A stretch of 48,596 nt of DNA from an uncultured Gammaproteobacteria bacterium (GTDB lineage Bacteria; Patescibacteriota; Microgenomatia; UBA1406). Shown here piece by piece: positions 1 to 48,596 of this stretch (positions within the stretch are counted from its first letter, which is position 1; every line of letters starts with the position of its first letter). The stretch covers positions 1 through 48,596 of the forward strand of contig CAYHPU010000001.1 in NCBI GenBank assembly GCA_964358525.1, in the 5' to 3' direction. The notes under the pieces are model-generated. The model was not told the origin of the DNA and searched no databases. It saw only the letters and a program-made list of their open reading frames with translations. The position numbers were made by a program, and so were the translations under genes.

Positions 1-682
1 CCGCGGCTTGTAAGGAAATACTCAAAGTAGATAATGAAAAGTGAAAAGACCACGTAACCGCACCGCGGTTTTGTTTACTGGGGTGCATATTAATAGGTAT
101 GGTAAGCGACGATAAATATCGATTAATCCAGCGCTTTTGAGTTTTCGTGTGTTCGTCTATTTCCCACCCCGACTGGCGGGGAATTCGAAAACACGGATGA
201 TTGAGAACAATAACAAGCCGTCCGCCTGTTTCCATTTTTTCGGAAGCATTTTTAAGAGCAAGTATTGGCTTGTCCATATTTTGGAGCGCAAGCACAATTG
301 TTGCGTGAGTAAACTTGTCCTTTATATAGGGCATTCCTTTTGTCACGTCGCCTACAAAATAGGTATGGTTTTTTACCGTATCATATTTCCGAGCAGTATT
401 AATAAGCTCGTCCGATATGTCAACACCAGCATACGACACGGTTTTTGGAATTCTTCTAGCAAGTACCCCTTGTCCACAGGCAATATCTAGTAGTGAGTCG
501 CCATCCTTCAAATACAAAAGTTGCAATACATTTGGAAGCACGAGGTGTGTGTGATAATAATGTCCGCGTTCTTTCACAGAGTTGTCATACCACTTGGCAA
601 CATGCCCCCAAGAGGTTTTTTGAGGTAATTTCTTATCGTCGGTATATTTCTCCTTAGGGGAGAACTTGCTTTTCTTGTACAT
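1..682 (-). CDS. class I SAM-dependent methyltransferase (C-terminus cut by window edge)
   Basis: Manual minus-strand translation from ATG 682-680: MYKKSKFSPKEKY...GDSLLDIACGQGVLARR (SAM motif I)...GGRLVIVLNHP. The frame stays open to position 1. It is missing from the ORF track because no stop lies in the window. Plus-strand ORF 137..490 is antisense to it. Confidence 0.75.
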   Translation of the reverse strand, partial: MYKKSKFSPKEKYTDDKKLPQKTSWGHVAKWYDNSVKERGHYYHTHLVLPNVLQLLYLKDGDSLLDIACGQGVLARRIPKTVSYAGVDISDELINTARKYDTVKNHTYFVGDVTKGMPYIKDKFTHATIVLALQNMDKPILALKNASEKMETGGRLVIVLNHPCFRIPRQSGWEIDEHTKTQKRWINRYLSSLTIPINMHPSKQNRGAVTWSFHFSLSTLSISLQAA

Positions 683-707
683 TGAGTAGTACTATACCAA
701 AACAGCT

Positions 708-1801
708 ATGCAAAAGACCAATCTTAATTTTTTTTACGCCTTTCTTTTTATTTTTGTTTTGCTCAGCCTCACCTACGCTGCGCTTACCACAAAGGCAGTT
801 GAGCTTGATAGCGTTGCGTACCACATACCCCTGGCTGAGAAGATTTTAAACGGGACAGTGTTTAATAAAGCCGCGCTCAGTTCCCCCTTTCATTATTATC
901 CCGCAGCTTCCGAGCTGGTACTTTCTGTCTTAATTTTTTTTCACCTCCCGCCAAACCTATTTAATATCTTTGGACTACTGTTCCTGGGGGGTGGAGTTTA
1001 TATGTTGTCAAAAAGAGTAGATATTGTGCTGGCGTCACTTTTTCTCCCCGTGTGGTTTCGTATTATCACAACCCAAAGTGTAGACGTATGGCTTATTGCC
1101 TACATTATATATTATATATAGTTGCTTTGCTCGAATCCGGTTCTAAAAATAGACATATTCCACTTATTCTCGGAATTCTCTTTGGATTATTAATCGGAAC
1201 AAAATATTCGGGTCTCTTGTATGCCGGCATAATTGTGATAGTATATTTCAGAAAAATACGGCCATTTTTTATTTCGATTTCGTCATTTCCTCAATTTGCT
1301 ATTCCCCTGTTTCTTCTGGGTGTGTCGTGGTATGTTCGAAATTATGTTTTCACCAACAATTTTGTATACCCCTTTGGAACTGTTTTTTCTCCCACCAATA
1401 CAACTTCTCTTTCACTGTTGCTCACCGATAGATATGGTGCGTGGAAAATAATTCAGTCCATCTTCTCAGAATTCTCGCTGGTTGGATTTATTCCCTTTGT
1501 CGTACCACTTTATATTTTCAATAAAAACATCTCTCCATTTGTTCGTCGACTTTTCATCCTTGGTTTATTTAATATATTTTTCTTTCTTTTCCTTCCTTCT
1601 TCTTCTGGTGGAGTTACTTCGAGTATGCGATATGTTTCTGCAGGAATGATTCCGCTTATAATTGGATTTCTGCTTACTATGAAAACTGGAGAAATTTTTG
1701 CGCTGTGTTCTGTTATTGCGACGCTTCCACAACTTTCATATCATCCAAAATTAGGCCTCCTCGCTCTTGTTCTAGTATTTTCTTTTTATCGAAAAAGATA
1801 A
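708..1801 (+). pseudogene. GT-C fold polytopic membrane glycosyltransferase (PMT/ArnT-like), split by a frameshift near 1105-1121
   Basis: ORFs 708..1121 and 1052..1801 are both multi-TM and overlap in different frames. Deleting one TA from the tract attatatattatatata joins ...VDVWLIAYIIYYI to VALLESGSKNRH...LIGTKYSGLLY as one continuous protein. Confidence 0.5.
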
Positions 1802-1824
1802 ACATAATTGGTTACAATGAATTT

Positions 1825-3354
1825 GTGAGATTTTTTAATATTACCCGCAACACCAGAAAAATTCTTTTGTATGGTGGAGTTGGAATACTGCTAATAGCCG
1901 CTCTTATATTCCGTACAATTAATTTAAATGCCGATCCGGCCAGTGGTTCATTTCTCGAAGCGGGGGACGAAGGAACTCATTCGTATGCGGCTCGAAATCT
2001 CTACCTGAATGGGACATGGAGAACCGATGGAGTTTTCTTTGCTGGAATTATGCCTGTTTATCCACTTCTACAAGTTGTTGGTCTTTATTTGTTTGGGCTT
2101 CATATATATTCCTTTCGATTCGTTAATATAATCGCTTCTATAATTACCATTTGTGTTGTGTACTTCTTTTTGAAAAAGGAGCTTGGCAAGAGAAGTGCGC
2201 TTGTTGGTAGTATTCCTTTTTTAATTAACCCGTTTTATTTAACATTTGTGAGAACAGGTCTCCCTGAAGGAACCATGATTCTTTTTTCCATTCTTGCACT
2301 CGTAACCTGGTACCGCGCACTTAATTCACATTCGCACCATTATGTTCGTGGTATTGTTGCTGGATGTGCTTTTGTTTTGGCCTTTTTTACCAAACAGTCA
2401 AGTATATGGCTTGCGCCAACATTATTCTTTACCTATGTTATTTTTTTTGTACATGAAATTTCACAAAAAAAGAAAACTCCTACCGTACATCATTTTTTAC
2501 ACAGCGGGGCGGGGTTTGTCGCCGCCGTCATTTTGTTGTCACTGCTTTACTTGGTAATCATTGTGTTACCAAATAAACCCGTTTGGCTTGTTAATTTCAC
2601 GGCGATTATCGGGGGGAATCGCCCACACGGCATTCGGGCATTTACCGAATGGTTTCCGGCGCAATTTTTAGGACTCATCAATAATTCCTTGTGGGGAGTT
2701 ATACCTATTCTTGTATTCTCTGCCTGTATATTTTGTGTTGTGCTTCTTTTGCGATATAGAAAGGAGGGAAGACTGTTTGACCTTACGCGAAAAAGTCACC
2801 GGCTCGAATTAATGTCTGTACTCTCTCTTTTCTTCTTCCTTATATATATGGTGCTTATACCTTCCCCCTATGCTCGCTTTCTTGTTGGTATTATTATTCC
2901 TCTGTCACTTATGTTTGCTCTTCTATTTGAGCACAAAAACTACCTGTTACTTACTTCAATACAAGGAAAAATAATGCCAGTAGTACTTGTATTGATGATT
3001 ATTAGTGAGGTTGTACTATCTATACAGGCCGACTACGAATTTTTTATTAAAAAAGCAACTTTTAATACTGTTGCCGCAGCACGGCAGTTGCGTCGTGCAA
3101 TTCCTACAAATAAAATGGCGGTTCTACCCGTCACATGGCTCATGGAGACAAACCATCAAAATTTAAACACCTTTCTTACACCATTAAATGACCATAGTAT
3201 TAGTACTTATTTCAATGAATATGGAAGGCCTGCTTATTTTGGGATTCGAAATGATCAAATAATACTTTATGAGAAGTCGGTCCCTCGATTTTTTAGTAGC
3301 CTTCGGTACGCTACAAAAATCCGAAACTACATTTTTTTTGTTGTACCCGAGTAG
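1825..3354 (+). CDS. GT-C fold membrane glycosyltransferase, ArnT/PMT-like (GT39/GT83-type)
   Basis: ORF 1705..3354. The 5' part overlaps the previous gene, so I moved the start to in-frame GTG 1825 (uncertain). It has many TM helices. The first loop, ADPASGSFLEAGDEGTHSYAARNLY, resembles the acidic DE loop of ArnT/PMT enzymes. Confidence 0.7.
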   Translation: MRFFNITRNTRKILLYGGVGILLIAALIFRTINLNADPASGSFLEAGDEGTHSYAARNLYLNGTWRTDGVFFAGIMPVYPLLQVVGLYLFGLHIYSFRFVNIIASIITICVVYFFLKKELGKRSALVGSIPFLINPFYLTFVRTGLPEGTMILFSILALVTWYRALNSHSHHYVRGIVAGCAFVLAFFTKQSSIWLAPTLFFTYVIFFVHEISQKKKTPTVHHFLHSGAGFVAAVILLSLLYLVIIVLPNKPVWLVNFTAIIGGNRPHGIRAFTEWFPAQFLGLINNSLWGVIPILVFSACIFCVVLLLRYRKEGRLFDLTRKSHRLELMSVLSLFFFLIYMVLIPSPYARFLVGIIIPLSLMFALLFEHKNYLLLTSIQGKIMPVVLVLMIISEVVLSIQADYEFFIKKATFNTVAAARQLRRAIPTNKMAVLPVTWLMETNHQNLNTFLTPLNDHSISTYFNEYGRPAYFGIRNDQIILYEKSVPRFFSSLRYATKIRNYIFFVVPE

Positions 3355-3422
3355 CTGTTTTATATCACTCTAACAATCTGTATATTTCTAGCTTGACAAA
3401 GTAGTCTATAGTCTAATACAGT

Positions 3423-4169
3423 ATGATATACTGCGTATATAATATAATGGGAAATACAAATAAAAGGAGTCTTTTACAGTTAGCAAAAAACCTACTCATT
3501 GTTTCTCTACCCGTACTAACGCTCTATTTTTCTATTGCTATCACACAAATATATGGGAATAACAATCCCCTGGCACACACTATAAGTAGTCCTGTTTCTG
3601 CTGTTTCAATTACACCCGTAAAGGCAAAAAAGAAAATACCAGCCCCGTCTCCATTTGTTCCTGCTCCACTTGATATAAGTAGAGAGCTTGAGGCGTTCTC
3701 TCGCCCTTCCTTTTCAACAGAAAACAGTGGTGAAGCGCTCGATTCTACGTCGGTCAATCTCATTCGAAACTCAGCTTTTAACACAACGTCTGGCTCAACA
3801 CCAAACCAGTGGAATTTTATTTTAGATTCTAATAACGGAAACACCGCTGTTAGTGAAGAGGCTCTTCGAACCGGCGTATATGGATTAAAGTTTAGTGGTG
3901 GTGGATCGGGGGTATTTGGTGTCTCACAACCACAGACAAAACTTATTGAAAATCGTGCATATGTATTTTCTGCTTTCTTTAAAGCAGTAAATGTTCCCGC
4001 TGGAACAACGGCACGTCTTGTATTTTGGGACCCAGATAAAAACACGTACGCGGTTACTAAATCGTTTTCATTCTCTGGTACAAAAGACTGGCAAGAATAT
4101 GCTTTCACTATAAATAATCGTGGGAAATTTAAAGGAAAGAATTGGTATCCAATGATTGACGTCCAATGA
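3423..4169 (+). CDS. membrane-anchored N-terminal part of a surface fibre protein: TM anchor plus a CBM4_9-like carbohydrate-binding module truncated by TGA
   Basis: TM helix LLIVSLPVLTLYFSIAI, then a module starting NLIRNSAFNTTSG..NQW with the typical CBM4_9 layout. It ends at TGA 4167-4169, before the expected final 'fyvDd' strand. An alternative start is ATG 3447. Confidence 0.7.
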   Translation: MIYCVYNIMGNTNKRSLLQLAKNLLIVSLPVLTLYFSIAITQIYGNNNPLAHTISSPVSAVSITPVKAKKKIPAPSPFVPAPLDISRELEAFSRPSFSTENSGEALDSTSVNLIRNSAFNTTSGSTPNQWNFILDSNNGNTAVSEEALRTGVYGLKFSGGGSGVFGVSQPQTKLIENRAYVFSAFFKAVNVPAGTTARLVFWDPDKNTYAVTKSFSFSGTKDWQEYAFTINNRGKFKGKNWYPMIDVQ

Positions 4170-4316
4170 TTAAAATCGGGCTCATTTTATGTTGCGGACT
4201 CTGCAATTACTGAGGGAACAGCCAAAATACCGTACCGGTTTAATGCGGGTGGTGGAGCACAGGAAATTTCAAGCATATTAGGAGACGGAACGGTATTAAT
4301 CGATAGAAACGGACTA

Positions 4317-6941
4317 GTGTATCCGGCAATTAATGGAAAAGGGAATTTAGGAGACGGCGACCACAGATGGGACTCTCTCTATTTGACAAATGCGGTGATT
4401 GATAAAAATGGTAATGCAGACTTTCGAAAACTTACCGCAAATGGAGATGTTGTACTAAAGGGTGGGGCATTTGAATTTAATATGCAAGATAATCGCGATC
4501 TGGTGTTTAAAATTAAAGAGGGTGACAATCAATATTTTGCTATTTCTACTGTGGACGCGGGAGAATATCTGAACATTGGAAACAATACAACCAATCCAAA
4601 TATCACCATAAATGGTAAATCTATAACCCTTTCTTCAAATACGAATGATATTGTTGTGGATTCGGCCGCTTCGATAGATATGCGCGATCCCATTTATAAC
4701 ACAACGGGCGCCGTAACCATTGCGGATGTGTTGTCTCAAACAGGAAGTGGGCAGGTAACTTTTTCCGGAAATGTTGACGCGAATAGTGGCGTAGATGTAA
4801 CTGGCGCAAATCTTACCGTTGGCGGCGCTAACTTTTTTGTCGATGTTTCAAATGGAAATGTAACAACCGCGGGTGACGTTGCGGTGAATGGGGGAGACAT
4901 AACATCAACCGCAACCACGTTTAATTTTGTAAATGGAACGGTAACTACTCTTAATGTTGGTGGTGTTGCAAATACCAATTTTGGCGGTGGATACGGATCA
5001 ACAGGAACAACTTTATCAAGCACTGGAAATATTCAAGCAAATGGAGCGTTAACACTTGATGGGGACGCCGCAGTAAACGGGGGAGATATAACATCAACAG
5101 GTACACTCAATATAACAGCGGGTGGTACAACAACAATAAATCCAACAACAGGTGATGTTCTAATTAATTCTGCCAGTGGAAATCTCGACGTGCGGGACGA
5201 TATTGTAAACGGCGCAGGTGCAGTAACTATCGCCGATGTGTTAACACAAACGGGAGTTGGACAAGTAACATTTGGTGGTAATGTCGACGCAACGGGGGGG
5301 GTGGATGTGACGGGAGCGGCTCTAACGTTTGCTGTAGGATTATCAGGTGACAACTTCTCTGTTGCAGACACCTCTGGTGACATTACGACAGGCGGAGATC
5401 TTGCAGTAAACGGCGGAGATATGACTTCTACCGCCACAACATTTAACATGCTTAATGCCAATGTCACAACATTTAATTTTGGCGCAATTGCAGATGTAAA
5501 TGTTGCTGGTGGATACGGATCTTCTGGAACAACAATTTCAAGTGCAGGAAATGTCTCAACAAACGGAACACTGACGGTTGACGGTTCGGCAACTTTAAAT
5601 GGGGGTGTTTCAGCAGACTCGGGCGTCTTTACTGTCACCGACACAACGGGAGCTATCCACACAAGTAGCACTCTTGATGTGGACAGTAGCACAACGCTCG
5701 GCGGGAACGTAACCTTTGATGCGGGCGCATCACGTACTGTAACTGTTGCAACCGCTGGAGATAATAGCATAATTACTCTTGCTGTAGTTGGCCCAGCGTC
5801 CTCAACGGCACTCGCTAATGGAGGAAATCTTGTTCTAGGTGGGGGAGCGCCAGGCGCCGGTGGTGTACGAGGCGCAGTAGTATCTAATGCAAATGACGAT
5901 TTCGGTGCATCTGGAAACCGATGGGGCACCGTATATGCAAACACTGTTAACTTTTTAACAAGTCTTGTAGGCTCGGGTACCCCGAGTGTTGACTTCTCGG
6001 GAGTATCTGCGGCTAACCTAGGCTTTCAGGCAGATTCAATTATAGACGCCGATGTGTCTAACACCCTTACCTCGTCACTATTTGTTGGTTCTGGATCTTC
6101 GACAACAGCGGTAGACTTAGGAACTGCGGAAGTTGCGGGAACATTGACAACAGACAAGGGTGGAACTGGCAACAGCAGTACGTTTACCCAATATGGTGTC
6201 ATCTACGCTCCAACAACAACATCACAGGGGAGCACCTTGGCCGGCGCAACGGCAAACGTCGTGCTTCATGGAAATCCCTCGGGTGCACCGACCTGGAGTG
6301 CGGTTGATTTAGGAACAGCCGATGTTACAGGAACCTTAGGTGACGCTAATGTTGCCGATGCGCTAACATTTTCAACGTTAACAGGTGCAAATGCAAACAC
6401 CATAACCAACCCTTCAGCAGGAACAATTCTATTGAATGTATCTACCCTAAGTGTAGCTGCAAATGCAACAATTGCACCAACTGGTGCGGGAACTTTAACG
6501 GTGCAATCTAATGGGGCAAATAATCTTATACTTGACGCAGGCGGAGCAGCGGCTGTCACCATAGGTAATGCAAACGCATCATCAGTAAGTATTTGTAGCA
6601 GTGCAACGTGTGATACTATAGATATTGGTACTAACGCAGACGCCGATACAATTAACTTGGGTGACAGCAACGATACGGTGAATTCACCAGGAACACTGTC
6701 TTCCTCTGGAACAATCTCAAGTAGCGGAGTTGTTAACTTTAGTGGGGCGTCGTCCGTTCGTATTGCGGTTGGCGCTGGTCTTTCGGCAACAGGAACATGC
6801 AACGCATCTGGTCATGCAGGAAAAGTATATTACGCCAATACAACTGCTGGCGCCATGACTTCTGGGATTGCATATATTTGTGTTGATGACGCTAACAGCG
6901 ATGGAACCAACACAGATTATGCTTGGGAAGCAATGAATTAA
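4317..6941 (+). CDS. G/T/N/A/V-rich fibre or adhesin-like surface protein, same frame as 3423..4169
   Basis: 874-aa ORF in the track, starting at GTG. The frame is open from 4170 with no start codon or SD before 4317. It has a 170-aa tandem repeat, RWDSLY and NRWGTVY motifs, a tail-fibre-like DKGGTG motif and a Cys-containing C-terminal ~60 aa. Confidence 0.8.
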   Translation: MYPAINGKGNLGDGDHRWDSLYLTNAVIDKNGNADFRKLTANGDVVLKGGAFEFNMQDNRDLVFKIKEGDNQYFAISTVDAGEYLNIGNNTTNPNITINGKSITLSSNTNDIVVDSAASIDMRDPIYNTTGAVTIADVLSQTGSGQVTFSGNVDANSGVDVTGANLTVGGANFFVDVSNGNVTTAGDVAVNGGDITSTATTFNFVNGTVTTLNVGGVANTNFGGGYGSTGTTLSSTGNIQANGALTLDGDAAVNGGDITSTGTLNITAGGTTTINPTTGDVLINSASGNLDVRDDIVNGAGAVTIADVLTQTGVGQVTFGGNVDATGGVDVTGAALTFAVGLSGDNFSVADTSGDITTGGDLAVNGGDMTSTATTFNMLNANVTTFNFGAIADVNVAGGYGSSGTTISSAGNVSTNGTLTVDGSATLNGGVSADSGVFTVTDTTGAIHTSSTLDVDSSTTLGGNVTFDAGASRTVTVATAGDNSIITLAVVGPASSTALANGGNLVLGGGAPGAGGVRGAVVSNANDDFGASGNRWGTVYANTVNFLTSLVGSGTPSVDFSGVSAANLGFQADSIIDADVSNTLTSSLFVGSGSSTTAVDLGTAEVAGTLTTDKGGTGNSSTFTQYGVIYAPTTTSQGSTLAGATANVVLHGNPSGAPTWSAVDLGTADVTGTLGDANVADALTFSTLTGANANTITNPSAGTILLNVSTLSVAANATIAPTGAGTLTVQSNGANNLILDAGGAAAVTIGNANASSVSICSSATCDTIDIGTNADADTINLGDSNDTVNSPGTLSSSGTISSSGVVNFSGASSVRIAVGAGLSATGTCNASGHAGKVYYANTTAGAMTSGIAYICVDDANSDGTNTDYAWEAMN
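4683..5681 (+). repeat. in-frame tandem duplication (510 nt + 489 nt) inside the fibre gene
   Basis: Copy 1 (RDPIYNTTGAVTIADVLSQTGSGQVTFSGNVDA...STATTFNF...GGGYGSTGTT...LDV) matches copy 2 (RDDIVNGAGAVTIADVLTQTGVGQVTFGGNVDA...STATTFNM...AGGYGSSGTT...LDV). The copies start at 4683 and 5193. Confidence 0.85.
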
Positions 6942-6942
6942 A

Positions 6943-7548
6943 ATGCGCTCATACAGCCCTCTTATTACCTTTCCCCTTCCACAGAAAAAGCCGAGAAACT
7001 TTTTATTTGTGAATATAACAATTGTAATTTTTATAATTGTTATAACAGTTATGTTCCTTGGTTTTCCCCAAGCTAAAACAGGCGTCCTTATTCAAGATGG
7101 CTCACTCCATTTTTCTTTTATTGCACCGAGGGAATTGAAGCGCCTTACCGCACAGCAATTGGCCACCTATAATCCTAGCTTTATATACATGTTTACCGCA
7201 AAAAACAACAATTCAATTACTTGTTTTATTTCTCAAACTCAACACCTTAAAAAGGGATCCGTTACCAAAGAAGAACTTTCAGCAGGACTCGTGCGTCACC
7301 TTGAAGAGCAATTTGAAAAATATACAGTACAGCGAAAAAAACAACGAGGCGTAGGCACACAGGAGGGAATTCAGATTGAGGCAACGTATCGGGATAATAA
7401 TCGCTCCATGAAACATATTGAACTTATTACTGCAAGCAGTGAAAAGACAACGTTTGTTAATTGTTCTGCGCCTGTTTCTGAATACAACTTTTACAAACCG
7501 CAATTTGATACGATGGTATCGTCGTTCAAGATATCTAATGAAAAATAG
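6943..7548 (+). CDS. hypothetical N-terminally membrane-anchored protein
   Basis: 201-aa ORF starting 2 nt after the fibre gene stop. TM helix FLFVNITIVIFIIVITVMFLGF. The C-terminal pattern C.A...Y....F....SF is shared with the next ORF. Confidence 0.65.
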   Translation: MRSYSPLITFPLPQKKPRNFLFVNITIVIFIIVITVMFLGFPQAKTGVLIQDGSLHFSFIAPRELKRLTAQQLATYNPSFIYMFTAKNNNSITCFISQTQHLKKGSVTKEELSAGLVRHLEEQFEKYTVQRKKQRGVGTQEGIQIEATYRDNNRSMKHIELITASSEKTTFVNCSAPVSEYNFYKPQFDTMVSSFKISNEK

Positions 7549-8098
7549 GATTCTTATAGTTTTATTTCTTTGCCTTGGGATACTTGTAGGTACTGTAGGG
7601 ACTCTCTATGGCCTTTATTACCTGTCCACACACGACATTGTTGGGACACGTCTACTTTTCTTCCTCAAGCAACCGTCGCAACAACAGGTTGTTGATCGAG
7701 AAAATTTTATTTCTTACCTTCTCCCCGTGGGATTTAAAAAAGATTCTGGAGTTGATTTAACAAAAAAATTTGGTGCCGATTATATTAGTGGATTCCACCA
7801 TATATATGATGCGCGCATAGGATGCGAAGTACGTAAAGAGATGCGCGGCATTGAATTAGTTCGACAGGTTTATCAGGAAAAAACGAAAACGAATTCCATA
7901 ATAAATACCTCTCGGGGTATTCAATTTAACTATTTTCTTGTTGATCCTCTCTCTGCAACACAAATTATGACTACCCTCCTTGTTCCAAAAAATGAAGGTG
8001 TTTCCTATGTTCTAACCTGTGGAGCGGGGCGCGCATACCACGCACTTTATGCACATGACTTTGCCAATTTCTTTAACTCGTTCAGTTTTGTACAATAG
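7538..8098 (+). CDS. hypothetical membrane-anchored protein, possible paralogue of 6943..7548
   Basis: Track ORF 7418..8098. I chose in-frame ATG 7538 (MKNRILIVLFLCLGILVGTV...), which overlaps the upstream stop by 11 nt. Confidence 0.65.
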   Translation: MKNRILIVLFLCLGILVGTVGTLYGLYYLSTHDIVGTRLLFFLKQPSQQQVVDRENFISYLLPVGFKKDSGVDLTKKFGADYISGFHHIYDARIGCEVRKEMRGIELVRQVYQEKTKTNSIINTSRGIQFNYFLVDPLSATQIMTTLLVPKNEGVSYVLTCGAGRAYHALYAHDFANFFNSFSFVQ

Positions 8099-8102
8099 AA
8101 GT

Positions 8103-8438
8103 ATGTTCCAGCCTTTTTTAGCTTCTTTTACTAAAATAGTAGTTAGCTCACTATTTTCTTTTACAAACCTCATCCTTTTCTTTATTGAACTATCATTTGC
8201 GGCAAAAATAGTCAGGTCGCTTCGTCTTGATCAGTGGTTTCATCCAGTTACCGCCTCAGTTCGTTTTGTTATTTCACTTTTAATAACAATTGTTGTTTTT
8301 GTACCTATAAATAATTATGTCTTGCGGTATGTACAGTTTTTATTTGGATCGGGAGTTCCTCTTGCCAAGTTTTTTACTGGTATTGAATTTGCTGTGTTCA
8401 TTATTTTACTTGTAGGGTTTTATAAAAAACAAGCATGA
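8103..8438 (+). CDS. small polytopic membrane protein
   Basis: Track ORF 8019..8438. In-frame ATG 8103 (MFQPFLASFTKIVV...) lies 5 nt after the previous stop. It has 2-3 hydrophobic helices, and its stop overlaps the next start (ATGA). Confidence 0.6.
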   Translation: MFQPFLASFTKIVVSSLFSFTNLILFFIELSFAAKIVRSLRLDQWFHPVTASVRFVISLLITIVVFVPINNYVLRYVQFLFGSGVPLAKFFTGIEFAVFIILLVGFYKKQA

Positions 8439-8863
8439 GTATTCGTAAACGTATTGGTGCATTATTTATCGCCTGTGGCCTAATTGGAGTAGGTATAAGT
8501 GTGTTATTTTTCTTAAAACCAGACACTATGCTTTATCTTGTTGGGCTCCAATCACCCTACGCAGATTACCGAGCGGTCACTATGATCAATAAAGCTATGT
8601 TTATAGGGAAAGTCACCAACGAATCCGCGGATCCTGTAGTGCTCACCAATGTATTTTACATAAAGAAAGCCACACCGTCTGCTATTCTGCAAAAAATGGG
8701 CGAGGGAGACACTATTAAGTCCGAAGCTATTAAAATTAAACGAAAAGATATTCTCTATTTACAGAAATTACAACCAAATTCATCTATTCTTCGGTTGATT
8801 CAAAAGTATTATGATGATAAAAATAAACCGAAACAAAATGTAGAAGTTCCTATTAACCCATAA
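8435..8863 (+). CDS. hypothetical membrane-anchored protein (paralogue of 8870..9328)
   Basis: 142-aa ORF with an N-terminal TM. Core YRAVTMINKAMFIGKV...VLTNVFYIK aligns with YHAIVLKNGQIYLGKI...LTIEDVYYFK in the next ORF. Confidence 0.65.
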   Translation: MSIRKRIGALFIACGLIGVGISVLFFLKPDTMLYLVGLQSPYADYRAVTMINKAMFIGKVTNESADPVVLTNVFYIKKATPSAILQKMGEGDTIKSEAIKIKRKDILYLQKLQPNSSILRLIQKYYDDKNKPKQNVEVPINP

Positions 8864-8869
8864 ACTAAT

Positions 8870-9328
8870 ATGAAAGCACTTTTTTTAGCCCTTATGCTTG
8901 TCTTTATGGGCGTTGGAATAACACTCTCTGTGCTTATGTACTTTCGTATGGGACCGTTCCAGAAGGATGCCACAACTAAAACATACTCAAAAAATTACCA
9001 CGCAATTGTCTTAAAAAATGGACAGATCTATCTCGGAAAAATACAAGAAGAAAAAAATGGCTTTCTAACTATTGAGGACGTATATTATTTCAAGGTTCTT
9101 AGTGTTCCAGTCCCACAACCAACATCAAAATCAAAAGTAAAACAAAGCACGTCGTCTGCTGCCTTAAAAAAACAATTCACCATTTTAAAACTCGGCAGTG
9201 AATTTCATGGCCCAACAGATGAATTAATGCTGAATAAAGACCAAGTGAAATCAATCGAAGAACTCAAAAATGATAGTAAAATTGTGCAAGCAATTAAAAA
9301 ATACTTAGAGGAAGCCAAAAAGAGGTGA
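8870..9328 (+). CDS. hypothetical membrane-anchored protein (paralogue of 8435..8863)
   Basis: 152-aa ORF with an N-terminal TM and the shared core motif given for the previous feature. The C-terminal part reads LKLGSEFHGPTDELMLNKDQVKSIEELK. Confidence 0.65.
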   Translation: MKALFLALMLVFMGVGITLSVLMYFRMGPFQKDATTKTYSKNYHAIVLKNGQIYLGKIQEEKNGFLTIEDVYYFKVLSVPVPQPTSKSKVKQSTSSAALKKQFTILKLGSEFHGPTDELMLNKDQVKSIEELKNDSKIVQAIKKYLEEAKKR

Positions 9329-9334
9329 GAATTA

Positions 9335-10150
9335 TTAGAGGTGCGCTACTTGTAGTAGATCTTTTTCTCCAAAATATCTCCCCAGGAACAATTTCACCAG
9401 TACATTATACTGTTCGCTAAAGTCCGAAACATAATATTCTCTTTTTTGATTCTTTTTTATCAATTTTTCTATTTCTGGATGATTTTCAAAATAGTTTTTA
9501 AGTTTTTCTGGAATAACTACCGCCTCAGAAACAATAGTAATACCCTCTCCTAAAACATTTCGAATTTGCTTTTCAATAAGGCTGTAATGAGTACATCCTA
9601 AAAGAAGCGTGTCGATGTTTCTTTTTATGAGTGGATATAGATATTTCTCCAGAATAGATTTGAGCCCGTCCCATTCGAACTCACCTTCTTCAATAATAGG
9701 AACAAGGAGGGGACATTCGTTTTGAACAACCGTACTCTCTGGCAAAACTTTTCGTATCTCGCGCTCAAACGCCCCAGAAGAAATGGTAGCCCGCGTACCA
9801 ATGACGCCAACACACTTTGATTGAAGTACTGCAATAGTCTCGACAGCTGGTTTAACAACCCCTAAAATTCTTCTGCTGGGATATTTTTGTGGTAAATATT
9901 CACGCTGTAATCTACGAAGTGCGTTTGTTGTGGATGTATTACAGGCAAGAATTACGAGTGCACAATTTTTCTTGAATAAAAAATCTACTGATTGTTTTGT
10001 CAATTCATAAATTAGTTCTGGTGATTTATTTCCATATGGCACGTGAGCATTGTCACCAAGATACACGTAATTATAGTCGGGTAACTTCTTGTACAACTCT
10101 TTGAGTACTGATAACCCACCAAGGCTTGAATCAAAAACCCCAATATTCAT
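9335..10150 (-). CDS. murI: glutamate racemase
   Basis: GVFDSSLGGLSVLKEL, the catalytic Cys motifs LACNTSTT and LGCTHYSL, 271 aa. Confidence 0.9.
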   Translation of the reverse strand: MNIGVFDSSLGGLSVLKELYKKLPDYNYVYLGDNAHVPYGNKSPELIYELTKQSVDFLFKKNCALVILACNTSTTNALRRLQREYLPQKYPSRRILGVVKPAVETIAVLQSKCVGVIGTRATISSGAFEREIRKVLPESTVVQNECPLLVPIIEEGEFEWDGLKSILEKYLYPLIKRNIDTLLLGCTHYSLIEKQIRNVLGEGITIVSEAVVIPEKLKNYFENHPEIEKLIKKNQKREYYVSDFSEQYNVLVKLFLGRYFGEKDLLQVAHL

Positions 10151-10157
10151 TAATGCA

Positions 10158-10166
10158 ATTATATCA
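10158..10166 (-). promoter_or_regulatory. extended -10 (TGaTATAAT) 7 nt upstream of the murI ATG; implies a leaderless mRNA
   Basis: Minus-strand reading ...TTGATATAAT-TGCATTA-ATG. No SD. Confidence 0.5.
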
Positions 10167-10174
10167 ATTAAAAC

Positions 10175-10222
10175 CTTGCCCTAACCTAGCAACCTACCAA
10201 CTGCCTAACCCTCACCCTAACC
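10175..10222 (-). repeat. TTAGGG-like G-rich dispersed repeat, copy A (G-rich on minus strand)
   Basis: Minus strand: GGTTAGGGTGAGGGTTAGGCAGTTGGTAGGTTGCTAGGTTAGGGCAAGG. 24 of 27 nt are identical to copy B (42859..), including 17 contiguous nt. Confidence 0.8.
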
Positions 10223-10230
10223 AATAATTG

Positions 10231-10239
10231 TGTTAACAT
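10231..10239 (+). promoter_or_regulatory. extended -10 (TGtTAACAT) 7 nt upstream of the tdk ATG
   Basis: tgTGTTAACAT-agtctcc-ATG. No SD. Confidence 0.45.
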
Positions 10240-10246
10240 AGTCTCC

Positions 10247-10822
10247 ATGGTTGGTCACCTCGACGTAATAACCGGCCCTATGTTTGCCGGAAAAAGTGAA
10301 GAATTAGTCAAACGCTTGCGTCGCTATAAAATTGCAGGTCTTAAGGCGATCGTTTTTAACCATGCGTTAGATACGCGATATGCAACCAACAAAATCGCGT
10401 CACATTCAAAACAGAAATGGAAAGCAACAAGTGTTAAAAGTCCCTCTGAAATTCTCACAAAAATTCATAAAAATACCGACGTTGTTATTGTCGACGAGGC
10501 CCAGTTTTTTGATATATCACTTATTGGTGTTGTTCAAAGATTGATTCAAAAAGGAATTATAGTAATTGTTGCGGGCCTCGATACCGATTTTCGAGGAGAG
10601 CCATTCGGCTGCGTGCCACAACTCCTTGCGCTTGCCGATGGGGAAATAATTAAGCTAAAAGCAGTGTGTCATACCTGTAAAAAATGGACTGCGGTTCGCA
10701 CCCAGCGTGTTCGTGCAAATGGAAAGCCCGCGCATTACAACGCACCACTTGTTCAAATCGGGGCAGTAGATTCTTATCAAGCTCGTTGTCTATTACACCA
10801 CGAAGTTCCCGGAAAACCATAG
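10247..10822 (+). CDS. tdk: thymidine kinase
   Basis: P-loop GPMFAGKSEEL, VVIVDEAQFF, and a C-terminal Cys cluster (CHTCKK...C). Confidence 0.9.
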   Translation: MVGHLDVITGPMFAGKSEELVKRLRRYKIAGLKAIVFNHALDTRYATNKIASHSKQKWKATSVKSPSEILTKIHKNTDVVIVDEAQFFDISLIGVVQRLIQKGIIVIVAGLDTDFRGEPFGCVPQLLALADGEIIKLKAVCHTCKKWTAVRTQRVRANGKPAHYNAPLVQIGAVDSYQARCLLHHEVPGKP

Positions 10823-10825
10823 TCT

Positions 10826-11977
10826 ATGACAAAAGAAATGTATAATAGGCGTCTCCTAATCACCACCGTTTTAATACATACAATTATAGCCTTGGCTGTT
10901 GTAATTTTTGCTAAACGACTTTTTCCCTACGGTGGCCGTTTTCCTTATAAAGAGTTATTGCCTAGTTTCAGTTTGCCCACATGGCTATCTGCCTGGGCGA
11001 ATTTTGATGGATTGCATTACGTTAAGATTGCTCAAAACGGATACGCACAATATGAACAGGCTTTTTTTCCTTTGTATCCTTTATTGATAAAATTCGTTGC
11101 TCCTCTTTTTTCTCAAAACCATCTTTTGGCCGGTCTCATAATTTCAAATATCTGTTTCGTGATTGGACTATATTTTACAATTCGTGTTCTTAAAACTCAC
11201 TATTCATTAAATCAAACAAAATGGTTTCTCCTTTTGTTTTGTACCTTTCCTACGGCATTCTTTTTTCACGCTGTTTATACCGAAAGTCTTTTCTTTATGC
11301 TCGTTACAGCCACCCTCTTTTTCCTCCAAAAAAAAAGGTGGAAACTTATGGCGCTGTGTGCCGCGTGCGCGTCTGCCACACGTCTCATGGGAATTTTTCT
11401 GATTATTCCAATTGGAATCGAGACTTTCAGAACAATTAAACAATATAACAATTTAACAATTCGTACTCTTCTTACAGTTCTTTCCCCGCTTCTCGGCTTT
11501 GGAATCTACGCACTCTACCTCTGGTTTTCAACAGGCAACCCATTCTATTTTTTCACCTCACAACCAGCTTTTGGAGCCAATAGATCAACGAGCCCTATTC
11601 TTCTTCCCCAGGTGTATTATCGTTATTTTCGAATCTTTCTAGTTTCTACTCACGATTTATCTTATTTTGTAGCCCTGGTTGAATTTTTCATTTTCACTTT
11701 TAGTTTATTACTATCTTTATGGTGGTCGTACAAATCGTATATTCAAAAACAGTGGTTTTCTTTCTCTATTGGCCTCTTTTCGATAATTAACATTGGTCTT
11801 CCTACACTTACCGGGACGCTTTCTTCTGTTCCGCGGTATGCCCTTTTTTCATGGGCACCATTTTTGCTTCTTGCAACTTCTCAAAATAGATTAATAAAGT
11901 GCGGGGTTGTTGTTGTTGGGGCATTATCCCAAGTATTGCTTCTTACTTTATTTATTCAAGGTTACTTTGTAAGTTAA
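10826..11977 (+). CDS. polytopic membrane protein, PIG-V-like mannosyltransferase family (GT-C)
   Basis: FDGLHYVKIAQNGYAQYEQAFFPLYPLLIK matches the hallmark N-terminal loop of PIG-V-like bacterial proteins. About 9 or more TM helices. Confidence 0.65.
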   Translation: MTKEMYNRRLLITTVLIHTIIALAVVIFAKRLFPYGGRFPYKELLPSFSLPTWLSAWANFDGLHYVKIAQNGYAQYEQAFFPLYPLLIKFVAPLFSQNHLLAGLIISNICFVIGLYFTIRVLKTHYSLNQTKWFLLLFCTFPTAFFFHAVYTESLFFMLVTATLFFLQKKRWKLMALCAACASATRLMGIFLIIPIGIETFRTIKQYNNLTIRTLLTVLSPLLGFGIYALYLWFSTGNPFYFFTSQPAFGANRSTSPILLPQVYYRYFRIFLVSTHDLSYFVALVEFFIFTFSLLLSLWWSYKSYIQKQWFSFSIGLFSIINIGLPTLTGTLSSVPRYALFSWAPFLLLATSQNRLIKCGVVVVGALSQVLLLTLFIQGYFVS

Positions 11978-11996
11978 AGAGTAAAATAAGTTTCTT

Positions 11997-12581
11997 ATGG
12001 CACAACCTGTTGTTTTTGATGTTGAGACACAAAATTCATTTCGGGAGGTAAATAACGATACAAAAAAACTTCGTGTATCGGTTGCTGTTGCATATGACTA
12101 TGCGACAAATAAATCATATTCTTTTACCGAAAAAACAATTGGAGACCTGTTTCGGCTATTTGAAAAAGCATCACTCCTTGTTGGTTATAACAGCAACAAC
12201 TTTGACCTTGTTGTTCTCTCACCCTATTATGTGGGGGATTTGTTTTCGTTTGAGCGGTTTGATCTTATGGAGAGTATAAAAGAGAAAACTGGCCGGCGCT
12301 ATCCACTGGATGATCTTATAACGGCAACGCTCTCCAAGGGAAAGACTGGTCACGGTCTACAGGCAATTGATTTTTTTCGAGAAGGGCGAATCGAAGAACT
12401 TACCTCATATTGTACTGACGATGTTATGCTTACTAAAGAGCTTTTTGATTTTGGAATTACCAACAGATTTATCTACCTTCCAACCGCAGTAAGCAAAATA
12501 AAGGTTCCTGTATCGTGGCACCTCGAGCTAGAAAGAAAGCATAGCGAAAAAAAATCTCCAAACTTAACTCTGGGTTTTTAG
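11997..12581 (+). CDS. stand-alone DEDD 3'-5' exonuclease, RNase H-like fold (PolB-exonuclease-like)
   Basis: ExoI FDVETQ, ExoII GYNSNNFDL, ExoIII YCTDDV. 194 aa. Confidence 0.7.
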   Translation: MAQPVVFDVETQNSFREVNNDTKKLRVSVAVAYDYATNKSYSFTEKTIGDLFRLFEKASLLVGYNSNNFDLVVLSPYYVGDLFSFERFDLMESIKEKTGRRYPLDDLITATLSKGKTGHGLQAIDFFREGRIEELTSYCTDDVMLTKELFDFGITNRFIYLPTAVSKIKVPVSWHLELERKHSEKKSPNLTLGF

Positions 12582-13499
12582 CCCCAATTCATCCCATAGT
12601 ACACCTGGTATTGTTTGCAAAACTTCGGTTGTGGTATAAAATGGTCCGATATTTTTATATAGTCTGTCCGCTGCCGCTTTCAAAATAAACGAGGCGGATG
12701 ACGCTGCTAAAATAGCATCATTTTTCACAAAAAACGCCGCAACGAGCGCAGATAAAAGGTCACCCGTACCGCCCTTAATTAAACCTTCGTTTCCTCCCTC
12801 AATGCGCGTCTTATTTTCCGTGCTTCTTGAAAATACAAAGTCGGTGTCCTGGTGCTTGAGAAGCCATGTTGCTTCTGTTGTTTTGGTACCAAGTTGACAA
12901 ATTTCTTCAAGAAGACGGTCTTCATTCCACTCTTGGATTTTGAACTGGGGAAAAAGTCGAGTATATTCACCCCAATGGGGGGTTAAAATGGAATTTTTTG
13001 GAATAAGACCCAACTCTACTTCTTGCAACGCTCCCGCGTCTATTACCCATTTTTTTTGCGGAAAATCTCTCAGTAGTTTATTAACCAACAAATGCGTTAG
13101 CTCCCCCTCGTCCTCGCCCAACAGTATCTCGCTGACACTGTTTGTTGTTGGTTGTTTGTTGTTAGTTGGTGGTTGACTTCTTCTGCACATCCCTGGACCA
13201 ATCAAGACAACGTCGGCCTCTGCAATATAATGCAGAAGTTTATCTTGAGAAATTATTATTCCATTTCGAAATTCAATTTTACTTTTTAGCAAAATCTCTT
13301 CATTGGTGTGTGCGGGGGAAAAATAAAAGACTAAGTCAACAAAATGGGCCAGAAGTTCTGCTGCCCAAATGCTCGCACTATGAAAGAGGGTAGAACCGCC
13401 AATAACCAAAACTTTACCATTGTCACCTTTGTGTGATTTTTTTCGTACAAGGCGTAGTTTTTTTATGTCCGAAGCATTAAATTTAATTTTCTCACCCAT
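12564..13499 (-). CDS. nnrD: ADP/ATP-dependent NAD(P)H-hydrate dehydratase (YjeF C-terminal type)
   Basis: KGDNGKVLVIGGS...HSASIWAA and GGTGDLLSALVAAF. It contains a low-complexity insert, SQPPTNNKQPTTNS. Confidence 0.85.
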   Translation of the reverse strand: MGEKIKFNASDIKKLRLVRKKSHKGDNGKVLVIGGSTLFHSASIWAAELLAHFVDLVFYFSPAHTNEEILLKSKIEFRNGIIISQDKLLHYIAEADVVLIGPGMCRRSQPPTNNKQPTTNSVSEILLGEDEGELTHLLVNKLLRDFPQKKWVIDAGALQEVELGLIPKNSILTPHWGEYTRLFPQFKIQEWNEDRLLEEICQLGTKTTEATWLLKHQDTDFVFSRSTENKTRIEGGNEGLIKGGTGDLLSALVAAFFVKNDAILAASSASFILKAAADRLYKNIGPFYTTTEVLQTIPGVLWDELGLKTQS

Positions 13500-13505
13500 G
13501 CCCTT

Positions 13506-13515
13506 ATTGTATAAT
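13506..13515. promoter_or_regulatory. face-to-face overlapping -10 boxes in a 24-nt divergent intergenic region
   Basis: Plus TATAAT 13510-13515 lies 8 nt before ATG 13524. Minus TACAAT (13511-13506) lies 6 nt before ATG 13499. Confidence 0.5.
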
Positions 13516-13523
13516 GATATGTT

Positions 13524-14549
13524 ATGCGGTATCTACTCAAAGTTACTATAATTGTTTTAATTACTCTCGGTATTGGACTGTGGTGGTTTAATAAAGCCAA
13601 ACCGCCGGTGCTTTCAAAATCTGGAAAACCGAAACAAACCTTTGTCGTTACCACTCAGAACCTAAAGAGTACCTTAAGCATTTCCGGAACTGTGCAGGCT
13701 GAAGAGAAGGTCTTGCTCCAATTTCAAACATCAGGAAAACTCTCGTGGGTTGGTGTAAAAGAAGGGGACTCTGTTCAAAAGTACCAAGCGATTGCCGGAC
13801 TTGATCAGCGAGATTTACAAAAGAATTTGCAAAAAAAATTATACGACTTCACCTCGTCGCGCTGGACTGTTGATCAATGGAGAGACGATAATAAAAGCGC
13901 CGCAACAGGAGACACAAATATCTATTTGAGTGACCGTTTAACTCGCCTGGCACAGCAGGGTCAATTTTCTCTTGACAAGACTATTCTTGATGTTGAACTT
14001 TCCCAATTAACTATTGAGCTGGCAACGCTCGTAACTCCAATTGGGGGAATTGTTACGCACGTCGACCAGCCATACGCAGGAGTTAATATTACCCCGGCAG
14101 GCGCACGGTTTGAAATTGTCAATCCCGATTCTCTATACCTAAGGGGGTTCGTAGATCAACAGGATGTCATTAAGCTTCGAGAAAATTCGAGAGCAGAAAT
14201 TATATTTGATGCAATCCCCGATAAAAACTACGTCGGGAAACTTGTTTACATTGCTTTTTCTCCTGAATCTTCTGACGAAAATTCGTATGTAATTAAAATT
14301 AAGTTACCCCACTCTCTGTTGTCAAAGGTGCGTCTTGGTATGGGTGCAGAAATTTCTATAAATACGTTGCAAAAAAATGGTGTTCTCGCGGTTCCCCTCG
14401 AAGCAATAGAAGAGCAAGGAACTAAAAAATATATATTTATACAAACAAAAAACGGTGAAGTAAAAAAACAAATTACAACAGGTCTCGAAACTGATGAATT
14501 CGTTGAGGTTAAAAAAGGTCTTAAAAAGAACGATGTTGTTGTCTATTAA
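13524..14549 (+). CDS. efflux ABC periplasmic adaptor (MacA/HlyD-family membrane fusion protein)
   Basis: N-terminal TM. The lipoyl-like motif ISGTVQAEEKVLLQFQTSGKLSWVGVKEGDSVQKYQAIAGLD. Followed by ABC ATPase and FtsX-type permease genes. Confidence 0.8.
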   Translation: MRYLLKVTIIVLITLGIGLWWFNKAKPPVLSKSGKPKQTFVVTTQNLKSTLSISGTVQAEEKVLLQFQTSGKLSWVGVKEGDSVQKYQAIAGLDQRDLQKNLQKKLYDFTSSRWTVDQWRDDNKSAATGDTNIYLSDRLTRLAQQGQFSLDKTILDVELSQLTIELATLVTPIGGIVTHVDQPYAGVNITPAGARFEIVNPDSLYLRGFVDQQDVIKLRENSRAEIIFDAIPDKNYVGKLVYIAFSPESSDENSYVIKIKLPHSLLSKVRLGMGAEISINTLQKNGVLAVPLEAIEEQGTKKYIFIQTKNGEVKKQITTGLETDEFVEVKKGLKKNDVVVY

Positions 14550-15210
14550 TCACGTCAGCAAAATATACCGTCCCTCGAAAGACGTTACGGTAAACGCACT
14601 AATTGATGTTTCGTTTGAAATAAAACAGGGAGAATTTGTTGCAATACTCGGAAGCTCCGGCTCAGGAAAGTCAACGCTCTTATATATGTTAGGGCTTCTT
14701 GAACGACCTACGGAGGGAGTTATTTATGTTGCAGACGAAGATATTTCTCGTTTGTCAGATGCCGAGATATCTCGTATACGAAATCAAACCATTGGGTTTG
14801 TCTTCCAACAATTTAACTTGATAACCAAACTTACTGTTCTCGAAAATGTTCTTTTACCCGCGCATTATTCACCCCTTGGTGTAACTGCCGCAATAGAAAA
14901 ATATGCGCAGTATCTTCTTGAGACATTTGGGATTCTTGAAAAGAAAGACGCATTTCCTAACCAACTTTCTGGTGGACAACAACAGCGCGTTGCTATTGCC
15001 CGCGCATTGGTAAATTCTCCGAAGGTTATTATCGCCGACGAACCTACGGGAAACCTCGATTCAAAGACCGGTATTCAAATAATGGAACTTATTAAACAAA
15101 TTCATATAAAAGAAGGTAAGACAATACTAGTAGTTACTCATGACGAGCATATTGCTAGCTACGCAAAGCGAATTATCCATATGTTTGACGGAAGGATTAT
15201 TAAAAAATGA
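14533..15210 (+). CDS. ABC transporter ATP-binding protein (MacB/LolD-like)
   Basis: Walker [10 protein letters not shown], signature LSGGQQQR, Walker [10 protein letters not shown] chose start ATG 14533 ([12 protein letters not shown]) rather than the track's 14494. Confidence 0.9.
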
Positions 15211-16400
15211 AAACAATTCTCTTATACCTTATTGAGGCCGCGCGGGACCTTTCAAAAAATAAGGGTCGTTCTATCTTAACATCGCTTGGAATAATAATAG
15301 GCGTTTATAGCGTTGTTCTCCTTTTGGCGTTCGGTGAGGGGCTTAAAATTTACATTGAGCAACAATTTGCGTCTCTCGGAACAAACCTTATTTATGTGTT
15401 GCCGGGGAAAATCTCTGGAAATGCGGGGCCAGGAGCGTTTGGAGGAAAACGATTTACTACCAAAGACCTAGGAAGGCTCCGTACCGGTTTGTCCGATACA
15501 CTTATCGTTCCTGCGACAGTCAAAAACATTACCGCAACTTCTGTTTATAATAAAGAGTCTACGTCGCTATTTGGAAGCACGCGCGATATTTTTATTGTTC
15601 GCAATTTTACTCTGTCTCGTGGCAGATATTTTTCCCGTAATGAAGAGATCGGGGCACGTAAAGTTATTGTGCTTGGCCCTAAAATAGCAACAACACTATT
15701 CGGGAACAGGAATCCTATTCGCCAGACTATTAAAGTACAAGGGCTCTCGTTTACCGTTGTTGGGGTACTCGAAGCAAAAGGGGGTGGAGGATTTGGAGGA
15801 CCAGATTTTGATACGTATGCCTACACTCCATACAAAACAGCGTGGTTGTTCACTACGGATAAAACATTTTTGTCCTTCTATATTCAACCACCGAGTCAAG
15901 AAGCTATTTCTTCTCTTGTCTCCAAGACAAAACGGATATTGCTCAGAGACTATAAAGACGATGATTTCTCTGTAACAACACAGGAAGAACTTATCGGAAC
16001 CATTTCTAGTATTTTTGGAGTTATCAACACCGTGCTTGTTGGGATTGCGGCAATTTCTCTACTCGTTGGTGGAATTGGTATCACCAATATTATGTTCGTT
16101 ACCGTAACTGAGCGTACGCGAGAGATAGGAATTCGAAGAGCAATTGGTGCCCAAGAATCTAACATCTTGTATCAGTTCTTGGCAGAAAGCGCGCTACTGA
16201 CAACACTTGGTGGTTTGGCCGCTCTTGTGCTCGCGTTTCTTACGACTCTACTTATAAATAATTTCTTTCCTGCAAAGATTACTCCTTATGGAATGGGGCT
16301 TGCTTTTGGGGTTTCGTTCTTTATCGGAATAGTGTTTGGTGTATTTCCTGCGCGTAGAGCAGCAAAAATGTCACCTGTCGAAGCAATACGATACGAATAA
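15207..16400 (+). CDS. ABC transporter permease, MacB/FtsX-type
   Basis: TM1, a large extracytoplasmic domain and a C-terminal FtsX domain (ERTREIGIRRAIGA). Its start overlaps the ATPase stop (ATGA). Confidence 0.9.
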   Translation: MKTILLYLIEAARDLSKNKGRSILTSLGIIIGVYSVVLLLAFGEGLKIYIEQQFASLGTNLIYVLPGKISGNAGPGAFGGKRFTTKDLGRLRTGLSDTLIVPATVKNITATSVYNKESTSLFGSTRDIFIVRNFTLSRGRYFSRNEEIGARKVIVLGPKIATTLFGNRNPIRQTIKVQGLSFTVVGVLEAKGGGGFGGPDFDTYAYTPYKTAWLFTTDKTFLSFYIQPPSQEAISSLVSKTKRILLRDYKDDDFSVTTQEELIGTISSIFGVINTVLVGIAAISLLVGGIGITNIMFVTVTERTREIGIRRAIGAQESNILYQFLAESALLTTLGGLAALVLAFLTTLLINNFFPAKITPYGMGLAFGVSFFIGIVFGVFPARRAAKMSPVEAIRYE

Positions 16401-16416
16401 TGAAACTTAGGTCACT

Positions 16417-16441
16417 TAAGTAATTTAAGTTACTTATTTTT
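16417..16441 (+). terminator. weak AT-rich hairpin plus T5 between convergent genes
   Basis: TAAGTAA (16417-16423), loop tttaag, TTACTTA (16430-16436), then ttttt. The stem is only 7 A/T-rich bp and overlaps the rplY stop. Confidence 0.25.
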
Positions 16442-17122
16442 CTCTTTCTTTTCCTCTTTCTTTTCTCCGGCTACAACAGGCCTGGCTCCTTCTGCCATAG
16501 GCTCCACTCCTAGGGCACCCTCTGCTGACGTCTCTTCTGCTGCTACAACAGGCACTATAATCTCTTCCTTCTTGGCAGCAGATATTTGTACAACTGTTTT
16601 TTCTGGTTCGTCTACGAAAACAAAAGATGAAAAAGTTGGAAGATCTTTAACCTTTACTTCGGCGCCAATTCCTGGTAATTCAGAAATGCTTACTTCAATT
16701 TTGTCTGGAATTTCAGTTGGTAAACAAGAAACCATCAGCGAGTTCGCCAGTAAAATAACATCAGCCTCACCACTCTTTACAACATCTAAATCTCCTATAA
16801 CAACAACGGGTACGTGCGTCTCAATTTTTTGTGTCAGGTCCATTTTTCTAAAATCAACGTGCATAAATAGGTTAGAGATGGGATCTTTTTGAATATTTTG
16901 TATTAAAACGGGTGTGTCTTTTTTATCTAGCGAAAGATAAACCAAGTGTGTCTTTTTTGCCTTTTTATATATTTTTGTAAGTGTGTCCAGTTTCACTTGA
17001 ATAGATTGAGATGCTATATTTTTTCCGAAAATATTTGCAGGAATAGATCCTGTTCGTATTAATCGCTTTGCCTTTTTTCCGAACAATGTTCTTTTTTCAA
17101 CAACGAGTTTAAATGATTCCAT
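16430..17122 (-). CDS. rplY: 50S ribosomal protein L25/Ctc form
   Basis: N-terminus KRTLFGKKAKRLIRTGSIPANIFGK, the two-domain Ctc layout and a K/E-rich tail. Confidence 0.85.
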   Translation of the reverse strand: MESFKLVVEKRTLFGKKAKRLIRTGSIPANIFGKNIASQSIQVKLDTLTKIYKKAKKTHLVYLSLDKKDTPVLIQNIQKDPISNLFMHVDFRKMDLTQKIETHVPVVVIGDLDVVKSGEADVILLANSLMVSCLPTEIPDKIEVSISELPGIGAEVKVKDLPTFSSFVFVDEPEKTVVQISAAKKEEIIVPVVAAEETSAEGALGVEPMAEGARPVVAGEKKEEKKEKNK

Positions 17123-17143
17123 TATGTTTGATTAATTAAATAA

Positions 17144-19387
17144 TTATTTGAACTTAATAAGAAGTAGTCTATCTTTCTCCAGAAAGGTATTATACACAAA
17201 ATCTGTCTTGCGAACAACTGGCGTAAAATTTGTTGTCAAAACTCCGAGTGGGGGAGCAACGTGCATTTGATAAATAAAGTCATTGTTTAGTAACCCTATT
17301 TGTTTTTGTACTATAAGTTGATATTCTTTTTCTTTTCCTAATGTGTTTGTGAAATCATACTGGATAGTAACCGAGCGAGACGAACCAATGGGTACTTCCG
17401 CTAAAAAACCAATTCGTTTGAATCCTAAATCTGTATCTTCGACATAGTCGAGCACCGGCTCACCATCAATAGCAACCTTCCTAATAAGCGTTTCTTGGGG
17501 AAGATATACCTGCAAGTAGTTCTTGTACCTTCCTCCGGGAAATACGCGCTCTATTGAATTATTTTGGTATAAAATTGTTAGCGAATTACTTACGTGCCGA
17601 TCCCGATCAATGGACGTTGCCAAACGCACAGAGCGCTGTACAAAAAAATTCGCCTTATTTACCCCCAAGTTTGCATCTACCACCTGCACATAATCAAAAA
17701 AACAGCTCGTACCCGTGTTACATCCGGGTTTAATAACTCTCCCCGTCCAGAATAATTCGTCAAACGACGATTGTACCGATTCTTTACTAAACCGAACTGC
17801 CGCTAGTTTTTCGTCAAACACCGTACCTATTGTCATTACGAGAGAAATAAAATTATAATCACCTTCTTCAAGCTTTGTTTGCGCAGTACGTACTACCGAC
17901 TCTAGGAAATTTCTCTTTCCGTGAGAACCGGGGAAAAATCCAGTTTCTGCATATTCTTGAGCTTTGATAAAAAAGTTGTCGGGAGTTAACCATTCATCGT
18001 ACGACGAAACATAAAAGTCAGGAAAAACACCAATAAGTTTTTGTACAGCGCTCAGTGTTACTCCAATTACCCCGTCAAAACGATCCCATCCCACCTCTGC
18101 TTGAATGAGTCTTTCGATTTCTACCACCGAAGCACCAAAATCGGGAGAAAACGCGGCGTCTCGAACAAATAAATGTGGCTGATCTAAGTACGTTCGTATG
18201 GCGGCGGGCGGATCATAATGAAGTTTTAACTGCCCATCGAGTGAATATACATCATATATCCGAAGCGAGGTTAGTGAGAAGTGTGAAAACTCCATTACCC
18301 CGAGGGAGCCAATAAATCCGCCCCCCGGGCGTAGCTCCATATTATTCATAAATAGAAAAAGATATCGACGTGTACCCTTACCTCCAAGTAAATCTGGCAA
18401 TTCTGTTGTAATCTGCCGAACGAGAGAAATATAGTCCGAAAGTGGTTCAAGTATGTCAACTGCCTTTTTTATATTCGTTTTTTTCCATTGACCGACGGCA
18501 TCGTAATAAAGGTCCCCAAAATCGCCAAGAGTTTTTTTTATTTTTGATAGACGCAACACTATCTCATCTGATTCATTTTTAGTTTTCTGTGGTCGCAAAA
18601 ATAAGTGAGAAAGTGCTTGATACTCCTCAAACAAGTCGCTCCCTTTTATACCAAGACCTGTCGTCTTTTGAAACGCGATTTGCAATTGTAAAACATAATC
18701 TATTCCAGGAACCCAAAACAAAGTATTTTTAGGTACTACCACAAAAAGGGAGGTCGCCCTATCAATAATAGAGAGCTCCAATAGTTTTGCTTTAATTATT
18801 GGAACAGATGAGCGATTTATTTTTGAAAGCTGGCTGAAGAAAAATCCCTCAATAATAAAGAAAATAAAGAAAATTATATTCAGTGCAATAATGCACGATA
18901 AAAAATAAAGGCTTACCCACTTAAGTGCTTGTTTTGGAGTCAATACAAAAGGAGAAGAGTAGGGGTGCGGTCGAATTTGTTTTGAAAAACTAAAAGCATA
19001 GGGAATTGGTGTTTTGAACAATATAAAATGTACTAAATCTTGTATTGTTCTGTCTGTTTTTCCCAGATTGATAATTTTATACTGTGTTAGTTTCTTTTCA
19101 CACCATTTTTTCTTTTGCAAAAACAACAGCTCATTATTAATGATAATTACAATAGGAATCTTACATTGAAACAAAAGTTTCTCTTCGGGAAAATAACCAA
19201 CAAAAATTCCCACATCATATTCTTTATGTGGTTCCGTTGTATTATCTGGGCCGCCAGAATGCTCATATATAATATGCTCATTTTGCAACACGGTGCGAAT
19301 AGCACGGGTCAGTTTGTTTTCGTGTATAAACACAAATAAGGCCGTTTTTTTTTCCTCAACAACCTCAACTATAAATCTTCTTTTCAT
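17144..19387 (-). CDS. DUF4012 domain membrane protein
   Basis: 747 aa with a TM helix around aa 160-185. Hallmark motif LFLFMNNMELRPGGGFIGSLG. Confidence 0.75.
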   Translation of the reverse strand: MKRRFIVEVVEEKKTALFVFIHENKLTRAIRTVLQNEHIIYEHSGGPDNTTEPHKEYDVGIFVGYFPEEKLLFQCKIPIVIIINNELLFLQKKKWCEKKLTQYKIINLGKTDRTIQDLVHFILFKTPIPYAFSFSKQIRPHPYSSPFVLTPKQALKWVSLYFLSCIIALNIIFFIFFIIEGFFFSQLSKINRSSVPIIKAKLLELSIIDRATSLFVVVPKNTLFWVPGIDYVLQLQIAFQKTTGLGIKGSDLFEEYQALSHLFLRPQKTKNESDEIVLRLSKIKKTLGDFGDLYYDAVGQWKKTNIKKAVDILEPLSDYISLVRQITTELPDLLGGKGTRRYLFLFMNNMELRPGGGFIGSLGVMEFSHFSLTSLRIYDVYSLDGQLKLHYDPPAAIRTYLDQPHLFVRDAAFSPDFGASVVEIERLIQAEVGWDRFDGVIGVTLSAVQKLIGVFPDFYVSSYDEWLTPDNFFIKAQEYAETGFFPGSHGKRNFLESVVRTAQTKLEEGDYNFISLVMTIGTVFDEKLAAVRFSKESVQSSFDELFWTGRVIKPGCNTGTSCFFDYVQVVDANLGVNKANFFVQRSVRLATSIDRDRHVSNSLTILYQNNSIERVFPGGRYKNYLQVYLPQETLIRKVAIDGEPVLDYVEDTDLGFKRIGFLAEVPIGSSRSVTIQYDFTNTLGKEKEYQLIVQKQIGLLNNDFIYQMHVAPPLGVLTTNFTPVVRKTDFVYNTFLEKDRLLLIKFK

Positions 19388-21115
19388 TTACCGGATTTCA
19401 ACATTATAAAGAGGCCCTACAATCTGTATATTTGCGGGAGCACGAAGATTAAAGAAATTCTTAAATTCAGATCCATCAAATGAAACAGAGGCTCCATCTC
19501 CACCAACAGTAACACTTATTGTTTTCCCGCTACCCTTGTCCCAATCGATTGATACGTTTTGTGCACGGGAAAAGGGGGCTATATTCCTGTTTTTAAGCTC
19601 TTGTTTTACACGCTCGCTTCCCCACGTATCTGTTCCTGCAGGGTTTCCCTTATCGGGTTGGTATAAATGTTCACGCGTACCTCCGTCTGCTTTTGCAAGC
19701 AAAATAACATTAGTAATATCGGCAATTTCCTCTGGTTTTAACCACGCCGTCTTATCGTATTCAGCACGGGATCCCCAGTTACAATAAAACCACGGGGAGT
19801 CTTTGTCATACGCATTATTCATAAGGTCTGGAAAACTAGAAACATCCCCCGTGGTGTCTCTGGCGTTTTTGGTCCACGCAGTTCCTGACCACCCAATGTC
19901 CCCTGATGAAAAAACATACCCTCCGTGTGTTGAAGAAAACCATGCTTTTATTGGTTGTCCAGAAAGTACCATAACCTGTCCTGCGGTTGCATTCACAGCT
20001 TGTTCCCAATTTCCCCCTTTTGGGTCTGGTTTAAATACCTGACACTGCTCGGTTGTACAAATGGAGCCCTGTCCATTATTCGTATATGCAAGCACATACG
20101 ATCGCGCCGCAATTGCTTGCGCTTTTAAAACGGCTAAATTATTATCTGTCCATGAGTCGGGCACCTCATAGATCCGCTTTACATAATCTTCAAGAGAAAA
20201 ATTACCATATCCTTGCACACTTATTTGAGTGTTGGTATCAACGGCGTTTATTGAATCAAAGCTATAATATGCTTTCAAAATTTCCTCGTGTCCTTGTCCA
20301 GCTTTTGCCCTTCCCCACGCCCCATACTGATTAAGTCCCACGCGGTTTGGAACACCAAAAGTAAAAAAACCAATACGCGGACTAAAACCAGGATTTTTAC
20401 CATTAGTTAAATCACTTGAGCAGCTTCCCACAGCGGAACCAGCCGATTGGGGAATGTTTAACCCCGCCAGTTTTTGTGCAACTAACTGCTGTTGTTGCGC
20501 AGAAAGTTGAGCAATTTTTTGTTGTAATGTACTCTGATATTCTCGCGCCTTTGCCACCTCCACATCGAAATAGTCCCGCTCCTTATTAACGGCGGTTTTT
20601 ACCATCTCTAATTGTTTTGTTTCTGTCGTCAGTTGAATTTTCTTTTCCTCAAGGGTTCTAATAAAGAGAGCGATTTTTAAAAGCTGCGTTCGATCTCGCT
20701 GAACCCCTTGTTGATGAACATAATAGTCTCGTGTTGCTTCGGTTAGGCCCCTACTTAGAAACAGACCAATCAAATTATTTAAATATAAACGCGAGGTTTT
20801 GTAATATTTACGGGCCCGTTCGTCAATAATTTTTTTTTGTTTCAGTAAGTCTGCGTCTCCCAATATAATTTCTTTTTCTTTTGTTTTAATACCGTTCTCA
20901 AAAAAAACGATTTGGTCGTTAATTTTTTTAAGGCTGGCTTCCGCTTTCTGTAAGTTTTCTTCGAGTGGTTTGCTCGTTTTGCGAGAATCTTCGAGCAATT
21001 TTCTCACCTGACCAAGCTCTTGAGATATCTCCTCATATTTGTCTCCAAAAACCGGAAAAGCTAAAGTTAAAATAACAAAAAACAAAATGATAGATTTTGC
21101 GACCAGTTTGTACAT
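19388..21115 (-). CDS. coiled-coil plus SpoIID/LytB-domain peptidoglycan-remodelling protein
   Basis: Signal/TM, then a long coiled coil, then KAQAIAARSYVLAY...CTTEQCQVF...AWFSSTHGGY. The start is set at ATG 21115 (MYKLVAKSIILFF), avoiding overlap with secF. Confidence 0.8.
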   Translation of the reverse strand: MYKLVAKSIILFFVILTLAFPVFGDKYEEISQELGQVRKLLEDSRKTSKPLEENLQKAEASLKKINDQIVFFENGIKTKEKEIILGDADLLKQKKIIDERARKYYKTSRLYLNNLIGLFLSRGLTEATRDYYVHQQGVQRDRTQLLKIALFIRTLEEKKIQLTTETKQLEMVKTAVNKERDYFDVEVAKAREYQSTLQQKIAQLSAQQQQLVAQKLAGLNIPQSAGSAVGSCSSDLTNGKNPGFSPRIGFFTFGVPNRVGLNQYGAWGRAKAGQGHEEILKAYYSFDSINAVDTNTQISVQGYGNFSLEDYVKRIYEVPDSWTDNNLAVLKAQAIAARSYVLAYTNNGQGSICTTEQCQVFKPDPKGGNWEQAVNATAGQVMVLSGQPIKAWFSSTHGGYVFSSGDIGWSGTAWTKNARDTTGDVSSFPDLMNNAYDKDSPWFYCNWGSRAEYDKTAWLKPEEIADITNVILLAKADGGTREHLYQPDKGNPAGTDTWGSERVKQELKNRNIAPFSRAQNVSIDWDKGSGKTISVTVGGDGASVSFDGSEFKNFFNLRAPANIQIVGPLYNVEIR

Positions 21116-21122
21116 TAAATTA

Positions 21123-21986
21123 TTATACTGGTTTCTGTGTAGCAAAACCCTCTTTAAGAAAGTAGAAAAGGGGCGTAGCAATAAAAGGAGATGAGTACGT
21201 ACCAAAAAGTGTTCCTAGAAGTAGCGCTGTCGCAAACCACCGTATTGTCTCCCCACCTAAGAGTATCATCGCCGTTAACATAATAACCACGGTAAACGAG
21301 TTATTAAATGATCTTCCAATTGTTAAAGTGAGTGCCGCATTCACCGTCTCTTCAAGAGAATTGTATGATCCGTTTTTTTGTTCTTCCGCAATTTTATCGA
21401 AAATAATAATAGTGTCGTGCACAGAAAAAGACATGGTTGTTAAAAGTGCGGTAATAAATAACAGGTCAAACTCTGCACCAAAGAACCTCCCCAGCACAGA
21501 CCACGCACACAATAACATTCCTGTGTCATGAAACAGGGCAATTAGTGCGGCGATCGCATAGCGCACATTTCTAAACGAATATGAAATATAAAGAAGTATT
21601 CCGGCTGCAGCAATTCCTACGGCAGCCAGTGTTTTTACTACATTATCTGAGCTCATTGAAGGATTCACCCTTTCGATTCGTACTTGTTTTGCGGCTATTT
21701 CCTTTTTCATTTTTAGGGAGATTTTATTTTGAAGCTCCTTGTTTATTTCCTTTCTCCGTACCAAAAACCCGCTGCCCGTTTCCCGAAAAATAAACTTATT
21801 TTGAGAGGCAATTTTGCGTGCTTTTACTAATAGAGCCTTTTGTTTTAACAAAAATTCTACCGTCGTTCCTCCAACAAAATCAATTGAATAGTTAAATCCG
21901 TACTTGACAATATGAAGTACTCCTAAAATCAAAAGCACAGACGAAAATAAAACAAAAAAATATCGATACCGAATAAATGGAATCAT
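21123..21986 (-). CDS. secF: protein translocase subunit SecF
   Basis: DFVGGTTVEF and six TM helices. Overlaps the secD stop (ATGA). Confidence 0.9.
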   Translation of the reverse strand: MIPFIRYRYFFVLFSSVLLILGVLHIVKYGFNYSIDFVGGTTVEFLLKQKALLVKARKIASQNKFIFRETGSGFLVRRKEINKELQNKISLKMKKEIAAKQVRIERVNPSMSSDNVVKTLAAVGIAAAGILLYISYSFRNVRYAIAALIALFHDTGMLLCAWSVLGRFFGAEFDLLFITALLTTMSFSVHDTIIIFDKIAEEQKNGSYNSLEETVNAALTLTIGRSFNNSFTVVIMLTAMILLGGETIRWFATALLLGTLFGTYSSPFIATPLFYFLKEGFATQKPV

Positions 21987-23323
21987 GATGAGATTTTATA
22001 TAATTTCCATAAAATATTTTTTGTAATAAATACGCCCGTAAACAAACTCACTAGTACGCCAAGCGCCAGTGTAAGCGCAAACCCTTTTACAAGTCCAAAC
22101 TGGGGAAGGAATGAGAAATTAAAGGGATTAAACAAAACAAAACAAACCAAAAGAGTATTTACGTTCGCGTCTCGAATTGCGGAGAGCGCTTTAAAAAAAC
22201 CAACTTTTACCGCCCGACGCTCGTCGCCTAGGCGAAAACGCTCTTCTTTAATTCGTTCCGAAATCAAAATATTTGAGTCAACCGCCATTCCAACAGACAA
22301 AATAAAACCAGCGATACCAGAAAGTGACATTACAACACCTATGGTTTTGTACAAAGCGAGGCTGTAGATTCCATAAAGAAGGAGGGAAAAGACTGCCACC
22401 ACCCCCTCTTTTTTGTATAAAGCAATCATAAAAACAGCAACAGAAACCAGACCAATAATTCCAGCAAAGATACTTTTTTGAATGTTTGAGACACCGAGGG
22501 TTGCTTCAATTGTTTTCTGTTCAACCAACGAAAGGGGTAGGGGAAGCGCTCCTGCGTTTAGCGCCCGCACCATTTGTTTTGCTTCTTCAACGGTATAGCT
22601 TCCGGTAATAACTGCATTTCCGTCTTTAATTTCTTGTTGTACGACGGGGGCTGTTATCAAACGATCGTCAAGAAATATTCCCAGTGGTTGTTGTATGTTT
22701 TTTTTAGTAAGCTGCGCAAATAAATCCTTTCCTTTGGAATTAAAAGTCAAAGAGACTTGTGGTTTTCCACTATTTTGATCAAATACCACGGTGGTATTTT
22801 TCAAATATTTTCCCGAAAGTTGGGTTTTGGTAAAAACGGGAATTTGTGCTGTCTGAGTGCCTATTTTTTGTTCTTCGGTGTGGTATTCTCTAAAATCAAG
22901 AAGTGCGGTCTTTCCCACAAGGTCAATTGCTTCCTGGGGATTTTTATTCCCAGGAATTTCCACCGAAATACGGTGCTTCTCGCCACTTTGGGCAACAATA
23001 ATGTTTGGTTCAGAGACCCCAAAAAAATTAATTCTTCTCTCAACCACGTCGCGCGCAGATTCAACCGCCGCCTTTTTATCTTTGTTGTTGGTTTTTGAAG
23101 TATCAACTTCGAAAACCAACCTACTCCCTCCCTGTAGGTCTAATCCCAATAAAAGCCCCCCTTCGTGAGTTATTTTCTTTCCAAAAACAGTAATTGAAAC
23201 GTTTTTGGGTTTGATTGTGATTTTTTTCTTTGTGAAGGGTGTTGATATTTTTATTTCGGGCAAAGAAAACCACAAAAGAAATAAAGTAACAACAGTTGTC
23301 AATAGTAGTAGTCGAGAGTTCAT
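21983..23323 (-). CDS. secD: protein translocase subunit SecD
   Basis: GLDLQGGSRLVFEVD, a periplasmic-type domain and a C-terminal six-TM bundle. Confidence 0.9.
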   Translation of the reverse strand: MNSRLLLLTTVVTLFLLWFSLPEIKISTPFTKKKITIKPKNVSITVFGKKITHEGGLLLGLDLQGGSRLVFEVDTSKTNNKDKKAAVESARDVVERRINFFGVSEPNIIVAQSGEKHRISVEIPGNKNPQEAIDLVGKTALLDFREYHTEEQKIGTQTAQIPVFTKTQLSGKYLKNTTVVFDQNSGKPQVSLTFNSKGKDLFAQLTKKNIQQPLGIFLDDRLITAPVVQQEIKDGNAVITGSYTVEEAKQMVRALNAGALPLPLSLVEQKTIEATLGVSNIQKSIFAGIIGLVSVAVFMIALYKKEGVVAVFSLLLYGIYSLALYKTIGVVMSLSGIAGFILSVGMAVDSNILISERIKEERFRLGDERRAVKVGFFKALSAIRDANVNTLLVCFVLFNPFNFSFLPQFGLVKGFALTLALGVLVSLFTGVFITKNILWKLYKISS

Positions 23324-23325
23324 GT

Positions 23326-23679
23326 TTAGTTTATCCCCGCCTTTTTATGTTTAAAAACCTCAAGTTCAACAACCCCCCCATCTTCTTCGTCTCCCTCTGA
23401 TTCGTTGAATAATTCACTGAGTCGCTCTTCAAAATAGGAGCGCCCAACTCCACTTTTTTCAAACTCCTGCGCATTCGACCGAATAAGTACGCGCAGCATA
23501 CATGCTCTCCAAATCTTTTCGAGCAGCTCGCTGTCCATTACTTGTGATGAAGGAACACCTCCCCCCCGACACCGAATAACAACGTTATCCATTGTTAGGT
23601 CGCGAATCATTTGTTTTTTTGAGGGGGGGTTGTTGAGGATACGAAAAACCTCTTCTCTTATCTTTTTATTAGAAAACAT
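23326..23679 (-). CDS. hypothetical soluble acidic-tailed protein
   Basis: 117-aa ORF ending 2 nt upstream of the secD start. TACAAT lies 6 nt before its ATG. I recognise no family. Confidence 0.55.
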   Translation of the reverse strand: MFSNKKIREEVFRILNNPPSKKQMIRDLTMDNVVIRCRGGGVPSSQVMDSELLEKIWRACMLRVLIRSNAQEFEKSGVGRSYFEERLSELFNESEGDEEDGGVVELEVFKHKKAGIN

Positions 23680-23818
23680 GGGACAATTGTAGACAATCGC
23701 TTTTCTGTGTCAAGCCGAAACAGATGTACTTGACAACAATGCTCATAAGATCTATTCTTGTGGACAAGTTTTCCACCGCATATTTATCAATCTAGTTTTT
23801 ATACTATTTTAACAGCCT
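23680..23818. other. candidate oriC / dnaA control region
   Basis: DnaA-box-like 9-mers: TGTGGACAA (23759-23767), TTTTCCACC (23769-23777), TGTGGAAAA (23835-23843) and the exact reverse complement TTGTCCACA at 25270-25278. An AT-rich stretch lies at 23781-23815. The flanking genes are divergent. Confidence 0.5.
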
Positions 23819-25153
23819 ATGGACAAGGATTTATTGTGGAAAAAGACGCTTGATGAACTCGGGGTTGATATGCCCGAGTTAACGTTTCAAATGTTTTTTA
23901 AGCACACGTCTGCCCACGAGCTCAACGAAAACACATTAACTGTTGGGTGCCCAAACGACGGGGTTTGTTTTGTTTTGAAAAACAAATACTACGACGCCGT
24001 TTTTAATACACTTCAGAAATATAGTCGTATTCCTATAACAAAAATCATATTTGTGTCTAATCACCAGAACACCCGACACAGGGGAATTATATCCGCCGAA
24101 CTTTTTTCTAATATTGGTCCTGGCGCAGAAGAGAAAATTCGCGCGGCGGGTTTAAATAATCGGTTTACTTTCGAAAATTTTGCGGACTCCGTTTCTAATC
24201 AACTCGCGCACGCCGCACTTCTCGCTGTTAGCCAAAACCCCGGAAAAGCATACAACCCTCTGTTTTTGTGGGGGGGTGTAGGTGTTGGTAAAACCCACCT
24301 TATTCAGGCGCTTGGAAGAAAAATCATTGAAACAACGGGACAAAATGTTCTTTACTGTACTATGGAAGATTTTACAAATAACCTTGTTGAAGCAATAAAA
24401 AACAAATCAACCGCGCCGTTTCGAAAAAAATACCGCGCGTGTGACGTTCTCCTTATTGACGATATTCAGTTTGTTTCTGAAAGGGAGTTTATCCAAGAAG
24501 AACTCTTTTACACTTTTAACAAGCTCCAGGCCGCCGGAAAACAGGTTATTTTTACCTCAGACAAGCCCCCGCGCTCCATAAAAAAAATCGAAGACCGCCT
24601 GGTTTCCCGTTTTTTGAGCGGTCTGGTTATTGATATACAACAACCAGACTACGAACTTAAGACGGCAATTCTCCTTCTTAAGGGACGGGAAAGAGGGCTG
24701 TCCTTAGACGCCGAAACGGCCAGGCTTATTGCCGCCCACATTGAAGAACTACGCGAGCTTGAGGGGTTCTTATTACGGCTTGTTGCACTTAAAGAGTCCG
24801 GGGCTACTATATCAAAAGATTCCGTTGAGCGCATCCTTCTCCAAAACGGCCTGCAACCGGTAAAACGGAATGACCCGCGAGACATATTGCGCGTCGTGTG
24901 CAAGGAAATGGGTGTTTCATTGAAAGATATCAGGGAGAAGGGCCGCAAAAAAAAGGTTGCTCTTGCGAGGCACGTTGCGATGTATTTTTTAAAGACACTC
25001 ACCTCTTTTACCTATGAAGAGGTCGCACGAATGGTAGGAAAAAAGGATCACACTACCGTGATGCACGGGGTTCAAAAAGTTATTAACACGGCCTCTACCG
25101 ACGAAGCGCTTCGTCACAACCTGGAAAGGGTGCGGTCCTATTTTAATTCATAG
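23819..25153 (+). CDS. dnaA: chromosomal replication initiator DnaA
   Basis: AAA+ Walker A GGVGVGKTHL, LLIDDIQF, and C-terminal domain IV with ...VALARHVAMYF...HTTVMHG. Confidence 0.95.
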   Translation: MDKDLLWKKTLDELGVDMPELTFQMFFKHTSAHELNENTLTVGCPNDGVCFVLKNKYYDAVFNTLQKYSRIPITKIIFVSNHQNTRHRGIISAELFSNIGPGAEEKIRAAGLNNRFTFENFADSVSNQLAHAALLAVSQNPGKAYNPLFLWGGVGVGKTHLIQALGRKIIETTGQNVLYCTMEDFTNNLVEAIKNKSTAPFRKKYRACDVLLIDDIQFVSEREFIQEELFYTFNKLQAAGKQVIFTSDKPPRSIKKIEDRLVSRFLSGLVIDIQQPDYELKTAILLLKGRERGLSLDAETARLIAAHIEELRELEGFLLRLVALKESGATISKDSVERILLQNGLQPVKRNDPRDILRVVCKEMGVSLKDIREKGRKKKVALARHVAMYFLKTLTSFTYEEVARMVGKKDHTTVMHGVQKVINTASTDEALRHNLERVRSYFNS

Positions 25154-25239
25154 TTTTACACAATGTTTTCAACACTATTTTGTTCTGTGTTAAAGGGAAC
25201 ATTTCCACTTGTTCACGTTGTATACTATTACAACTATTT

Positions 25240-26346
25240 ATGAAAACAACTGTTGTACGAGAACGTTTTTTGTCCACATTACAAAGCGCGGGTTTTTTTG
25301 TCTCAACAAAAATCAATGAGTTAGGGGCGCTTCGGGGCGTATATATTGAAGTAAGCAAAAACGGAATTATTGTTAAGTCAACAAACATTAATGATTTTTA
25401 TGTGGGGGAATGTGGTGGAAAAGTCGAAGAAGAGGGAAGCGCTTTAGTTGAGTACAAAACCTTCTTTGAGGCAGTTCGCTCCTTTGCGGACACAAAAATA
25501 GTTATTAACACAACCGACAAAAGCCTCATTATTAGGGGGGCGGCGGGGGAAGCACGAATTCCATTAATGGATGTGGCGGGGTTTCCACACCAACAGGAAC
25601 TCAAGGAAAAAAAGGAAATAGAAAAAAATATTTTTTCTCACAATATCCTTGATCGCATTCTTTTCAGTACGGCGACGGAGGAAACGAGGCCAATTTTAAC
25701 CGGGACGTGTATACAATATAAAGACGGACAGATTAATATAGTAGGAACGGACGGTTTTCGAATGTCGCGCGGTGTGGTCGAAACAAAAAAAGGGGAAGCG
25801 AGTGAAGAAAAGTATATTATTTCTTCTCGGAGCCTCGTGGCGGTTTTAAAAATTTTAGGAAACAATAGTAAAGAGGTGTGGTACTATTCCGAGGGAAAGA
25901 CAATTGAGTTTATAGGAGAAGGTCAGAAAATTCAGAGTCGCCTACTTGAGGGAGAGTTTCCTCCTTATGAAAAAGTAATTCCCTTGTCTCACGAAACCCA
26001 GCTTGTTTTTAAAAAAGAAGATTTTTCAAACGCCCTCAAAACAGTTGGTTTATTTGCCCGAGAAGGGTCAAGGATGGTTATTTTTAAAATAGAAGGGGGG
26101 AAGCTGACTCTTTCTTCGGCGTCCCCAGGAAGCGGCGAGGGAACGGCCGAAATAACACCATCTTTATTTGAAGGAAAAGACAATAAAATTACCTTTAATC
26201 ATAAATATTTAGTAGATATTTCAGGACACCTCGATGGAGAAGACATTGTTTTTGAAATGTCCAATCCTTTTGCGCCAGGGGTATTTAAAAATATAAATGA
26301 AGATGGTTACACCCATATAATAATGCCAATACGAACACAAGAATAG
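25240..26346 (+). CDS. dnaN: DNA polymerase III beta sliding clamp
   Basis: Directly follows dnaA. I chose ATG 25240 (MKTTVVRERFLSTLQ). Contains RPILTG...GTDGFRMS and C-terminal MPIR. Confidence 0.9.
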   Translation: MKTTVVRERFLSTLQSAGFFVSTKINELGALRGVYIEVSKNGIIVKSTNINDFYVGECGGKVEEEGSALVEYKTFFEAVRSFADTKIVINTTDKSLIIRGAAGEARIPLMDVAGFPHQQELKEKKEIEKNIFSHNILDRILFSTATEETRPILTGTCIQYKDGQINIVGTDGFRMSRGVVETKKGEASEEKYIISSRSLVAVLKILGNNSKEVWYYSEGKTIEFIGEGQKIQSRLLEGEFPPYEKVIPLSHETQLVFKKEDFSNALKTVGLFAREGSRMVIFKIEGGKLTLSSASPGSGEGTAEITPSLFEGKDNKITFNHKYLVDISGHLDGEDIVFEMSNPFAPGVFKNINEDGYTHIIMPIRTQE

Positions 26347-26351
26347 AGCCT

Positions 26352-27029
26352 CTAGGTTTCTTTATGTGACCCAAACGTGTGAAGCAGTATTTGTGGATAC
26401 TTAACAAAAAATTGGTAGGGGGTTTTAAATATCCTCCGAGCAGACGAAATGGTGTTAATACTCCAAGAAAAACCCACTACTCCAACAGAAGACAGGTGTA
26501 TAGACAAATCAATGTCTTCATGAAAATCGTTTGAAGCGCAGGGCGAAATTTTTCTCCACGCGCTTTTTAAAACAGCCATATTTGGACCAAGAAGAACTTG
26601 TTTTTTATAAAGTAGGCGGCACATAAAAATAAAAAACGCCGAACAAGGAAATCCAATAATCGACCAGGGAAACTCCCTAAAATAAATTGGTCCCGACGAC
26701 GCCACTACCACCGTGTTTGTGGTAAAAAAGGCCTCAATCGCGAGGAGCCAATGATGTGTGGCAAGCGAATCGGCGTCTGTCCGTGCGATAATATCACCAC
26801 GTGCTACTCTAAAACCAGCATCTCGTGCACTCGCGATTCCCTGTTTCTTTTCAAAAACAATCTTTACACGTGGAAAATTTTCCCGAACAAGCCGCACCGT
26901 ATTGTCGGTCGAATTATTATCTACCACAATAACCTCGTCGGGCGCGCGGCTTTGTCTGTAAACAGATTGAAGACAGGCTAGTATTGAGCCCTCTTCATTG
27001 TATGCGGGTATGACAACTGAAATTAACAT
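26352..27029 (-). CDS. family 2 glycosyltransferase
   Basis: SVVIPAYNEEGSILACLQSV...VIVVDNNSTDNT...TDAD. I chose ATG 27029. Confidence 0.85.
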   Translation of the reverse strand: MLISVVIPAYNEEGSILACLQSVYRQSRAPDEVIVVDNNSTDNTVRLVRENFPRVKIVFEKKQGIASARDAGFRVARGDIIARTDADSLATHHWLLAIEAFFTTNTVVVASSGPIYFREFPWSIIGFPCSAFFIFMCRLLYKKQVLLGPNMAVLKSAWRKISPCASNDFHEDIDLSIHLSSVGVVGFSWSINTISSARRIFKTPYQFFVKYPQILLHTFGSHKET

Positions 27030-27078
27030 CTGTTGTAGGTATTGTAACAAAACGCGATTAGTATAGTAGAATATTACT

Positions 27079-27519
27079 ATGGTTGAATCGCTTTTATTTT
27101 TGGTTATCGTGTGGAATTGTGTTTTAACTTTTGTTTTGGTCTATCTGTGGCTATTTATGAATCAATTTTTTCCAAAAAAAAACCGCGGCCTGGTGGGTGT
27201 GCTTGAAGAAAACATGGTAAAGAGCGATCGTTTGGAAAAAGAAGTAAAAAAAATACATGAAAATATTCAGAAGCTCACAAACAACACAGAGGGGTACTAC
27301 CAAAAAACAGGATTGGTGCGTTTTAATCCCTTTGAACGAGTCGGCGGCGAGCAGAGCTACAGCTTGGCCCTATTAGACAATAAAAAAACAGGGGTTGTCG
27401 TTACATTTTTATATACACACGAAGGCGTTCGAACCTATGTAAAACAAGTCGAGGGTGGTCGAGGAAAGGGCGTGGAACTCTCAAAAGAGGAGGAAAATGC
27501 TATTGTACAGGCTCAGTAA
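27079..27519 (+). CDS. DUF4446 family protein
   Basis: N-terminal TM, then GLVRFNPFERVGGEQSYSLALLDNKKTGVVVT...LSKEEENAI, typical of DUF4446. Confidence 0.8.
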   Translation: MVESLLFLVIVWNCVLTFVLVYLWLFMNQFFPKKNRGLVGVLEENMVKSDRLEKEVKKIHENIQKLTNNTEGYYQKTGLVRFNPFERVGGEQSYSLALLDNKKTGVVVTFLYTHEGVRTYVKQVEGGRGKGVELSKEEENAIVQAQ

Positions 27520-27538
27520 GTTTGATACAGTTTTTGTT

Positions 27539-28690
27539 ATGTTAAAAAATGCCATTCTAGCGGTTGCTGCCTATAGTTTTACCACGCTTTTTTCATATTT
27601 TTTGTTTCGAACCATTTCATTTAGCACACCACGCCTGTTAAATAATAAATTAACATTTAATAAGGCTGAGACCACCCCGACTCCCATAGATACAGAGCCA
27701 AAAACAGAGGAATGTCCACTTAATGGAGAAATGTTTTCAAAAACAAAACGAGACCTGTGGAAAAAACGCCGCCCCCTGGGTATTATGGTTGAAAATTCCC
27801 CAGCCGCACGCCCACAATCGGGACTTTCGAGCGCTGATGTTATTTTTGAAGCGGTTGCAGAAGGGGGGATAACGCGCTTTTTATCTATTTATTATTGCCA
27901 AGACGCCCCCACAGTGGGACCAGTGAGGAGTGCGCGAGTATATTTTCTCGATTTTATTGGGGGCTTTGGTAACTACCCCCTCTATTCTCACGTTGGTGGA
28001 GCAAATACTGACGGACCGGCAGATGCACTAGGACAAATTTCATCAATGGGGTGGGCTGTTTATAACGATCTTAATCAGTTCTCGGTTGGTTTCCCCCCGT
28101 TTTGGCAAGACCCCGACAGGCTACCCAAGGTTGCGACGGAGCACACAATGTATACGTCAACAAAAAAAATGTGGGATGTTGCAATAAAGCGCGAATTAAC
28201 CAACATTGATGCCGATGGTGTTTCGTGGGACGCGGAGTTTGGAAAATGGACATTTAAGGAAGATGTTCCGCTCGCTTCCCGTAAAAATCAATTCAAAGCC
28301 TCTTTTGGTTTTTGGGAGGACTACCGTATGTCAGACGTGGTGTGGAAATATAACAAAAACACGAACGCTTATTTGCGATCAAACGGTGGAAAAAAACATC
28401 TTGACAAAAACACAGGAAAACAACTGGAAGCAAAAAATGTTGTGGTTGTATTTATGGATGAGAGTGTCGCAAAAGACGGGTACGAAAAGGGACAGCACCT
28501 TTTGTACGATACGTTGGGGAGCGGAGACATGGTGTTGTTTCAAGATAGTGTAGCTATTAAAGGAACGTGGAATAAGCTTAATAGAACAAGCCAAATATAC
28601 TTCAAAGATGCCCGCGGTGTTGAGGTGAAGTTTAATCGTGGACCCATATGGATAGAGGTGCTTCCAACAGGAAACACCGTAAAGTATTAA
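27539..28690 (+). CDS. DUF3048 domain protein (YerB-like)
   Basis: RPLGIMVENSPAARPQSGLSSADVIFEAVAEGGITRFLSIYY. Start at ATG 27539 with an N-terminal TM. Confidence 0.8.
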   Translation: MLKNAILAVAAYSFTTLFSYFLFRTISFSTPRLLNNKLTFNKAETTPTPIDTEPKTEECPLNGEMFSKTKRDLWKKRRPLGIMVENSPAARPQSGLSSADVIFEAVAEGGITRFLSIYYCQDAPTVGPVRSARVYFLDFIGGFGNYPLYSHVGGANTDGPADALGQISSMGWAVYNDLNQFSVGFPPFWQDPDRLPKVATEHTMYTSTKKMWDVAIKRELTNIDADGVSWDAEFGKWTFKEDVPLASRKNQFKASFGFWEDYRMSDVVWKYNKNTNAYLRSNGGKKHLDKNTGKQLEAKNVVVVFMDESVAKDGYEKGQHLLYDTLGSGDMVLFQDSVAIKGTWNKLNRTSQIYFKDARGVEVKFNRGPIWIEVLPTGNTVKY

Positions 28691-28693
28691 TGT

Positions 28694-29290
28694 ATGTTAT
28701 CAACTCTTATTGCAGGGAAAACGAGAACCAAAATACTTTCTCTTTTGTTTGGAGATCCGAAGAAGAATCTCCATATGCGGAATATTGAGAAGTTAACGGG
28801 TGAACGAATAAATGCGGTTAGAACAACGCTAATTTCACTCGTATTAAAAAATATTTTAATCAAAGAACACATTGGGAAGAAAATATTTTTTCGAGCAAAC
28901 CCCCAAGGAATTTTCTACGAAGAACTACTTCGTCTTGTTGCCAAGACGTCAGGAATAGGAGCGCGCATTCTTAAAGAACGACTTCATTTGGGGAAAATTA
29001 AAACAGCCTTTTTAACCAGTGACTATTATATGCGCAAAGAGCGCGAAGGGAGCGAGGTTGATGTGGTAATTATAGGTACGGTTTCACTTGCAGAGGTTGC
29101 AAAAATTACTAAAGAAGAAGGGGAGAAGGAAGGGGTTGAGTTAAATTACAGTGTAATGACGCCAGAGGAACTTAATGAACGAAAGAAAAACAAAGATTCT
29201 TTTTTAACAAGGCTCTTACAGAGAAACCGTGTGTATATAATAGGAAGCGACCCCCTAATAGAGATTCTTGAAGAAAAACCGAAGGCCTAA
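28694..29290 (+). CDS. winged-helix (ArsR-like) transcriptional regulator with a C-terminal domain of unknown function
   Basis: KTRTKILSLLFGDPKKNLHMRNIEKLTGERINAVRTTLISL. 198 aa. Confidence 0.65.
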   Translation: MLSTLIAGKTRTKILSLLFGDPKKNLHMRNIEKLTGERINAVRTTLISLVLKNILIKEHIGKKIFFRANPQGIFYEELLRLVAKTSGIGARILKERLHLGKIKTAFLTSDYYMRKEREGSEVDVVIIGTVSLAEVAKITKEEGEKEGVELNYSVMTPEELNERKKNKDSFLTRLLQRNRVYIIGSDPLIEILEEKPKA

Positions 29291-29491
29291 TTGGGCGGAG
29301 ATAATACCAACAAGAAGAAAAAAACTTTTTACAATTCCCGAAAGAATAATTGTTTTATGATTTTTTTTTGACCCGTCAAGAGCGGGAGAAGTAATTTTCT
29401 GTTTAACCAGTGGGACGGGAGCACCCTGTTTGTACAGTTGCTCTAATTGCTTTCGTTGACGCTCATATCTTTGGCCGCTTTGTAAGTTCAT
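29255..29491 (-). CDS. possible small tail-anchored membrane protein
   Basis: MNLQSGQRYERQRKQLEQLYKQG... followed by a C-terminal hydrophobic helix IILSGIVKSFFLLVGIISA. It fills an otherwise 214-nt non-coding gap. No homology is recognised. Confidence 0.35.
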   Translation of the reverse strand: MNLQSGQRYERQRKQLEQLYKQGAPVPLVKQKITSPALDGSKKNHKTIILSGIVKSFFLLVGIISAQLGLRFFFKNLY

Positions 29492-29504
29492 TTGAAGTAG
29501 TATA

Positions 29505-30011
29505 ATGGAAGAAATGGAAAACAACAATTCAAACCAAGCGTTATTTTTATGGGATGCTCCTATACGATATTTTGAGAAAAAGCCGCCAACATTTGGGAAA
29601 TCTTTAATAGCCCTCGGTATTCTGTTTTCATTAATTGCTTATTTTATTGGCGAACCATTTTTAGTTTTGGTTGTGTGGATGGTTGTGTTTGTTTCTTATG
29701 TAAAAATAACTATCCCCCCACCAAACACACAATATTCGGTAACTACTTTTGGTATACACATTAGTGAGACAATTATTGAATATAAGCACATTCATAGTTT
29801 TGCATATGAAATAAAAAAAGAGGGAAGTGTTCTTCGTTTTTACCTTACTATTACAGGACAACCATTTTTTGTCATACTACCAATGCCCTTTCTAAAAACA
29901 ACAGAACTCTTGACTTTTCTAAAATCACAACTACCTTATTTGGAGCGCGTACCAAAAACAGACGCAGAACGGTTTACCGAATGGGCGGGGAAAACAATAG
30001 GATTAACGTAA
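29505..30011 (+). CDS. hypothetical two-TM membrane protein
   Basis: 168-aa ORF. TATAAT at 29501-29506 suggests the functional start may be the second ATG at 29514 (leaderless). Confidence 0.6.
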   Translation: MEEMENNNSNQALFLWDAPIRYFEKKPPTFGKSLIALGILFSLIAYFIGEPFLVLVVWMVVFVSYVKITIPPPNTQYSVTTFGIHISETIIEYKHIHSFAYEIKKEGSVLRFYLTITGQPFFVILPMPFLKTTELLTFLKSQLPYLERVPKTDAERFTEWAGKTIGLT

Positions 30012-30581
30012 GGAGATTAATCGTTTAACAAACTCTTCAGGAAGCATTTCTGTACACCCAAAAAGCCTGGCCCAGGTACGGAGCCCCGCGTCTGAAGAAA
30101 CGAGACTCGCGTCCCTTTCTCGCGATAACATAATAAGGCCAAAATCCGTTGTAGAGTCTAAAAAACCCTCTCGTGTCGTACGCCTATATTTATCTCGCAG
30201 TGTTCGAAGTGGATTTTCTCCATCATTAAGGGGAGGATTTTTTGCGTATTCTTCTGCCGCACGAAGTCCTTTATATAAGCGTGTTCCTATTTCTGCAACT
30301 AAGCGTTCAAACAGCGTGGCATCAAATGAAAGCCCGGTAAGATTTGGAGATGAAATAGTTAGAACAGACCGCAGAGGAAGAAGTGTTTGAGGTGTACCAT
30401 CAAAAAAAGATTCAAGTTCATGAAGTGCGTCGGGCGTGGTAAGGAACTGTGCCACCTCTTTTGATACAAGGGGGCTAGCGTATGATATAAAAGACTCAAT
30501 AACCGCCTCTTTATTTTCCCCAAGACCTAAATCTCGCTGTAGGTTCACAAAAAAATTAGTATCAATAACAAATTTAATCAT
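30003..30581 (-). CDS. PIN_5-type metallonuclease, candidate protein-only RNase P (HARP, Aq_880-like)
   Basis: 192 aa. N-terminal FVIDTNFF (Asp7), ...[10 protein letters not shown]...LRDKYRR...[33 protein letters not shown], with Asp142, Asp146 and Asp164. Confidence 0.6.
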
Positions 30582-30587
30582 TGAATA

Positions 30588-30596
30588 ATTATATCA
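30588..30596 (-). promoter_or_regulatory. extended -10 (TGaTATAAT) 6 nt upstream of the PIN/HARP ATG
   Basis: Minus strand GTGATATAAT-TATTCA-ATG. No SD. Confidence 0.5.
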
Positions 30597-30619
30597 CTGC
30601 GGTATATAATTCTCACTAT

Positions 30620-31600
30620 ATGACAAAACAAAACCCCAAGCTCGAAGCTGTCCAAGCCGCGATGGATCAAATTAAAAAACAATATGGAAAGGGTGCTATT
30701 ATGCGCCTTGGAGAAAAACCGATTGAAAAAGTAGAAGTGGTTTCGACCGGCATATTTGCGCTAGATGTTGCGCTCGGCGTGGGGGGTTTGCCACGGGGGC
30801 GTGTAGTAGAAATTTTTGGACCAGAAGCGTCGGGGAAAACAACAACGTGTTTATCAATAATTGCTGAGGCCCAAAAAAACGGTGGCGTAACAGCATTTGT
30901 AGATGCCGAGCACGCCCTTGACCCAGAGTGGGCGCGGATTATTGGTATCGACCTAGATAATTTATTAGTATCACAACCAGACACAGGGGAACAGGCGCTT
31001 GAGATTGTTGAGACATTAGTTCGTAGTGGTGGTGTTGACCTTATAGTGGTAGACTCGGTTGCGGCACTCGTTCCCCGGTCAGAGATTGAGGGAGATATGG
31101 GAGACGCTTCAATGGGTTCGCAGGCGCGATTAATGTCACAAGCGCTACGTAAATTGACGGGGATTATGTCCAAATCGAAAACCACCGTTGTTTTTACAAA
31201 TCAAATCCGTCAAAAAATTGGCGTTATGTTTGGAAATCCCGAAACAACACCAGGAGGGCTTGCTCTTAAGTTTTATGCCTCTATTCGCATGGATGTCCGC
31301 CGCATTGAGATTATTAAAAAAGCCGACGCGGTGGTTGGAACACGTGCACGAATAAAAGTAATTAAAAATAAGATGGCACCCCCCTTCAAAGAGGCAGAAA
31401 TGGTAATTACAGCGCTTGGAATAGATCGCTCCGCCTCTGTTTTAGACGCCGCCCTTAAAAAAGGCGTACTAACAAAAAGCGGCGCCTTTATAAAATATAA
31501 AGACAAAACACTTGGTCAAGGAATGGAAGACGCCAAAAAATTACTGGACGACGACAAAAAATTGACGGAAGAATTAAAGAAAGCAGTCCTTCTTGCATAA
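30620..31600 (+). CDS. recA: recombinase RecA
   Basis: [16 protein letters not shown], Walker [10 protein letters not shown], loop regions. I chose ATG 30620. TATAAT (30605-30610) lies 9 nt upstream. Confidence 0.95.
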
Positions 31601-31603
31601 CGC

Positions 31604-32287
31604 GTGAGATTATTAGATCCGTTTTCAGAGTGGTGCGGAGCGTGTGGAAAGCCTGGTATTTGGCTCTGCCTTTCTTGTTCTAAAAAAGTTGATCTCTATT
31701 CTCCTCAGCGATGTATATATTGTCACCAGCCATCTCCATTTGGGCTTACTCACACGGGGTGCTTATTCCACACGTATGTTGATGGAGCAATTTCTATTTA
31801 TTATTATCGGGGAGCACTTCTTAGGATACTTAAAAAGGCGAAATTTAAGGGGCTAAAAAACCTTATGTCACAACTGTTCTTTTCAATACAGCCCCAAAAC
31901 TTATTTTCCTTATGGGATGTCCGCCGATTTTTCTCTCCACAATATATTACCTATATACCAATGATAAAAACAGACGAACGTGTTCGGGGGTATAACCAAT
32001 CACAAACTCTAGCAAGGTATGTTTCCAGTCTTATGCATATTCCACTATCTACGGCACTGATCAAAAAAAAGAAGATTGAGCACCAGTCTGTCGTTGCTCT
32101 AAACAAAAGAAGAGTAAATATAAAAAATGTTTTTTCTGTTCTTCAAAAAATACCACCGACACACTCAAGAATATTACTGATTGACGATGTTATAACAACG
32201 GGGAGTACGGTTAATGAAGCGGCACGAGTGCTTAAAAAAAATGGGTGCAATAAAGTATTTGTGTGGAGCTTGTTTCGAGCACGCTAA
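31604..32287 (+). CDS. comFC: ComF family protein (ComFC, phosphoribosyltransferase-like)
   Basis: N-terminal Cys4 (CGACG...CLSC...CIYC) and the PRT motif ILLIDDVITTGSTV. GTG start. Confidence 0.8.
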   Translation: MRLLDPFSEWCGACGKPGIWLCLSCSKKVDLYSPQRCIYCHQPSPFGLTHTGCLFHTYVDGAISIYYYRGALLRILKKAKFKGLKNLMSQLFFSIQPQNLFSLWDVRRFFSPQYITYIPMIKTDERVRGYNQSQTLARYVSSLMHIPLSTALIKKKKIEHQSVVALNKRRVNIKNVFSVLQKIPPTHSRILLIDDVITTGSTVNEAARVLKKNGCNKVFVWSLFRAR

Positions 32288-32298
32288 GGGATCGTCCA

Positions 32299-33135
32299 TT
32301 AAAAAGGAAGCTCAATGGTTCGTGCCATGTCTTGCATTCGTTTTTTTAGCGCCTGGAAGAAGGTGTCTTTTGGTTCACCAGGAGACCCGTCTTGATACAC
32401 GTGCCCCCCCATTGGATATTTAAATATTTCTTTGCGAATAGGTTCTCCGGTAAGGGTATAAATTCCCGCTATAATATACTGATAAAGAAACTCAATATAT
32501 CCATTTTTTTCGGGTCGACGAAAAGACGGGTAGAGAACTGGCTCTTTAAGAACTTGAAGGAGAACCCCCATTTTGCGTATGCGCTGCACAATATCGTGAT
32601 CCTCGGCAAGCTTTAACGTCTCGTCGAAGCCATTCACTTTTTCAAATATTGATCGCTCTATAATAATGTTAAACCCTGGCGCAAAGGGTTTTCCAAGAGC
32701 ATTAAGTGTTTCAATAATAAAGTTTGATATTCCAACAAGAATTATTTGTTTCTGAGAATTGTTGTTACACACAAGACGCGTTGTAAAAAGTAACTCTTGT
32801 TTCTGTAGGATTCGTTTATGTAATTTGTTTAAAAAATTACGGGGGATTCGTACATCAGCATCAAAAAAAATAAAATATGCTCCTTTTGCCGCCCGTACTC
32901 CTTTGTTTCGTTGCCCAGGGACACTCTTCTCGTGATTTTCAATAATGGTTATGGGAAATTTTTTAGTAAATTTCTTTATTTCAGCCACCGTTTTATCAGT
33001 AGATCCACCATCAACAACAACAACCTCAAAGTCTTTATAAGACTGGGACTTAAAATCATTAAAAAGTTTTGGGATATACTTATCTTCGTTGAGAGACGGA
33101 ATTATTATGGAAAAAAAAACCTTTGGAGAGATCAT
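32299..33135 (-). CDS. family 2 glycosyltransferase
   Basis: FSIIIPSLNEDKYI...VVVVDGGSTDKT...FFDADV. TACAAT lies 6 nt before the ATG. Confidence 0.85.
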   Translation of the reverse strand: MISPKVFFSIIIPSLNEDKYIPKLFNDFKSQSYKDFEVVVVDGGSTDKTVAEIKKFTKKFPITIIENHEKSVPGQRNKGVRAAKGAYFIFFDADVRIPRNFLNKLHKRILQKQELLFTTRLVCNNNSQKQIILVGISNFIIETLNALGKPFAPGFNIIIERSIFEKVNGFDETLKLAEDHDIVQRIRKMGVLLQVLKEPVLYPSFRRPEKNGYIEFLYQYIIAGIYTLTGEPIRKEIFKYPMGGHVYQDGSPGEPKDTFFQALKKRMQDMARTIELPF

Positions 33136-33268
33136 AACAGTATTGTATATTATTTCCTTATAATGAAAAAGTTGATAGGGTATTTGTTTCTAATAGTAGG
33201 AACGGTGTTGCTTGGCTATGTTGCATTTGATATGTACAGGAATATAAATATACACGTTTCACCGATAC

Positions 33269-33574
33269 CTAATTACCCCCAATAGAGAATTTGGTGAGAT
33301 TAATTCCGAGCGCGAGTTCGAGTGCTTTAAGTACCATAAACCCACCCGAAACAATTAAAAGCCCGGTGAGCGCGGAAAAAAAGGTAGCTTTTGCCTTTTT
33401 TAATTTTGCGGCGTCGTCTCCCGCAGTAAGCCAGGTAATAGAACCAATAACAAACATAACAAGTAGAATTATAAAGACAAGTCCACCAAGTGCCCCTAAT
33501 AAGTTTTGAATAACGATCTCAAGACACGAAAGTTGTGGAACACCGTCTATGAGGCACGAATCCCATGAGCGCAT
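33269..33574 (-). CDS. TrbC/VirB2-like (T4SS-type) pilin-like small membrane protein
   Basis: 101 aa. Helix, then TWLTAGDDAAKLKKAKATFFSALTGLLIV, then a second helix. All five paralogues share this two-helix layout with a G(D/E)...K..AK....A..G loop. Confidence 0.65.
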   Translation of the reverse strand: MRSWDSCLIDGVPQLSCLEIVIQNLLGALGGLVFIILLVMFVIGSITWLTAGDDAAKLKKAKATFFSALTGLLIVSGGFMVLKALELALGINLTKFSIGGN

Positions 33575-33584
33575 AAATAATTAG

Positions 33585-33935
33585 TTAAATTCCTCCCGTA
33601 GTACCAAATCGAGGAATAGTAATTGGTTTTGAAATACCAAGCCCAAGCCCAAACACTTGTTCGATTAAAACAATAAGAGCAAAAGTAACAAACATAACAA
33701 GGAGTCCAACAACAGCAGTTGTCATTTCTTTACGTGCTTTTTCAACTTTTTCTTTATCTCCACCGGACTGTATCCAGTCGAGTGCACCACGAAGCATATG
33801 ATAAAACACAAAAAAAGCAGCTAAGATAAGAATAATGCGGATCGCCCAGCTTAATATATCACCAAGGTCGGTAACAAGAAAAGCGGGTTTAGATACAGAA
33901 AACGTTACCGGTGCTTGCGCTAATAGTTTTTCCAT
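33585..33935 (-). CDS. TrbC/VirB2-like pilin-like small membrane protein
   Basis: 116 aa. FFVFYHMLRGALDWIQSGGDKEKVEKARKEMTTAVVGLLV is very similar to 40449..40814. Confidence 0.7.
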   Translation of the reverse strand: MEKLLAQAPVTFSVSKPAFLVTDLGDILSWAIRIILILAAFFVFYHMLRGALDWIQSGGDKEKVEKARKEMTTAVVGLLVMFVTFALIVLIEQVFGLGLGISKPITIPRFGTTGGI

Positions 33936-33943
33936 ATACAGCT

Positions 33944-33971
33944 AATATACCACTCTCATGCTGGTTTGCAA
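33944..33971 (-). promoter_or_regulatory. sigma70-type promoter TTGCAA-N16-TGgTATATT, 8 nt before the pilin ATG 33935
   Basis: Minus strand GTTGCAAaccagcatgagagTGGTATATTagctgtatATG. The -35 begins right after the stop of the upstream gene. Confidence 0.55.
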
Positions 33972-33972
33972 C

Positions 33973-35607
33973 TTAAAATATAAGACGATACACAACGTTA
34001 TCGGTTAGAAACAAGACGAGTGAATCGTTCGGAGCTACAAGCGCCGTGGCTTTTCTTAATTTCTCATTAAAAAGTGATTTTTGTATCGTTCCTTTGTTAT
34101 CAACAATAATGATGCGCGCCTTACTTGAATCAAGAAAATAAAAATTTTTCGTTTTTTCATTTTTACTCATAGATGTAATGGAAGAATAAGGTAATGAAGT
34201 ATCAAACATATTTTTCTGTCGTACACCAGAAGTAAACGGTACTACGCTTTGTGCCGACCGGACGTATAGTGAAAAATCAATTACTACTTCTTTGGCGGTA
34301 GCAAGAGAAATACCAGAGCCCTGTTTAAAATAACTTGCCTTTTCAGCAAAGCCATCTCCGATGGGAAAGTATTTATACACTTCGTCGTTTATTATATCGA
34401 GCAGGTATAGGTTACCATTAAAAACCCTCATATCCTTTATTGTTCCCCAGTCTGGATCAAACGGAATTACATTTGTTTTTTTGTTTCCACTAAAAACAGA
34501 AACACCATTTTTTTGATCAAAAACAAATAGACGGTCGTTGTAGTTTGTTGCAAAACGTGGTAACGAAACTCCAGTCAACGAAACAGCGGTTTGTTTTTTT
34601 GTTTCGACAACCACGTTGTAGGCCTTTTTATTATTCGGATCAAGTAGCGTAAGAACTCCACTATTCAGGGAAAGTGAAGACGCGCGTGCTTTTGGACTAA
34701 TCAATCGAACGTCAAAAAAAATTTCAACAGCTGAAGTTTCTAAAGAGCCAAATCCCGTCTTTAACCCGGAAATTTTTGTCTCAAAAAATAGTAGTTGCGA
34801 TTTTTTTTCTGGGAAGGACTGTTTAAGAAGTGCTATCTTTTTTTCAAGAGAGGAAATTGTTTTGGTTGCTTTTGACGGGCTTTCTCCAAACAATTTTTCT
34901 GTCTTATTAAATTCGACTTTTAATTCCGTAACCTGTGTTTCAAATTGTTTTTGATGGCTAGTACTAATAACAGAACCAATAAGAAAAACAAGTTTTATAG
35001 TTATTACTATCATAATGGCTATGAAAATTATAAATATTACAACGGCGACGGTTTTTTTTTCTAACTTTCTTTGAACAGGAGGAGATGGTGTTGGTAATGC
35101 GTCTGTTTTTTGTATTTGAACAATTAAACACGCCCCACGAGTATTTTTTTCATGTTTCTTAATATACTCAACCACTTCTTTAATTTCTTCCACCGAACGA
35201 GTAACAATATGCGACACATTGGTGGTTTTTAAAAACGAATCAGTAAGTGCGAACAACTGATCGTTTTCAAGTAACGTACCCTCAACAAACCTACTACCAC
35301 TACTAATGGTGAATTCTTTATTATCTCGCTTCAACAGAAGTGTGCCGTTAAACGTGTAACTCCATATGCGCGGGTCCTTGATATATACAAAAACACATGA
35401 TGTAACGGTGGTATATTTATTGAGCAATTCGGTAATTGCTTCTCGCGGTGTGTTTGACTCTGTAAGTTCCTCAACAAATAACCGTGTTGTTTCCTCAGCA
35501 TTTTCTCCTGCAACTTCTACAACCCCATACAATTCGTGTTCTGCCAAAAATAAACAAGCATAGTGGGGCGAATTTTCACTCAAAAAGACAGCAAATCGAC
35601 GTTCCAT
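33973..35607 (-). CDS. hypothetical bitopic membrane protein (cytoplasmic N-domain, TM, coiled coil, beta-rich extracytoplasmic C-domain)
   Basis: 544 aa. TM VAVVIFIIFIAIMIVITIKLVFLIGSVI at about aa 187-214. The C-terminal ~270 aa has repeated 'lyvlD..n..vy' strands, suggesting a beta-propeller-like fold. No family is recognised. Confidence 0.7.
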   Translation of the reverse strand: MERRFAVFLSENSPHYACLFLAEHELYGVVEVAGENAEETTRLFVEELTESNTPREAITELLNKYTTVTSCVFVYIKDPRIWSYTFNGTLLLKRDNKEFTISSGSRFVEGTLLENDQLFALTDSFLKTTNVSHIVTRSVEEIKEVVEYIKKHEKNTRGACLIVQIQKTDALPTPSPPVQRKLEKKTVAVVIFIIFIAIMIVITIKLVFLIGSVISTSHQKQFETQVTELKVEFNKTEKLFGESPSKATKTISSLEKKIALLKQSFPEKKSQLLFFETKISGLKTGFGSLETSAVEIFFDVRLISPKARASSLSLNSGVLTLLDPNNKKAYNVVVETKKQTAVSLTGVSLPRFATNYNDRLFVFDQKNGVSVFSGNKKTNVIPFDPDWGTIKDMRVFNGNLYLLDIINDEVYKYFPIGDGFAEKASYFKQGSGISLATAKEVVIDFSLYVRSAQSVVPFTSGVRQKNMFDTSLPYSSITSMSKNEKTKNFYFLDSSKARIIIVDNKGTIQKSLFNEKLRKATALVAPNDSLVLFLTDNVVYRLIF

Positions 35608-35617
35608 AGTTAATACA

Positions 35618-35830
35618 TCAGAGTGCTATTGTAGAAAACAATAGTAAAAAGAGTCCCAGAACAATTGTTAAAAGAGAGGCGCTAAACAAATATCTATTTT
35701 CACTTGCACTATATGCTCTGTTCATTTTTTTGAGCTGCTGCCGAAAAATAAATGAATAAATAAGATATCCCCCGCTAAAAAAAATACTCACAATTTTTAA
35801 CAATACGGATAAGTAGGGAGTGTCATTCAT
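35618..35830 (-). CDS. small two-TM membrane protein
   Basis: 70-aa ORF with two hydrophobic helices. Overlaps the upstream gene by 8 nt. Confidence 0.55.
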   Translation of the reverse strand: MNDTPYLSVLLKIVSIFFSGGYLIYSFIFRQQLKKMNRAYSASENRYLFSASLLTIVLGLFLLLFSTIAL

Positions 35831-36365
35831 GGTGTTCTTGCATAAGTTTATTTAATGTTTGTGCAACAAGCGACGGGTGAGGTATGCTCATAAACTCAAT
35901 ATTTGGGTTTTCTCCGGCGGTTTGTATCGTTATATCTCCATAATTAAAATAAGCACTAAAAAATCCAGCACTTTTTTGTTCCACTTCTTCAATTTTTTCA
36001 AGCGTAGTAGCGTTGGTAACACTATTTAGTATATTGTAGACATCAATGTCAATAACGCGCCTGTCAGAAATAATTCCAATGTTAAAGTACCACACAAATA
36101 TTTTATTAAGTACATAGGACAAAGTAAACCCATACCATGCAATAATAATAAACGTTTGTTGTTGTGTTGAAATTGGCACTTGTGCAAGTGGAATAGCGAG
36201 CAGTATAGGGGCAGAAAGCAGTAATATCGAAATTATAGAACTCACAAAAAGTGTCGCAGGGTGTGCACGGAGAGACAGGAGAATATGTTCTTCGGGTTGT
36301 TGGGATGCAAAAGTGTCTTTAGGATGTTCACAGAACGCGTGTAAGAATGTGTGGCGCGTTTTCAT
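35823..36365 (-). CDS. membrane-flanked bacterial PH domain protein (bPH_2/DUF304-like)
   Basis: Two TM helices followed by IISDRRVIDIDVYNILNSV...YGDITIQTAGENPNIEFMSIPHP. TGaTACAAT lies 7 nt before the ATG. Confidence 0.7.
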   Translation of the reverse strand: MKTRHTFLHAFCEHPKDTFASQQPEEHILLSLRAHPATLFVSSIISILLLSAPILLAIPLAQVPISTQQQTFIIIAWYGFTLSYVLNKIFVWYFNIGIISDRRVIDIDVYNILNSVTNATTLEKIEEVEQKSAGFFSAYFNYGDITIQTAGENPNIEFMSIPHPSLVAQTLNKLMQEHHE

Positions 36366-36394
36366 ATCAACAATTGTATCACACGCGTAACTTG

Positions 36395-36424
36395 TTGCAA
36401 AAACACCACCACGTGGTATACAAT
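36395..36424 (+). promoter_or_regulatory. candidate rny promoter TTGCAA-N16-TGgTATACA(AT)
   Basis: TTGCAA 36395-36400 and TGGTATACAAT 36414-36424. It would give a ~130-nt leader before ATG 36560. Confidence 0.4.
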
Positions 36425-36559
36425 GAGTGCGTTATTAGTTTCAGAAGAACAACGAGTTATTATTTCAGAATATATGCGTTATCCAGAATTAAAGCGCACC
36501 AACAGTGTATTTCTCGGTCAATAAATAACCCGTGCTCCTTCTGTACTTACTGAGCCCGT

Positions 36560-38017
36560 ATGTTCAAATTTATTTTAAGACTTTTTCCCCAACTGACAAA
36601 GGAAAAAGAAAATGTTTTAATTGAGGCACGTCAGAAAGCAAAAGAATTAATTTTTCAAGGACAGGAAGAAGTGGTGAAACTTCGTCATCGCGCAGAGGAA
36701 GACCTCTCAAATTTATCTCGGCAAGTCGCGTCACTTGAAAAACAAATCGCGAAAGAGGAAGGAAAGCTAGAACAAGAGCGTCGGGACTTGTCCCAACAAA
36801 AGAATCAATTAGACAAAACGCGCGAAGAGCTTGAACTCGAAAAAAAACAACTTGAAGCAAAAAAACAAGAACTTCTAAAAAAATTTGAAAAGCTTGCGCA
36901 ATTAACTCCAGATGAAGCACGAGCAAATCTTATGTCTTTTTGGGAACAAAAAATGAAGGCGGACATCGCAAAACAAATTCGAGAAACAGAAGCAGAAATA
37001 AAAAAAACCGCAGAAGACAAATCACGCGAGCTCTTGGTTGAAGCAATGCGTTATGGGGTAACGGACTATGTTGTTGAATACACCTTATCAACAATTTCTT
37101 TACCAAGCGATGAATTTAAAGGAAGAATTATTGGAAAAGAAGGCAGAAACATTCGCTCCTTTGAGTTAGCTACCGGCGTTGAGGTTGGGTTGGACGAAGA
37201 TGGTATTGTAAAGCTCTCGTCATTTGATCCTATTAAGCGTGAAATTGCACGCGTATCACTAGAGCGTCTCTTAAAAGACGGACGCATACAACCGTCCCGC
37301 ATAGAAGAGATAGTTGAAAAGACGCGATCGGAAATTCAAAAAATTATTTTTAAAGAAGGAGAAAAACTCTGCTACGACCTGGGTGTTTTCAACCTTCCCC
37401 AGGAGATTATCGAACTACTAGGTCGATTTAAATACCGTTTTTCCTATGGTCAAAATATGATCCAGCACACTATGGAAGAAACCCAAATCGGCGTAGCACT
37501 AGCACACGAACTCAAAGCAGATGTAAACGTGGTTCGTTTAGCCTGTTTGTTGCACGATATTGGAAAAGTCATTAACGAGAAAGACGGATCACATATTACG
37601 CTCGGTGTTGAACTCCTCAAGAAACATCGTTTTCCACAAAAAATTATAGATGCCGTTGCTTCACACCACGAAGATTCAGAATTTACTTCTCCCGAGGCGG
37701 TTATTGTATACTTGGCAGACGCTATTTCGGGTGGCAGACCGGGCGCGCGACGCGAGGACGTAACAAATTATATTACGCGTATGAAGGCAATTGAGGACTA
37801 TATTAAAGAAAAAGAGGGAGTACACGAAGTGTCAGTGCTTCAAGCGGGTCGCGAGATTCGGGTTATCATTAATCCGGTAAAACTAGATGACGATCAGACT
37901 ACTATTTTATGTTCAAAGTTAAAAGAAGAATTGGAAAAACAGTTTTCAGAAATTCCTGGACAAATAAAAATAACTGCCATCCGTGAGTTTAGGACTACCG
38001 CAACAACCCGTTCTTGA
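36560..38017 (+). CDS. rny: ribonuclease Y
   Basis: N-terminal coiled coil, KH domain GRIIGKEGRNIRSFE, HD domain LLHDIGK...HHE. Confidence 0.9.
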   Translation: MFKFILRLFPQLTKEKENVLIEARQKAKELIFQGQEEVVKLRHRAEEDLSNLSRQVASLEKQIAKEEGKLEQERRDLSQQKNQLDKTREELELEKKQLEAKKQELLKKFEKLAQLTPDEARANLMSFWEQKMKADIAKQIRETEAEIKKTAEDKSRELLVEAMRYGVTDYVVEYTLSTISLPSDEFKGRIIGKEGRNIRSFELATGVEVGLDEDGIVKLSSFDPIKREIARVSLERLLKDGRIQPSRIEEIVEKTRSEIQKIIFKEGEKLCYDLGVFNLPQEIIELLGRFKYRFSYGQNMIQHTMEETQIGVALAHELKADVNVVRLACLLHDIGKVINEKDGSHITLGVELLKKHRFPQKIIDAVASHHEDSEFTSPEAVIVYLADAISGGRPGARREDVTNYITRMKAIEDYIKEKEGVHEVSVLQAGREIRVIINPVKLDDDQTTILCSKLKEELEKQFSEIPGQIKITAIREFRTTATTRS

Positions 38018-38052
38018 TATAGATTGTTGTAATAAGATATTCTAAATATAGC

Positions 38053-38080
38053 TTGACAGAAAAACGCAAACTACTATAAT
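38053..38080 (+). promoter_or_regulatory. consensus sigma70 promoter of hup (TTGACA-N16-TATAAT)
   Basis: TTGACA 38053-38058, TATAAT 38075-38080. It is followed by a leader with an AGGGGA SD about 10 nt before ATG 38107. Confidence 0.65.
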
Positions 38081-38106
38081 GACGCAAGAAAGGGGATGAT
38101 AACACA

Positions 38107-38379
38107 ATGACCAAACAAGACTTAGTCGCACAGGTTGCTAAACAAGCAAATCTTTCTATGCGCGCTGCCAAACTGGCAACAGATACTGTTTTTTCCACAA
38201 TCGCTGACGCACTAAAACGTAACGAGAAAGTGGTAGTAACAGGTTTCGGTACCTTCGTCGTTCGCAAACGAGCAGCACGTAAGGGTCGTAATCCACAGAC
38301 CGGTGCTGAGATCCAAATTCCCGCAAGTAAAACACCTGGTTTTACCGCAGGAAAAAGCCTCAAGAGAATGGTTAAATAA
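38107..38379 (+). CDS. hup: HU family DNA-binding protein
   Basis: [12 protein letters not shown]...[25 protein letters not shown]. 90 aa. Confidence 0.95.
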
Positions 38380-38438
38380 GACAGTTTTTTTGCAACCCTC
38401 GTCCCATCCTTATTTAGGAAAGAGGACAGGGACGGGGA

Positions 38439-38466
38439 TTGCATCCGGAAGTAGTTGTGCTATAAT
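38439..38466 (+). promoter_or_regulatory. sigma70 promoter of rpsA (TTGCAT-N16-TATAAT)
   Basis: TTGCAT 38439-38444, TATAAT 38461-38466. An AAGGAGA SD lies downstream. Confidence 0.55.
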
Positions 38467-38504
38467 GCTAGAATCTAAAAACGAAAAAGGAGAATTCATG
38501 ACAT

Positions 38505-39596
38505 ATGCCTTCAATAAAAAAAGTAACTGCTAAAGGTTCAACAACCGCCTCCTCAATGGAGGAGCTTCTTAAACAGGTTCAATCTCTTCCGAAAATAAAG
38601 AATGGTTCTATTATAGATGCCACTATTGCTACTATTTCCAAAAAAGAGGCTTTTTTTGATATTGGGTGGAAAACGAATGCAATCCTTATTTCTCCCGAGA
38701 CAAAAGAATTAACAACCTTTCTCCCTTATTTAAAGGCTGGACAAAAAGTTGTGGTTCGGGTAATTAACATAGAAGCAAAGGCTGGTTTTCCCGTTGTATC
38801 TATGCAAACATTTTTTGAAAAAGGCAAATGGGACATATTAAAAGAAAAATACGAAAAGGAAGAATTAATTGAAGTGCAAGTTGTTGGAAATGGAAAAGGA
38901 GGGCTATTTATTGAACTTATGGGAATTCGTGGAGTGATTCCAAAAATTCAGTTAACACAAAATTACATTAAACACCCAGAAGAATTATTTAATAAGCGCA
39001 TAAAAGTGCGTATTTTAGAGGTTGATCGTGATAAAAACAGACTCGTTGTTTCACAAAAAGCTGCGGAGCTCGGCATTACGCAATCAAAATTATTAAAATC
39101 ATTTGACGAAATTAAAGAGAACGAGCCAGTACTGTGTAAAGTAATTGGATTTTCGGACTTTGGTATTTTCTGCGAAGTTAATGGAGTTGAAGGGCTTATT
39201 CATATTTCAGAAATCTCATGGGAAAAAGTTGCCGATCCTCGTACGTACGCAAAAGAAGGGGATGAATTAAAGGCACTTGTTCTTCAAAAAAACACGCGTG
39301 ACTACAAATTAACCCTATCTCTCAAGAGACTACAAATAGATCCGTGGGAACAAATAGAAGAAAACTATCCAAAAGACAAAGAAGTAGAAGGAATGGTTAC
39401 GCGCAAAGAAGCGTATGGTTATTTTGTGGCGCTTGAATCGGGAATTGAAGGATTGGTGCATATTTCAAAAATTACACCCGATAGTAAAATTGAAGTCGGT
39501 AAAAAAATAATTGCCTATGTTGAGCGGGTGGATAAGAAACGCCGCAAAATGAGTCTTGTGCCTGTTGAACAAGCAAAGCCACTGATGTACCGCTAA
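38505..39596 (+). CDS. rpsA: 30S ribosomal protein S1 (four S1 domains)
   Basis: Repeated S1 OB-fold motifs (G.V..i...G.fv...G..GliH.Sei). 363 aa. Confidence 0.85.
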   Translation: MPSIKKVTAKGSTTASSMEELLKQVQSLPKIKNGSIIDATIATISKKEAFFDIGWKTNAILISPETKELTTFLPYLKAGQKVVVRVINIEAKAGFPVVSMQTFFEKGKWDILKEKYEKEELIEVQVVGNGKGGLFIELMGIRGVIPKIQLTQNYIKHPEELFNKRIKVRILEVDRDKNRLVVSQKAAELGITQSKLLKSFDEIKENEPVLCKVIGFSDFGIFCEVNGVEGLIHISEISWEKVADPRTYAKEGDELKALVLQKNTRDYKLTLSLKRLQIDPWEQIEENYPKDKEVEGMVTRKEAYGYFVALESGIEGLVHISKITPDSKIEVGKKIIAYVERVDKKRRKMSLVPVEQAKPLMYR

Positions 39597-39598
39597 TA

Positions 39599-39721
39599 AA
39601 TTCGAAGCACGAAATACGAAGCTCGAAATAAATAGGCACAAATTCGAAATTATAAATCTTCCTGCTTAATTATTAGAATTTATAATTTGTTTCGGATTTC
39701 GATATTCGGATTTTGGATTTC
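39599..39721. repeat. imperfect ~120-nt palindrome built from inverted heptad arrays
   Basis: Left arm CGAAGCA CGAAATA CGAAGCT CGAAATA (39602-39629). Centre: AT palindrome AAATTATAAAT/ATTTATAATTT (39647-39657 and 39678-39688). Right arm TTTCGGA TTTCGAT ATTCGGA TTTTGGA (39690-39717). Confidence 0.8.
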
Positions 39722-39733
39722 TCATAGGGGAGA

Positions 39734-39762
39734 TTGACAACATCCTCCTTTTTTATTACAGT
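39734..39762 (+). promoter_or_regulatory. promoter TTGACA-N17-TACAGT, 6 nt before the pilin ATG 39769
   Basis: TTGACA 39734-39739, TACAGT 39757-39762, then gtagtt and the ATG. No SD. Confidence 0.55.
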
Positions 39763-39768
39763 GTAGTT

Positions 39769-40065
39769 ATGTTTGTGCTACTTGCAGAAGTTGATTTGGG
39801 ACAAAGTTTTGCGCCTGCCCAGAAATTTAATTCAGTTGGGGCAATGGTGAATGTACTTAGTAAAGCTATTGCCTTTGGGGGTGGGGTTATTATTGTTGCG
39901 AGCATCGTATTTGCTGCTTATAAATATATTACAGCAAACGGAGAAGCAAAAAGTATAGAAGAGGCGCAAGGCGCGTTTGTTAACGCAATGATTGGTATGC
40001 TTATTATTGTCACCGCCTATTGGTTAACACAAATCCTTGCAAAATTTTTAGGAGTACAATTTTAA
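39769..40065 (+). CDS. TrbC/VirB2-like pilin-like small membrane protein
   Basis: 98 aa. ...VIIVASIVFAAYKYITANGEAKSIEEAQGAFVNAMIGMLIIV... Confidence 0.65.
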   Translation: MFVLLAEVDLGQSFAPAQKFNSVGAMVNVLSKAIAFGGGVIIVASIVFAAYKYITANGEAKSIEEAQGAFVNAMIGMLIIVTAYWLTQILAKFLGVQF

Positions 40066-40068
40066 TAT

Positions 40069-40452
40069 ATGGTGAATTTATTTTTGGCCGATGCAACTGA
40101 TCCATTAGGACTGCGAGATATTCAACCACCTGTCGGAAGCAGTAATGTAAACGATCCAAACAGTGGTCTCGTTATGTTTATCAATCGTGGATTTACGCTC
40201 CTTTTTATGGGATTTGGTTTGTATGTTTTGGTGAATTTTATACGCGCGGCATTTTGGTTTATAGGTGCTCAGGGCGACCCGAAAAATATAGAAAAGGCAA
40301 AAAGTACATTAACACAAAGTGCAATTGGACTTATTTTAATATTGTTAGTTTTTGTAGTTGGCGGAGTTATCGGCCAAGTATTTTTTGGCAATTGGAATTT
40401 TTTACTTGATCCGATAAAATCGCTAGAACAACAAGGAGTTTTACAGCAATGA
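40069..40452 (+). CDS. TrbC/VirB2-like pilin-like small membrane protein
   Basis: 127 aa. ...FIRAAFWFIGAQGDPKNIEKAKSTLTQSAIGLILILL... Confidence 0.65.
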   Translation: MVNLFLADATDPLGLRDIQPPVGSSNVNDPNSGLVMFINRGFTLLFMGFGLYVLVNFIRAAFWFIGAQGDPKNIEKAKSTLTQSAIGLILILLVFVVGGVIGQVFFGNWNFLLDPIKSLEQQGVLQQ

Positions 40453-40814
40453 ATACATTATTGCTAGCACAAAAAATAGGTGCGGGAGTTTTAGGTGGAG
40501 ATAGAAATCTCAACACACAGGCATCTATAGGGATTGTCTTTAATCAACTCTTTACCTATGCACTTATTGCGGGTGCGTTTCTTGTTTTTTACCACCTCGT
40601 TATGGGGGCACTTGAATGGATTCAGTCTGCAGGAGAAAAAGAAAAAGTTGAAAAAGCCCGCAAACGTATGACAAACGCCGCAGTGGGACTAGTCATTCTC
40701 ATGTGTGTATGGACGGTATTTTTTGTTCTGACAAGCGACGTATTGGGCATATTTCAAAGAAACGAAACAACCGGAGCTATAGAGTTCAAACTTCCCTCAT
40801 TATTTGGTAACTGA
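40449..40814 (+). CDS. TrbC/VirB2-like pilin-like small membrane protein
   Basis: 121 aa. FLVFYHLVMGALEWIQSAGEKEKVEKARKRMTNAAVGLVI. Its start overlaps the previous stop (ATGA). Confidence 0.7.
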   Translation: MNTLLLAQKIGAGVLGGDRNLNTQASIGIVFNQLFTYALIAGAFLVFYHLVMGALEWIQSAGEKEKVEKARKRMTNAAVGLVILMCVWTVFFVLTSDVLGIFQRNETTGAIEFKLPSLFGN

Positions 40815-41765
40815 TTGAATATTCTCTAACGTTTTTGTATTAATCTCAAGAAGTGCTTCTTTACTATTAAATGCGTTATGGGGAGTAATAATGACATTGG
40901 GAAATTCCAGCAAAACATGATCGAGCAATAGCGTTTTGACAGAGGAAAGCTCAATATATTCACGTGACAACAAGTGTCTTTCGTCTTTGATAGTTTGTTC
41001 TTCTTCAAGTACATCGAGCGCCACTCCTGCGAGTATCTTATTTTGGAGAAGTTGAACAAGAGCCTCTGTTTCAATTATTCCACCGCGTGCGGTATTAATG
41101 AGATATGCTCCTTTTTTGATGTGCCCCATATTCTCGCGGTTAATCAAATGCATTGTATCCGAAGTAAGTGGGGTATGAATAGTAATAATGTCTGACTGTT
41201 CGAGGAGATCAATAAGTGAAACTAGTGTTACACTTGGCAGATCTTTAGGGGACCGATTAAAACCAATAACTTTCATGTGAAAAGCATTCCCAATTTCTGC
41301 AACGCGGCACCCAATATTTCCCAGCCCAATTACTCCAAGTGTTTTTCCCGCGAGGTCAAAACCAGTGAGTTCCTCACATGAAAAATTGCTGTGCCTGGTT
41401 CGCTCAACAGAGGGAATGATATTTCGTGAAAGTGCCAAGATAAGGGCAAATGTATGCTCTGCAACAGTATTTATCCCATAGTGGGGAACATTTAATACAA
41501 AAATGTTCTTCTGTTGCAACGCAGATACATCTATGTGATCGGTGCCCGTTGATCGGGTAACAACAGTCTTGAGTTTTACGGCGCCAGAGATAACGTCTGC
41601 CGTTACCCTCGAGCCAATAAAGACGGTTACAATATCTGCGTCGATTATTAAGTCTTTATTTGTAGAACTAAGTGCGTCAGGATAGAACACAAGGTCGTGT
41701 GAAGAAAGTTCTTTTGAAAAAAATTCTTTTTCATACGGTTCTACTTCGAAAAATAGTATCTTCAT
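40800..41765 (-). CDS. D-isomer-specific 2-hydroxyacid dehydrogenase (NAD-binding)
   Basis: GKTLGVIGLGNIGCRVAEI, catalytic-region ...NTARGGII...ALDVLEEE...ITPHNAF. Confidence 0.85.
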   Translation of the reverse strand: MKILFFEVEPYEKEFFSKELSSHDLVFYPDALSSTNKDLIIDADIVTVFIGSRVTADVISGAVKLKTVVTRSTGTDHIDVSALQQKNIFVLNVPHYGINTVAEHTFALILALSRNIIPSVERTRHSNFSCEELTGFDLAGKTLGVIGLGNIGCRVAEIGNAFHMKVIGFNRSPKDLPSVTLVSLIDLLEQSDIITIHTPLTSDTMHLINRENMGHIKKGAYLINTARGGIIETEALVQLLQNKILAGVALDVLEEEQTIKDERHLLSREYIELSSVKTLLLDHVLLEFPNVIITPHNAFNSKEALLEINTKTLENIQSVTK

Positions 41766-41772
41766 TATTCTC

Positions 41773-41787
41773 AGTATAGCGTAGAAT
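41773..41787. promoter_or_regulatory. back-to-back -10 boxes in a 29-nt divergent intergenic region
   Basis: Minus TATACT (41778-41773) lies 7 nt before ATG 41765. Plus TAGAAT (41782-41787) lies 7 nt before ATG 41795. Confidence 0.5.
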
Positions 41788-41794
41788 TTATTTT

Positions 41795-42859
41795 ATGCTC
41801 GGTTTTTCTCTTTTTCCAGGAATAGGTCCTATGTATTTTCAACGTTTAGTGAACGTTTTCAAATCGTCAGAGAGGGCATATTATGCTCCTGAACAAAAAC
41901 TTCGTGAAGTTCTTCCCACGGGTTTGCTTAATAATTTTCTCTCGTTTCGATCCCGTACAGATTTAGAAAAAGAAAAACAGATTCTGGTAAAAAAGGGAAT
42001 TGGATATGTTTCAGTTGAGGAAGATAGATATCCAACGGCACTCAAAAATATTTCAGACCCACCAATTGGGCTTTTTTATAAGGGGCAATGGGATAGAATA
42101 GGGTGGAACATTAATCTGTTTTGTGCTGTCGTGGGGACGCGAAAGCCAACGTTTTACGGACGGTCAATAACGAGTAAAATAGTAAGAGCACTTGTCCAAA
42201 AGGGAGTCACAATAGCCTCAGGACTGGCTCTTGGTATAGATGCGTGCGCCCATTCTGAAGTGCTGTCAAACAATGGGACAACGGTCGCTGTTCTTGGATG
42301 TGGTGTTGATATCAAATATCCGCGAGAGAATGCACAATTGTACGATTTGATCGAGAAAAATGGAGTTATTATTTCAGAATTTCCCCCGAGTCACACCGTT
42401 TTAAAAGGTTTATTTGTTGCGCGTAACAGAATCATCTCGGGTCTTTCAAAAACAATAGTGGTTATCGAAGGAAGTTCTCATTCGGGTTCACTTATCACTG
42501 CCCGTTACGCCGCAGAGCAAGGACGAAGCGTGTGTGCGGTTCCTGGTGAAATTGGGAACGAACAAGCCGAGGGACCGCTTATTTTAATAAAAGAAGGCGC
42601 CCGTTTAGTAACTAAAATCGAAGACGTGCTCGAAGAATTAAATGTGTCAACCACTATCCAAATGATACCAGAGAGAGTACCAGAATCTGTTTTTCAAAGA
42701 GAAACAGTAGAGCTACTCAAAAAAAATCCACAAACCACCGATGGACTGTGTGTTGCATTGAAGAAAGACGTTATTATTATTGGAAAGGAACTTTCATTTT
42801 TGGAGCTCGGGGGATATATAATTAAGGATGAAGTAGGGTTGTGGCACATCAGGAATTAG
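41795..42859 (+). CDS. dprA: DNA processing protein DprA (Smf)
   Basis: VVGTRKPTFYGRSITSKIV..L...GVTIASGLALGIDACAH and the Rossmann-like DprA core. 354 aa. Confidence 0.9.
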   Translation: MLGFSLFPGIGPMYFQRLVNVFKSSERAYYAPEQKLREVLPTGLLNNFLSFRSRTDLEKEKQILVKKGIGYVSVEEDRYPTALKNISDPPIGLFYKGQWDRIGWNINLFCAVVGTRKPTFYGRSITSKIVRALVQKGVTIASGLALGIDACAHSEVLSNNGTTVAVLGCGVDIKYPRENAQLYDLIEKNGVIISEFPPSHTVLKGLFVARNRIISGLSKTIVVIEGSSHSGSLITARYAAEQGRSVCAVPGEIGNEQAEGPLILIKEGARLVTKIEDVLEELNVSTTIQMIPERVPESVFQRETVELLKKNPQTTDGLCVALKKDVIIIGKELSFLELGGYIIKDEVGLWHIRN

Positions 42860-42903
42860 GTAAAGGTTAGGGTTAGGCAGTTGGTCCCCTTACCCAACTA
42901 CCA
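42859..42903 (+). repeat. TTAGGG-like G-rich dispersed repeat, copy B (G-rich on plus strand) with an internal hairpin
   Basis: GGTAAAGGTTAGGGTTAGGCAGTTGGTccccttACCCAACTACC. It fills the dprA-miaA spacer. Confidence 0.8.
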
Positions 42904-42908
42904 AAGAC

Positions 42909-43841
42909 ATGAAACAATTAATAGTAATAACAGGCCAGACAGCAACGGGGAAAACAGAGCTTGCAACCAGTATTGCCAAAGAGGTGCACGGGGAACTTAT
43001 ATCCGCCGACTCACGGCAAGCGTATAAAAATCTTGATATCATCACGGGGAAAGATTTGTTGAGTACTTCTAAATTTGTGCTGAACGAAGAAATAAATAGT
43101 AAATATTCAATTGGATATTATGAAAACTATAAAACTAAAACATGGTTGTACGATATTATTAATCCGCGGGTTGTTTTTTCAGCAGGTGAGTGGGCGCTCT
43201 GTGCACGCGAAGCTATTAGAAAGATAGAAGAGAATAGTAAAATCCCAATTATTGTTGGTGGATCCTATTTTTATATTCGAACTTTACTCTATGGACTTTC
43301 TGTTCCACGTACTGAACCAGATTGGAATTTACGCGTTTCCCTCGAAGAGAAATCGGTATCAGATCTTCAGGATAAATTAAATAAGTTACAACCACATATA
43401 GTCGAGACTATGAATAATTCAGACCAGAACAATAAGCGACGCCTCATACGTCGCATAGAAATCCTATCAAATCAAACAAAACAGGAGTTGACGACAGCAA
43501 AAGGAATAGCACAAGATTACGACGTTACTCTTATTGGTTTACGGTATAACAAGAAGGAAAATCTGGAAAGAGCCATTCGAACTCGTGTCGAAAAAAGAAT
43601 GGAAGAAGGTGCGCTCTCTGAAATTGAGACACTGCTCCGTATGGGTTATTCATCCACAGATCCAGGGCTTCAAACAATTGGCTACGCGCAACTTTTACAT
43701 CATATTGAAAGTGACATAGATTTATACGCATCTATTGAAATATGGGTAGTTAAAGAACGCCAGTATGCAAAGCGCCAAATGACTTTTATGACCAAAAACA
43801 GTTCTATCCTGTGGTATAATGTAGATCCTACTAATAAATAA
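42909..43841 (+). CDS. miaA: tRNA dimethylallyltransferase
   Basis: P-loop ITGQTATGKTELA, ISADSRQAYKNLDIITGK. Confidence 0.9.
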   Translation: MKQLIVITGQTATGKTELATSIAKEVHGELISADSRQAYKNLDIITGKDLLSTSKFVLNEEINSKYSIGYYENYKTKTWLYDIINPRVVFSAGEWALCAREAIRKIEENSKIPIIVGGSYFYIRTLLYGLSVPRTEPDWNLRVSLEEKSVSDLQDKLNKLQPHIVETMNNSDQNNKRRLIRRIEILSNQTKQELTTAKGIAQDYDVTLIGLRYNKKENLERAIRTRVEKRMEEGALSEIETLLRMGYSSTDPGLQTIGYAQLLHHIESDIDLYASIEIWVVKERQYAKRQMTFMTKNSSILWYNVDPTNK

Positions 43842-43843
43842 CC

Positions 43844-44425
43844 ATGCCATCAACAATTGGAGAAAATTTTGAAGAGAAAATACAGCTGATACTTCGTCGG
43901 TATAAAATCGTTCCTCTACTTGTTTTTATATTTATGTTTCTCTTTGCAACGCTTTTTGTGAAGGATTTAAGTAAGTTCTCTGTTCTTGCGGTCGAAGAGT
44001 ATGAGTTACCCTATCCGGGAATCCTACCAAACCATCCGCTTTATCTACTAAAAGCGGGGAGAGATATGGTGCTTGAAATGTTCACAAGAACCCCCGTTCG
44101 TAAAGCAGAGCTTTACCTACTTTTTGCCGATAAACGCATTAATATGGCACGTTATATTGGAAATTCAGACTGGAGTTTGTCCGAACGAACAGCCTCAAAG
44201 GCGGAGAAATATTTAATTAAATCATGGGGGGCGGCAAAAAATGGAACAAAAATGGGGACAAACCCCGACGTTTCATATACAAAACGTGCGCGCCAGTCTG
44301 CAAAAGCCCACCGTGCTATTCTTCTTAGTCTCCAAAAACACTGCCCGCCACAGTATAAACAAAAATTTAAAGCAACACTAGAACTCAACTCTTCTTTTTC
44401 AAAATGGGTATCGACCCTAGAGTAA
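43844..44425 (+). CDS. DUF5667-like membrane-anchored protein
   Basis: N-terminal TM, then LPYPGILPNHPLYLLKAGRDMVLEMFT...KAELYLLFADKRINMA. Confidence 0.7.
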   Translation: MPSTIGENFEEKIQLILRRYKIVPLLVFIFMFLFATLFVKDLSKFSVLAVEEYELPYPGILPNHPLYLLKAGRDMVLEMFTRTPVRKAELYLLFADKRINMARYIGNSDWSLSERTASKAEKYLIKSWGAAKNGTKMGTNPDVSYTKRARQSAKAHRAILLSLQKHCPPQYKQKFKATLELNSSFSKWVSTLE

Positions 44426-45524
44426 GGCCACCCACAACCCCGAGTAACAATTGATTCTGGATTAAAGTGAGTGAGTAGTGGTCGAATAATCCAGTAAGGA
44501 GAATTACCAAAACAGATGGCACTAGAAGATATTTTAGTAGATCTTTAAATTTCCAAAGCAAAATCAAAACAACAACACTTCCCCATTCATAGACAAATAA
44601 AAGATAAATGTTATGCACCGGCTGTGGGGTAAAGCGAAAAGAAGAGGGTATTAAATAATTACCAAGCCCGTTTCCGAATAACATTGTTTGTAGAGATGTA
44701 AAAGACATGTTCCAATCGGCAACACGGTCACTTATTGAAAAAGGAGCGCCCTTCCACATAAAAGTAAATATAACCAGCCACAAACAAAAAATACTTTGTG
44801 CAACTAAACACACAGTACACTTTTTAGATTTCAAAAGCGCACGGGTAAAGATAAAAAGAGCAAGAATTACAATGGTGTTTCGGGAAAAAGAGAGAAGAAT
44901 TATCAGTAGAGAAAATAGAGGAACAAGTGGAATAGATAAGGACGAGACAAGGGTATACACGACCAGGAAAAATCCAGCAAGAGAATTGGGGTGGGAAAAG
45001 GTTGCGTAGGGACGGAGGATTTTAATCCCTTGGATAGATATGGTTGAAATATCGGGGCCTGTTATTGAAAAAAATCGTTCACCTAAAAACCACCACAATC
45101 CTTGTAATGAACCCTGGTTGAGAATTTGTGAAACGGCAAGAGCAAGAGAATAGACTGAGGCACAGACGAGTCCATAGAAAAACCATCTTTTTTGCTGGTC
45201 AGTGACGTGTGAAAACACAAATATAGCAAGTCCGATCTGTGTATACTGCCACAACCGATAAAACCACAATAGTCCGTTGTTTGAAATAATAAAATTGAAA
45301 GTGAGAAAAAGAAGAATAGGGATTATAAATTCAATTTTTGATTTTAAAATTTGATATTTACTATTTACTATTTGATATATAACAAGAAACAATAAAATGA
45401 TACTGCTCAAATAAATCGTTGGCGCAAGATAATCAACCCGAATGCCATTTATATATGAGAATGAAAACCAAAAATGTTTGCCTAGTTGTGTCGGAAGAAG
45501 TAGTCCAAATATAAAGAAGCCCAC
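44385..45524 (-). CDS. O-antigen ligase-like (Wzy_C) polytopic membrane protein
   Basis: RPYATFSHPNSLAGFFLV motif and 10 or more TM helices. The start is uncertain: I chose GTG 45524, just past repeat copy C. The track's 45662 start would overlap alaS. Confidence 0.7.
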   Translation of the reverse strand: MGFFIFGLLLPTQLGKHFWFSFSYINGIRVDYLAPTIYLSSIILLFLVIYQIVNSKYQILKSKIEFIIPILLFLTFNFIISNNGLLWFYRLWQYTQIGLAIFVFSHVTDQQKRWFFYGLVCASVYSLALAVSQILNQGSLQGLWWFLGERFFSITGPDISTISIQGIKILRPYATFSHPNSLAGFFLVVYTLVSSLSIPLVPLFSLLIILLSFSRNTIVILALFIFTRALLKSKKCTVCLVAQSIFCLWLVIFTFMWKGAPFSISDRVADWNMSFTSLQTMLFGNGLGNYLIPSSFRFTPQPVHNIYLLFVYEWGSVVVLILLWKFKDLLKYLLVPSVLVILLTGLFDHYSLTLIQNQLLLGVVGGLTLGSIPILKKKS

Positions 45525-45570
45525 AACCCTAACCCAACTACTTACTAACGGCTTTACCTTAACCCTAACC
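45521..45570 (-). repeat. TTAGGG-like G-rich dispersed repeat, copy C (G-rich on minus strand)
   Basis: Minus strand GGTTAGGGTTAAGGTAAAGCCGTTAGTAAGTAGTTGGGTTAGGGTTGTGG. Its first GGTTAG contains the alaS stop codon. Confidence 0.75.
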
Positions 45571-47403
45571 AAATCTAGCATATATTCTCCGCACCCCTTT
45601 TCCCACACTCTCTTGTTTGTAAATTGACAAAGTAGGAGAAAGTTCAGACAAATTCGAAACATGTGGTCCGCCGCAAAATTCTTTACTGAACGCTGTTTTA
45701 ATATCGTTCCCTATAAAATATACTTTCACTTTTTCTCCATATTTTTCTTTAAAAAAATGGAGGGCTCCTGTTTTTTCTGCTTCTTCTTTGGGGAGTATTA
45801 CAAACTGCACCGGCAATTTTTTCTGAATAGTTTCATTTGCGAGTGCCTCTATTTTTTTTATCTCATGATCGGCAAGGGGGAAATCGTGCGAAAAATCAAA
45901 TCTCAATCGCTCGTTAGTAATATTACTTCCCTGTTGTTGTATATGAGGGCCAAGAACTGTCCGCATAGATTGATGTAATACGTGCGTTGCGGTATGAAGT
46001 TGTACAACTTCAGTACTGTGGTCAGCGAGTCCTCCTTTAAATTTTTGTTCGGCGCCTTTTCGAGAAAGGTCCTGGTGTTTCTTCTTATACTGTTCGTAGG
46101 CAGTAAGATGTTTTTTTTTATCGGTGATATGAATATTGTGTTCCACCAGTTCTTCAAGAGACATCTCTGGAGGAAACCCGATCGACTGGTATAAGTCGAA
46201 AATGTATTGTGCGGCAACGTTAGGATTTTCTAATTTTGTACCATGGTGCTGAATTATACGCTGTAGTTCGCGTTGTCCATTAATAAGTGTCATGGAAAAT
46301 TTTTGCTCCTCGTCGGCAAATAATGTTTTAATCTCACTTTGTTTAGTAGACAACTCAGGATAGAGCCACGAGAACAAGGTACAAACAGTATCGACAAGGT
46401 TGACACTAATTCCTTTTTCAATTCCAAGAACTCTTCCTGTTCGTACCATGCGACGAAGGATTCTTCGCAGGAAGTATCCTTGGTCTTTATTAGAAGGGAC
46501 CACTCCATCCATTGCCATAATAGTGATGCTTCGGATATGATCGGCCAATGTTCTCATGGCGCGCTTTGTTTTTTCGTTTTCATAGTAGTCTTTACCACTG
46601 AGAGATTGAATCTTCTCGATAATAGGCCAAAACATGTCCGTTTCAAAGATGTCTTGTTTACCTTGGCAAACAAGCGCGATCCTTTCGAGTCCGCCACCGA
46701 AGTCAACATTATTTTGAGGGAGCTGTGCCCATCCGTTTCCCTCAATTCTTCTGTATTGCATAAAAACAGTATTACCAATCTCCAAAAATTCTTCTTCGTG
46801 TTTTGAAGGATCTTTCCCCTCGCCAGAACCAGTCCCTAAATAATAATAAATTTCGCTATCTGGCCCGCCAAGTTCACCAACGACTTCTCCGCGTTGCCAC
46901 CAATTTTTGTCTCGTCCACACGTATAGATTCGTTTGTTTTCTTTTGCACTGATTTTGTACTTTGCAAAAATATCTTTAATAATTTCTATAGATTCAATAT
47001 CTCTGGGCGCGTATCTATCTCCTTCAAAAACGGTGGCAAAGATGCGCTGAGGATCTAGTCCGAGCTCATCGATCAAAAAACCATAGATCCAACCCAATTG
47101 CTCTTTTTTAAAATAATCGCCGAGGCTCCAATTTCCAATCATATGAAACATGGTGGTGTGGCGGTTGTCTCCAACTTCTTCTAGGTCTTCCTGAAACCGA
47201 CCAGCTCGCTGTACATTCATAAGACGTTTTCCGAGTGGATGTTGCTCGCCAGACAAATAGGGTCCCAAGGGAAACATACCACAGTTAACAAAAAGGAGGG
47301 TCGAATCTCCTTCGGGGACAAGGGACATGTTAGAAATCTGTATATGGCCATTACTCTGATATAGTGCGAAGTATTTTTTAAGAATATCTTGAGAAGATAA
47401 CAT
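45565..47403 (-). CDS. alaS: alanine--tRNA ligase, short form lacking the C-Ala domain
   Basis: Catalytic core FVNCGM...RHTTMFHMIGNWSLGDYFK. Editing-domain motifs HTATHVLH and CGGPHV lie near the C-terminus. 612 aa. Confidence 0.9.
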   Translation of the reverse strand: MLSSQDILKKYFALYQSNGHIQISNMSLVPEGDSTLLFVNCGMFPLGPYLSGEQHPLGKRLMNVQRAGRFQEDLEEVGDNRHTTMFHMIGNWSLGDYFKKEQLGWIYGFLIDELGLDPQRIFATVFEGDRYAPRDIESIEIIKDIFAKYKISAKENKRIYTCGRDKNWWQRGEVVGELGGPDSEIYYYLGTGSGEGKDPSKHEEEFLEIGNTVFMQYRRIEGNGWAQLPQNNVDFGGGLERIALVCQGKQDIFETDMFWPIIEKIQSLSGKDYYENEKTKRAMRTLADHIRSITIMAMDGVVPSNKDQGYFLRRILRRMVRTGRVLGIEKGISVNLVDTVCTLFSWLYPELSTKQSEIKTLFADEEQKFSMTLINGQRELQRIIQHHGTKLENPNVAAQYIFDLYQSIGFPPEMSLEELVEHNIHITDKKKHLTAYEQYKKKHQDLSRKGAEQKFKGGLADHSTEVVQLHTATHVLHQSMRTVLGPHIQQQGSNITNERLRFDFSHDFPLADHEIKKIEALANETIQKKLPVQFVILPKEEAEKTGALHFFKEKYGEKVKVYFIGNDIKTAFSKEFCGGPHVSNLSELSPTLSIYKQESVGKGVRRIYARFG

Positions 47404-47409
47404 GGAGCT

Positions 47410-47418
47410 ATTCTAACA
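47410..47418 (-). promoter_or_regulatory. extended -10 (TGtTAGAAT) 6 nt upstream of the alaS ATG
   Basis: Minus strand TTTGTTAGAAT-AGCTCC-ATG. No SD. Confidence 0.5.
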
Positions 47419-47432
47419 AAGCGGTCTCATTC

Positions 47433-47504
47433 TGTCATCCCGGATTTATTCCGGGATCTGTTTCTGTGTCATCCTCGCGTCCACCAACTGGCGGAGCGGG
47501 GATC
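47433..47504. repeat. two tandem palindromic units with shared flanks TGTCATCC...GGGATC
   Basis: Unit 1 (47433-47458): ATCCCGGA-tttat-TCCGGGAT, a perfect 8-bp stem. Unit 2 (47467-47504): outer stem ATCCTCGC/GCGGGGAT plus inner stem TCC(A)CC/GG(C)GGA. Confidence 0.75.
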
Positions 47505-47513
47505 TATCTTTTT

Positions 47514-48248
47514 CTACGCTTTACTCCACTCCCCGAACCCATTATCGCCAGGATACAACACATATTCTTCTTTTCTCTTTTCATCTTTGATGATTTCTAC
47601 TAGTTTGCTTATTACCCACTCAACAGGAAAATAGGCGCGTCCTTTTTGTGCCGCTTCCTTTTTCTCCTCAATAGTCATTCCACCAAAATTAGTGAGCGTA
47701 CTCCCGAGGGTTATTAAGCAAAAATGTGGCTTTGTATCTTTGTATTCCTCGTTTAGACAAAGTGAAAGTCCGCGAAGTGCGAATTTGGTTGTTGCGTATA
47801 AACTGCGAGAGCGTTGGGGAATTACCCCAGCACCAGAGCCAATATTTAGAACGAGTGACACCTCAGATTTTTCTAGATTTGGTATTAAATTTTTGGTCAA
47901 TATAAATGCCGCCGTAAGGTTAGTATTGAGAGATATATTCCACTCCTCGAGGGTAGCGTCTTTAATGGACTTGTATATTCCTATTCCTGCGGCGTTACAA
48001 AGCATGTCGATTGTACCGACCGTTTTAAGTTTCTCAGAAAGTTCGATAACATTTTGTTGACTTGTAAAGTCACAAGCATAAACTCGGTGCTTTCCCCCAA
48101 GCGAAGAATTGAGCAAGTCAAGTTTTTGTTTATCACGACCAACAAGAACAAGACTAGCGCCCTCGCTATTCAATTTCTCAGAAAGTGCGCTACCAATTCC
48201 ACCCGTCGCACCAGTAATCAAAACTACTTTATTATTGATCGAAATCAT
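47514..48248 (-). CDS. short-chain dehydrogenase/reductase (SDR) family oxidoreductase
   Basis: TGATGGIGSAL cofactor motif, catalytic YATTKFAL. 244 aa. Confidence 0.9.
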   Translation of the reverse strand: MISINNKVVLITGATGGIGSALSEKLNSEGASLVLVGRDKQKLDLLNSSLGGKHRVYACDFTSQQNVIELSEKLKTVGTIDMLCNAAGIGIYKSIKDATLEEWNISLNTNLTAAFILTKNLIPNLEKSEVSLVLNIGSGAGVIPQRSRSLYATTKFALRGLSLCLNEEYKDTKPHFCLITLGSTLTNFGGMTIEEKKEAAQKGRAYFPVEWVISKLVEIIKDEKRKEEYVLYPGDNGFGEWSKA

Positions 48249-48311
48249 CTTTATGATTTAAACAACTCTATTTAATTAGATATTTTTTAGAAATTAGATT
48301 AATTAGGTTAA

Positions 48312-48596
48312 TTAGAAATTGATGTACTTGATCAACTCTTTTGGTCTAAACAAACACCAGTCGTGGTTTCCTTTAGTATATTTTACTACGGAGTTTTTAA
48401 TTTGTTTATGCATTAATTCTGCATTTTCTTTTGGGAAGAGTTCGTCGCTCTCTCCCCACAAAATAAGAGTAGGAACTTTAATTTTTTCAAAATGGTTAAA
48501 TCCGCTTCTCAATATTTTCTCTATGATTGATATCAACCTTGGATATTCAAAAAACCGTGTAAAAATATTACGAAATAGTTCTTTTTTCATGAGCAT
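48312..48596 (-). CDS. alpha/beta hydrolase, C-terminal fragment (N-terminus beyond window)
   Basis: VPTLILWGESDELFP...GNHDW is typical of the region around the catalytic His of alpha/beta hydrolases. The ORF runs off the window edge. Confidence 0.6.
   Translation of the reverse strand: MLMKKELFRNIFTRFFEYPRLISIIEKILRSGFNHFEKIKVPTLILWGESDELFPKENAELMHKQIKNSVVKYTKGNHDWCLFRPKELIKYINF

What the first reader, a model, noticed from the sequence alone, without database searches (positions are those of the whole stretch)
3423..6941. One in-frame TGA splits a 1,172-codon anchored surface-fibre gene inside its carbohydrate-binding module
ORF 3423..4169 and ORF 4317..6941 share a frame (4317-4167=150), and TGA 4167-4169 is the only stop between them. 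The 50 codons 4170-4316 are open and contain no ATG, GTG or TTG start. They encode LKSGSFYVADSAITEG, which is the final 'fyvDd' beta-strand expected of the CBM4_9-like module that begins at NLIRNSAFN. The stop therefore cuts a folded domain rather than a linker.

No SD or -10 precedes GTG 4317. TGA is a genuine stop elsewhere in the window: the ATGA overlaps at 8435-8438, 15207-15210 and 40449-40452, plus rny and 9326-9328. Genome-wide TGA reassignment is therefore unlikely. A 6-bp AU hairpin (4171-4176 with 4184-4189) starts 1 nt after the stop.

Three explanations remain:
- Programmed or leaky UGA readthrough, giving a short anchored stub plus a low-abundance full-length fibre.
- A fresh nonsense mutation, or a population variant that switches the fibre off.
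- A base-call error.
Basis: partly seen in the sequence, partly recalled or inferred. Interest (0 to 1): 0.7.

Follow-up and report, generated by a model that had tools for sequence, protein, structure and literature searches.

The report
Nonsense-broken surface fibre gene
A large surface-fibre gene of an uncultured groundwater Patescibacterium is cut in two by one TGA that replaces a conserved glycine codon, which looks like an ordinary recent knockout mutation and not a programmed recoding signal.

Summary
ORF 3423/3447..4169 and the open frame 4170..6941 share one frame, separated only by TGA 4167-4169. No in-frame start occurs before GTG 4317.

Relatives show this is one gene. All 71 family representatives that cover this column read straight through it, with G in 40, N in 21 and D in 4. 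The three closest DNA loci carry GGA, GGT and GGG there, so the window's TGA is one G-to-T step from GGA. An AlphaFold model places the stop in the turn before the last, confidently predicted strand (SFYVADSAITE) of a CBM4/9/16-type beta-sandwich.

TGA is a normal stop in this genome: RNase Y, SecD and an ABC ATPase all end on it. No stable RNA structure or Rfam element follows the stop, and the "hairpin" scores +0.5 kcal/mol. A second assembly (ENA contig, Hainich well H52) carries the same TGA, which makes a base-call error unlikely.

The 924 codons after the stop are still open and keep the family motifs, so the lesion is recent.

Best reading: a recent loss-of-function nonsense allele. Programmed readthrough, selenocysteine and UGA=Gly decoding have no support. 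Interest is low.

The parts
3393..3442 (+). Promoter-like region of the fibre gene: TTGACA-18-TACAGT (3393-3422), plus a TATAAT box at 3437-3442 five nt before ATG 3447
   Evidence: Consensus scan; upstream sequences. These are consensus matches only and were not tested for function.
3447..4169 (+). Upstream fragment (240 aa, NCBI AAB893_04315). It holds an N-terminal hydrophobic signal/anchor (about 3471-3554), a Pro-rich linker, and a CBM-like beta-sandwich that lacks its last strand. An alternative in-frame ATG lies at 3423.
   Evidence: (P0001). Pfam CBM_4_9 scores 24.2 bits over residues 112-231, covering profile positions 2-117 of 136.
3756..4214 (+). Complete CBM4/9/16-type beta-sandwich as encoded across the stop, from NLIRNSAFN to SFYVADSAITE
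   Evidence: AlphaFold2 model: pLDDT 71-95 across the domain, with the last strand (model residues 151-161) at 89-95. Foldseek against CBM16 3oea_A gives E 7.9e-10 and TM 0.82 normalised to the target. Coordinates.
4167..4169 (+). In-frame TGA at a conserved Gly/Asn turn position between the last two strands of the sandwich
   Evidence: Relatives have GGA, GGT or GGG at this column. Across 71 family representatives the column is G40 N21 D4 E2 S1 K1 R1 A1 and never a stop.
4170..4316 (+). 49 open codons with no in-frame start. They encode the last sandwich strand and the start of the conserved neck.
   Evidence: The motif L.SG..Y.DD..L.EG is conserved in relatives and kept in the window.
4275..4391 (+). 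Conserved neck motif (LGDG...YPA..G.G.LG...RW..LYL), shared by the family directly after the CBM
   Evidence: Alignments A1 and A2; profile match up to position 227.
4170..6941 (+). Downstream fragment: a 923-codon beta-strand-repeat fibre with no further stop or frameshift, ending at TAA 6939-6941. It contains an internal duplication (about 4713-5117 versus 5223-5639, 60% identity over 139 aa) and a Cys-containing C-terminal domain.
   Evidence: (117 fibre-repeat relatives). There is no Pfam hit.
4317..4319 (+). GTG used by gene callers as the start of the downstream ORF. No promoter-like site or SD precedes it, and the product would have no signal peptide.
   Evidence: (ENA gene call at L001 1288 = window 4317).

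Best explanation
This is one gene for a secreted or anchored surface fibre. Its layout is an N-terminal signal/anchor, a CBM4/9/16-type sugar-binding beta-sandwich, a conserved neck, a long beta-strand-repeat shaft and a variable C-terminal tip. In this population it carries a recent nonsense mutation, most simply GGA (Gly) to TGA.

Translation ends at 4169. The product is a 240-aa fragment whose sandwich lacks its last strand, so it is probably unstable. The 923-codon shaft is not made, except through the low background misreading of UGA that any bacterium shows.

Shown: the stop, the single-ORF state of all relatives, the conserved Gly codon, the position inside the fold, normal use of TGA as a stop, the absence of a recoding signal, and the presence of the TGA in two assemblies. 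Inferred: that the allele is non-functional, and that it is recent because the downstream frame is intact.
For: - Continuous alignments cross the stop to P0086, P0089 and P0102 (E 1e-47 to 1e-60).
- Their codons at that column are GGA, GGT and GGG.
- Two GTDB genomes have uninterrupted ORFs of 1694 and 1321 codons with Gly at the column.
- All 71 family representatives that cover the column have a sense residue there (G40, N21, D4 and others).
- GGA to TGA is the commonest one-step route to a stop in this gene, at 62 of 313 routes. A TGA at a Gly column is therefore what a random nonsense hit would most often look like.
- The post-stop strand is part of the sandwich: pLDDT 89-95 and CBM16/4/22 fold matches.
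- RNase Y, SecD and an ABC ATPase end at TGA exactly at the ends of their profiles.
- There is no structure or known RNA element after the stop.
- The same TGA is in ENA contig Hain_H52_02um_R2_54277.
- Other family members are broken in other ways: an IS insertion in L009, a frameshift in L014, and a truncation in L006-L008. Null alleles of this gene family therefore occur in nature.
Against: - The 924 codons after the stop show no second lesion and keep all family motifs. That fits a very recent mutation, but it fits continued translation equally well.
- No near-identical intact allele was found. The closest relatives are only 44-47% identical, so the ancestral codon in this lineage is inferred and not observed.
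- Read-level support could not be examined. The second contig has only 3x coverage and may share reads with the MAG assembly.
Confidence: 0.78

Rival explanations
1. Leaky or programmed UGA readthrough. Most ribosomes stop and produce the short N-terminal piece. A regulated minority insert an amino acid and make the full-length fibre.
For: The downstream frame is fully intact and conserved. UGA is the leakiest stop codon in bacteria (general knowledge). A turn position that tolerates G, N, D, S, K, R, A and E could accept Trp or another residue.
Against: None of 71 relatives has a stop at this column. The 81 nt after the stop fold no better than shuffled sequence (z = 0.32). The proposed hairpin scores +0.5 kcal/mol. 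There is no Rfam match. The base after the stop is U, which is the efficient-termination context in E. coli (own knowledge, not tested in this organism). Three other genuine TGA terminators in the window are also followed by T.
Confidence: 0.08
2. Sequencing or assembly error: the real genome has GGA and an intact gene.
For: The change is a single base. The second contig has only 3x coverage. The MAG consensus could derive from overlapping read sets.
Against: A separately assembled ENA contig is identical over window 3030..5091, apart from one base 8 nt from its end. It carries the same TGA and is recorded in two samples. Substitution errors in short-read consensus are rare (general knowledge). 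The rest of the window shows no broken conserved genes.
Confidence: 0.06
3. A functional split: two separately translated products, with the fibre re-initiated at GTG 4317 or a later start.
For: Gene callers place a start at GTG 4317. This genome rarely uses SD motifs, so the lack of one is not decisive.
Against: No relative has a two-gene arrangement. The split lies inside a folded domain. The 49 codons before GTG 4317 are conserved coding sequence. There is no promoter-like site before 4317. The downstream product would lack any signal peptide, so it could not reach the cell surface (inference).
Confidence: 0.04
4. UGA is decoded as glycine here by a tRNA-Gly(UCA)-type suppressor, as in code 25 of the Gracilibacteria and Absconditabacteria, or as selenocysteine.
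For: The stop sits exactly at a column that is Gly in 40 of 71 relatives. UGA=Gly is known within the same superphylum (PMC8629427).
Against: There is one in-frame TGA in roughly 14,000 codons of gene models in the window, whereas TGA terminates RNase Y, SecD and an ABC ATPase at their profile ends. GGA to TGA is the commonest chance nonsense path in this gene. For Sec, relatives have G/N/D and not Cys at the column, and there is no SECIS-like structure. There is no tRNA in the window.
Confidence: 0.02

Closest known systems
Nonsense-inactivated (null-allele) surface-protein genes in bacterial populations
   Same: A single base change creates a stop at a conserved sense codon inside a domain of a large surface protein. 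The rest of the gene is intact. Other family members are broken by IS insertion or frameshift.
   Different: No repeat tract or invertible element lies at the site, so this is not classical reversible phase variation. Whether the allele is fixed or polymorphic is unknown.
CBM4/9/16/22 carbohydrate-binding modules (Pfam CBM_4_9, PF02018; solved CBM16 structures 3oea, 2zew, 2zey)
   Same: The beta-jelly-roll fold matches: Foldseek E 7.9e-10, TM 0.82 to 3oea_A, 24-25% identity. There is a Pfam CBM_4_9 match, and relatives carry PF02018.
   Different: The window's own Pfam score (24.2) is below the gathering cut-off (25.9). The module heads a fibre and is not attached to a glycoside hydrolase. The sugar ligand and binding residues are unknown.
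Genetic code 25 (UGA = Gly) of Gracilibacteria and Absconditabacteria
   Same: A UGA sits at a Gly position, in a member of the same superphylum.
   Different: Here UGA is a working terminator for conserved genes and is otherwise absent from reading frames. The match to Gly is what chance would give in this gene.
Programmed stop-codon readthrough and selenocysteine recoding
   Same: An in-frame UGA is followed by a long conserved open frame.
   Different: The stop is not conserved in relatives. There is no downstream structure or SECIS. The +4 base is U. Relatives have Gly/Asn and not Cys.
Phage tail-fibre-like beta-strand-repeat proteins
   Same: There is a long G/T/A/N/S/V-rich beta-strand-repeat shaft. 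The recurring motif G..RW..lY occurs twice, at 4362-4391 and 5916-5948. There is a weak PHROG short-tail-fibre match (E 0.0015). One relative is named 'virion structural protein' (P0034).
   Different: There is no significant PHROG, Pfam or PDB sequence match. The neighbours are cellular genes (a PMT_2 glycosyltransferase, a PsbP-like protein and glutamate racemase). An N-terminal secretion signal is present.

Membership tests
Nonsense-disrupted gene (null allele / young pseudogene) | Relatives encode the two parts as one uninterrupted ORF | tested here: met
   All 71 family representatives that cover the column are continuous across it. L010 and L011 have ORFs of 1694 and 1321 codons.
Nonsense-disrupted gene (null allele / young pseudogene) | The stop occupies a conserved sense codon one base change away | tested here: met
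   Relatives have GGA, GGT and GGG at the column. Gly fills it in 40 of 71 representatives. The window has TGA.
Nonsense-disrupted gene (null allele / young pseudogene) | The stop interrupts a folded domain, so the fragments cannot be natural separate products | tested here: met
   The stop is at model residue 146, in the turn between strand 139-144 and strand 151-161, which has pLDDT 89-95. The whole-domain fold matches CBM16.
Nonsense-disrupted gene (null allele / young pseudogene) | The stop is real at the level of reads or population | tested here: inconclusive
   Two assemblies agree. Reads could not be examined, and the second contig has 3x coverage.
Nonsense-disrupted gene (null allele / young pseudogene) | Further decay downstream (extra stops, frameshifts) | tested here: not met
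   The 924 codons after the stop are open and the family motifs are kept. If this is a pseudogene it is very young.
Programmed stop-codon readthrough | The stop codon is conserved at the site in relatives | tested here: not met
   0 of 71 representatives have a stop there.
Programmed stop-codon readthrough | A stimulatory RNA structure or leaky sequence context lies 3' of the stop | tested here: not met
   z = 0.32 against shuffles. The hairpin scores +0.5 kcal/mol. There is no Rfam hit. The +4 base is U.
Programmed stop-codon readthrough | The full-length product is detectable | not testable with these tools
   This needs proteomics, ribosome profiling or a reporter assay.
Selenocysteine insertion | A SECIS hairpin follows the UGA, and relatives have Cys or Sec at the site | tested here: not met
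   No structure is present. Relatives have G, N or D at the column.
Selenocysteine insertion | selA/selB/selC/selD are present in the genome | not testable with these tools
   Only this window is held, and it contains no tRNA.
Genetic code 25 (UGA = Gly) | UGA is frequent inside conserved genes and is not used as a terminator | tested here: not met
   RNase Y, SecD and an ABC ATPase terminate at TGA at their profile ends. TGA ends 26 of 84 stop-to-stop ORFs of at least 100 aa, counting all six frames and spurious ORFs. The fibre gene holds the only in-frame TGA in the gene models.
Genetic code 25 (UGA = Gly) | tRNA-Gly(UCA) is present and release factor 2 is absent | not testable with these tools
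   The rest of the genome is not held. There is no tRNA in the window.
CBM_4_9-type carbohydrate-binding module | Pfam PF02018 match above the gathering score | tested here: not met
   The window fragment scores 24.2 bits and the joined sequence 23.2, against a cut-off of 25.9. Relatives P0089, P0119-P0121 and others have PF02018 on record.
CBM_4_9-type carbohydrate-binding module | Beta-jelly-roll fold superposable on solved CBM4/9/16/22 modules | tested here: met
   Foldseek gives 3oea_A E 7.9e-10 with TM 0.82 normalised to the target. CBM4 (1gui, 2y6j), CBM22 (4xup) and CBM61 (2xom) also match.
CBM_4_9-type carbohydrate-binding module | Binds a carbohydrate | not testable with these tools
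   This needs binding assays.

The most novel reading that the evidence does not exclude
The TGA at a conserved glycine column is decoded as Gly at low efficiency by a UCA-anticodon or wobbling tRNA-Gly, in a Patescibacterium that otherwise still uses TGA as a stop. That would be an ambiguous-decoding intermediate on the road to code 25. The window alone cannot exclude it, because the genome's tRNA set and release factors are not visible.
Probability: 0.02. Interest if true: 0.85.

Novelty: new member of a known kind. Interest (0 to 1): 0.15.

Why it matters
As found, it matters little. It is one more null allele of a surface protein in an uncultured bacterium, and it should be annotated as a single disrupted gene and not as two hypothetical proteins.

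A modest by-product is the definition of a sizeable family, otherwise only named 'hypothetical': 53 representatives at E <= 1e-30 and 178 at E <= 1e-10. Its members are fibres headed by a CBM-like module and come mainly from Patescibacteria-type contigs. Several are found broken in different ways. If that reflects population-level loss of a surface fibre, it may bear on attachment to hosts or escape from phages in these episymbionts.

Only if UGA were actually read as glycine here would it bear on how code 25 arose.

Tried and rejected
- A word-indexed search with a 334-aa query spanning the stop found only the window's own 240-aa product. Relatives surfaced only through the fibre part and then a profile.
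- The metagenome-contig scan gave only two distant loci.
- PHROGs, PDB sequence search and Pfam gave nothing significant for the 923-aa fibre.
- I suspected a recurrent disruption hot-spot at the end of the CBM, because P0124-P0130 all end or lose frame within about 45 codons of it. I rejected it as a common mechanism because the causes differ. L009 has an IS with an rve transposase. The L006-L008 contigs stop about 10 nt (L007, L008) to about 107 nt (L006) after a truncation. L005 is an error-rich contig in which MreB is split in three. L014 has a frameshift. The search also selects for fragments that contain the CBM.
- The UGA=Gly coincidence is rejected as significant, because GGA to TGA makes up 62 of 130 one-step routes to TGA in this gene.
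- SECIS or readthrough elements are rejected.
- A second family copy in the window is ruled out; there is none.
It was repeated without them.
Full report
**1. The observation**

The sequence is as described.
- An ORF from ATG 3423 ends at TGA 4167-4169. A second in-frame ATG lies at 3447.
- The same frame stays open from 4170 to TAA 6939-6941, and TGA is the only interruption.
- The first in-frame ATG/GTG/TTG after the stop is GTG 4317. That leaves 49 open, start-less codons, which begin LKSGSFYVADSAITEG.
- The window is a 48,596-bp contig of a Patescibacteria MAG. NCBI calls the upstream piece AAB893_04315, 240 aa from ATG 3447.
- ATG 3447 is the likelier start. A TATAAT box lies at 3437-3442, and a TTGACA-18-TACAGT promoter-like site ends at 3422.

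**2. One gene or two?**

The evidence points to one gene.
- The fibre part alone finds 117 beta-strand-repeat relatives.
- Three of them (P0086, P0089, P0102) align with the joined window sequence in a single BLASTP segment that runs across the stop. Identity is 35-42% and E is 1e-47 to 1e-60.
- At the stop column all three have glycine, and their DNA reads GGA, GGT and GGG.
- Two species-representative genomes carry uninterrupted ORFs of 1694 and 1321 codons, again with Gly there.
- A profile of the region was searched against 1.84 billion representative proteins. It finds 53 proteins at E <= 1e-30 and 178 at E <= 1e-10.
- In the 71 that cover the column, the residue is G (40), N (21), D (4) or another sense residue, and never a stop.
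- The motif after the stop (L.SG..Y.DD..L.EG, then LGDG...YPA..G.G.LG...W..L.L) is conserved in the family and is kept in the window.

**3. Where the stop falls in the fold**

- Pfam gives a near-threshold CBM_4_9 match: 24.2 bits against a cut-off of 25.9. It covers profile positions 2-117 of 136, so the match ends before the end of the profile.
- An AlphaFold2 model was built for residues 104-338 of the joined protein, with X at the stop and 12 sequences in the alignment.
- The sandwich is predicted with confidence. Strand 139-144 (YPMIDV) is followed by a turn containing the stop (position 146), then a final strand 151-161 (SFYVADSAITE) at pLDDT 89-95. Everything after 162 is below 50.
- Foldseek matches the model to CBM16 (3oea_A, E 7.9e-10, TM 0.82 of the target, 160 aligned columns) and to CBM4, CBM22 and CBM61 modules.
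- The stop therefore removes the last strand of a jelly-roll.

**4. Is TGA a stop in this organism?**

Yes.
- RNase Y (36560..38017) ends at TGA at the end of its NCBIfam profile. So do SecD (21983..23323, minus strand) and an ABC ATPase (14494..15210).
- Of the stop-to-stop ORFs of at least 100 aa, counted in all six frames and so including spurious ones, 26 of 84 end in TGA.
- The fibre gene holds the only in-frame TGA among about 46 gene models.
- UGA=Gly is known only in Gracilibacteria and Absconditabacteria (PMC8629427). This window does not behave like those genomes.

**5. Recoding signals**

None was found.
- The 81 nt from 4160 fold no better than shuffles (z = 0.32).
- The 6-bp A-U hairpin has an energy of +0.5 kcal/mol.
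- Rfam finds nothing in 3300-7000, even at E <= 1.
- The window holds no tRNA.
- The base after the stop is U. In E. coli that is the efficient-termination context (my own knowledge, untested for this organism).
- Relatives have G, N or D at the column and not Cys, which argues against selenocysteine.

**6. Error or real?**

- A separately assembled ENA contig (Hain_H52_02um_R2_54277, 2062 bp, 3x coverage, seen in two samples) equals window 3030..5091, apart from one base 8 nt from its end.
- It carries the same TGA.
- This makes a random base-call error unlikely.
- Read-level independence from the MAG assembly cannot be checked here.

**7. Why glycine?**

- In this Gly-rich gene, GGA to TGA is the commonest single-base route to any stop. 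It accounts for 62 of 313 such routes, and 62 of the 130 that lead to TGA.
- A TGA at a Gly column is therefore what a chance nonsense hit would most often produce.
- It needs no appeal to UGA=Gly decoding.

**8. Mechanism**

The best-supported account is a recent G-to-T nonsense mutation in a single fibre gene.
- The 240-aa product has a signal/anchor, a linker and a sandwich missing its last strand, and is likely unstable.
- The shaft is not made beyond background UGA misreading.
- A re-initiated product from GTG 4317 would lack a secretion signal, and no promoter-like site precedes that codon.
- The missing SD is weak evidence here. SD cores are no commoner at gene starts (8 of 46) than at random positions (12%). 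By contrast, 12 of 46 starts have a -10-like box within 20 nt, against 3.4% at random.
- The intact 924-codon downstream frame means the lesion is young. It is also the one fact that keeps low-level functional readthrough alive as a rival.

**9. Other broken family members**

Several profile hits end or lose frame near the end of the CBM. The causes differ.
- P0126 is followed by an IS transposase (L009).
- P0129 is truncated and runs into AT-rich non-coding DNA. L007 and L008 end about 10 nt after the gene and L006 about 107 nt after it.
- P0130 and P0186 are the two halves of one frameshifted gene (L014).
- P0125 lies on an error-rich contig in which MreB is in three pieces.

There is thus no shared recoding site. 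Null alleles of this family do seem frequent, although the search favours CBM-containing fragments.

**10. Comparison and novelty**

- The phenomenon is a known kind, a nonsense-disrupted surface-protein gene, and this is a new instance.
- The gene family itself (a CBM-headed, tail-fibre-like shaft with variable tips, in Patescibacteria-type contigs) is unnamed in the databases searched.
- It has no significant Pfam, PHROG or PDB sequence match for the shaft.
- The neighbours are cellular genes: a PMT_2 glycosyltransferase upstream, then a PsbP-like protein and small membrane proteins downstream.

**11. Verdict**

The domain-cutting stop and the standard genetic code are right. Among the three explanations, the nonsense allele is favoured (about 0.78). 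Readthrough scores about 0.08, error about 0.06, a functional split about 0.04, and Gly or Sec decoding about 0.02.
- Interest is 0.15.

Noticed in passing
window, 46 gene starts (e.g. 3437-3442, 9335..10150 start, 12564..13499 start, 13524, 30003..30581 start, 32299..33135 start, 35823..36365 start): Many genes have a TATAAT/TACAAT-like box 9-14 nt before the start codon: 12 of 46 starts against 3.4% of random positions. Shine-Dalgarno cores are not enriched (8 of 46 against 12%). This suggests widespread leaderless or very short-leader mRNAs in this Patescibacterium.
   Followed up: partly
L009 664-3239; L014 1-2952; L006 8001-8845, L007, L008; L005 8001-11019: Other members of the same fibre family are disrupted near the end of the CBM by different lesions. 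L009 has an IS (rve transposase) insertion. L014 has a frameshift that splits P0130 from P0186. L006-L008 show a truncation into AT-rich DNA where contigs end. L005 has several frame breaks on an error-rich contig. Null alleles of this family may be common in nature.
   Followed up: partly
P0123 (400 aa, JGI contig of 1805 bp): After ILGDGSVEVDAHG, the family sequence switches into a penicillin-binding-protein transpeptidase-like sequence (…AVAINPENGEILALVSLPDFDNN…). This is either a chimeric contig or a deletion that fuses the fibre head to a PBP gene.
   Followed up: no
P0032, P0061, P0066, P0069, P0093 (hits): Long fibre-repeat proteins from Levybacteria, Blackburnbacteria, Amesbacteria and other Patescibacteria carry N-terminal HTH_17/MerR or integrase SAM-like domains. 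That is an odd DNA-binding-plus-fibre architecture. HTH_17/MerR genes also sit next to family members in L002 and L005.
   Followed up: no
window 17144..21205, minus strand: The 605-aa SpoIID/LytB-domain ORF (19388..21205) ends in TAA. The ATG of the 747-aa ORF 17144..19387 follows immediately in the same frame (CGGTAAATGAAAA). There is zero spacing, so this could be another split or a tightly coupled pair.
   Followed up: no
L010 (CAYPMW010000002.1) and L011 (CAYYSJ010000007.1): Both species-representative MAGs are titled 'uncultured Gammaproteobacteria bacterium'. Yet they carry full-length members of this family, otherwise seen mostly on Patescibacteria-labelled contigs, at 38-42% GC. The taxonomic labels may be wrong.
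   Followed up: no
window 4362-4391 and 5916-5948; 4713-5117 versus 5223-5639: The motif G..(H/N)RW..(L/V)Y..N occurs twice in the fibre (GDHRWDSLYLTN and GNRWGTVYANTV). The shaft also contains an internal duplication of about 139 aa at 60% identity.
   Followed up: partly
window 6943..9328: A PsbP-like protein gene starts 2 nt after the fibre's TAA. It is followed by four small predicted membrane proteins with no family match, two of them linked by an ATGA overlap. They may form an operon with the fibre gene.
   Followed up: no

Follow-up and report, generated by a model that had tools for sequence, protein, structure and literature searches.

We identified, in the genome of an uncultured groundwater bacterium of the class Microgenomatia, a gene that almost certainly encodes a bona fide protein-only RNase P (HARP; family identifiers Pfam PIN_5 PF08745, TIGR03875 and COG1458). 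It is most likely the housekeeping enzyme, and the only RNase P, of a lineage that lost the ribozyme, because rnpA and the RNase P RNA are undetectable in this genome, in its order and in the family f20. Likewise, the order (Candidatus Roizmanbacteria) and this second Microgenomatia family are likely to live without the RNase P ribozyme and to use a monophyletic, ligase-free HARP clade that lacks an active-site Glu.

Very few ribozymes are regarded as nearly universal, and RNase P RNA is one of them. To our knowledge, life without it is essentially confined, among bacteria, to the hyperthermophilic Aquificaceae and a few Nitrospirae. What is new here is most likely a large mesophilic HARP clade whose active site is a variant one and for which no ligase partner was found.

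The HARP locus

The window (the whole stretch of 48,596 nucleotides that was analysed) had been described in an earlier note, made from the sequence alone, as carrying a 192-aa candidate HARP divergent from recA. The ATG-start ORF was found as proposed (Table 1). The recA ATG at 30620 lies on the opposite strand; the genes point away from each other, and 38 bases separate their start codons. A consensus scan of the region between them (30582..30619) gave a promoter-like site for HARP (GTGAGA-17-TG-TATAAT, its -10 element ending 6 bases before the ATG) and one for recA (-10 end at 30610); these are suggestive only, because two sites were found against 1.6 expected. The HARP mRNA is probably leaderless.

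The gene for a 168-aa predicted membrane protein is convergent with HARP and overlaps its end by 9 bases. According to tblastn, it adjoins HARP in all seven same-family loci (7/7) and is also the convergent neighbour in several loci of the order's other two families. The gene block kept in the window's family consists of a DUF3048 protein, a 198-aa protein, the 168-aa membrane protein, HARP, recA and a ComF-like protein.

A 212-base aquifer-metatranscriptome contig matches positions 30309-30520 exactly, which is a weak hint of HARP transcription from a contig that may itself derive from DNA. Contigs from RNA libraries cover only parts of the HARP locus, at a depth of 2, and are no proof of transcription. 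Sequencing runs in which the locus itself occurs are metagenomes of groundwater and stem from several studies.

Table 1 Features of the HARP locus (positions in the window)
Feature	Position	Strand	Basis
HARP gene, 192 aa + stop	30003..30581	minus	ATG-start ORF; PIN_5/TIGR03875; PDB and Foldseek matches
Codon of Asp7 (Aquifex HARP catalytic Asp7, proposed general base)	30561..30563	minus	alignment; PMC12217051
Active-site motif codons D142-S143-T144-T145-D146 (Aquifex D138-S139-K140-E141-D142)	30144..30158	minus	alignment
Codon of Asp164 (Aquifex HARP catalytic Asp160)	30090..30092	minus	alignment
Protruding two-helix (spike-helix) domain, residues 88-137	30171..30320	minus	model helices 88-114, 124-137
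C-terminal helix, residues 181-191	30006..30041	minus	AlphaFold model
Divergent promoter region, common to HARP and recA	30582..30619		consensus scan
168-aa predicted membrane protein	29505..30011	plus	ORF; no Pfam match
recA, divergent neighbour (context only)	30620..31600	plus	Pfam RecA E 1.7e-128

Family and fold of the protein

The protein scores above the curated cut-offs of both HARP profiles: PIN_5 (PF08745) matches residues 3-188 of 192 with an E of 7.7e-29 (about 100-101 bits against a cut-off of 27), and TIGR03875 matches with 101.3 bits (cut-off 95.3). All seven PDB sequence matches (7/7) are entries named 'RNA-free ribonuclease P', with E from 3.5e-23 to 1.8e-15, the latter for Hhal2243 (7og5), one of the two enzymes to which the earlier note had proposed an alignment. 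Modelling with AlphaFold on 46 homologs (pLDDT 92.2) gave a PIN core, a long arm of two helices (88-114 and 124-137) and, at the C-terminus, a further helix (181-191). The likeness that the note had drawn to Aq_880 in length and helical insert thus agrees with the result, the lengths being 192 and ~190 aa and the arm being present in the model. Foldseek placed the model closest to the HARPs of Hydrogenobacter (8kda), Planctomycetes (7e8o) and Aquifex (8kd9), with TM 0.89-0.91 and E 1e-14.

HARPs are classed in the VapC-like group of PIN domains and the protein has a weak match to the generic Pfam PIN model (E 0.094), so we considered a VapC-type PIN toxin, or some other PIN nuclease unrelated to HARP, as an alternative. 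We regard this as extremely improbable. The best non-HARP PINs, VapC4 included, reach a TM of only 0.33-0.48 on the query, and the predicted fold sides with HARPs and not with VapC or other PINs. The 50-residue helical arm is present in a protein of 192 aa, against ~130-150 aa for the compact toxins. Upstream there is no antitoxin-like gene, the neighbours being recA and the membrane protein, and the gene is found as one match per genome, syntenic across the family, unlike patchy multi-copy toxin-antitoxin modules. A VapC/NOB1-type PIN identity, which the note had named as a refutation, was excluded because the fold matches HARPs and the best non-HARP PIN stays below a TM of 0.5.

The PF08745 family is rare, with 234 clusters (50% identity) at E<=0.001 among 1.84 billion representatives. 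Homologs at 84% and 71% identity to the window HARP exist, and a scan of metagenome contigs with the window protein gave no relative. In the order sample, the window HARP has the lowest Pfam score (99.8 bits against 116-162). Its relatives carry 7-15 extra residues in the arm loop that it does not have, so its length is closer to that of the Aquifex enzyme. Among same-family genes, dN/dS was 0.10-0.31 where defined, with dS saturated or undefined in most pairs, so that this ratio hints at constraint but is unreliable.

In a FastTree phylogeny, which is unrooted and labelled only inside the CPR clade, Roizmanbacteria HARPs form one clade (support 98) that is sister to the f20 clade (99), with a joint support of 90. 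Such a topology is compatible with a single acquisition as well as with transfer inside CPR.

Catalytic and tRNA-binding residues

Script placement found Asp at residues 7, 142, 146, 157 and 164. The four that the note had singled out (7, 142, 146 and 164, with the Aquifex spacing of 4 and 18) align to D7, D138, D142 and D160 of the Aquifex enzyme (8kd9), so that the acidic residues coincide with the catalytic positions (Table 2). The two arm motifs it had named are also present, KGLRAAEE at residues 104-111 and LRDKYRR at 128-134.

Table 2 Correspondence of functional residues between Aquifex HARP and the window HARP, from alignment to the 8kd9 chain, numbered as in Teramoto et al. 2025 (PMC12217051)
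Aquifex HARP	Window HARP	State
D7	D7	conserved
D138	D142	conserved
S139	S143	conserved
D142	D146	conserved
D160	D164	conserved
R102	R107	conserved
R125	R129	conserved
K127	K131	conserved
R129	R133	conserved
R133	R137	conserved
K99	K104	conserved
R109	K114	basic kept
E141	T145	not conserved
R94	G99	not conserved

In Aquifex HARP, the arm residues with described roles are R94, K99, R102, R109, R125, K127, R129 and R133; R102, R125 and R129 are the tRNA-elbow arginines, and R94 and R133 are the cleavage-site arginines (PMC12217051). The basic residues of the two-helix arm here (R101, K104, R107, K114, R129, K131, R133 and R137) are predicted to bind tRNA. An alignment of 46 CPR HARPs has D7, D142, S143, D146, D164, R101, R129, R133 and R137 invariant. 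The serine is required in the Aquifex enzyme, as S139A is inactive (PMC12217051). The C-terminal helix seen in the model also has a counterpart of known importance: terminal-helix deletions abolish the activity of Aq880, and the helix is needed for the tetramer and for higher oligomers.

Two replacements would argue against activity of the window HARP. Thr145 stands in place of Glu141, a fifth active-site acid described as highly conserved, of which the E141Q variant is inactive, and Gly99 stands in place of Arg94, of which the R94A variant binds pre-tRNA poorly (PMC12217051). Furthermore, in vitro tests of four recombinant bacterial HARPs showed no activity, even though their sequences are conserved (PMC12153264). 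Position 145 is A, T, V, I, P or S, and never Glu, across the whole CPR clade of the tree. In the aligned family as a whole it is Glu in 42 of 154 sequences and A, T, I, V or P in most others, a set that over-represents CPR because CPR sequences were added by hand. The change at position 99 is more local: Gly or Asn occurs only in the window's family, and Arg is found in the order's other two families and in f20. A CPR clade of HARPs that works without this Glu would bear on whether Glu141 is needed for catalysis.

We propose that this protein, a PIN-like metallonuclease of ~22 kDa into which a two-helix arm is inserted, took over from the ribonucleoprotein enzyme in an ancestor of these lineages. 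By analogy with the Aquifex, Hydrogenobacter and Planctomycetes enzymes, HARP dimers would join, through the C-terminal helix, into assemblies as large as a dodecamer. Within these, one dimer would hold the tRNA by its elbow with the arginine-rich arm, and the 5' leader would be cut off, with two Mg2+ ions, at the Asp7/Asp142/Ser143/Asp146/Asp164 site of the dimer next to it. We would expect this protein to oligomerise, to cleave pre-tRNA and to be essential.

Ribonucleoprotein RNase P was not found in the genome

The window's genome is a 1.21 Mb draft in 169 contigs, 93.4% complete, so that absence from it means 'not found'. The note had observed that no rpmH-rnpA pair stands beside dnaA, and this holds: dnaA lies at 24152-24634 of the window with no such pair alongside. 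The rpmH gene is on another contig (C10), followed not by rnpA but by an Era-like GTPase ORF (named by its N-terminal G1 motif, not by profile search), and yidC (contig C26) has no rnpA ahead of it.

Genome-wide searches for the bacterial and archaeal enzyme were also negative. In the window's genome, rnpA (PF00825) and the RNase P RNA models RF00010 and RF00373 gave no match at E<=1, RF00011 gave only a 12-bit, 39-base match, and a scan for the CR-I/CR-V motifs of RNase P RNA gave chance-level matches only (65, 32 and 28 loose matches). The Pfam model of PRORP found nothing in this genome, but gave no match in control genomes either. The note had left two branches, redundancy or a sole tRNA 5'-maturation enzyme; since no rnpA and no RNase P RNA were found in the whole genome, the second is supported.

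Distribution across the order, class and phylum

We sampled 61 genomes of the order, from three families (f1-f3), which are Candidatus Roizmanbacteria by their record titles. HARP was present in 58 of them, with one match per genome, and RF00010 in none (0/61 at E<=0.01). A match to rnpA above the cut-off occurred in 2/61, both times on a contig of a few kb. One of these contigs (genome G003) has a second copy of yidC, besides the yidC on a large contig; on the other (G008), the yidC beside rnpA is unusually long and scores unusually high. Both are probably binning contaminants. GC content did not separate the two contigs from their genomes; the yidC duplication did.

An even sample of Microgenomatia genomes served as the class control. 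It contained rnpA in 135 of 151 genomes and RF00010 in 134 of 150, with scores down to ~20 bits. (An unpublished genome, G126, counts once among the 135 rnpA and the 134 RNA positives; no conclusion rests on it.) HARP occurred only in the three families of this order and in f20, and these four are precisely the families in which both rnpA and the RNA count 0. Phylum-wide, HARP was found in 4 of 401 genomes, all four of this order.

An alternative reading is that a highly diverged RNase P RNA, with RnpA lost or unrecognisable, does the housekeeping work, leaving HARP in an accessory or back-up role. In CPR, RNase P RNAs can indeed be diverged, can lack helices and can fall below the default Rfam thresholds (Lui et al., PMC8172020), and are easily missed, so the positive control in the class matters. 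Only 43 of its 134 RF00010 matches are at or above the gathering score, and family f17 shows the RNA but no detectable rnpA. HARP is also dispensable in archaea and accessory in most other bacteria that have it. However, the search that recovers class RNAs down to ~20 bits returned none in the 61 order genomes at the threshold given above. Eight single-contig or nearly closed order genomes, searched at E<=1 with laxer filters, contained only fragments of 10.6 and 8.3 bits, which is 8-11-bit noise, and nhmmer with three same-class RNase P RNAs found nothing at E<=10 in the window's genome. Moreover, the joint disappearance of rnpA and the RNA is confined to families in which HARP appears. We therefore consider a hidden RNA unlikely and favour HARP as the housekeeping RNase P.

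The matching contigs are titled Candidatus Roizmanbacteria, Microgenomates or Patescibacteria and come mostly from groundwater, also from lakes and other waters. The habitat of this lineage is groundwater and not extreme. In some bulk submissions the label is 'uncultured Gammaproteobacteria', which is plainly generic.

tRNA genes and the need for 5' processing

RNase P would be dispensable if tRNAs were transcribed without leaders, or nearly so, as in Nanoarchaeum equitans, which has leaderless tRNAs; HARP would then be kept for other work on RNA, such as cutting 3' trailers or processing rRNA/tRNA spacers. Some features of the genome are compatible with this. The 38 tRNA genes detected are mostly solitary. 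Of the 29 -10-like boxes that could be recognised, 14 are 6-15 bases ahead of the tRNA 5' end, and the leaders may therefore be short. Promoters here are very close to start codons, and Aquifex HARP also has 3'-trailer cleavage activity.

However, the promoter-to-tRNA distance varies from 0 to 36 bases and, not being fixed, should leave a few extra bases on most transcripts. The tRNA-His gene encodes G(-1) and has further bases before it, downstream of its -10-like box. The tRNA-Ala(UGC) gene lies 180 bases upstream of the 23S rRNA gene on the same strand, with no -10 box in the nearest 45 bases and its closest promoter-like site ~100 bases upstream, and a closed relative has same-strand tRNA pairs with spacers of 23-45 bases. 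From this arrangement, we predict that the tRNA-Ala(UGC) and tandem tRNA precursors require endonuclease cleavage at the 5' end of the tRNA. The predicted elbow-binding arginines are also invariant. A dispensable RNase P is thus quite improbable, and we retain HARP as the enzyme predicted to cut tRNA 5' leaders.

In Aquifex, tRNA genes prefer A at position -1 (PMC12439589). This signature was not seen in the window's genome (U 29/38, A 2/38). A closed HARP-only relative has A at 16/33 and U at 12/33; in a relative that keeps the ribonucleoprotein, U stands at 23/40 and A at 11/40. Over the three genomes compared, no consistent pattern of A(-1) co-evolution with HARP emerged.

A HARP clade with no ligase partner found

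The ligase Rnl3 is present in 89% of HARP-positive genomes, often within 5 kb (Seshadri and Gopalan 2025, PMC12153264). A search for Rnl3 (PF18330) gave only a 12.5-bit match in the window's genome and 0/61 in the order at E<=0.001. The NCBI name for the CPR HARPs is 'RNA ligase partner protein'. Our results correct this annotation, since these genes sit in genomes in which no such ligase was found.

Bacterial HARPs have been described as limited to a few orders and genera from extreme habitats (PMC12153264), and no entry for Roizmanbacteria, Microgenomat-, Patescibacteria or UBA1406 occurs in the accessible part of that study's supplementary text. HARP, sometimes alone, is mentioned for 'unclassified bacteria' by Daniels et al. 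2019 and in later reviews. No paper describing a HARP-only CPR bacterium came up in a full-text literature search that combined either RNase P or HARP with CPR, with Patescibacteria or with Roizmanbacteria.

If our reading is true, Roizmanbacteria and f20 would be the largest lineage of bacteria with RNA-free RNase P, which would count against bacterial HARPs being an adaptation to extreme habitats and against their tie to the ligase. An order-wide replacement in CPR bacteria of cold groundwater would give an independent natural experiment on why and how a protein replaces a ribozyme. It would also bear on whether a slow HARP can support life outside hot environments.

Comparison with known RNase P systems

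The Aquificaceae are the reference HARP-only bacterial family, and the window's lineage is likewise without detectable rnpA or rnpB. The enzymes of Aquifex aeolicus (Aq880/AaHARP) and Hydrogenobacter thermophilus (HtHARP; PDB 7f3e, 8kd9, 8kda and 8ssf) resemble the window HARP with a TM of ~0.9 and 32% identity. They have in common with it the four catalytic Asp, Ser139, R102/R125/R129/R133 and the C-terminal helix, but carry Glu141 and Arg94 where the window HARP has Thr145 and Gly99. The Aquificaceae host is a hyperthermophile, whereas the host here is an ultra-small groundwater bacterium. Set against the Aquificaceae type, the window's lineage has no Rnl3 ligase gene found, and its tRNA genes differ at -1, with A in Aquifex and mostly U in the window's genome.

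PbHARP, from 'Planctomycetes bacterium GWF2_40_8' (PDB 7e8k and 7e8o), has a TM of 0.89 and 30% identity to the window HARP and also comes from an uncultured groundwater-type bacterium. The elbow-binding mode of its solved complex would be the same in the window HARP, judging from sequence and fold. PbHARP keeps DSKED with the Glu and stands outside the CPR clade, whereas the window HARP is without this Glu.

The HARPs of Halorhodospira halophila (Hhal2243, PDB 7og5), Thermodesulfatator indicus and archaea belong to the same family. Their hosts keep rnpA/rnpB or the archaeal ribonucleoprotein, neither of which was found in the window's lineage. These HARPs are dispensable or inactive in vitro and usually paired with Rnl3, which was not found here. 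Eukaryotic PRORP (Arabidopsis PRORP1) is also a protein-only RNase P, a PIN-like metallonuclease with superposable catalytic aspartates. Unlike HARP, it is a monomer with PPR and zinc-binding domains and has an independent origin.

Distribution of RNase P components

Outside the order Candidatus Roizmanbacteria, we found HARP in a second Microgenomatia family of the class sample (f20), in three of its four genomes (G077, G131 and G151; loci L029-L031). These HARPs form the sister clade to the Roizmanbacteria HARPs. Neither rnpA nor the RNase P RNA (RF00010) was detected in any of the four genomes. Two genomes of family f17 (G074 and G106) carry the RNase P RNA (E-values of 1.8e-27 and 8.6e-17, respectively), and neither rnpA nor HARP was detected in either. 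The protein subunit of this ribozyme may be very diverged, or there may be none at all.

Within the order, rnpA was identified only at loci L015 (G008:C7) and L016 (G003:C46), on contigs of a few kb each, where it is adjoined by yidC. At L015, rnpA is flanked by short open reading frames of rpmH and yidD size. Genome G003 has a second yidC copy on a large contig, and the yidC of G008 is atypically long and high scoring. Both rnpA-bearing contigs look like binning contaminants.

A partial match to PIN_5, the family to which HARP belongs, was found in genome G084, which has the ribonucleoprotein RNase P. The match is restricted to the C-terminal 56 positions of the profile and, at 21 bits, is below the cut-off; the open frame may encode a distant or fused relative.

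HARP arm and genomic neighborhood

Alignments of HARP sequences (A1 and A2) revealed length differences at columns about 119-140, in the loop that joins the inserted arm's two helices. Relative to the window HARP, which has no extra residues here, same-family relatives have ~7 and the HARPs of the order's two other families ~15.

The gene for a predicted membrane protein is convergent with HARP, with a 9-base overlap at the HARP stop. This arrangement as neighbors is conserved: the two genes lie side by side in each of the seven loci from the same family and at several from the order's two other families. On the other side of HARP lies the divergent recA, and -10-like boxes end only 6-9 bases ahead of both start codons. 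Similar boxes end 6-15 bases ahead of many tRNA 5' ends in the window's own draft genome (G000). This proximity suggests that the organism makes leaderless mRNAs and precursor tRNAs with very short leaders.

Features located in this part of the analysis
Feature	Location	Strand	Remark
Predicted membrane protein, 168 aa	window 29505-30011	+	no Pfam match
-10-like boxes of HARP and recA	window 30582-30619		
Partial PIN_5 match in a 338-aa open frame	G084:C4:42456-42623		
tRNA-Ala(UGC) immediately upstream of 23S rRNA	L179 (G000:C26) 1-2330		

tRNA ends and rRNA genes

We compared the base preceding the tRNA 5' end in G000 and two relatives (G000 tRNA genes; loci L116-L175). This base is U in 29 of 38 genes of G000, A in 16 of 33 genes of a closed relative with HARP only, and U in 23 of 40 genes of a relative with ribonucleoprotein RNase P. 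No Aquifex-like A(-1) signature is common to the three genomes. ARAGORN did not find tRNA-Cys among the 38 tRNAs of G000, which may merely reflect the state of the assembly (93% complete, 169 contigs).

At the 3' end, position 74 is C in every tRNA gene of G000 (38/38; e.g. contigs C5, C22, C37 and C56), and the full CCA is encoded in only 12. Two class relatives have C74 in 40/40 and 33/33 genes, with CCA encoded in 9 and 6, respectively. The constant C74 and mostly unencoded CCA suggest a class-wide rule of tRNA 3'-end processing or repair.

At the 23S rRNA locus of G000, this side of the contig carries no 16S rRNA; the gene that comes next is divergent and encodes a protein. The rRNA genes may not be linked to one another, a situation reported from many CPR bacteria.

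Follow-up and report, generated by a model that had tools for sequence, protein, structure and literature searches.

A putative envelope-sensing operon adjoins a VirB2-like pilin pair in the chromosome of a Microgenomatia (Patescibacteria) bacterium

The five minus-strand genes located at positions 33269..36365 of the analysed DNA, one stretch of 48.6 kb referred to here as the window, form two genomically linked operons, one of a sensor and one of pilins. The chromosome is that of a member of the Patescibacteria (Microgenomatia). With modest confidence, the string is regarded as two neighbouring transcription units that serve different purposes, an envelope-sensing operon and a pair of pilins of a type IV secretion system (T4SS), and a functional link between the two is possible. 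All five ORFs have been recovered exactly at the positions originally proposed for them, and they represent real genes, not chance ORFs, because orthologues of all five exist in other genomes at 26-61% identity. The comparison covers the window's own clade (clade W) and a Roizmanbacteria-like sister clade (clade R). Pilin arrays of the PF18895 family are already known, whereas the three-gene sensor operon and its association with pilins are undescribed.

The sensor operon begins with the gene of a 180-aa membrane protein (35823..36365, minus strand), the N-terminal half of which is hydrophobic (transmembrane segments), while the C-terminal half is a bacterial-PH-like domain. The sole Pfam family matched by this protein is PF03703 bPH_2, at 21.4 bits (E 3.1e-4), which is 0.6 bits short of the gathering score of 22. 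Alignment A8 mixes 82 proteins, 37 of them orthologues of the 180-aa protein; at E <= 0.01, 17 members matched bPH_2, four bPH_3 and one bPH_1. The bPH_2 membrane proteins of the YdbS/YdbT type are likewise composed of a hydrophobic N-terminal half followed by a PH-like C-terminal domain; however, the window protein remains below the gathering score, and no function can be transferred to it, since the bPH_2 family itself is poorly characterised. The next gene (35618..35830, minus strand) overlaps the first by 8 nt, a position conserved across loci, and encodes a 70-aa protein with two transmembrane segments that belongs to PF18901 DUF5657 (42.7 bits against a gathering score of 25, with all 61 profile positions covered); the orthologues in loci L084, L088, L090 and L091 carry the same DUF5657 annotation. 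The third gene (33973..35607, minus strand) encodes a 544-aa bitopic receptor-like protein. The genes of the trio overlap or abut. Of 68 related loci, 65 have the full set in this order (bPH-like, DUF5657, 544-family), as does each additional locus that leaves space for it. A promoter-like site, TTGCAA-N16-TGaTACAAT (36373..36400, minus strand), ends 7 nt before the ATG of the 180-aa gene, and therefore the mRNA would be leaderless; a -10 box is present 6-7 nt ahead of the orthologous start codon in loci L085, L088 and L089.

The 544-aa protein matched no Pfam family, and its own family, with 2258 representative clusters at E <= 1e-3, is covered by no Pfam model. The AlphaFold2 model (mean pLDDT 92.6) comprises an N-terminal domain, one membrane helix, a helical stalk and a beta-propeller, in line with the earlier expectation of a cytoplasmic N-domain, a coiled coil and a propeller-like ectodomain; judged from this model, the protein is built like a receptor and unlike an assembly ATPase or a channel. 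One hydrophobic segment (aa 181-218) has been identified, and the predicted membrane helix with the extracellular helical stalk, assigned through hydropathy and the model, occupies aa 187-286 (34750..35049, minus strand), with model helices at 187-242, 244-264 and 266-286. The predicted extracellular part (aa 288-543; 33979..34746, minus strand) is a six-bladed NHL-type beta-propeller, for which Foldseek indicated similarity to the Pizza6 designs and to the NHL domains of TRIM2, Brat and Thin (E 1e-10 to 1e-8, TMt 0.58-0.75). The Pizza6 designer propellers were presumably built from the sensor of PknD. At the sequence level the matches of the propeller are weak (DUF5128, NHL, PknD-sensor); at E <= 0.01 the six-bladed DUF5128 profile was matched by 8 of 57 homologues and NHL by one of 57, and the window protein matched neither.

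The cytoplasmic domain (aa 1-166; 35110..35607, minus strand) is predicted to adopt a PP2C/PPM fold, based on AlphaFold2 (pLDDT 95, pTM 0.90) and on a Foldseek search against the PDB, where PP2C phosphatases account for 50 of the 50 matches listed (E 3.8e-8 to 7.8e-5, TMq up to 0.73), PppA, RsbX, SpoIIE and PstP (1txo, 2cm1; TMq 0.73) among them. The PP2C, PP2C_2 and SpoIIE profiles of Pfam found no match in the window protein or its 57 homologues, and a PDB profile search reached only E = 2, for the SpoIIE-type chain 3zt9. Within aa 1-130 the only acidic residues conserved across the 57 homologues are D116 (98%) and E31 (63%); the PPM metal-binding Asp set (motifs I, II, VIII and XI), traced by sequence and motif reasoning and not by structural superposition, is not conserved. 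By motif position, D116 corresponds to the non-catalytic 'GD' aspartate, and G-A stands where motif XI would have 'DN', while the window protein retains E31 and D123 at two expected PP2C motif positions. On these sequence grounds the PP2C-fold domain is probably catalytically degenerate and, because the family does not retain the aspartates with which PP2C enzymes bind metal, it would more likely signal by partner binding than by dephosphorylation. In the proposed mechanism, an NHL propeller outside the cell would be connected, through the stalk and one membrane helix, with the PP2C-fold domain in the cytoplasm, and the bPH-like and DUF5657 proteins would act as likely membrane partners of the receptor, as suggested by the invariance of the operon. 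The three genes together would form a conserved envelope-sensing operon of Microgenomatia.

Several known signalling systems resemble this protein in part. PstP of M. tuberculosis likewise possesses a cytoplasmic PP2C-fold domain, a single membrane helix and an extracellular domain, and the M. tuberculosis kinase PknD senses through an extracellular NHL beta-propeller, to which the 544-aa ectodomain is similar. However, there is no detectable sequence similarity to PstP or PknD, the PP2C-fold domain is shorter than that of PstP (166 aa versus about 230), and, unlike PstP, the 544-aa family is devoid of the conserved PPM metal-binding Asp set. Neither PstP nor PknD joins a PP2C fold to an NHL propeller, and neither has the fixed bPH and DUF5657 partners. 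Control of secretion systems or sigma factors by PP2C phosphatases is exemplified by P. aeruginosa PppA (T6SS threonine-phosphorylation) and by RsbU, RsbX and SpoIIE (partner switching). In common with PppA, RsbX and SpoIIE, the 544-aa protein has the PP2C fold, the clade R gene of its family is coupled to an ECF sigma gene, and the window gene precedes secretion pilins; the likeness to PppA, RsbU, RsbX and SpoIIE is one of fold and gene neighbourhood only, with the catalytic residues of the 544-aa protein mostly missing. No kinase, anti-sigma antagonist or FHA partner has been found near the 544-family gene.

The second unit is composed of pilA (33585..33935, minus strand), which encodes a 116-aa 'long-type' VirB2-like pilin, and pilB (33269..33574, minus strand), which encodes a 101-aa 'short-type' one. 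Against the Pfam family PF18895 (T4SS_pilin), PilB scores 28.7 bits and passes the gathering score of 26.6, and PilA reaches 22.6 bits (E 1.1e-4), which is under that score; among the orthologues and paralogues, 49 of 50 match the profile at E <= 0.01 (best 6e-11). No match to PF04956 (TrbC/VirB2) was obtained for the five window pilin-like proteins and 50 family members, and therefore the designation 'VirB2/TrbC-like', as used in the original prediction, is borne out by membership in PF18895, and its 'TrbC-like' part holds only via that family. In topology, two hydrophobic helices flank a conserved loop rich in K/R (consensus GAFDWITSGGEKEKxxKAQxKIT; SGG(D/E)KEKxxKA(Q/R)xK in the alignment of the inter-helix loop). 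The N-terminus bears a conserved MK[LF]L[AS][QDE] or M[IV]YA[LF], followed by 20-35 polar residues, and no Sec-type hydrophobic leader was seen in the hydropathy profile and alignment of the pilins. A cleavable N-terminal leader is a feature of VirB2/TrbC and of the 'Sec-secreted array' of TM7x. Weak matches to the Mycoplasma ICE pilin-like family NF045849 were also obtained.

Within clade W, the orthologues are 44-54% identical for PilA and 56-61% for PilB, and PilA and PilB share 30% identity over a 50-aa local match. PilA is furthermore 56% identical over 63 aa to the product of 40449..40814, the last gene of a second pilin array (39769..40814, plus strand) whose proteins of 98, 127 and 121 aa score 20.8, 25.4 and 41.7 bits against PF18895, respectively. 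This second array, present also in loci L001, L085, L087 and L089, is the counterpart, by position and by sequence (best reciprocal matches), of the short-then-long pair of clade R.

An internal promoter-like site, TTGCAA-N16-TGgTATATT (33944..33971, minus strand), ends 8 nt before the ATG of pilA, exactly where it had been placed. The site is identical in 27 of 29 nt in L001, whose 544-aa protein is 69% identical, and TTGACA-N16-18-TATAnT occurs at the same place in loci L085, L086, L088, L092, L094, L096 and L102; a consensus promoter scan of the region gave 19 sites against 12.7 +/- 3.6 expected, a difference that is not significant. As regards the supposed leaderless promoter of the pilins' own, the internal site is conserved in most clade W loci, but the leaderless signal is not pilin-specific, a -10 box being located 6-9 nt before the start codon in 16 of 52 window genes. 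No terminator-like site was found on the transcribed strand between the 544-aa gene and pilA, and owing to this, to the co-orientation and to the tight spacing, co-transcription of trio and pilins by read-through, and a shared function, are possible.

As originally noted, no VirB4-, VirD4-, VirB6- or PilB-type gene was matched in the 48 kb by a profile scan. The families VirB4, VirD4, VirB6, VirB11 and PilB had no match among the plausible window ORFs of at least 90 aa, a set without those nested in longer genes and without a few short ones at the ends. In related loci, no T4SS ATPase was found in the conserved neighbour families or in another ten large ORFs (mostly with a Walker A motif), drawn from about 1.18 Mb. 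Six Roizmanbacteria genomes carrying the locus are listed as VirB4-positive (PMC12102498, Table S1). VirB2-like genes occur in 1,948 assemblies, and because they are near virB4 in just 1,135 of these, proximity of pilin and virB4 genes is not obligatory; 441 VirB2-like arrays of 2-11 genes have been reported, most abundantly in Microgenomatia and Saccharimonadia (PMC12102498). The VirB4-positive related genomes and the published surveys suggest that the VirB4 ATPase and the channel may be encoded elsewhere in the genome, and pilA and pilB, with their own promoter, would represent subunits of a Patescibacteria T4SS.

The T4SS arrays described for Patescibacteria (Quinonero-Coronel et al. 2025, PMC12102498; Wang et al. 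2023, PMC10633639) have much in common with pilA and pilB: the same Pfam family, size and two-helix topology, tandem divergent paralogues (on average 25% identity within arrays, 30% here) and a chromosomal site near dnaA, with Microgenomatia named as array-rich. The differences relate to gene organization and to the N-terminus. In contrast to the variable run of genes in published arrays, pilA and pilB are a fixed long-plus-short pair, not within 20 genes of virB4, and in clade W they stand directly behind the receptor operon; their N-terminus is very short and conserved, in place of a Sec-type signal peptide.

Pilin genes accompany the trio in other genomes as well. In clade W, every contig that extends far enough (at least 13) has co-oriented pilin genes behind the 544-aa gene, at a gap of 41-70 nt or, in one, with an overlap, and the co-oriented five-gene string is conserved in a clade whose RecA is 73-76% identical to that of the window. 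In clade R the two pilin genes converge on the trio: all 49 pairs are on the opposite strand, at distances of 2 nt to 9.5 kb. The pair lies within 10 kb downstream of the trio in 38 of 43 loci and never upstream, a placement that could reflect more than inherited gene order. Four loci (L103, L104, L107 and L108) contain the trio with no pilin gene within 6 kb downstream. Directly after the clade R 544-family gene, on the same strand, an operon of an ECF sigma gene and genes of a 77-aa single-pass and a 204-aa polytopic protein is located in 39 of 73 loci; in nine of the 39 the sigma gene overlaps the 544-family gene by 4 nt (translational coupling). ECF sigma and mevalonate-pathway genes separate the trio from the pilin pair in this clade. 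The surroundings of the locus are syntenic for more than 12 kb, and the genes kept in place include functionally unrelated housekeeping ones (rny, HU, S1, recA). The upstream context of the trio has changed completely between clades W and R, and the pilin pair on its 3' side is kept in both. The pilins are transcribed long then short in clade W and short then long in clade R; the clade W pair is not a simple inversion of the clade R pair, which suggests a second, independent juxtaposition. One possible reason for the fixed adjacency in clade W is that pilin expression, or the use of the pilus, is coupled through regulation to surface sensing.

The next co-oriented gene (32299..33135, minus strand) encodes a family-2 glycosyltransferase (Glycos_transf_2, E 3.8e-29), has a -10 box of its own 6 nt before the ATG, and follows the pilin pair in L001, L085, L087 and L088; by position it is a conserved neighbour of the pair.

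A self-contained filament module operating without an ATPase, uncharacterised and specific to this lineage, had originally been proposed for the string; this is not upheld, given the signalling-type architecture of the upstream trio, the opposite strand and variable distance of the clade R pair, the VirB4-positive related genomes, and the VirB2-like arrays far from virB4 already published for Patescibacteria (PMC12102498). An integrated envelope/filament module, with the trio as a platform that inserts, anchors or polymerises pilins without a secretion ATPase, is considered distinctly unlikely. Conservation of the five-gene string at family-level divergence of RecA, the short gaps with one overlap, the closeness of pair and trio in 38 of 43 clade R loci and the lack of an ATPase within tens of kb would fit such a module. 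They are countered by a trio of sensor/signalling architecture without a polymerisation, channel or energising domain, by the pilins' own conserved promoter, by a convergent clade R pair with sigma and mevalonate genes in between, by the four loci with the trio alone, by the VirB4 of related genomes and by the synteny of the whole region, housekeeping genes included. The same synteny speaks for inherited gene order only, whereby the trio would act as a general sensor (envelope-stress or cell-surface) with no tie to type IV secretion, and the pilins would be its neighbours by chance. Pilin orientation and distance do differ between the clades, and half of the clade R loci have the ECF sigma operon and mevalonate genes immediately downstream; yet the retention of the pair at the 3' side, despite a wholly changed upstream context, and the long-short versus short-long transcription argue against it, and this explanation is judged unlikely.

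The identity of the small proteins is a related matter. It is very unlikely that they are generic two-helix membrane proteins (T4SS parts or receptor partners) that resemble VirB2 and are not filament subunits, since PF18895 is matched by nearly all family members, the topology and charged loop fit VirB2, and in Southlakia epibionticum the homologous pilin array, located within the T4SS cluster, is essential (PMC10633639, PMC12857230). On the other side stand PilA and two of the three proteins of the second array, which are under the gathering score, the absence of PF04956 matches, a family profile that matched no solved conjugative pilin, and a short conserved N-terminus instead of a Sec-type signal peptide; moreover, a PF18895 pilus has not been observed in any organism, and a review mentions just the 'potential to elaborate conjugative pili' (PMC12857230).

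The reading of an envelope-sensing operon next to a T4SS pilin pair is therefore retained, and a more specific proposal may tentatively be derived from it, although it is doubtful: the trio operon might be a dedicated surface sensor for the Patescibacteria T4SS in Microgenomatia, with the propeller sensing host-cell or envelope cues. If this were true, the pseudo-phosphatase domain would act as a switch for pilin expression or as a docking site for the VirB2-like pilus; in clade R the output would proceed via the ECF sigma factor, and in clade W the pilin operon would stand directly under the sensor.

In silico analysis confirmed the five minus-strand open reading frames at the coordinates of the original prediction: a bPH-like gene (36365..35823, 180 aa), a DUF5657 gene (35830..35618, 70 aa), a gene for a 544-aa protein (35607..33973) and two pilin-like genes, pilA (33935..33585, 116 aa) and pilB (33574..33269, 101 aa). 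The bPH and DUF5657 genes overlap by 8 nt, and the remaining gaps in the string are 10, 37 and 10 nt. Against Pfam, the 101-aa pilB product scores 28.7 bits for PF18895 (T4SS_pilin), above the gathering score of 26.6, and the 116-aa pilA product 22.6 bits, just under it. The 70-aa protein belongs to DUF5657 (42.7 bits), the 180-aa protein lies 0.6 bits below the bPH_2 threshold, and the 544-aa protein has no Pfam match. The window is chromosomal and origin-proximal, with dnaA and dnaN at 23.8-26.3 kb, and also carries secDF, recA, rny, HU, S1, dprA, miaA and alaS; an Rfam scan of the whole stretch gave no family at or above its gathering score. A 168-aa protein without Pfam or NCBIfam match (29505..30011, plus strand), conserved in the related locus L001, combines a long hydrophobic segment (aa 29-72) with a C-terminal domain rich in beta structure; with a BLASTP E value of 1.5 it shows no detectable relation to the bPH protein, and paralogy of the two was rejected.

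The AlphaFold2 model of the 544-aa protein, built on a 57-sequence alignment, has a mean pLDDT of 92.6. The predicted layout comprises (i) a compact N-domain (aa 1-166); (ii) a disordered linker; (iii) a long helix containing the sole hydrophobic segment of the protein (aa 181-218); (iv) two more helices up to aa 286; (v) a beta-propeller (aa 288-543). Foldseek identified the latter as a six-bladed NHL-type propeller (E 1e-10, TMt up to 0.75), matching the NHL domains of TRIM2, Brat and Thin and the Pizza6 designs, which we take to derive from the PknD sensor. The N-domain modelled alone reached a pLDDT of 95 and a pTM of 0.90, and all 50 matches listed by Foldseek are PP2C/PPM phosphatases (E down to 3.8e-8, TMq up to 0.73), among them tPphA, PstP, PppA, SiaA, SpoIIE and RsbX. 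On the basis of this model, the protein is a predicted bitopic receptor with the NHL-type propeller outside, and it shares its overall layout with PstP. Among the acidic residues, D116 alone is strongly conserved in the 57 homologues (98%), with E31 next (63%); judged by motif position, the aspartates that bind metal in motifs VIII and XI of PPM enzymes have not been kept. The N-domain is therefore read as a probable pseudo-phosphatase, the catalytic loss being judged from sequence conservation. Sequence-profile searches of the PDB with the whole family and with the N-domain returned nothing useful. Word-index searches are almost blind for these fast-evolving proteins (one match for the 544-aa protein, five for the bPH protein and one for the 57-sequence profile), so that an exhaustive search of representatives was needed. 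With a cut-off of E <= 1e-3 this search returned 2258 representative clusters, and 1073 remained at E <= 1e-10; the members are mostly 550-620 aa long and many were matched over their full length.

The three genes from bPH to the receptor form a near-invariant operon. A scan restricted to one genome per species yielded 80 loci, mostly from Roizmanbacteria and Microgenomates MAGs, which represent a sister clade of the window's own (clade R); the scans were tied to the peptide motifs [YF]NGN[IL]YLLD and [DG]E[IV][FY]K[YF][TIF]P[ITV], which confined the sampling to Microgenomatia. When gene order was scored with HMMs built from the window proteins, 65 of the 68 clade-R loci with room had the bPH-like, DUF5657-like and 544-family genes in this order on the same strand, either adjoining or overlapping each other. 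Neighbour clustering and Pfam place DUF2130 and a 183-aa protein upstream of the trio. Downstream follow an optional block (ECF sigma factor, 77-aa single-pass protein, 204-aa polytopic protein, mevalonate pathway), a convergent pilin pair, and then undecaprenyl-diphosphate (UPP) synthase, Fic, ATP-dependent DNA ligase and GT2. In 39 of 73 loci the 544-family gene is followed on its own strand by the ECF sigma block, and in nine of these the two overlap by 4 nt; in L090 (10124..11521) and L091 (9701..11077) the sigma factor gene overlaps the 544-family stop through the sequence ATGA. The single-pass membrane protein after the sigma factor (77-81 aa) lacks a zf-HC2 motif, and the polytopic protein of about 200 aa is followed by a complete mevalonate-pathway operon. 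The pilin pair was found at most 10 kb downstream of the trio in 38 of 43 clade-R loci with room and upstream in none of 39, on the opposite strand in all 49 cases and at a distance of 2 to 9490 nt (median 3522).

Further contigs, from the window's own clade (clade W), came from a scan of metagenomes and from looking up the nearest representatives. Every contig with room (at least 13 including the window) shows one order: rny on the opposite strand, bPH, DUF5657, the 544-aa gene and two pilin genes, the first encoding 113-173 aa and the second about 94-113 aa, with a third pilin gene in L097 and L098 and GT2 after the pilins wherever the contig extends far enough. The first pilin gene starts 41-70 nt 3' of the 544-aa gene and overlaps it in L089. 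Identity to the window is 73-76% for RecA and 62-73% for RNase Y, and declines from pilA/pilB (44-61%) through bPH (38-45%) to the receptor (26-30%). The predicted association of the trio with pilin genes thus holds in other genomes, in all clade-W contigs with room and downstream of the trio in most clade-R loci, and the clade-W contigs refute the idea that co-orientation is peculiar to the window and one close relative. On the plus strand, opposite to pilA and pilB (cluster 1), three more PF18895 pilin genes (98, 127 and 121 aa) form a second array at 39769..40814. Most clade-W loci keep this array, with the UPP synthase gene adjoining it in L085 and L087; L088 has no such array at that place. 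Its position and short-then-long order make it, rather than cluster 1, the counterpart of the clade-R pair. Because cluster 1 has the long gene first in transcription and the clade-R pair the short one, a plain inversion of the ancestral pair was rejected. Both pilin clusters of the window (33269..36365 and 39769..40814) lie 7-16 kb from dnaA/dnaN (23819..26346), which fits the published position of Patescibacteria T4SS genes, often close to dnaA (PMC12102498); virB4 is absent from the set here.

An HMM built from the five pilin-like proteins of the window recovered 106 relatives in the fetched related loci, and 49 of 50 sampled family members matched PF18895; with pilB above the gathering score, the small proteins qualify as PF18895 pilins at the level of the family. 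Neither the window proteins nor the 50 sampled members matched TrbC/VirB2 PF04956, and the family profile found no solved pilin in the PDB by sequence. Weak sub-threshold matches to NF045849, the "pilin-like conjugal transfer protein" family of Mycoplasma ICE, were obtained for four of the five. Two types occur as a pair, long (about 115-135 aa) and short (about 95-110 aa), and in the aligned core a conserved charged loop (GAFDWITSGGEKEKxxKAQxKIT) joins helix 1 to helix 2. pilA is of the long type, 56% identical over the core to the second-array gene 40449..40814, and pilB of the short type. The proteins (33585..33935, 39769..40814 and loci L003-L105) possess no Sec-type signal peptide; instead they begin with a very short conserved N-terminus, M-K-[LF]-L-[AS]-[QDE] followed by [IL]FG.[IV].PP.GM in the long type and M-[IV]-Y-A-[LF]-[DTE]-I or V-Y-A-E-V in the short type, which, judged from sequence, may be a processing site. 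According to PMC12102498, 1,948 Patescibacteria assemblies encode VirB2-like proteins, and only 1,135 have them close to virB4; the same paper lists 441 arrays of 2-11 divergent pilin genes, with Microgenomatia and Saccharimonadia standing out. Southlakia epibionticum cannot do without its pilin array (PMC10633639; PMC12857230). Pilin genes without a nearby ATPase are thus an already known situation, and the cluster-1 pair is a fresh example of a published gene kind.

The site originally proposed as promoter of the first pilin gene, TTGCAA-N16-TGgTATATT ending 8 nt before the pilA ATG, is present, in a region where a consensus promoter scan was unremarkable (19 sites against 12.7 +/- 3.6 expected). 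A relative with just 69% identity in the 544-aa protein shares 27 of the 29 nt of the site, and in most other clade-W loci a TTGACA-N16-18-TATAnT site spans the end of the 544-family gene, leaving a leader of 26-45 nt. Together these indicate that an internal promoter before the pilin genes is a conserved feature. The leaderless start, in turn, is not particular to the pilins. A -10 hexamer (TAnnnT, at least 5/6 matches to TATAAT) ends 6-9 nt before the start codon in 16 of 52 plausible window genes, where about one is expected by chance, and these 16 have no Shine-Dalgarno sequence; examples are 9335..10150(-), 13524..14549(+), 23326..23679(-), 30003..30581(-), 32299..33135(-), 40800..41765(-) and 45565..47403(-). 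The bPH gene has the same arrangement (36400..36373), whereas S1 and HU possess leaders with a Shine-Dalgarno sequence. From these motifs, first genes of transcription units therefore seem to be expressed in this genome mostly as leaderless mRNA, and the frequency of such starts gives the pilA site further weight. In the second array, the first ATG stands 6 nt beyond the end of a TTGACA-N17-TACAGT site and the second 8 nt beyond that of a TACAAT box. In the rny-bPH intergenic region (36366..36559), which carries a TTGCAA-N18-TACAAT site at 36395..36424 (+), 150 nt are 91% identical in L001 and L002, including an 85-nt block at 100%, unlike the flanking trio proteins (69-81%); a 29-nt piece recurs near dprA in both loci. 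Rfam gave no match for the block, and more distant relatives do not share it; a structured RNase Y 5' UTR is one possible reading, a 33-aa ORF another.

In line with the original reading, no secretion ATPase was found in the window: none of its ORFs of at least 90 aa that were regarded as plausible genes matches the VirB4, VirD4, VirB6, VirB11 or PilB families. An 874-aa ORF (4317..6941, plus strand) with T/G/N/A-rich, VDxxGGxxTxxG-like repeats, raised local GC (0.448 versus about 0.39) and no Pfam match was rejected as a secretion component; its sequence suggests a large beta-helical adhesin or other surface protein. Likewise, no VirB4 or VirD4 was found in about 1.18 Mb of clade-R loci among the conserved neighbour families and ten further large ORFs, most with a Walker A motif. 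A concealed VirB4 among the ten is excluded by their Pfam identities (ABC transporter, Mg-chelatase-like ATPase, helicases, BipA, GlmS, DUF4012 protein, G6PD-6PGD fusion, AAA_14/DUF4143 ATPase, and one protein without a Pfam match). The six Roizmanbacteria genomes from which L009, L022, L052, L063, L070 and L075 originate are VirB4-positive (Table S1, PMC12102498), which indicates that the missing ATPase is a matter of location.

This bears on the original reading of the five genes as a filament or envelope module. A self-contained, ATPase-free filament module is unlikely, given those VirB4-positive genomes and the sensor-type rather than assembly or energising domains of the trio proteins. 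A real functional coupling of any kind, either within one machine or as regulation of the pilins by the trio, is a distinct possibility, but the less probable outcome. In its favour, the adjacency is fixed in clade W and the proximity frequent in clade R, and the pilin pair stands on the 3' side of the trio in both clades while the upstream context is wholly different. Against it, besides the VirB4-positive genomes and the sensor-type domains, the entire region is syntenic, housekeeping genes included, the orientation and distance of the pilins differ between the clades, the pilins have their own promoter, and in L103, L104, L107 and L108 the trio has no pilin gene within 6 kb.

The fold assignments, operon conservation, pilin family membership and promoter conservation are observed features, and a mechanism may be proposed from them. 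A ligand outside the cell or in the envelope would bind to the propeller, and its signal would pass along the stalk and membrane helix to the PP2C-fold domain, which would act through partner binding instead of catalysis, with bPH and DUF5657 as putative membrane partners of the receptor and, in clade R, a possible output through the coupled ECF sigma factor. Precedents are known: PknD signals to a sigma-factor regulator, RsbU and SpoIIE act in partner switching, and PpkA/PppA control the T6SS of P. aeruginosa. The pilA and pilB products would insert as VirB2 does, both ends facing outward and the charged loop inward, and would serve a VirB4-type machine encoded elsewhere. That the sensor controls or docks the pilus is speculative.

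No description of the trio, its receptor family or the clade-wide pilin linkage was found in the searchable literature, and no mention of DUF5657/PF18901 in the literature searched. The analysis defines a large protein family without a Pfam model, with more than 2000 sequence clusters, in which a PP2C fold is joined through a membrane helix to an NHL propeller. Should the link reflect inherited gene order only, the locus adds another pilin array of the published type and an uncharacterised sensor operon. The T4SS and VirB2-like pilins are essential in the one genetically tested Patescibacterium (PMC10633639), and their function and control in Patescibacteria have been described as completely unknown (PMC11665869). 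The receptor-like operon, located beside pilin genes throughout clade W, which has the breadth of a family, and coupled to an ECF sigma factor in clade R, is a candidate link between surface sensing and secretion in these host-dependent cells.
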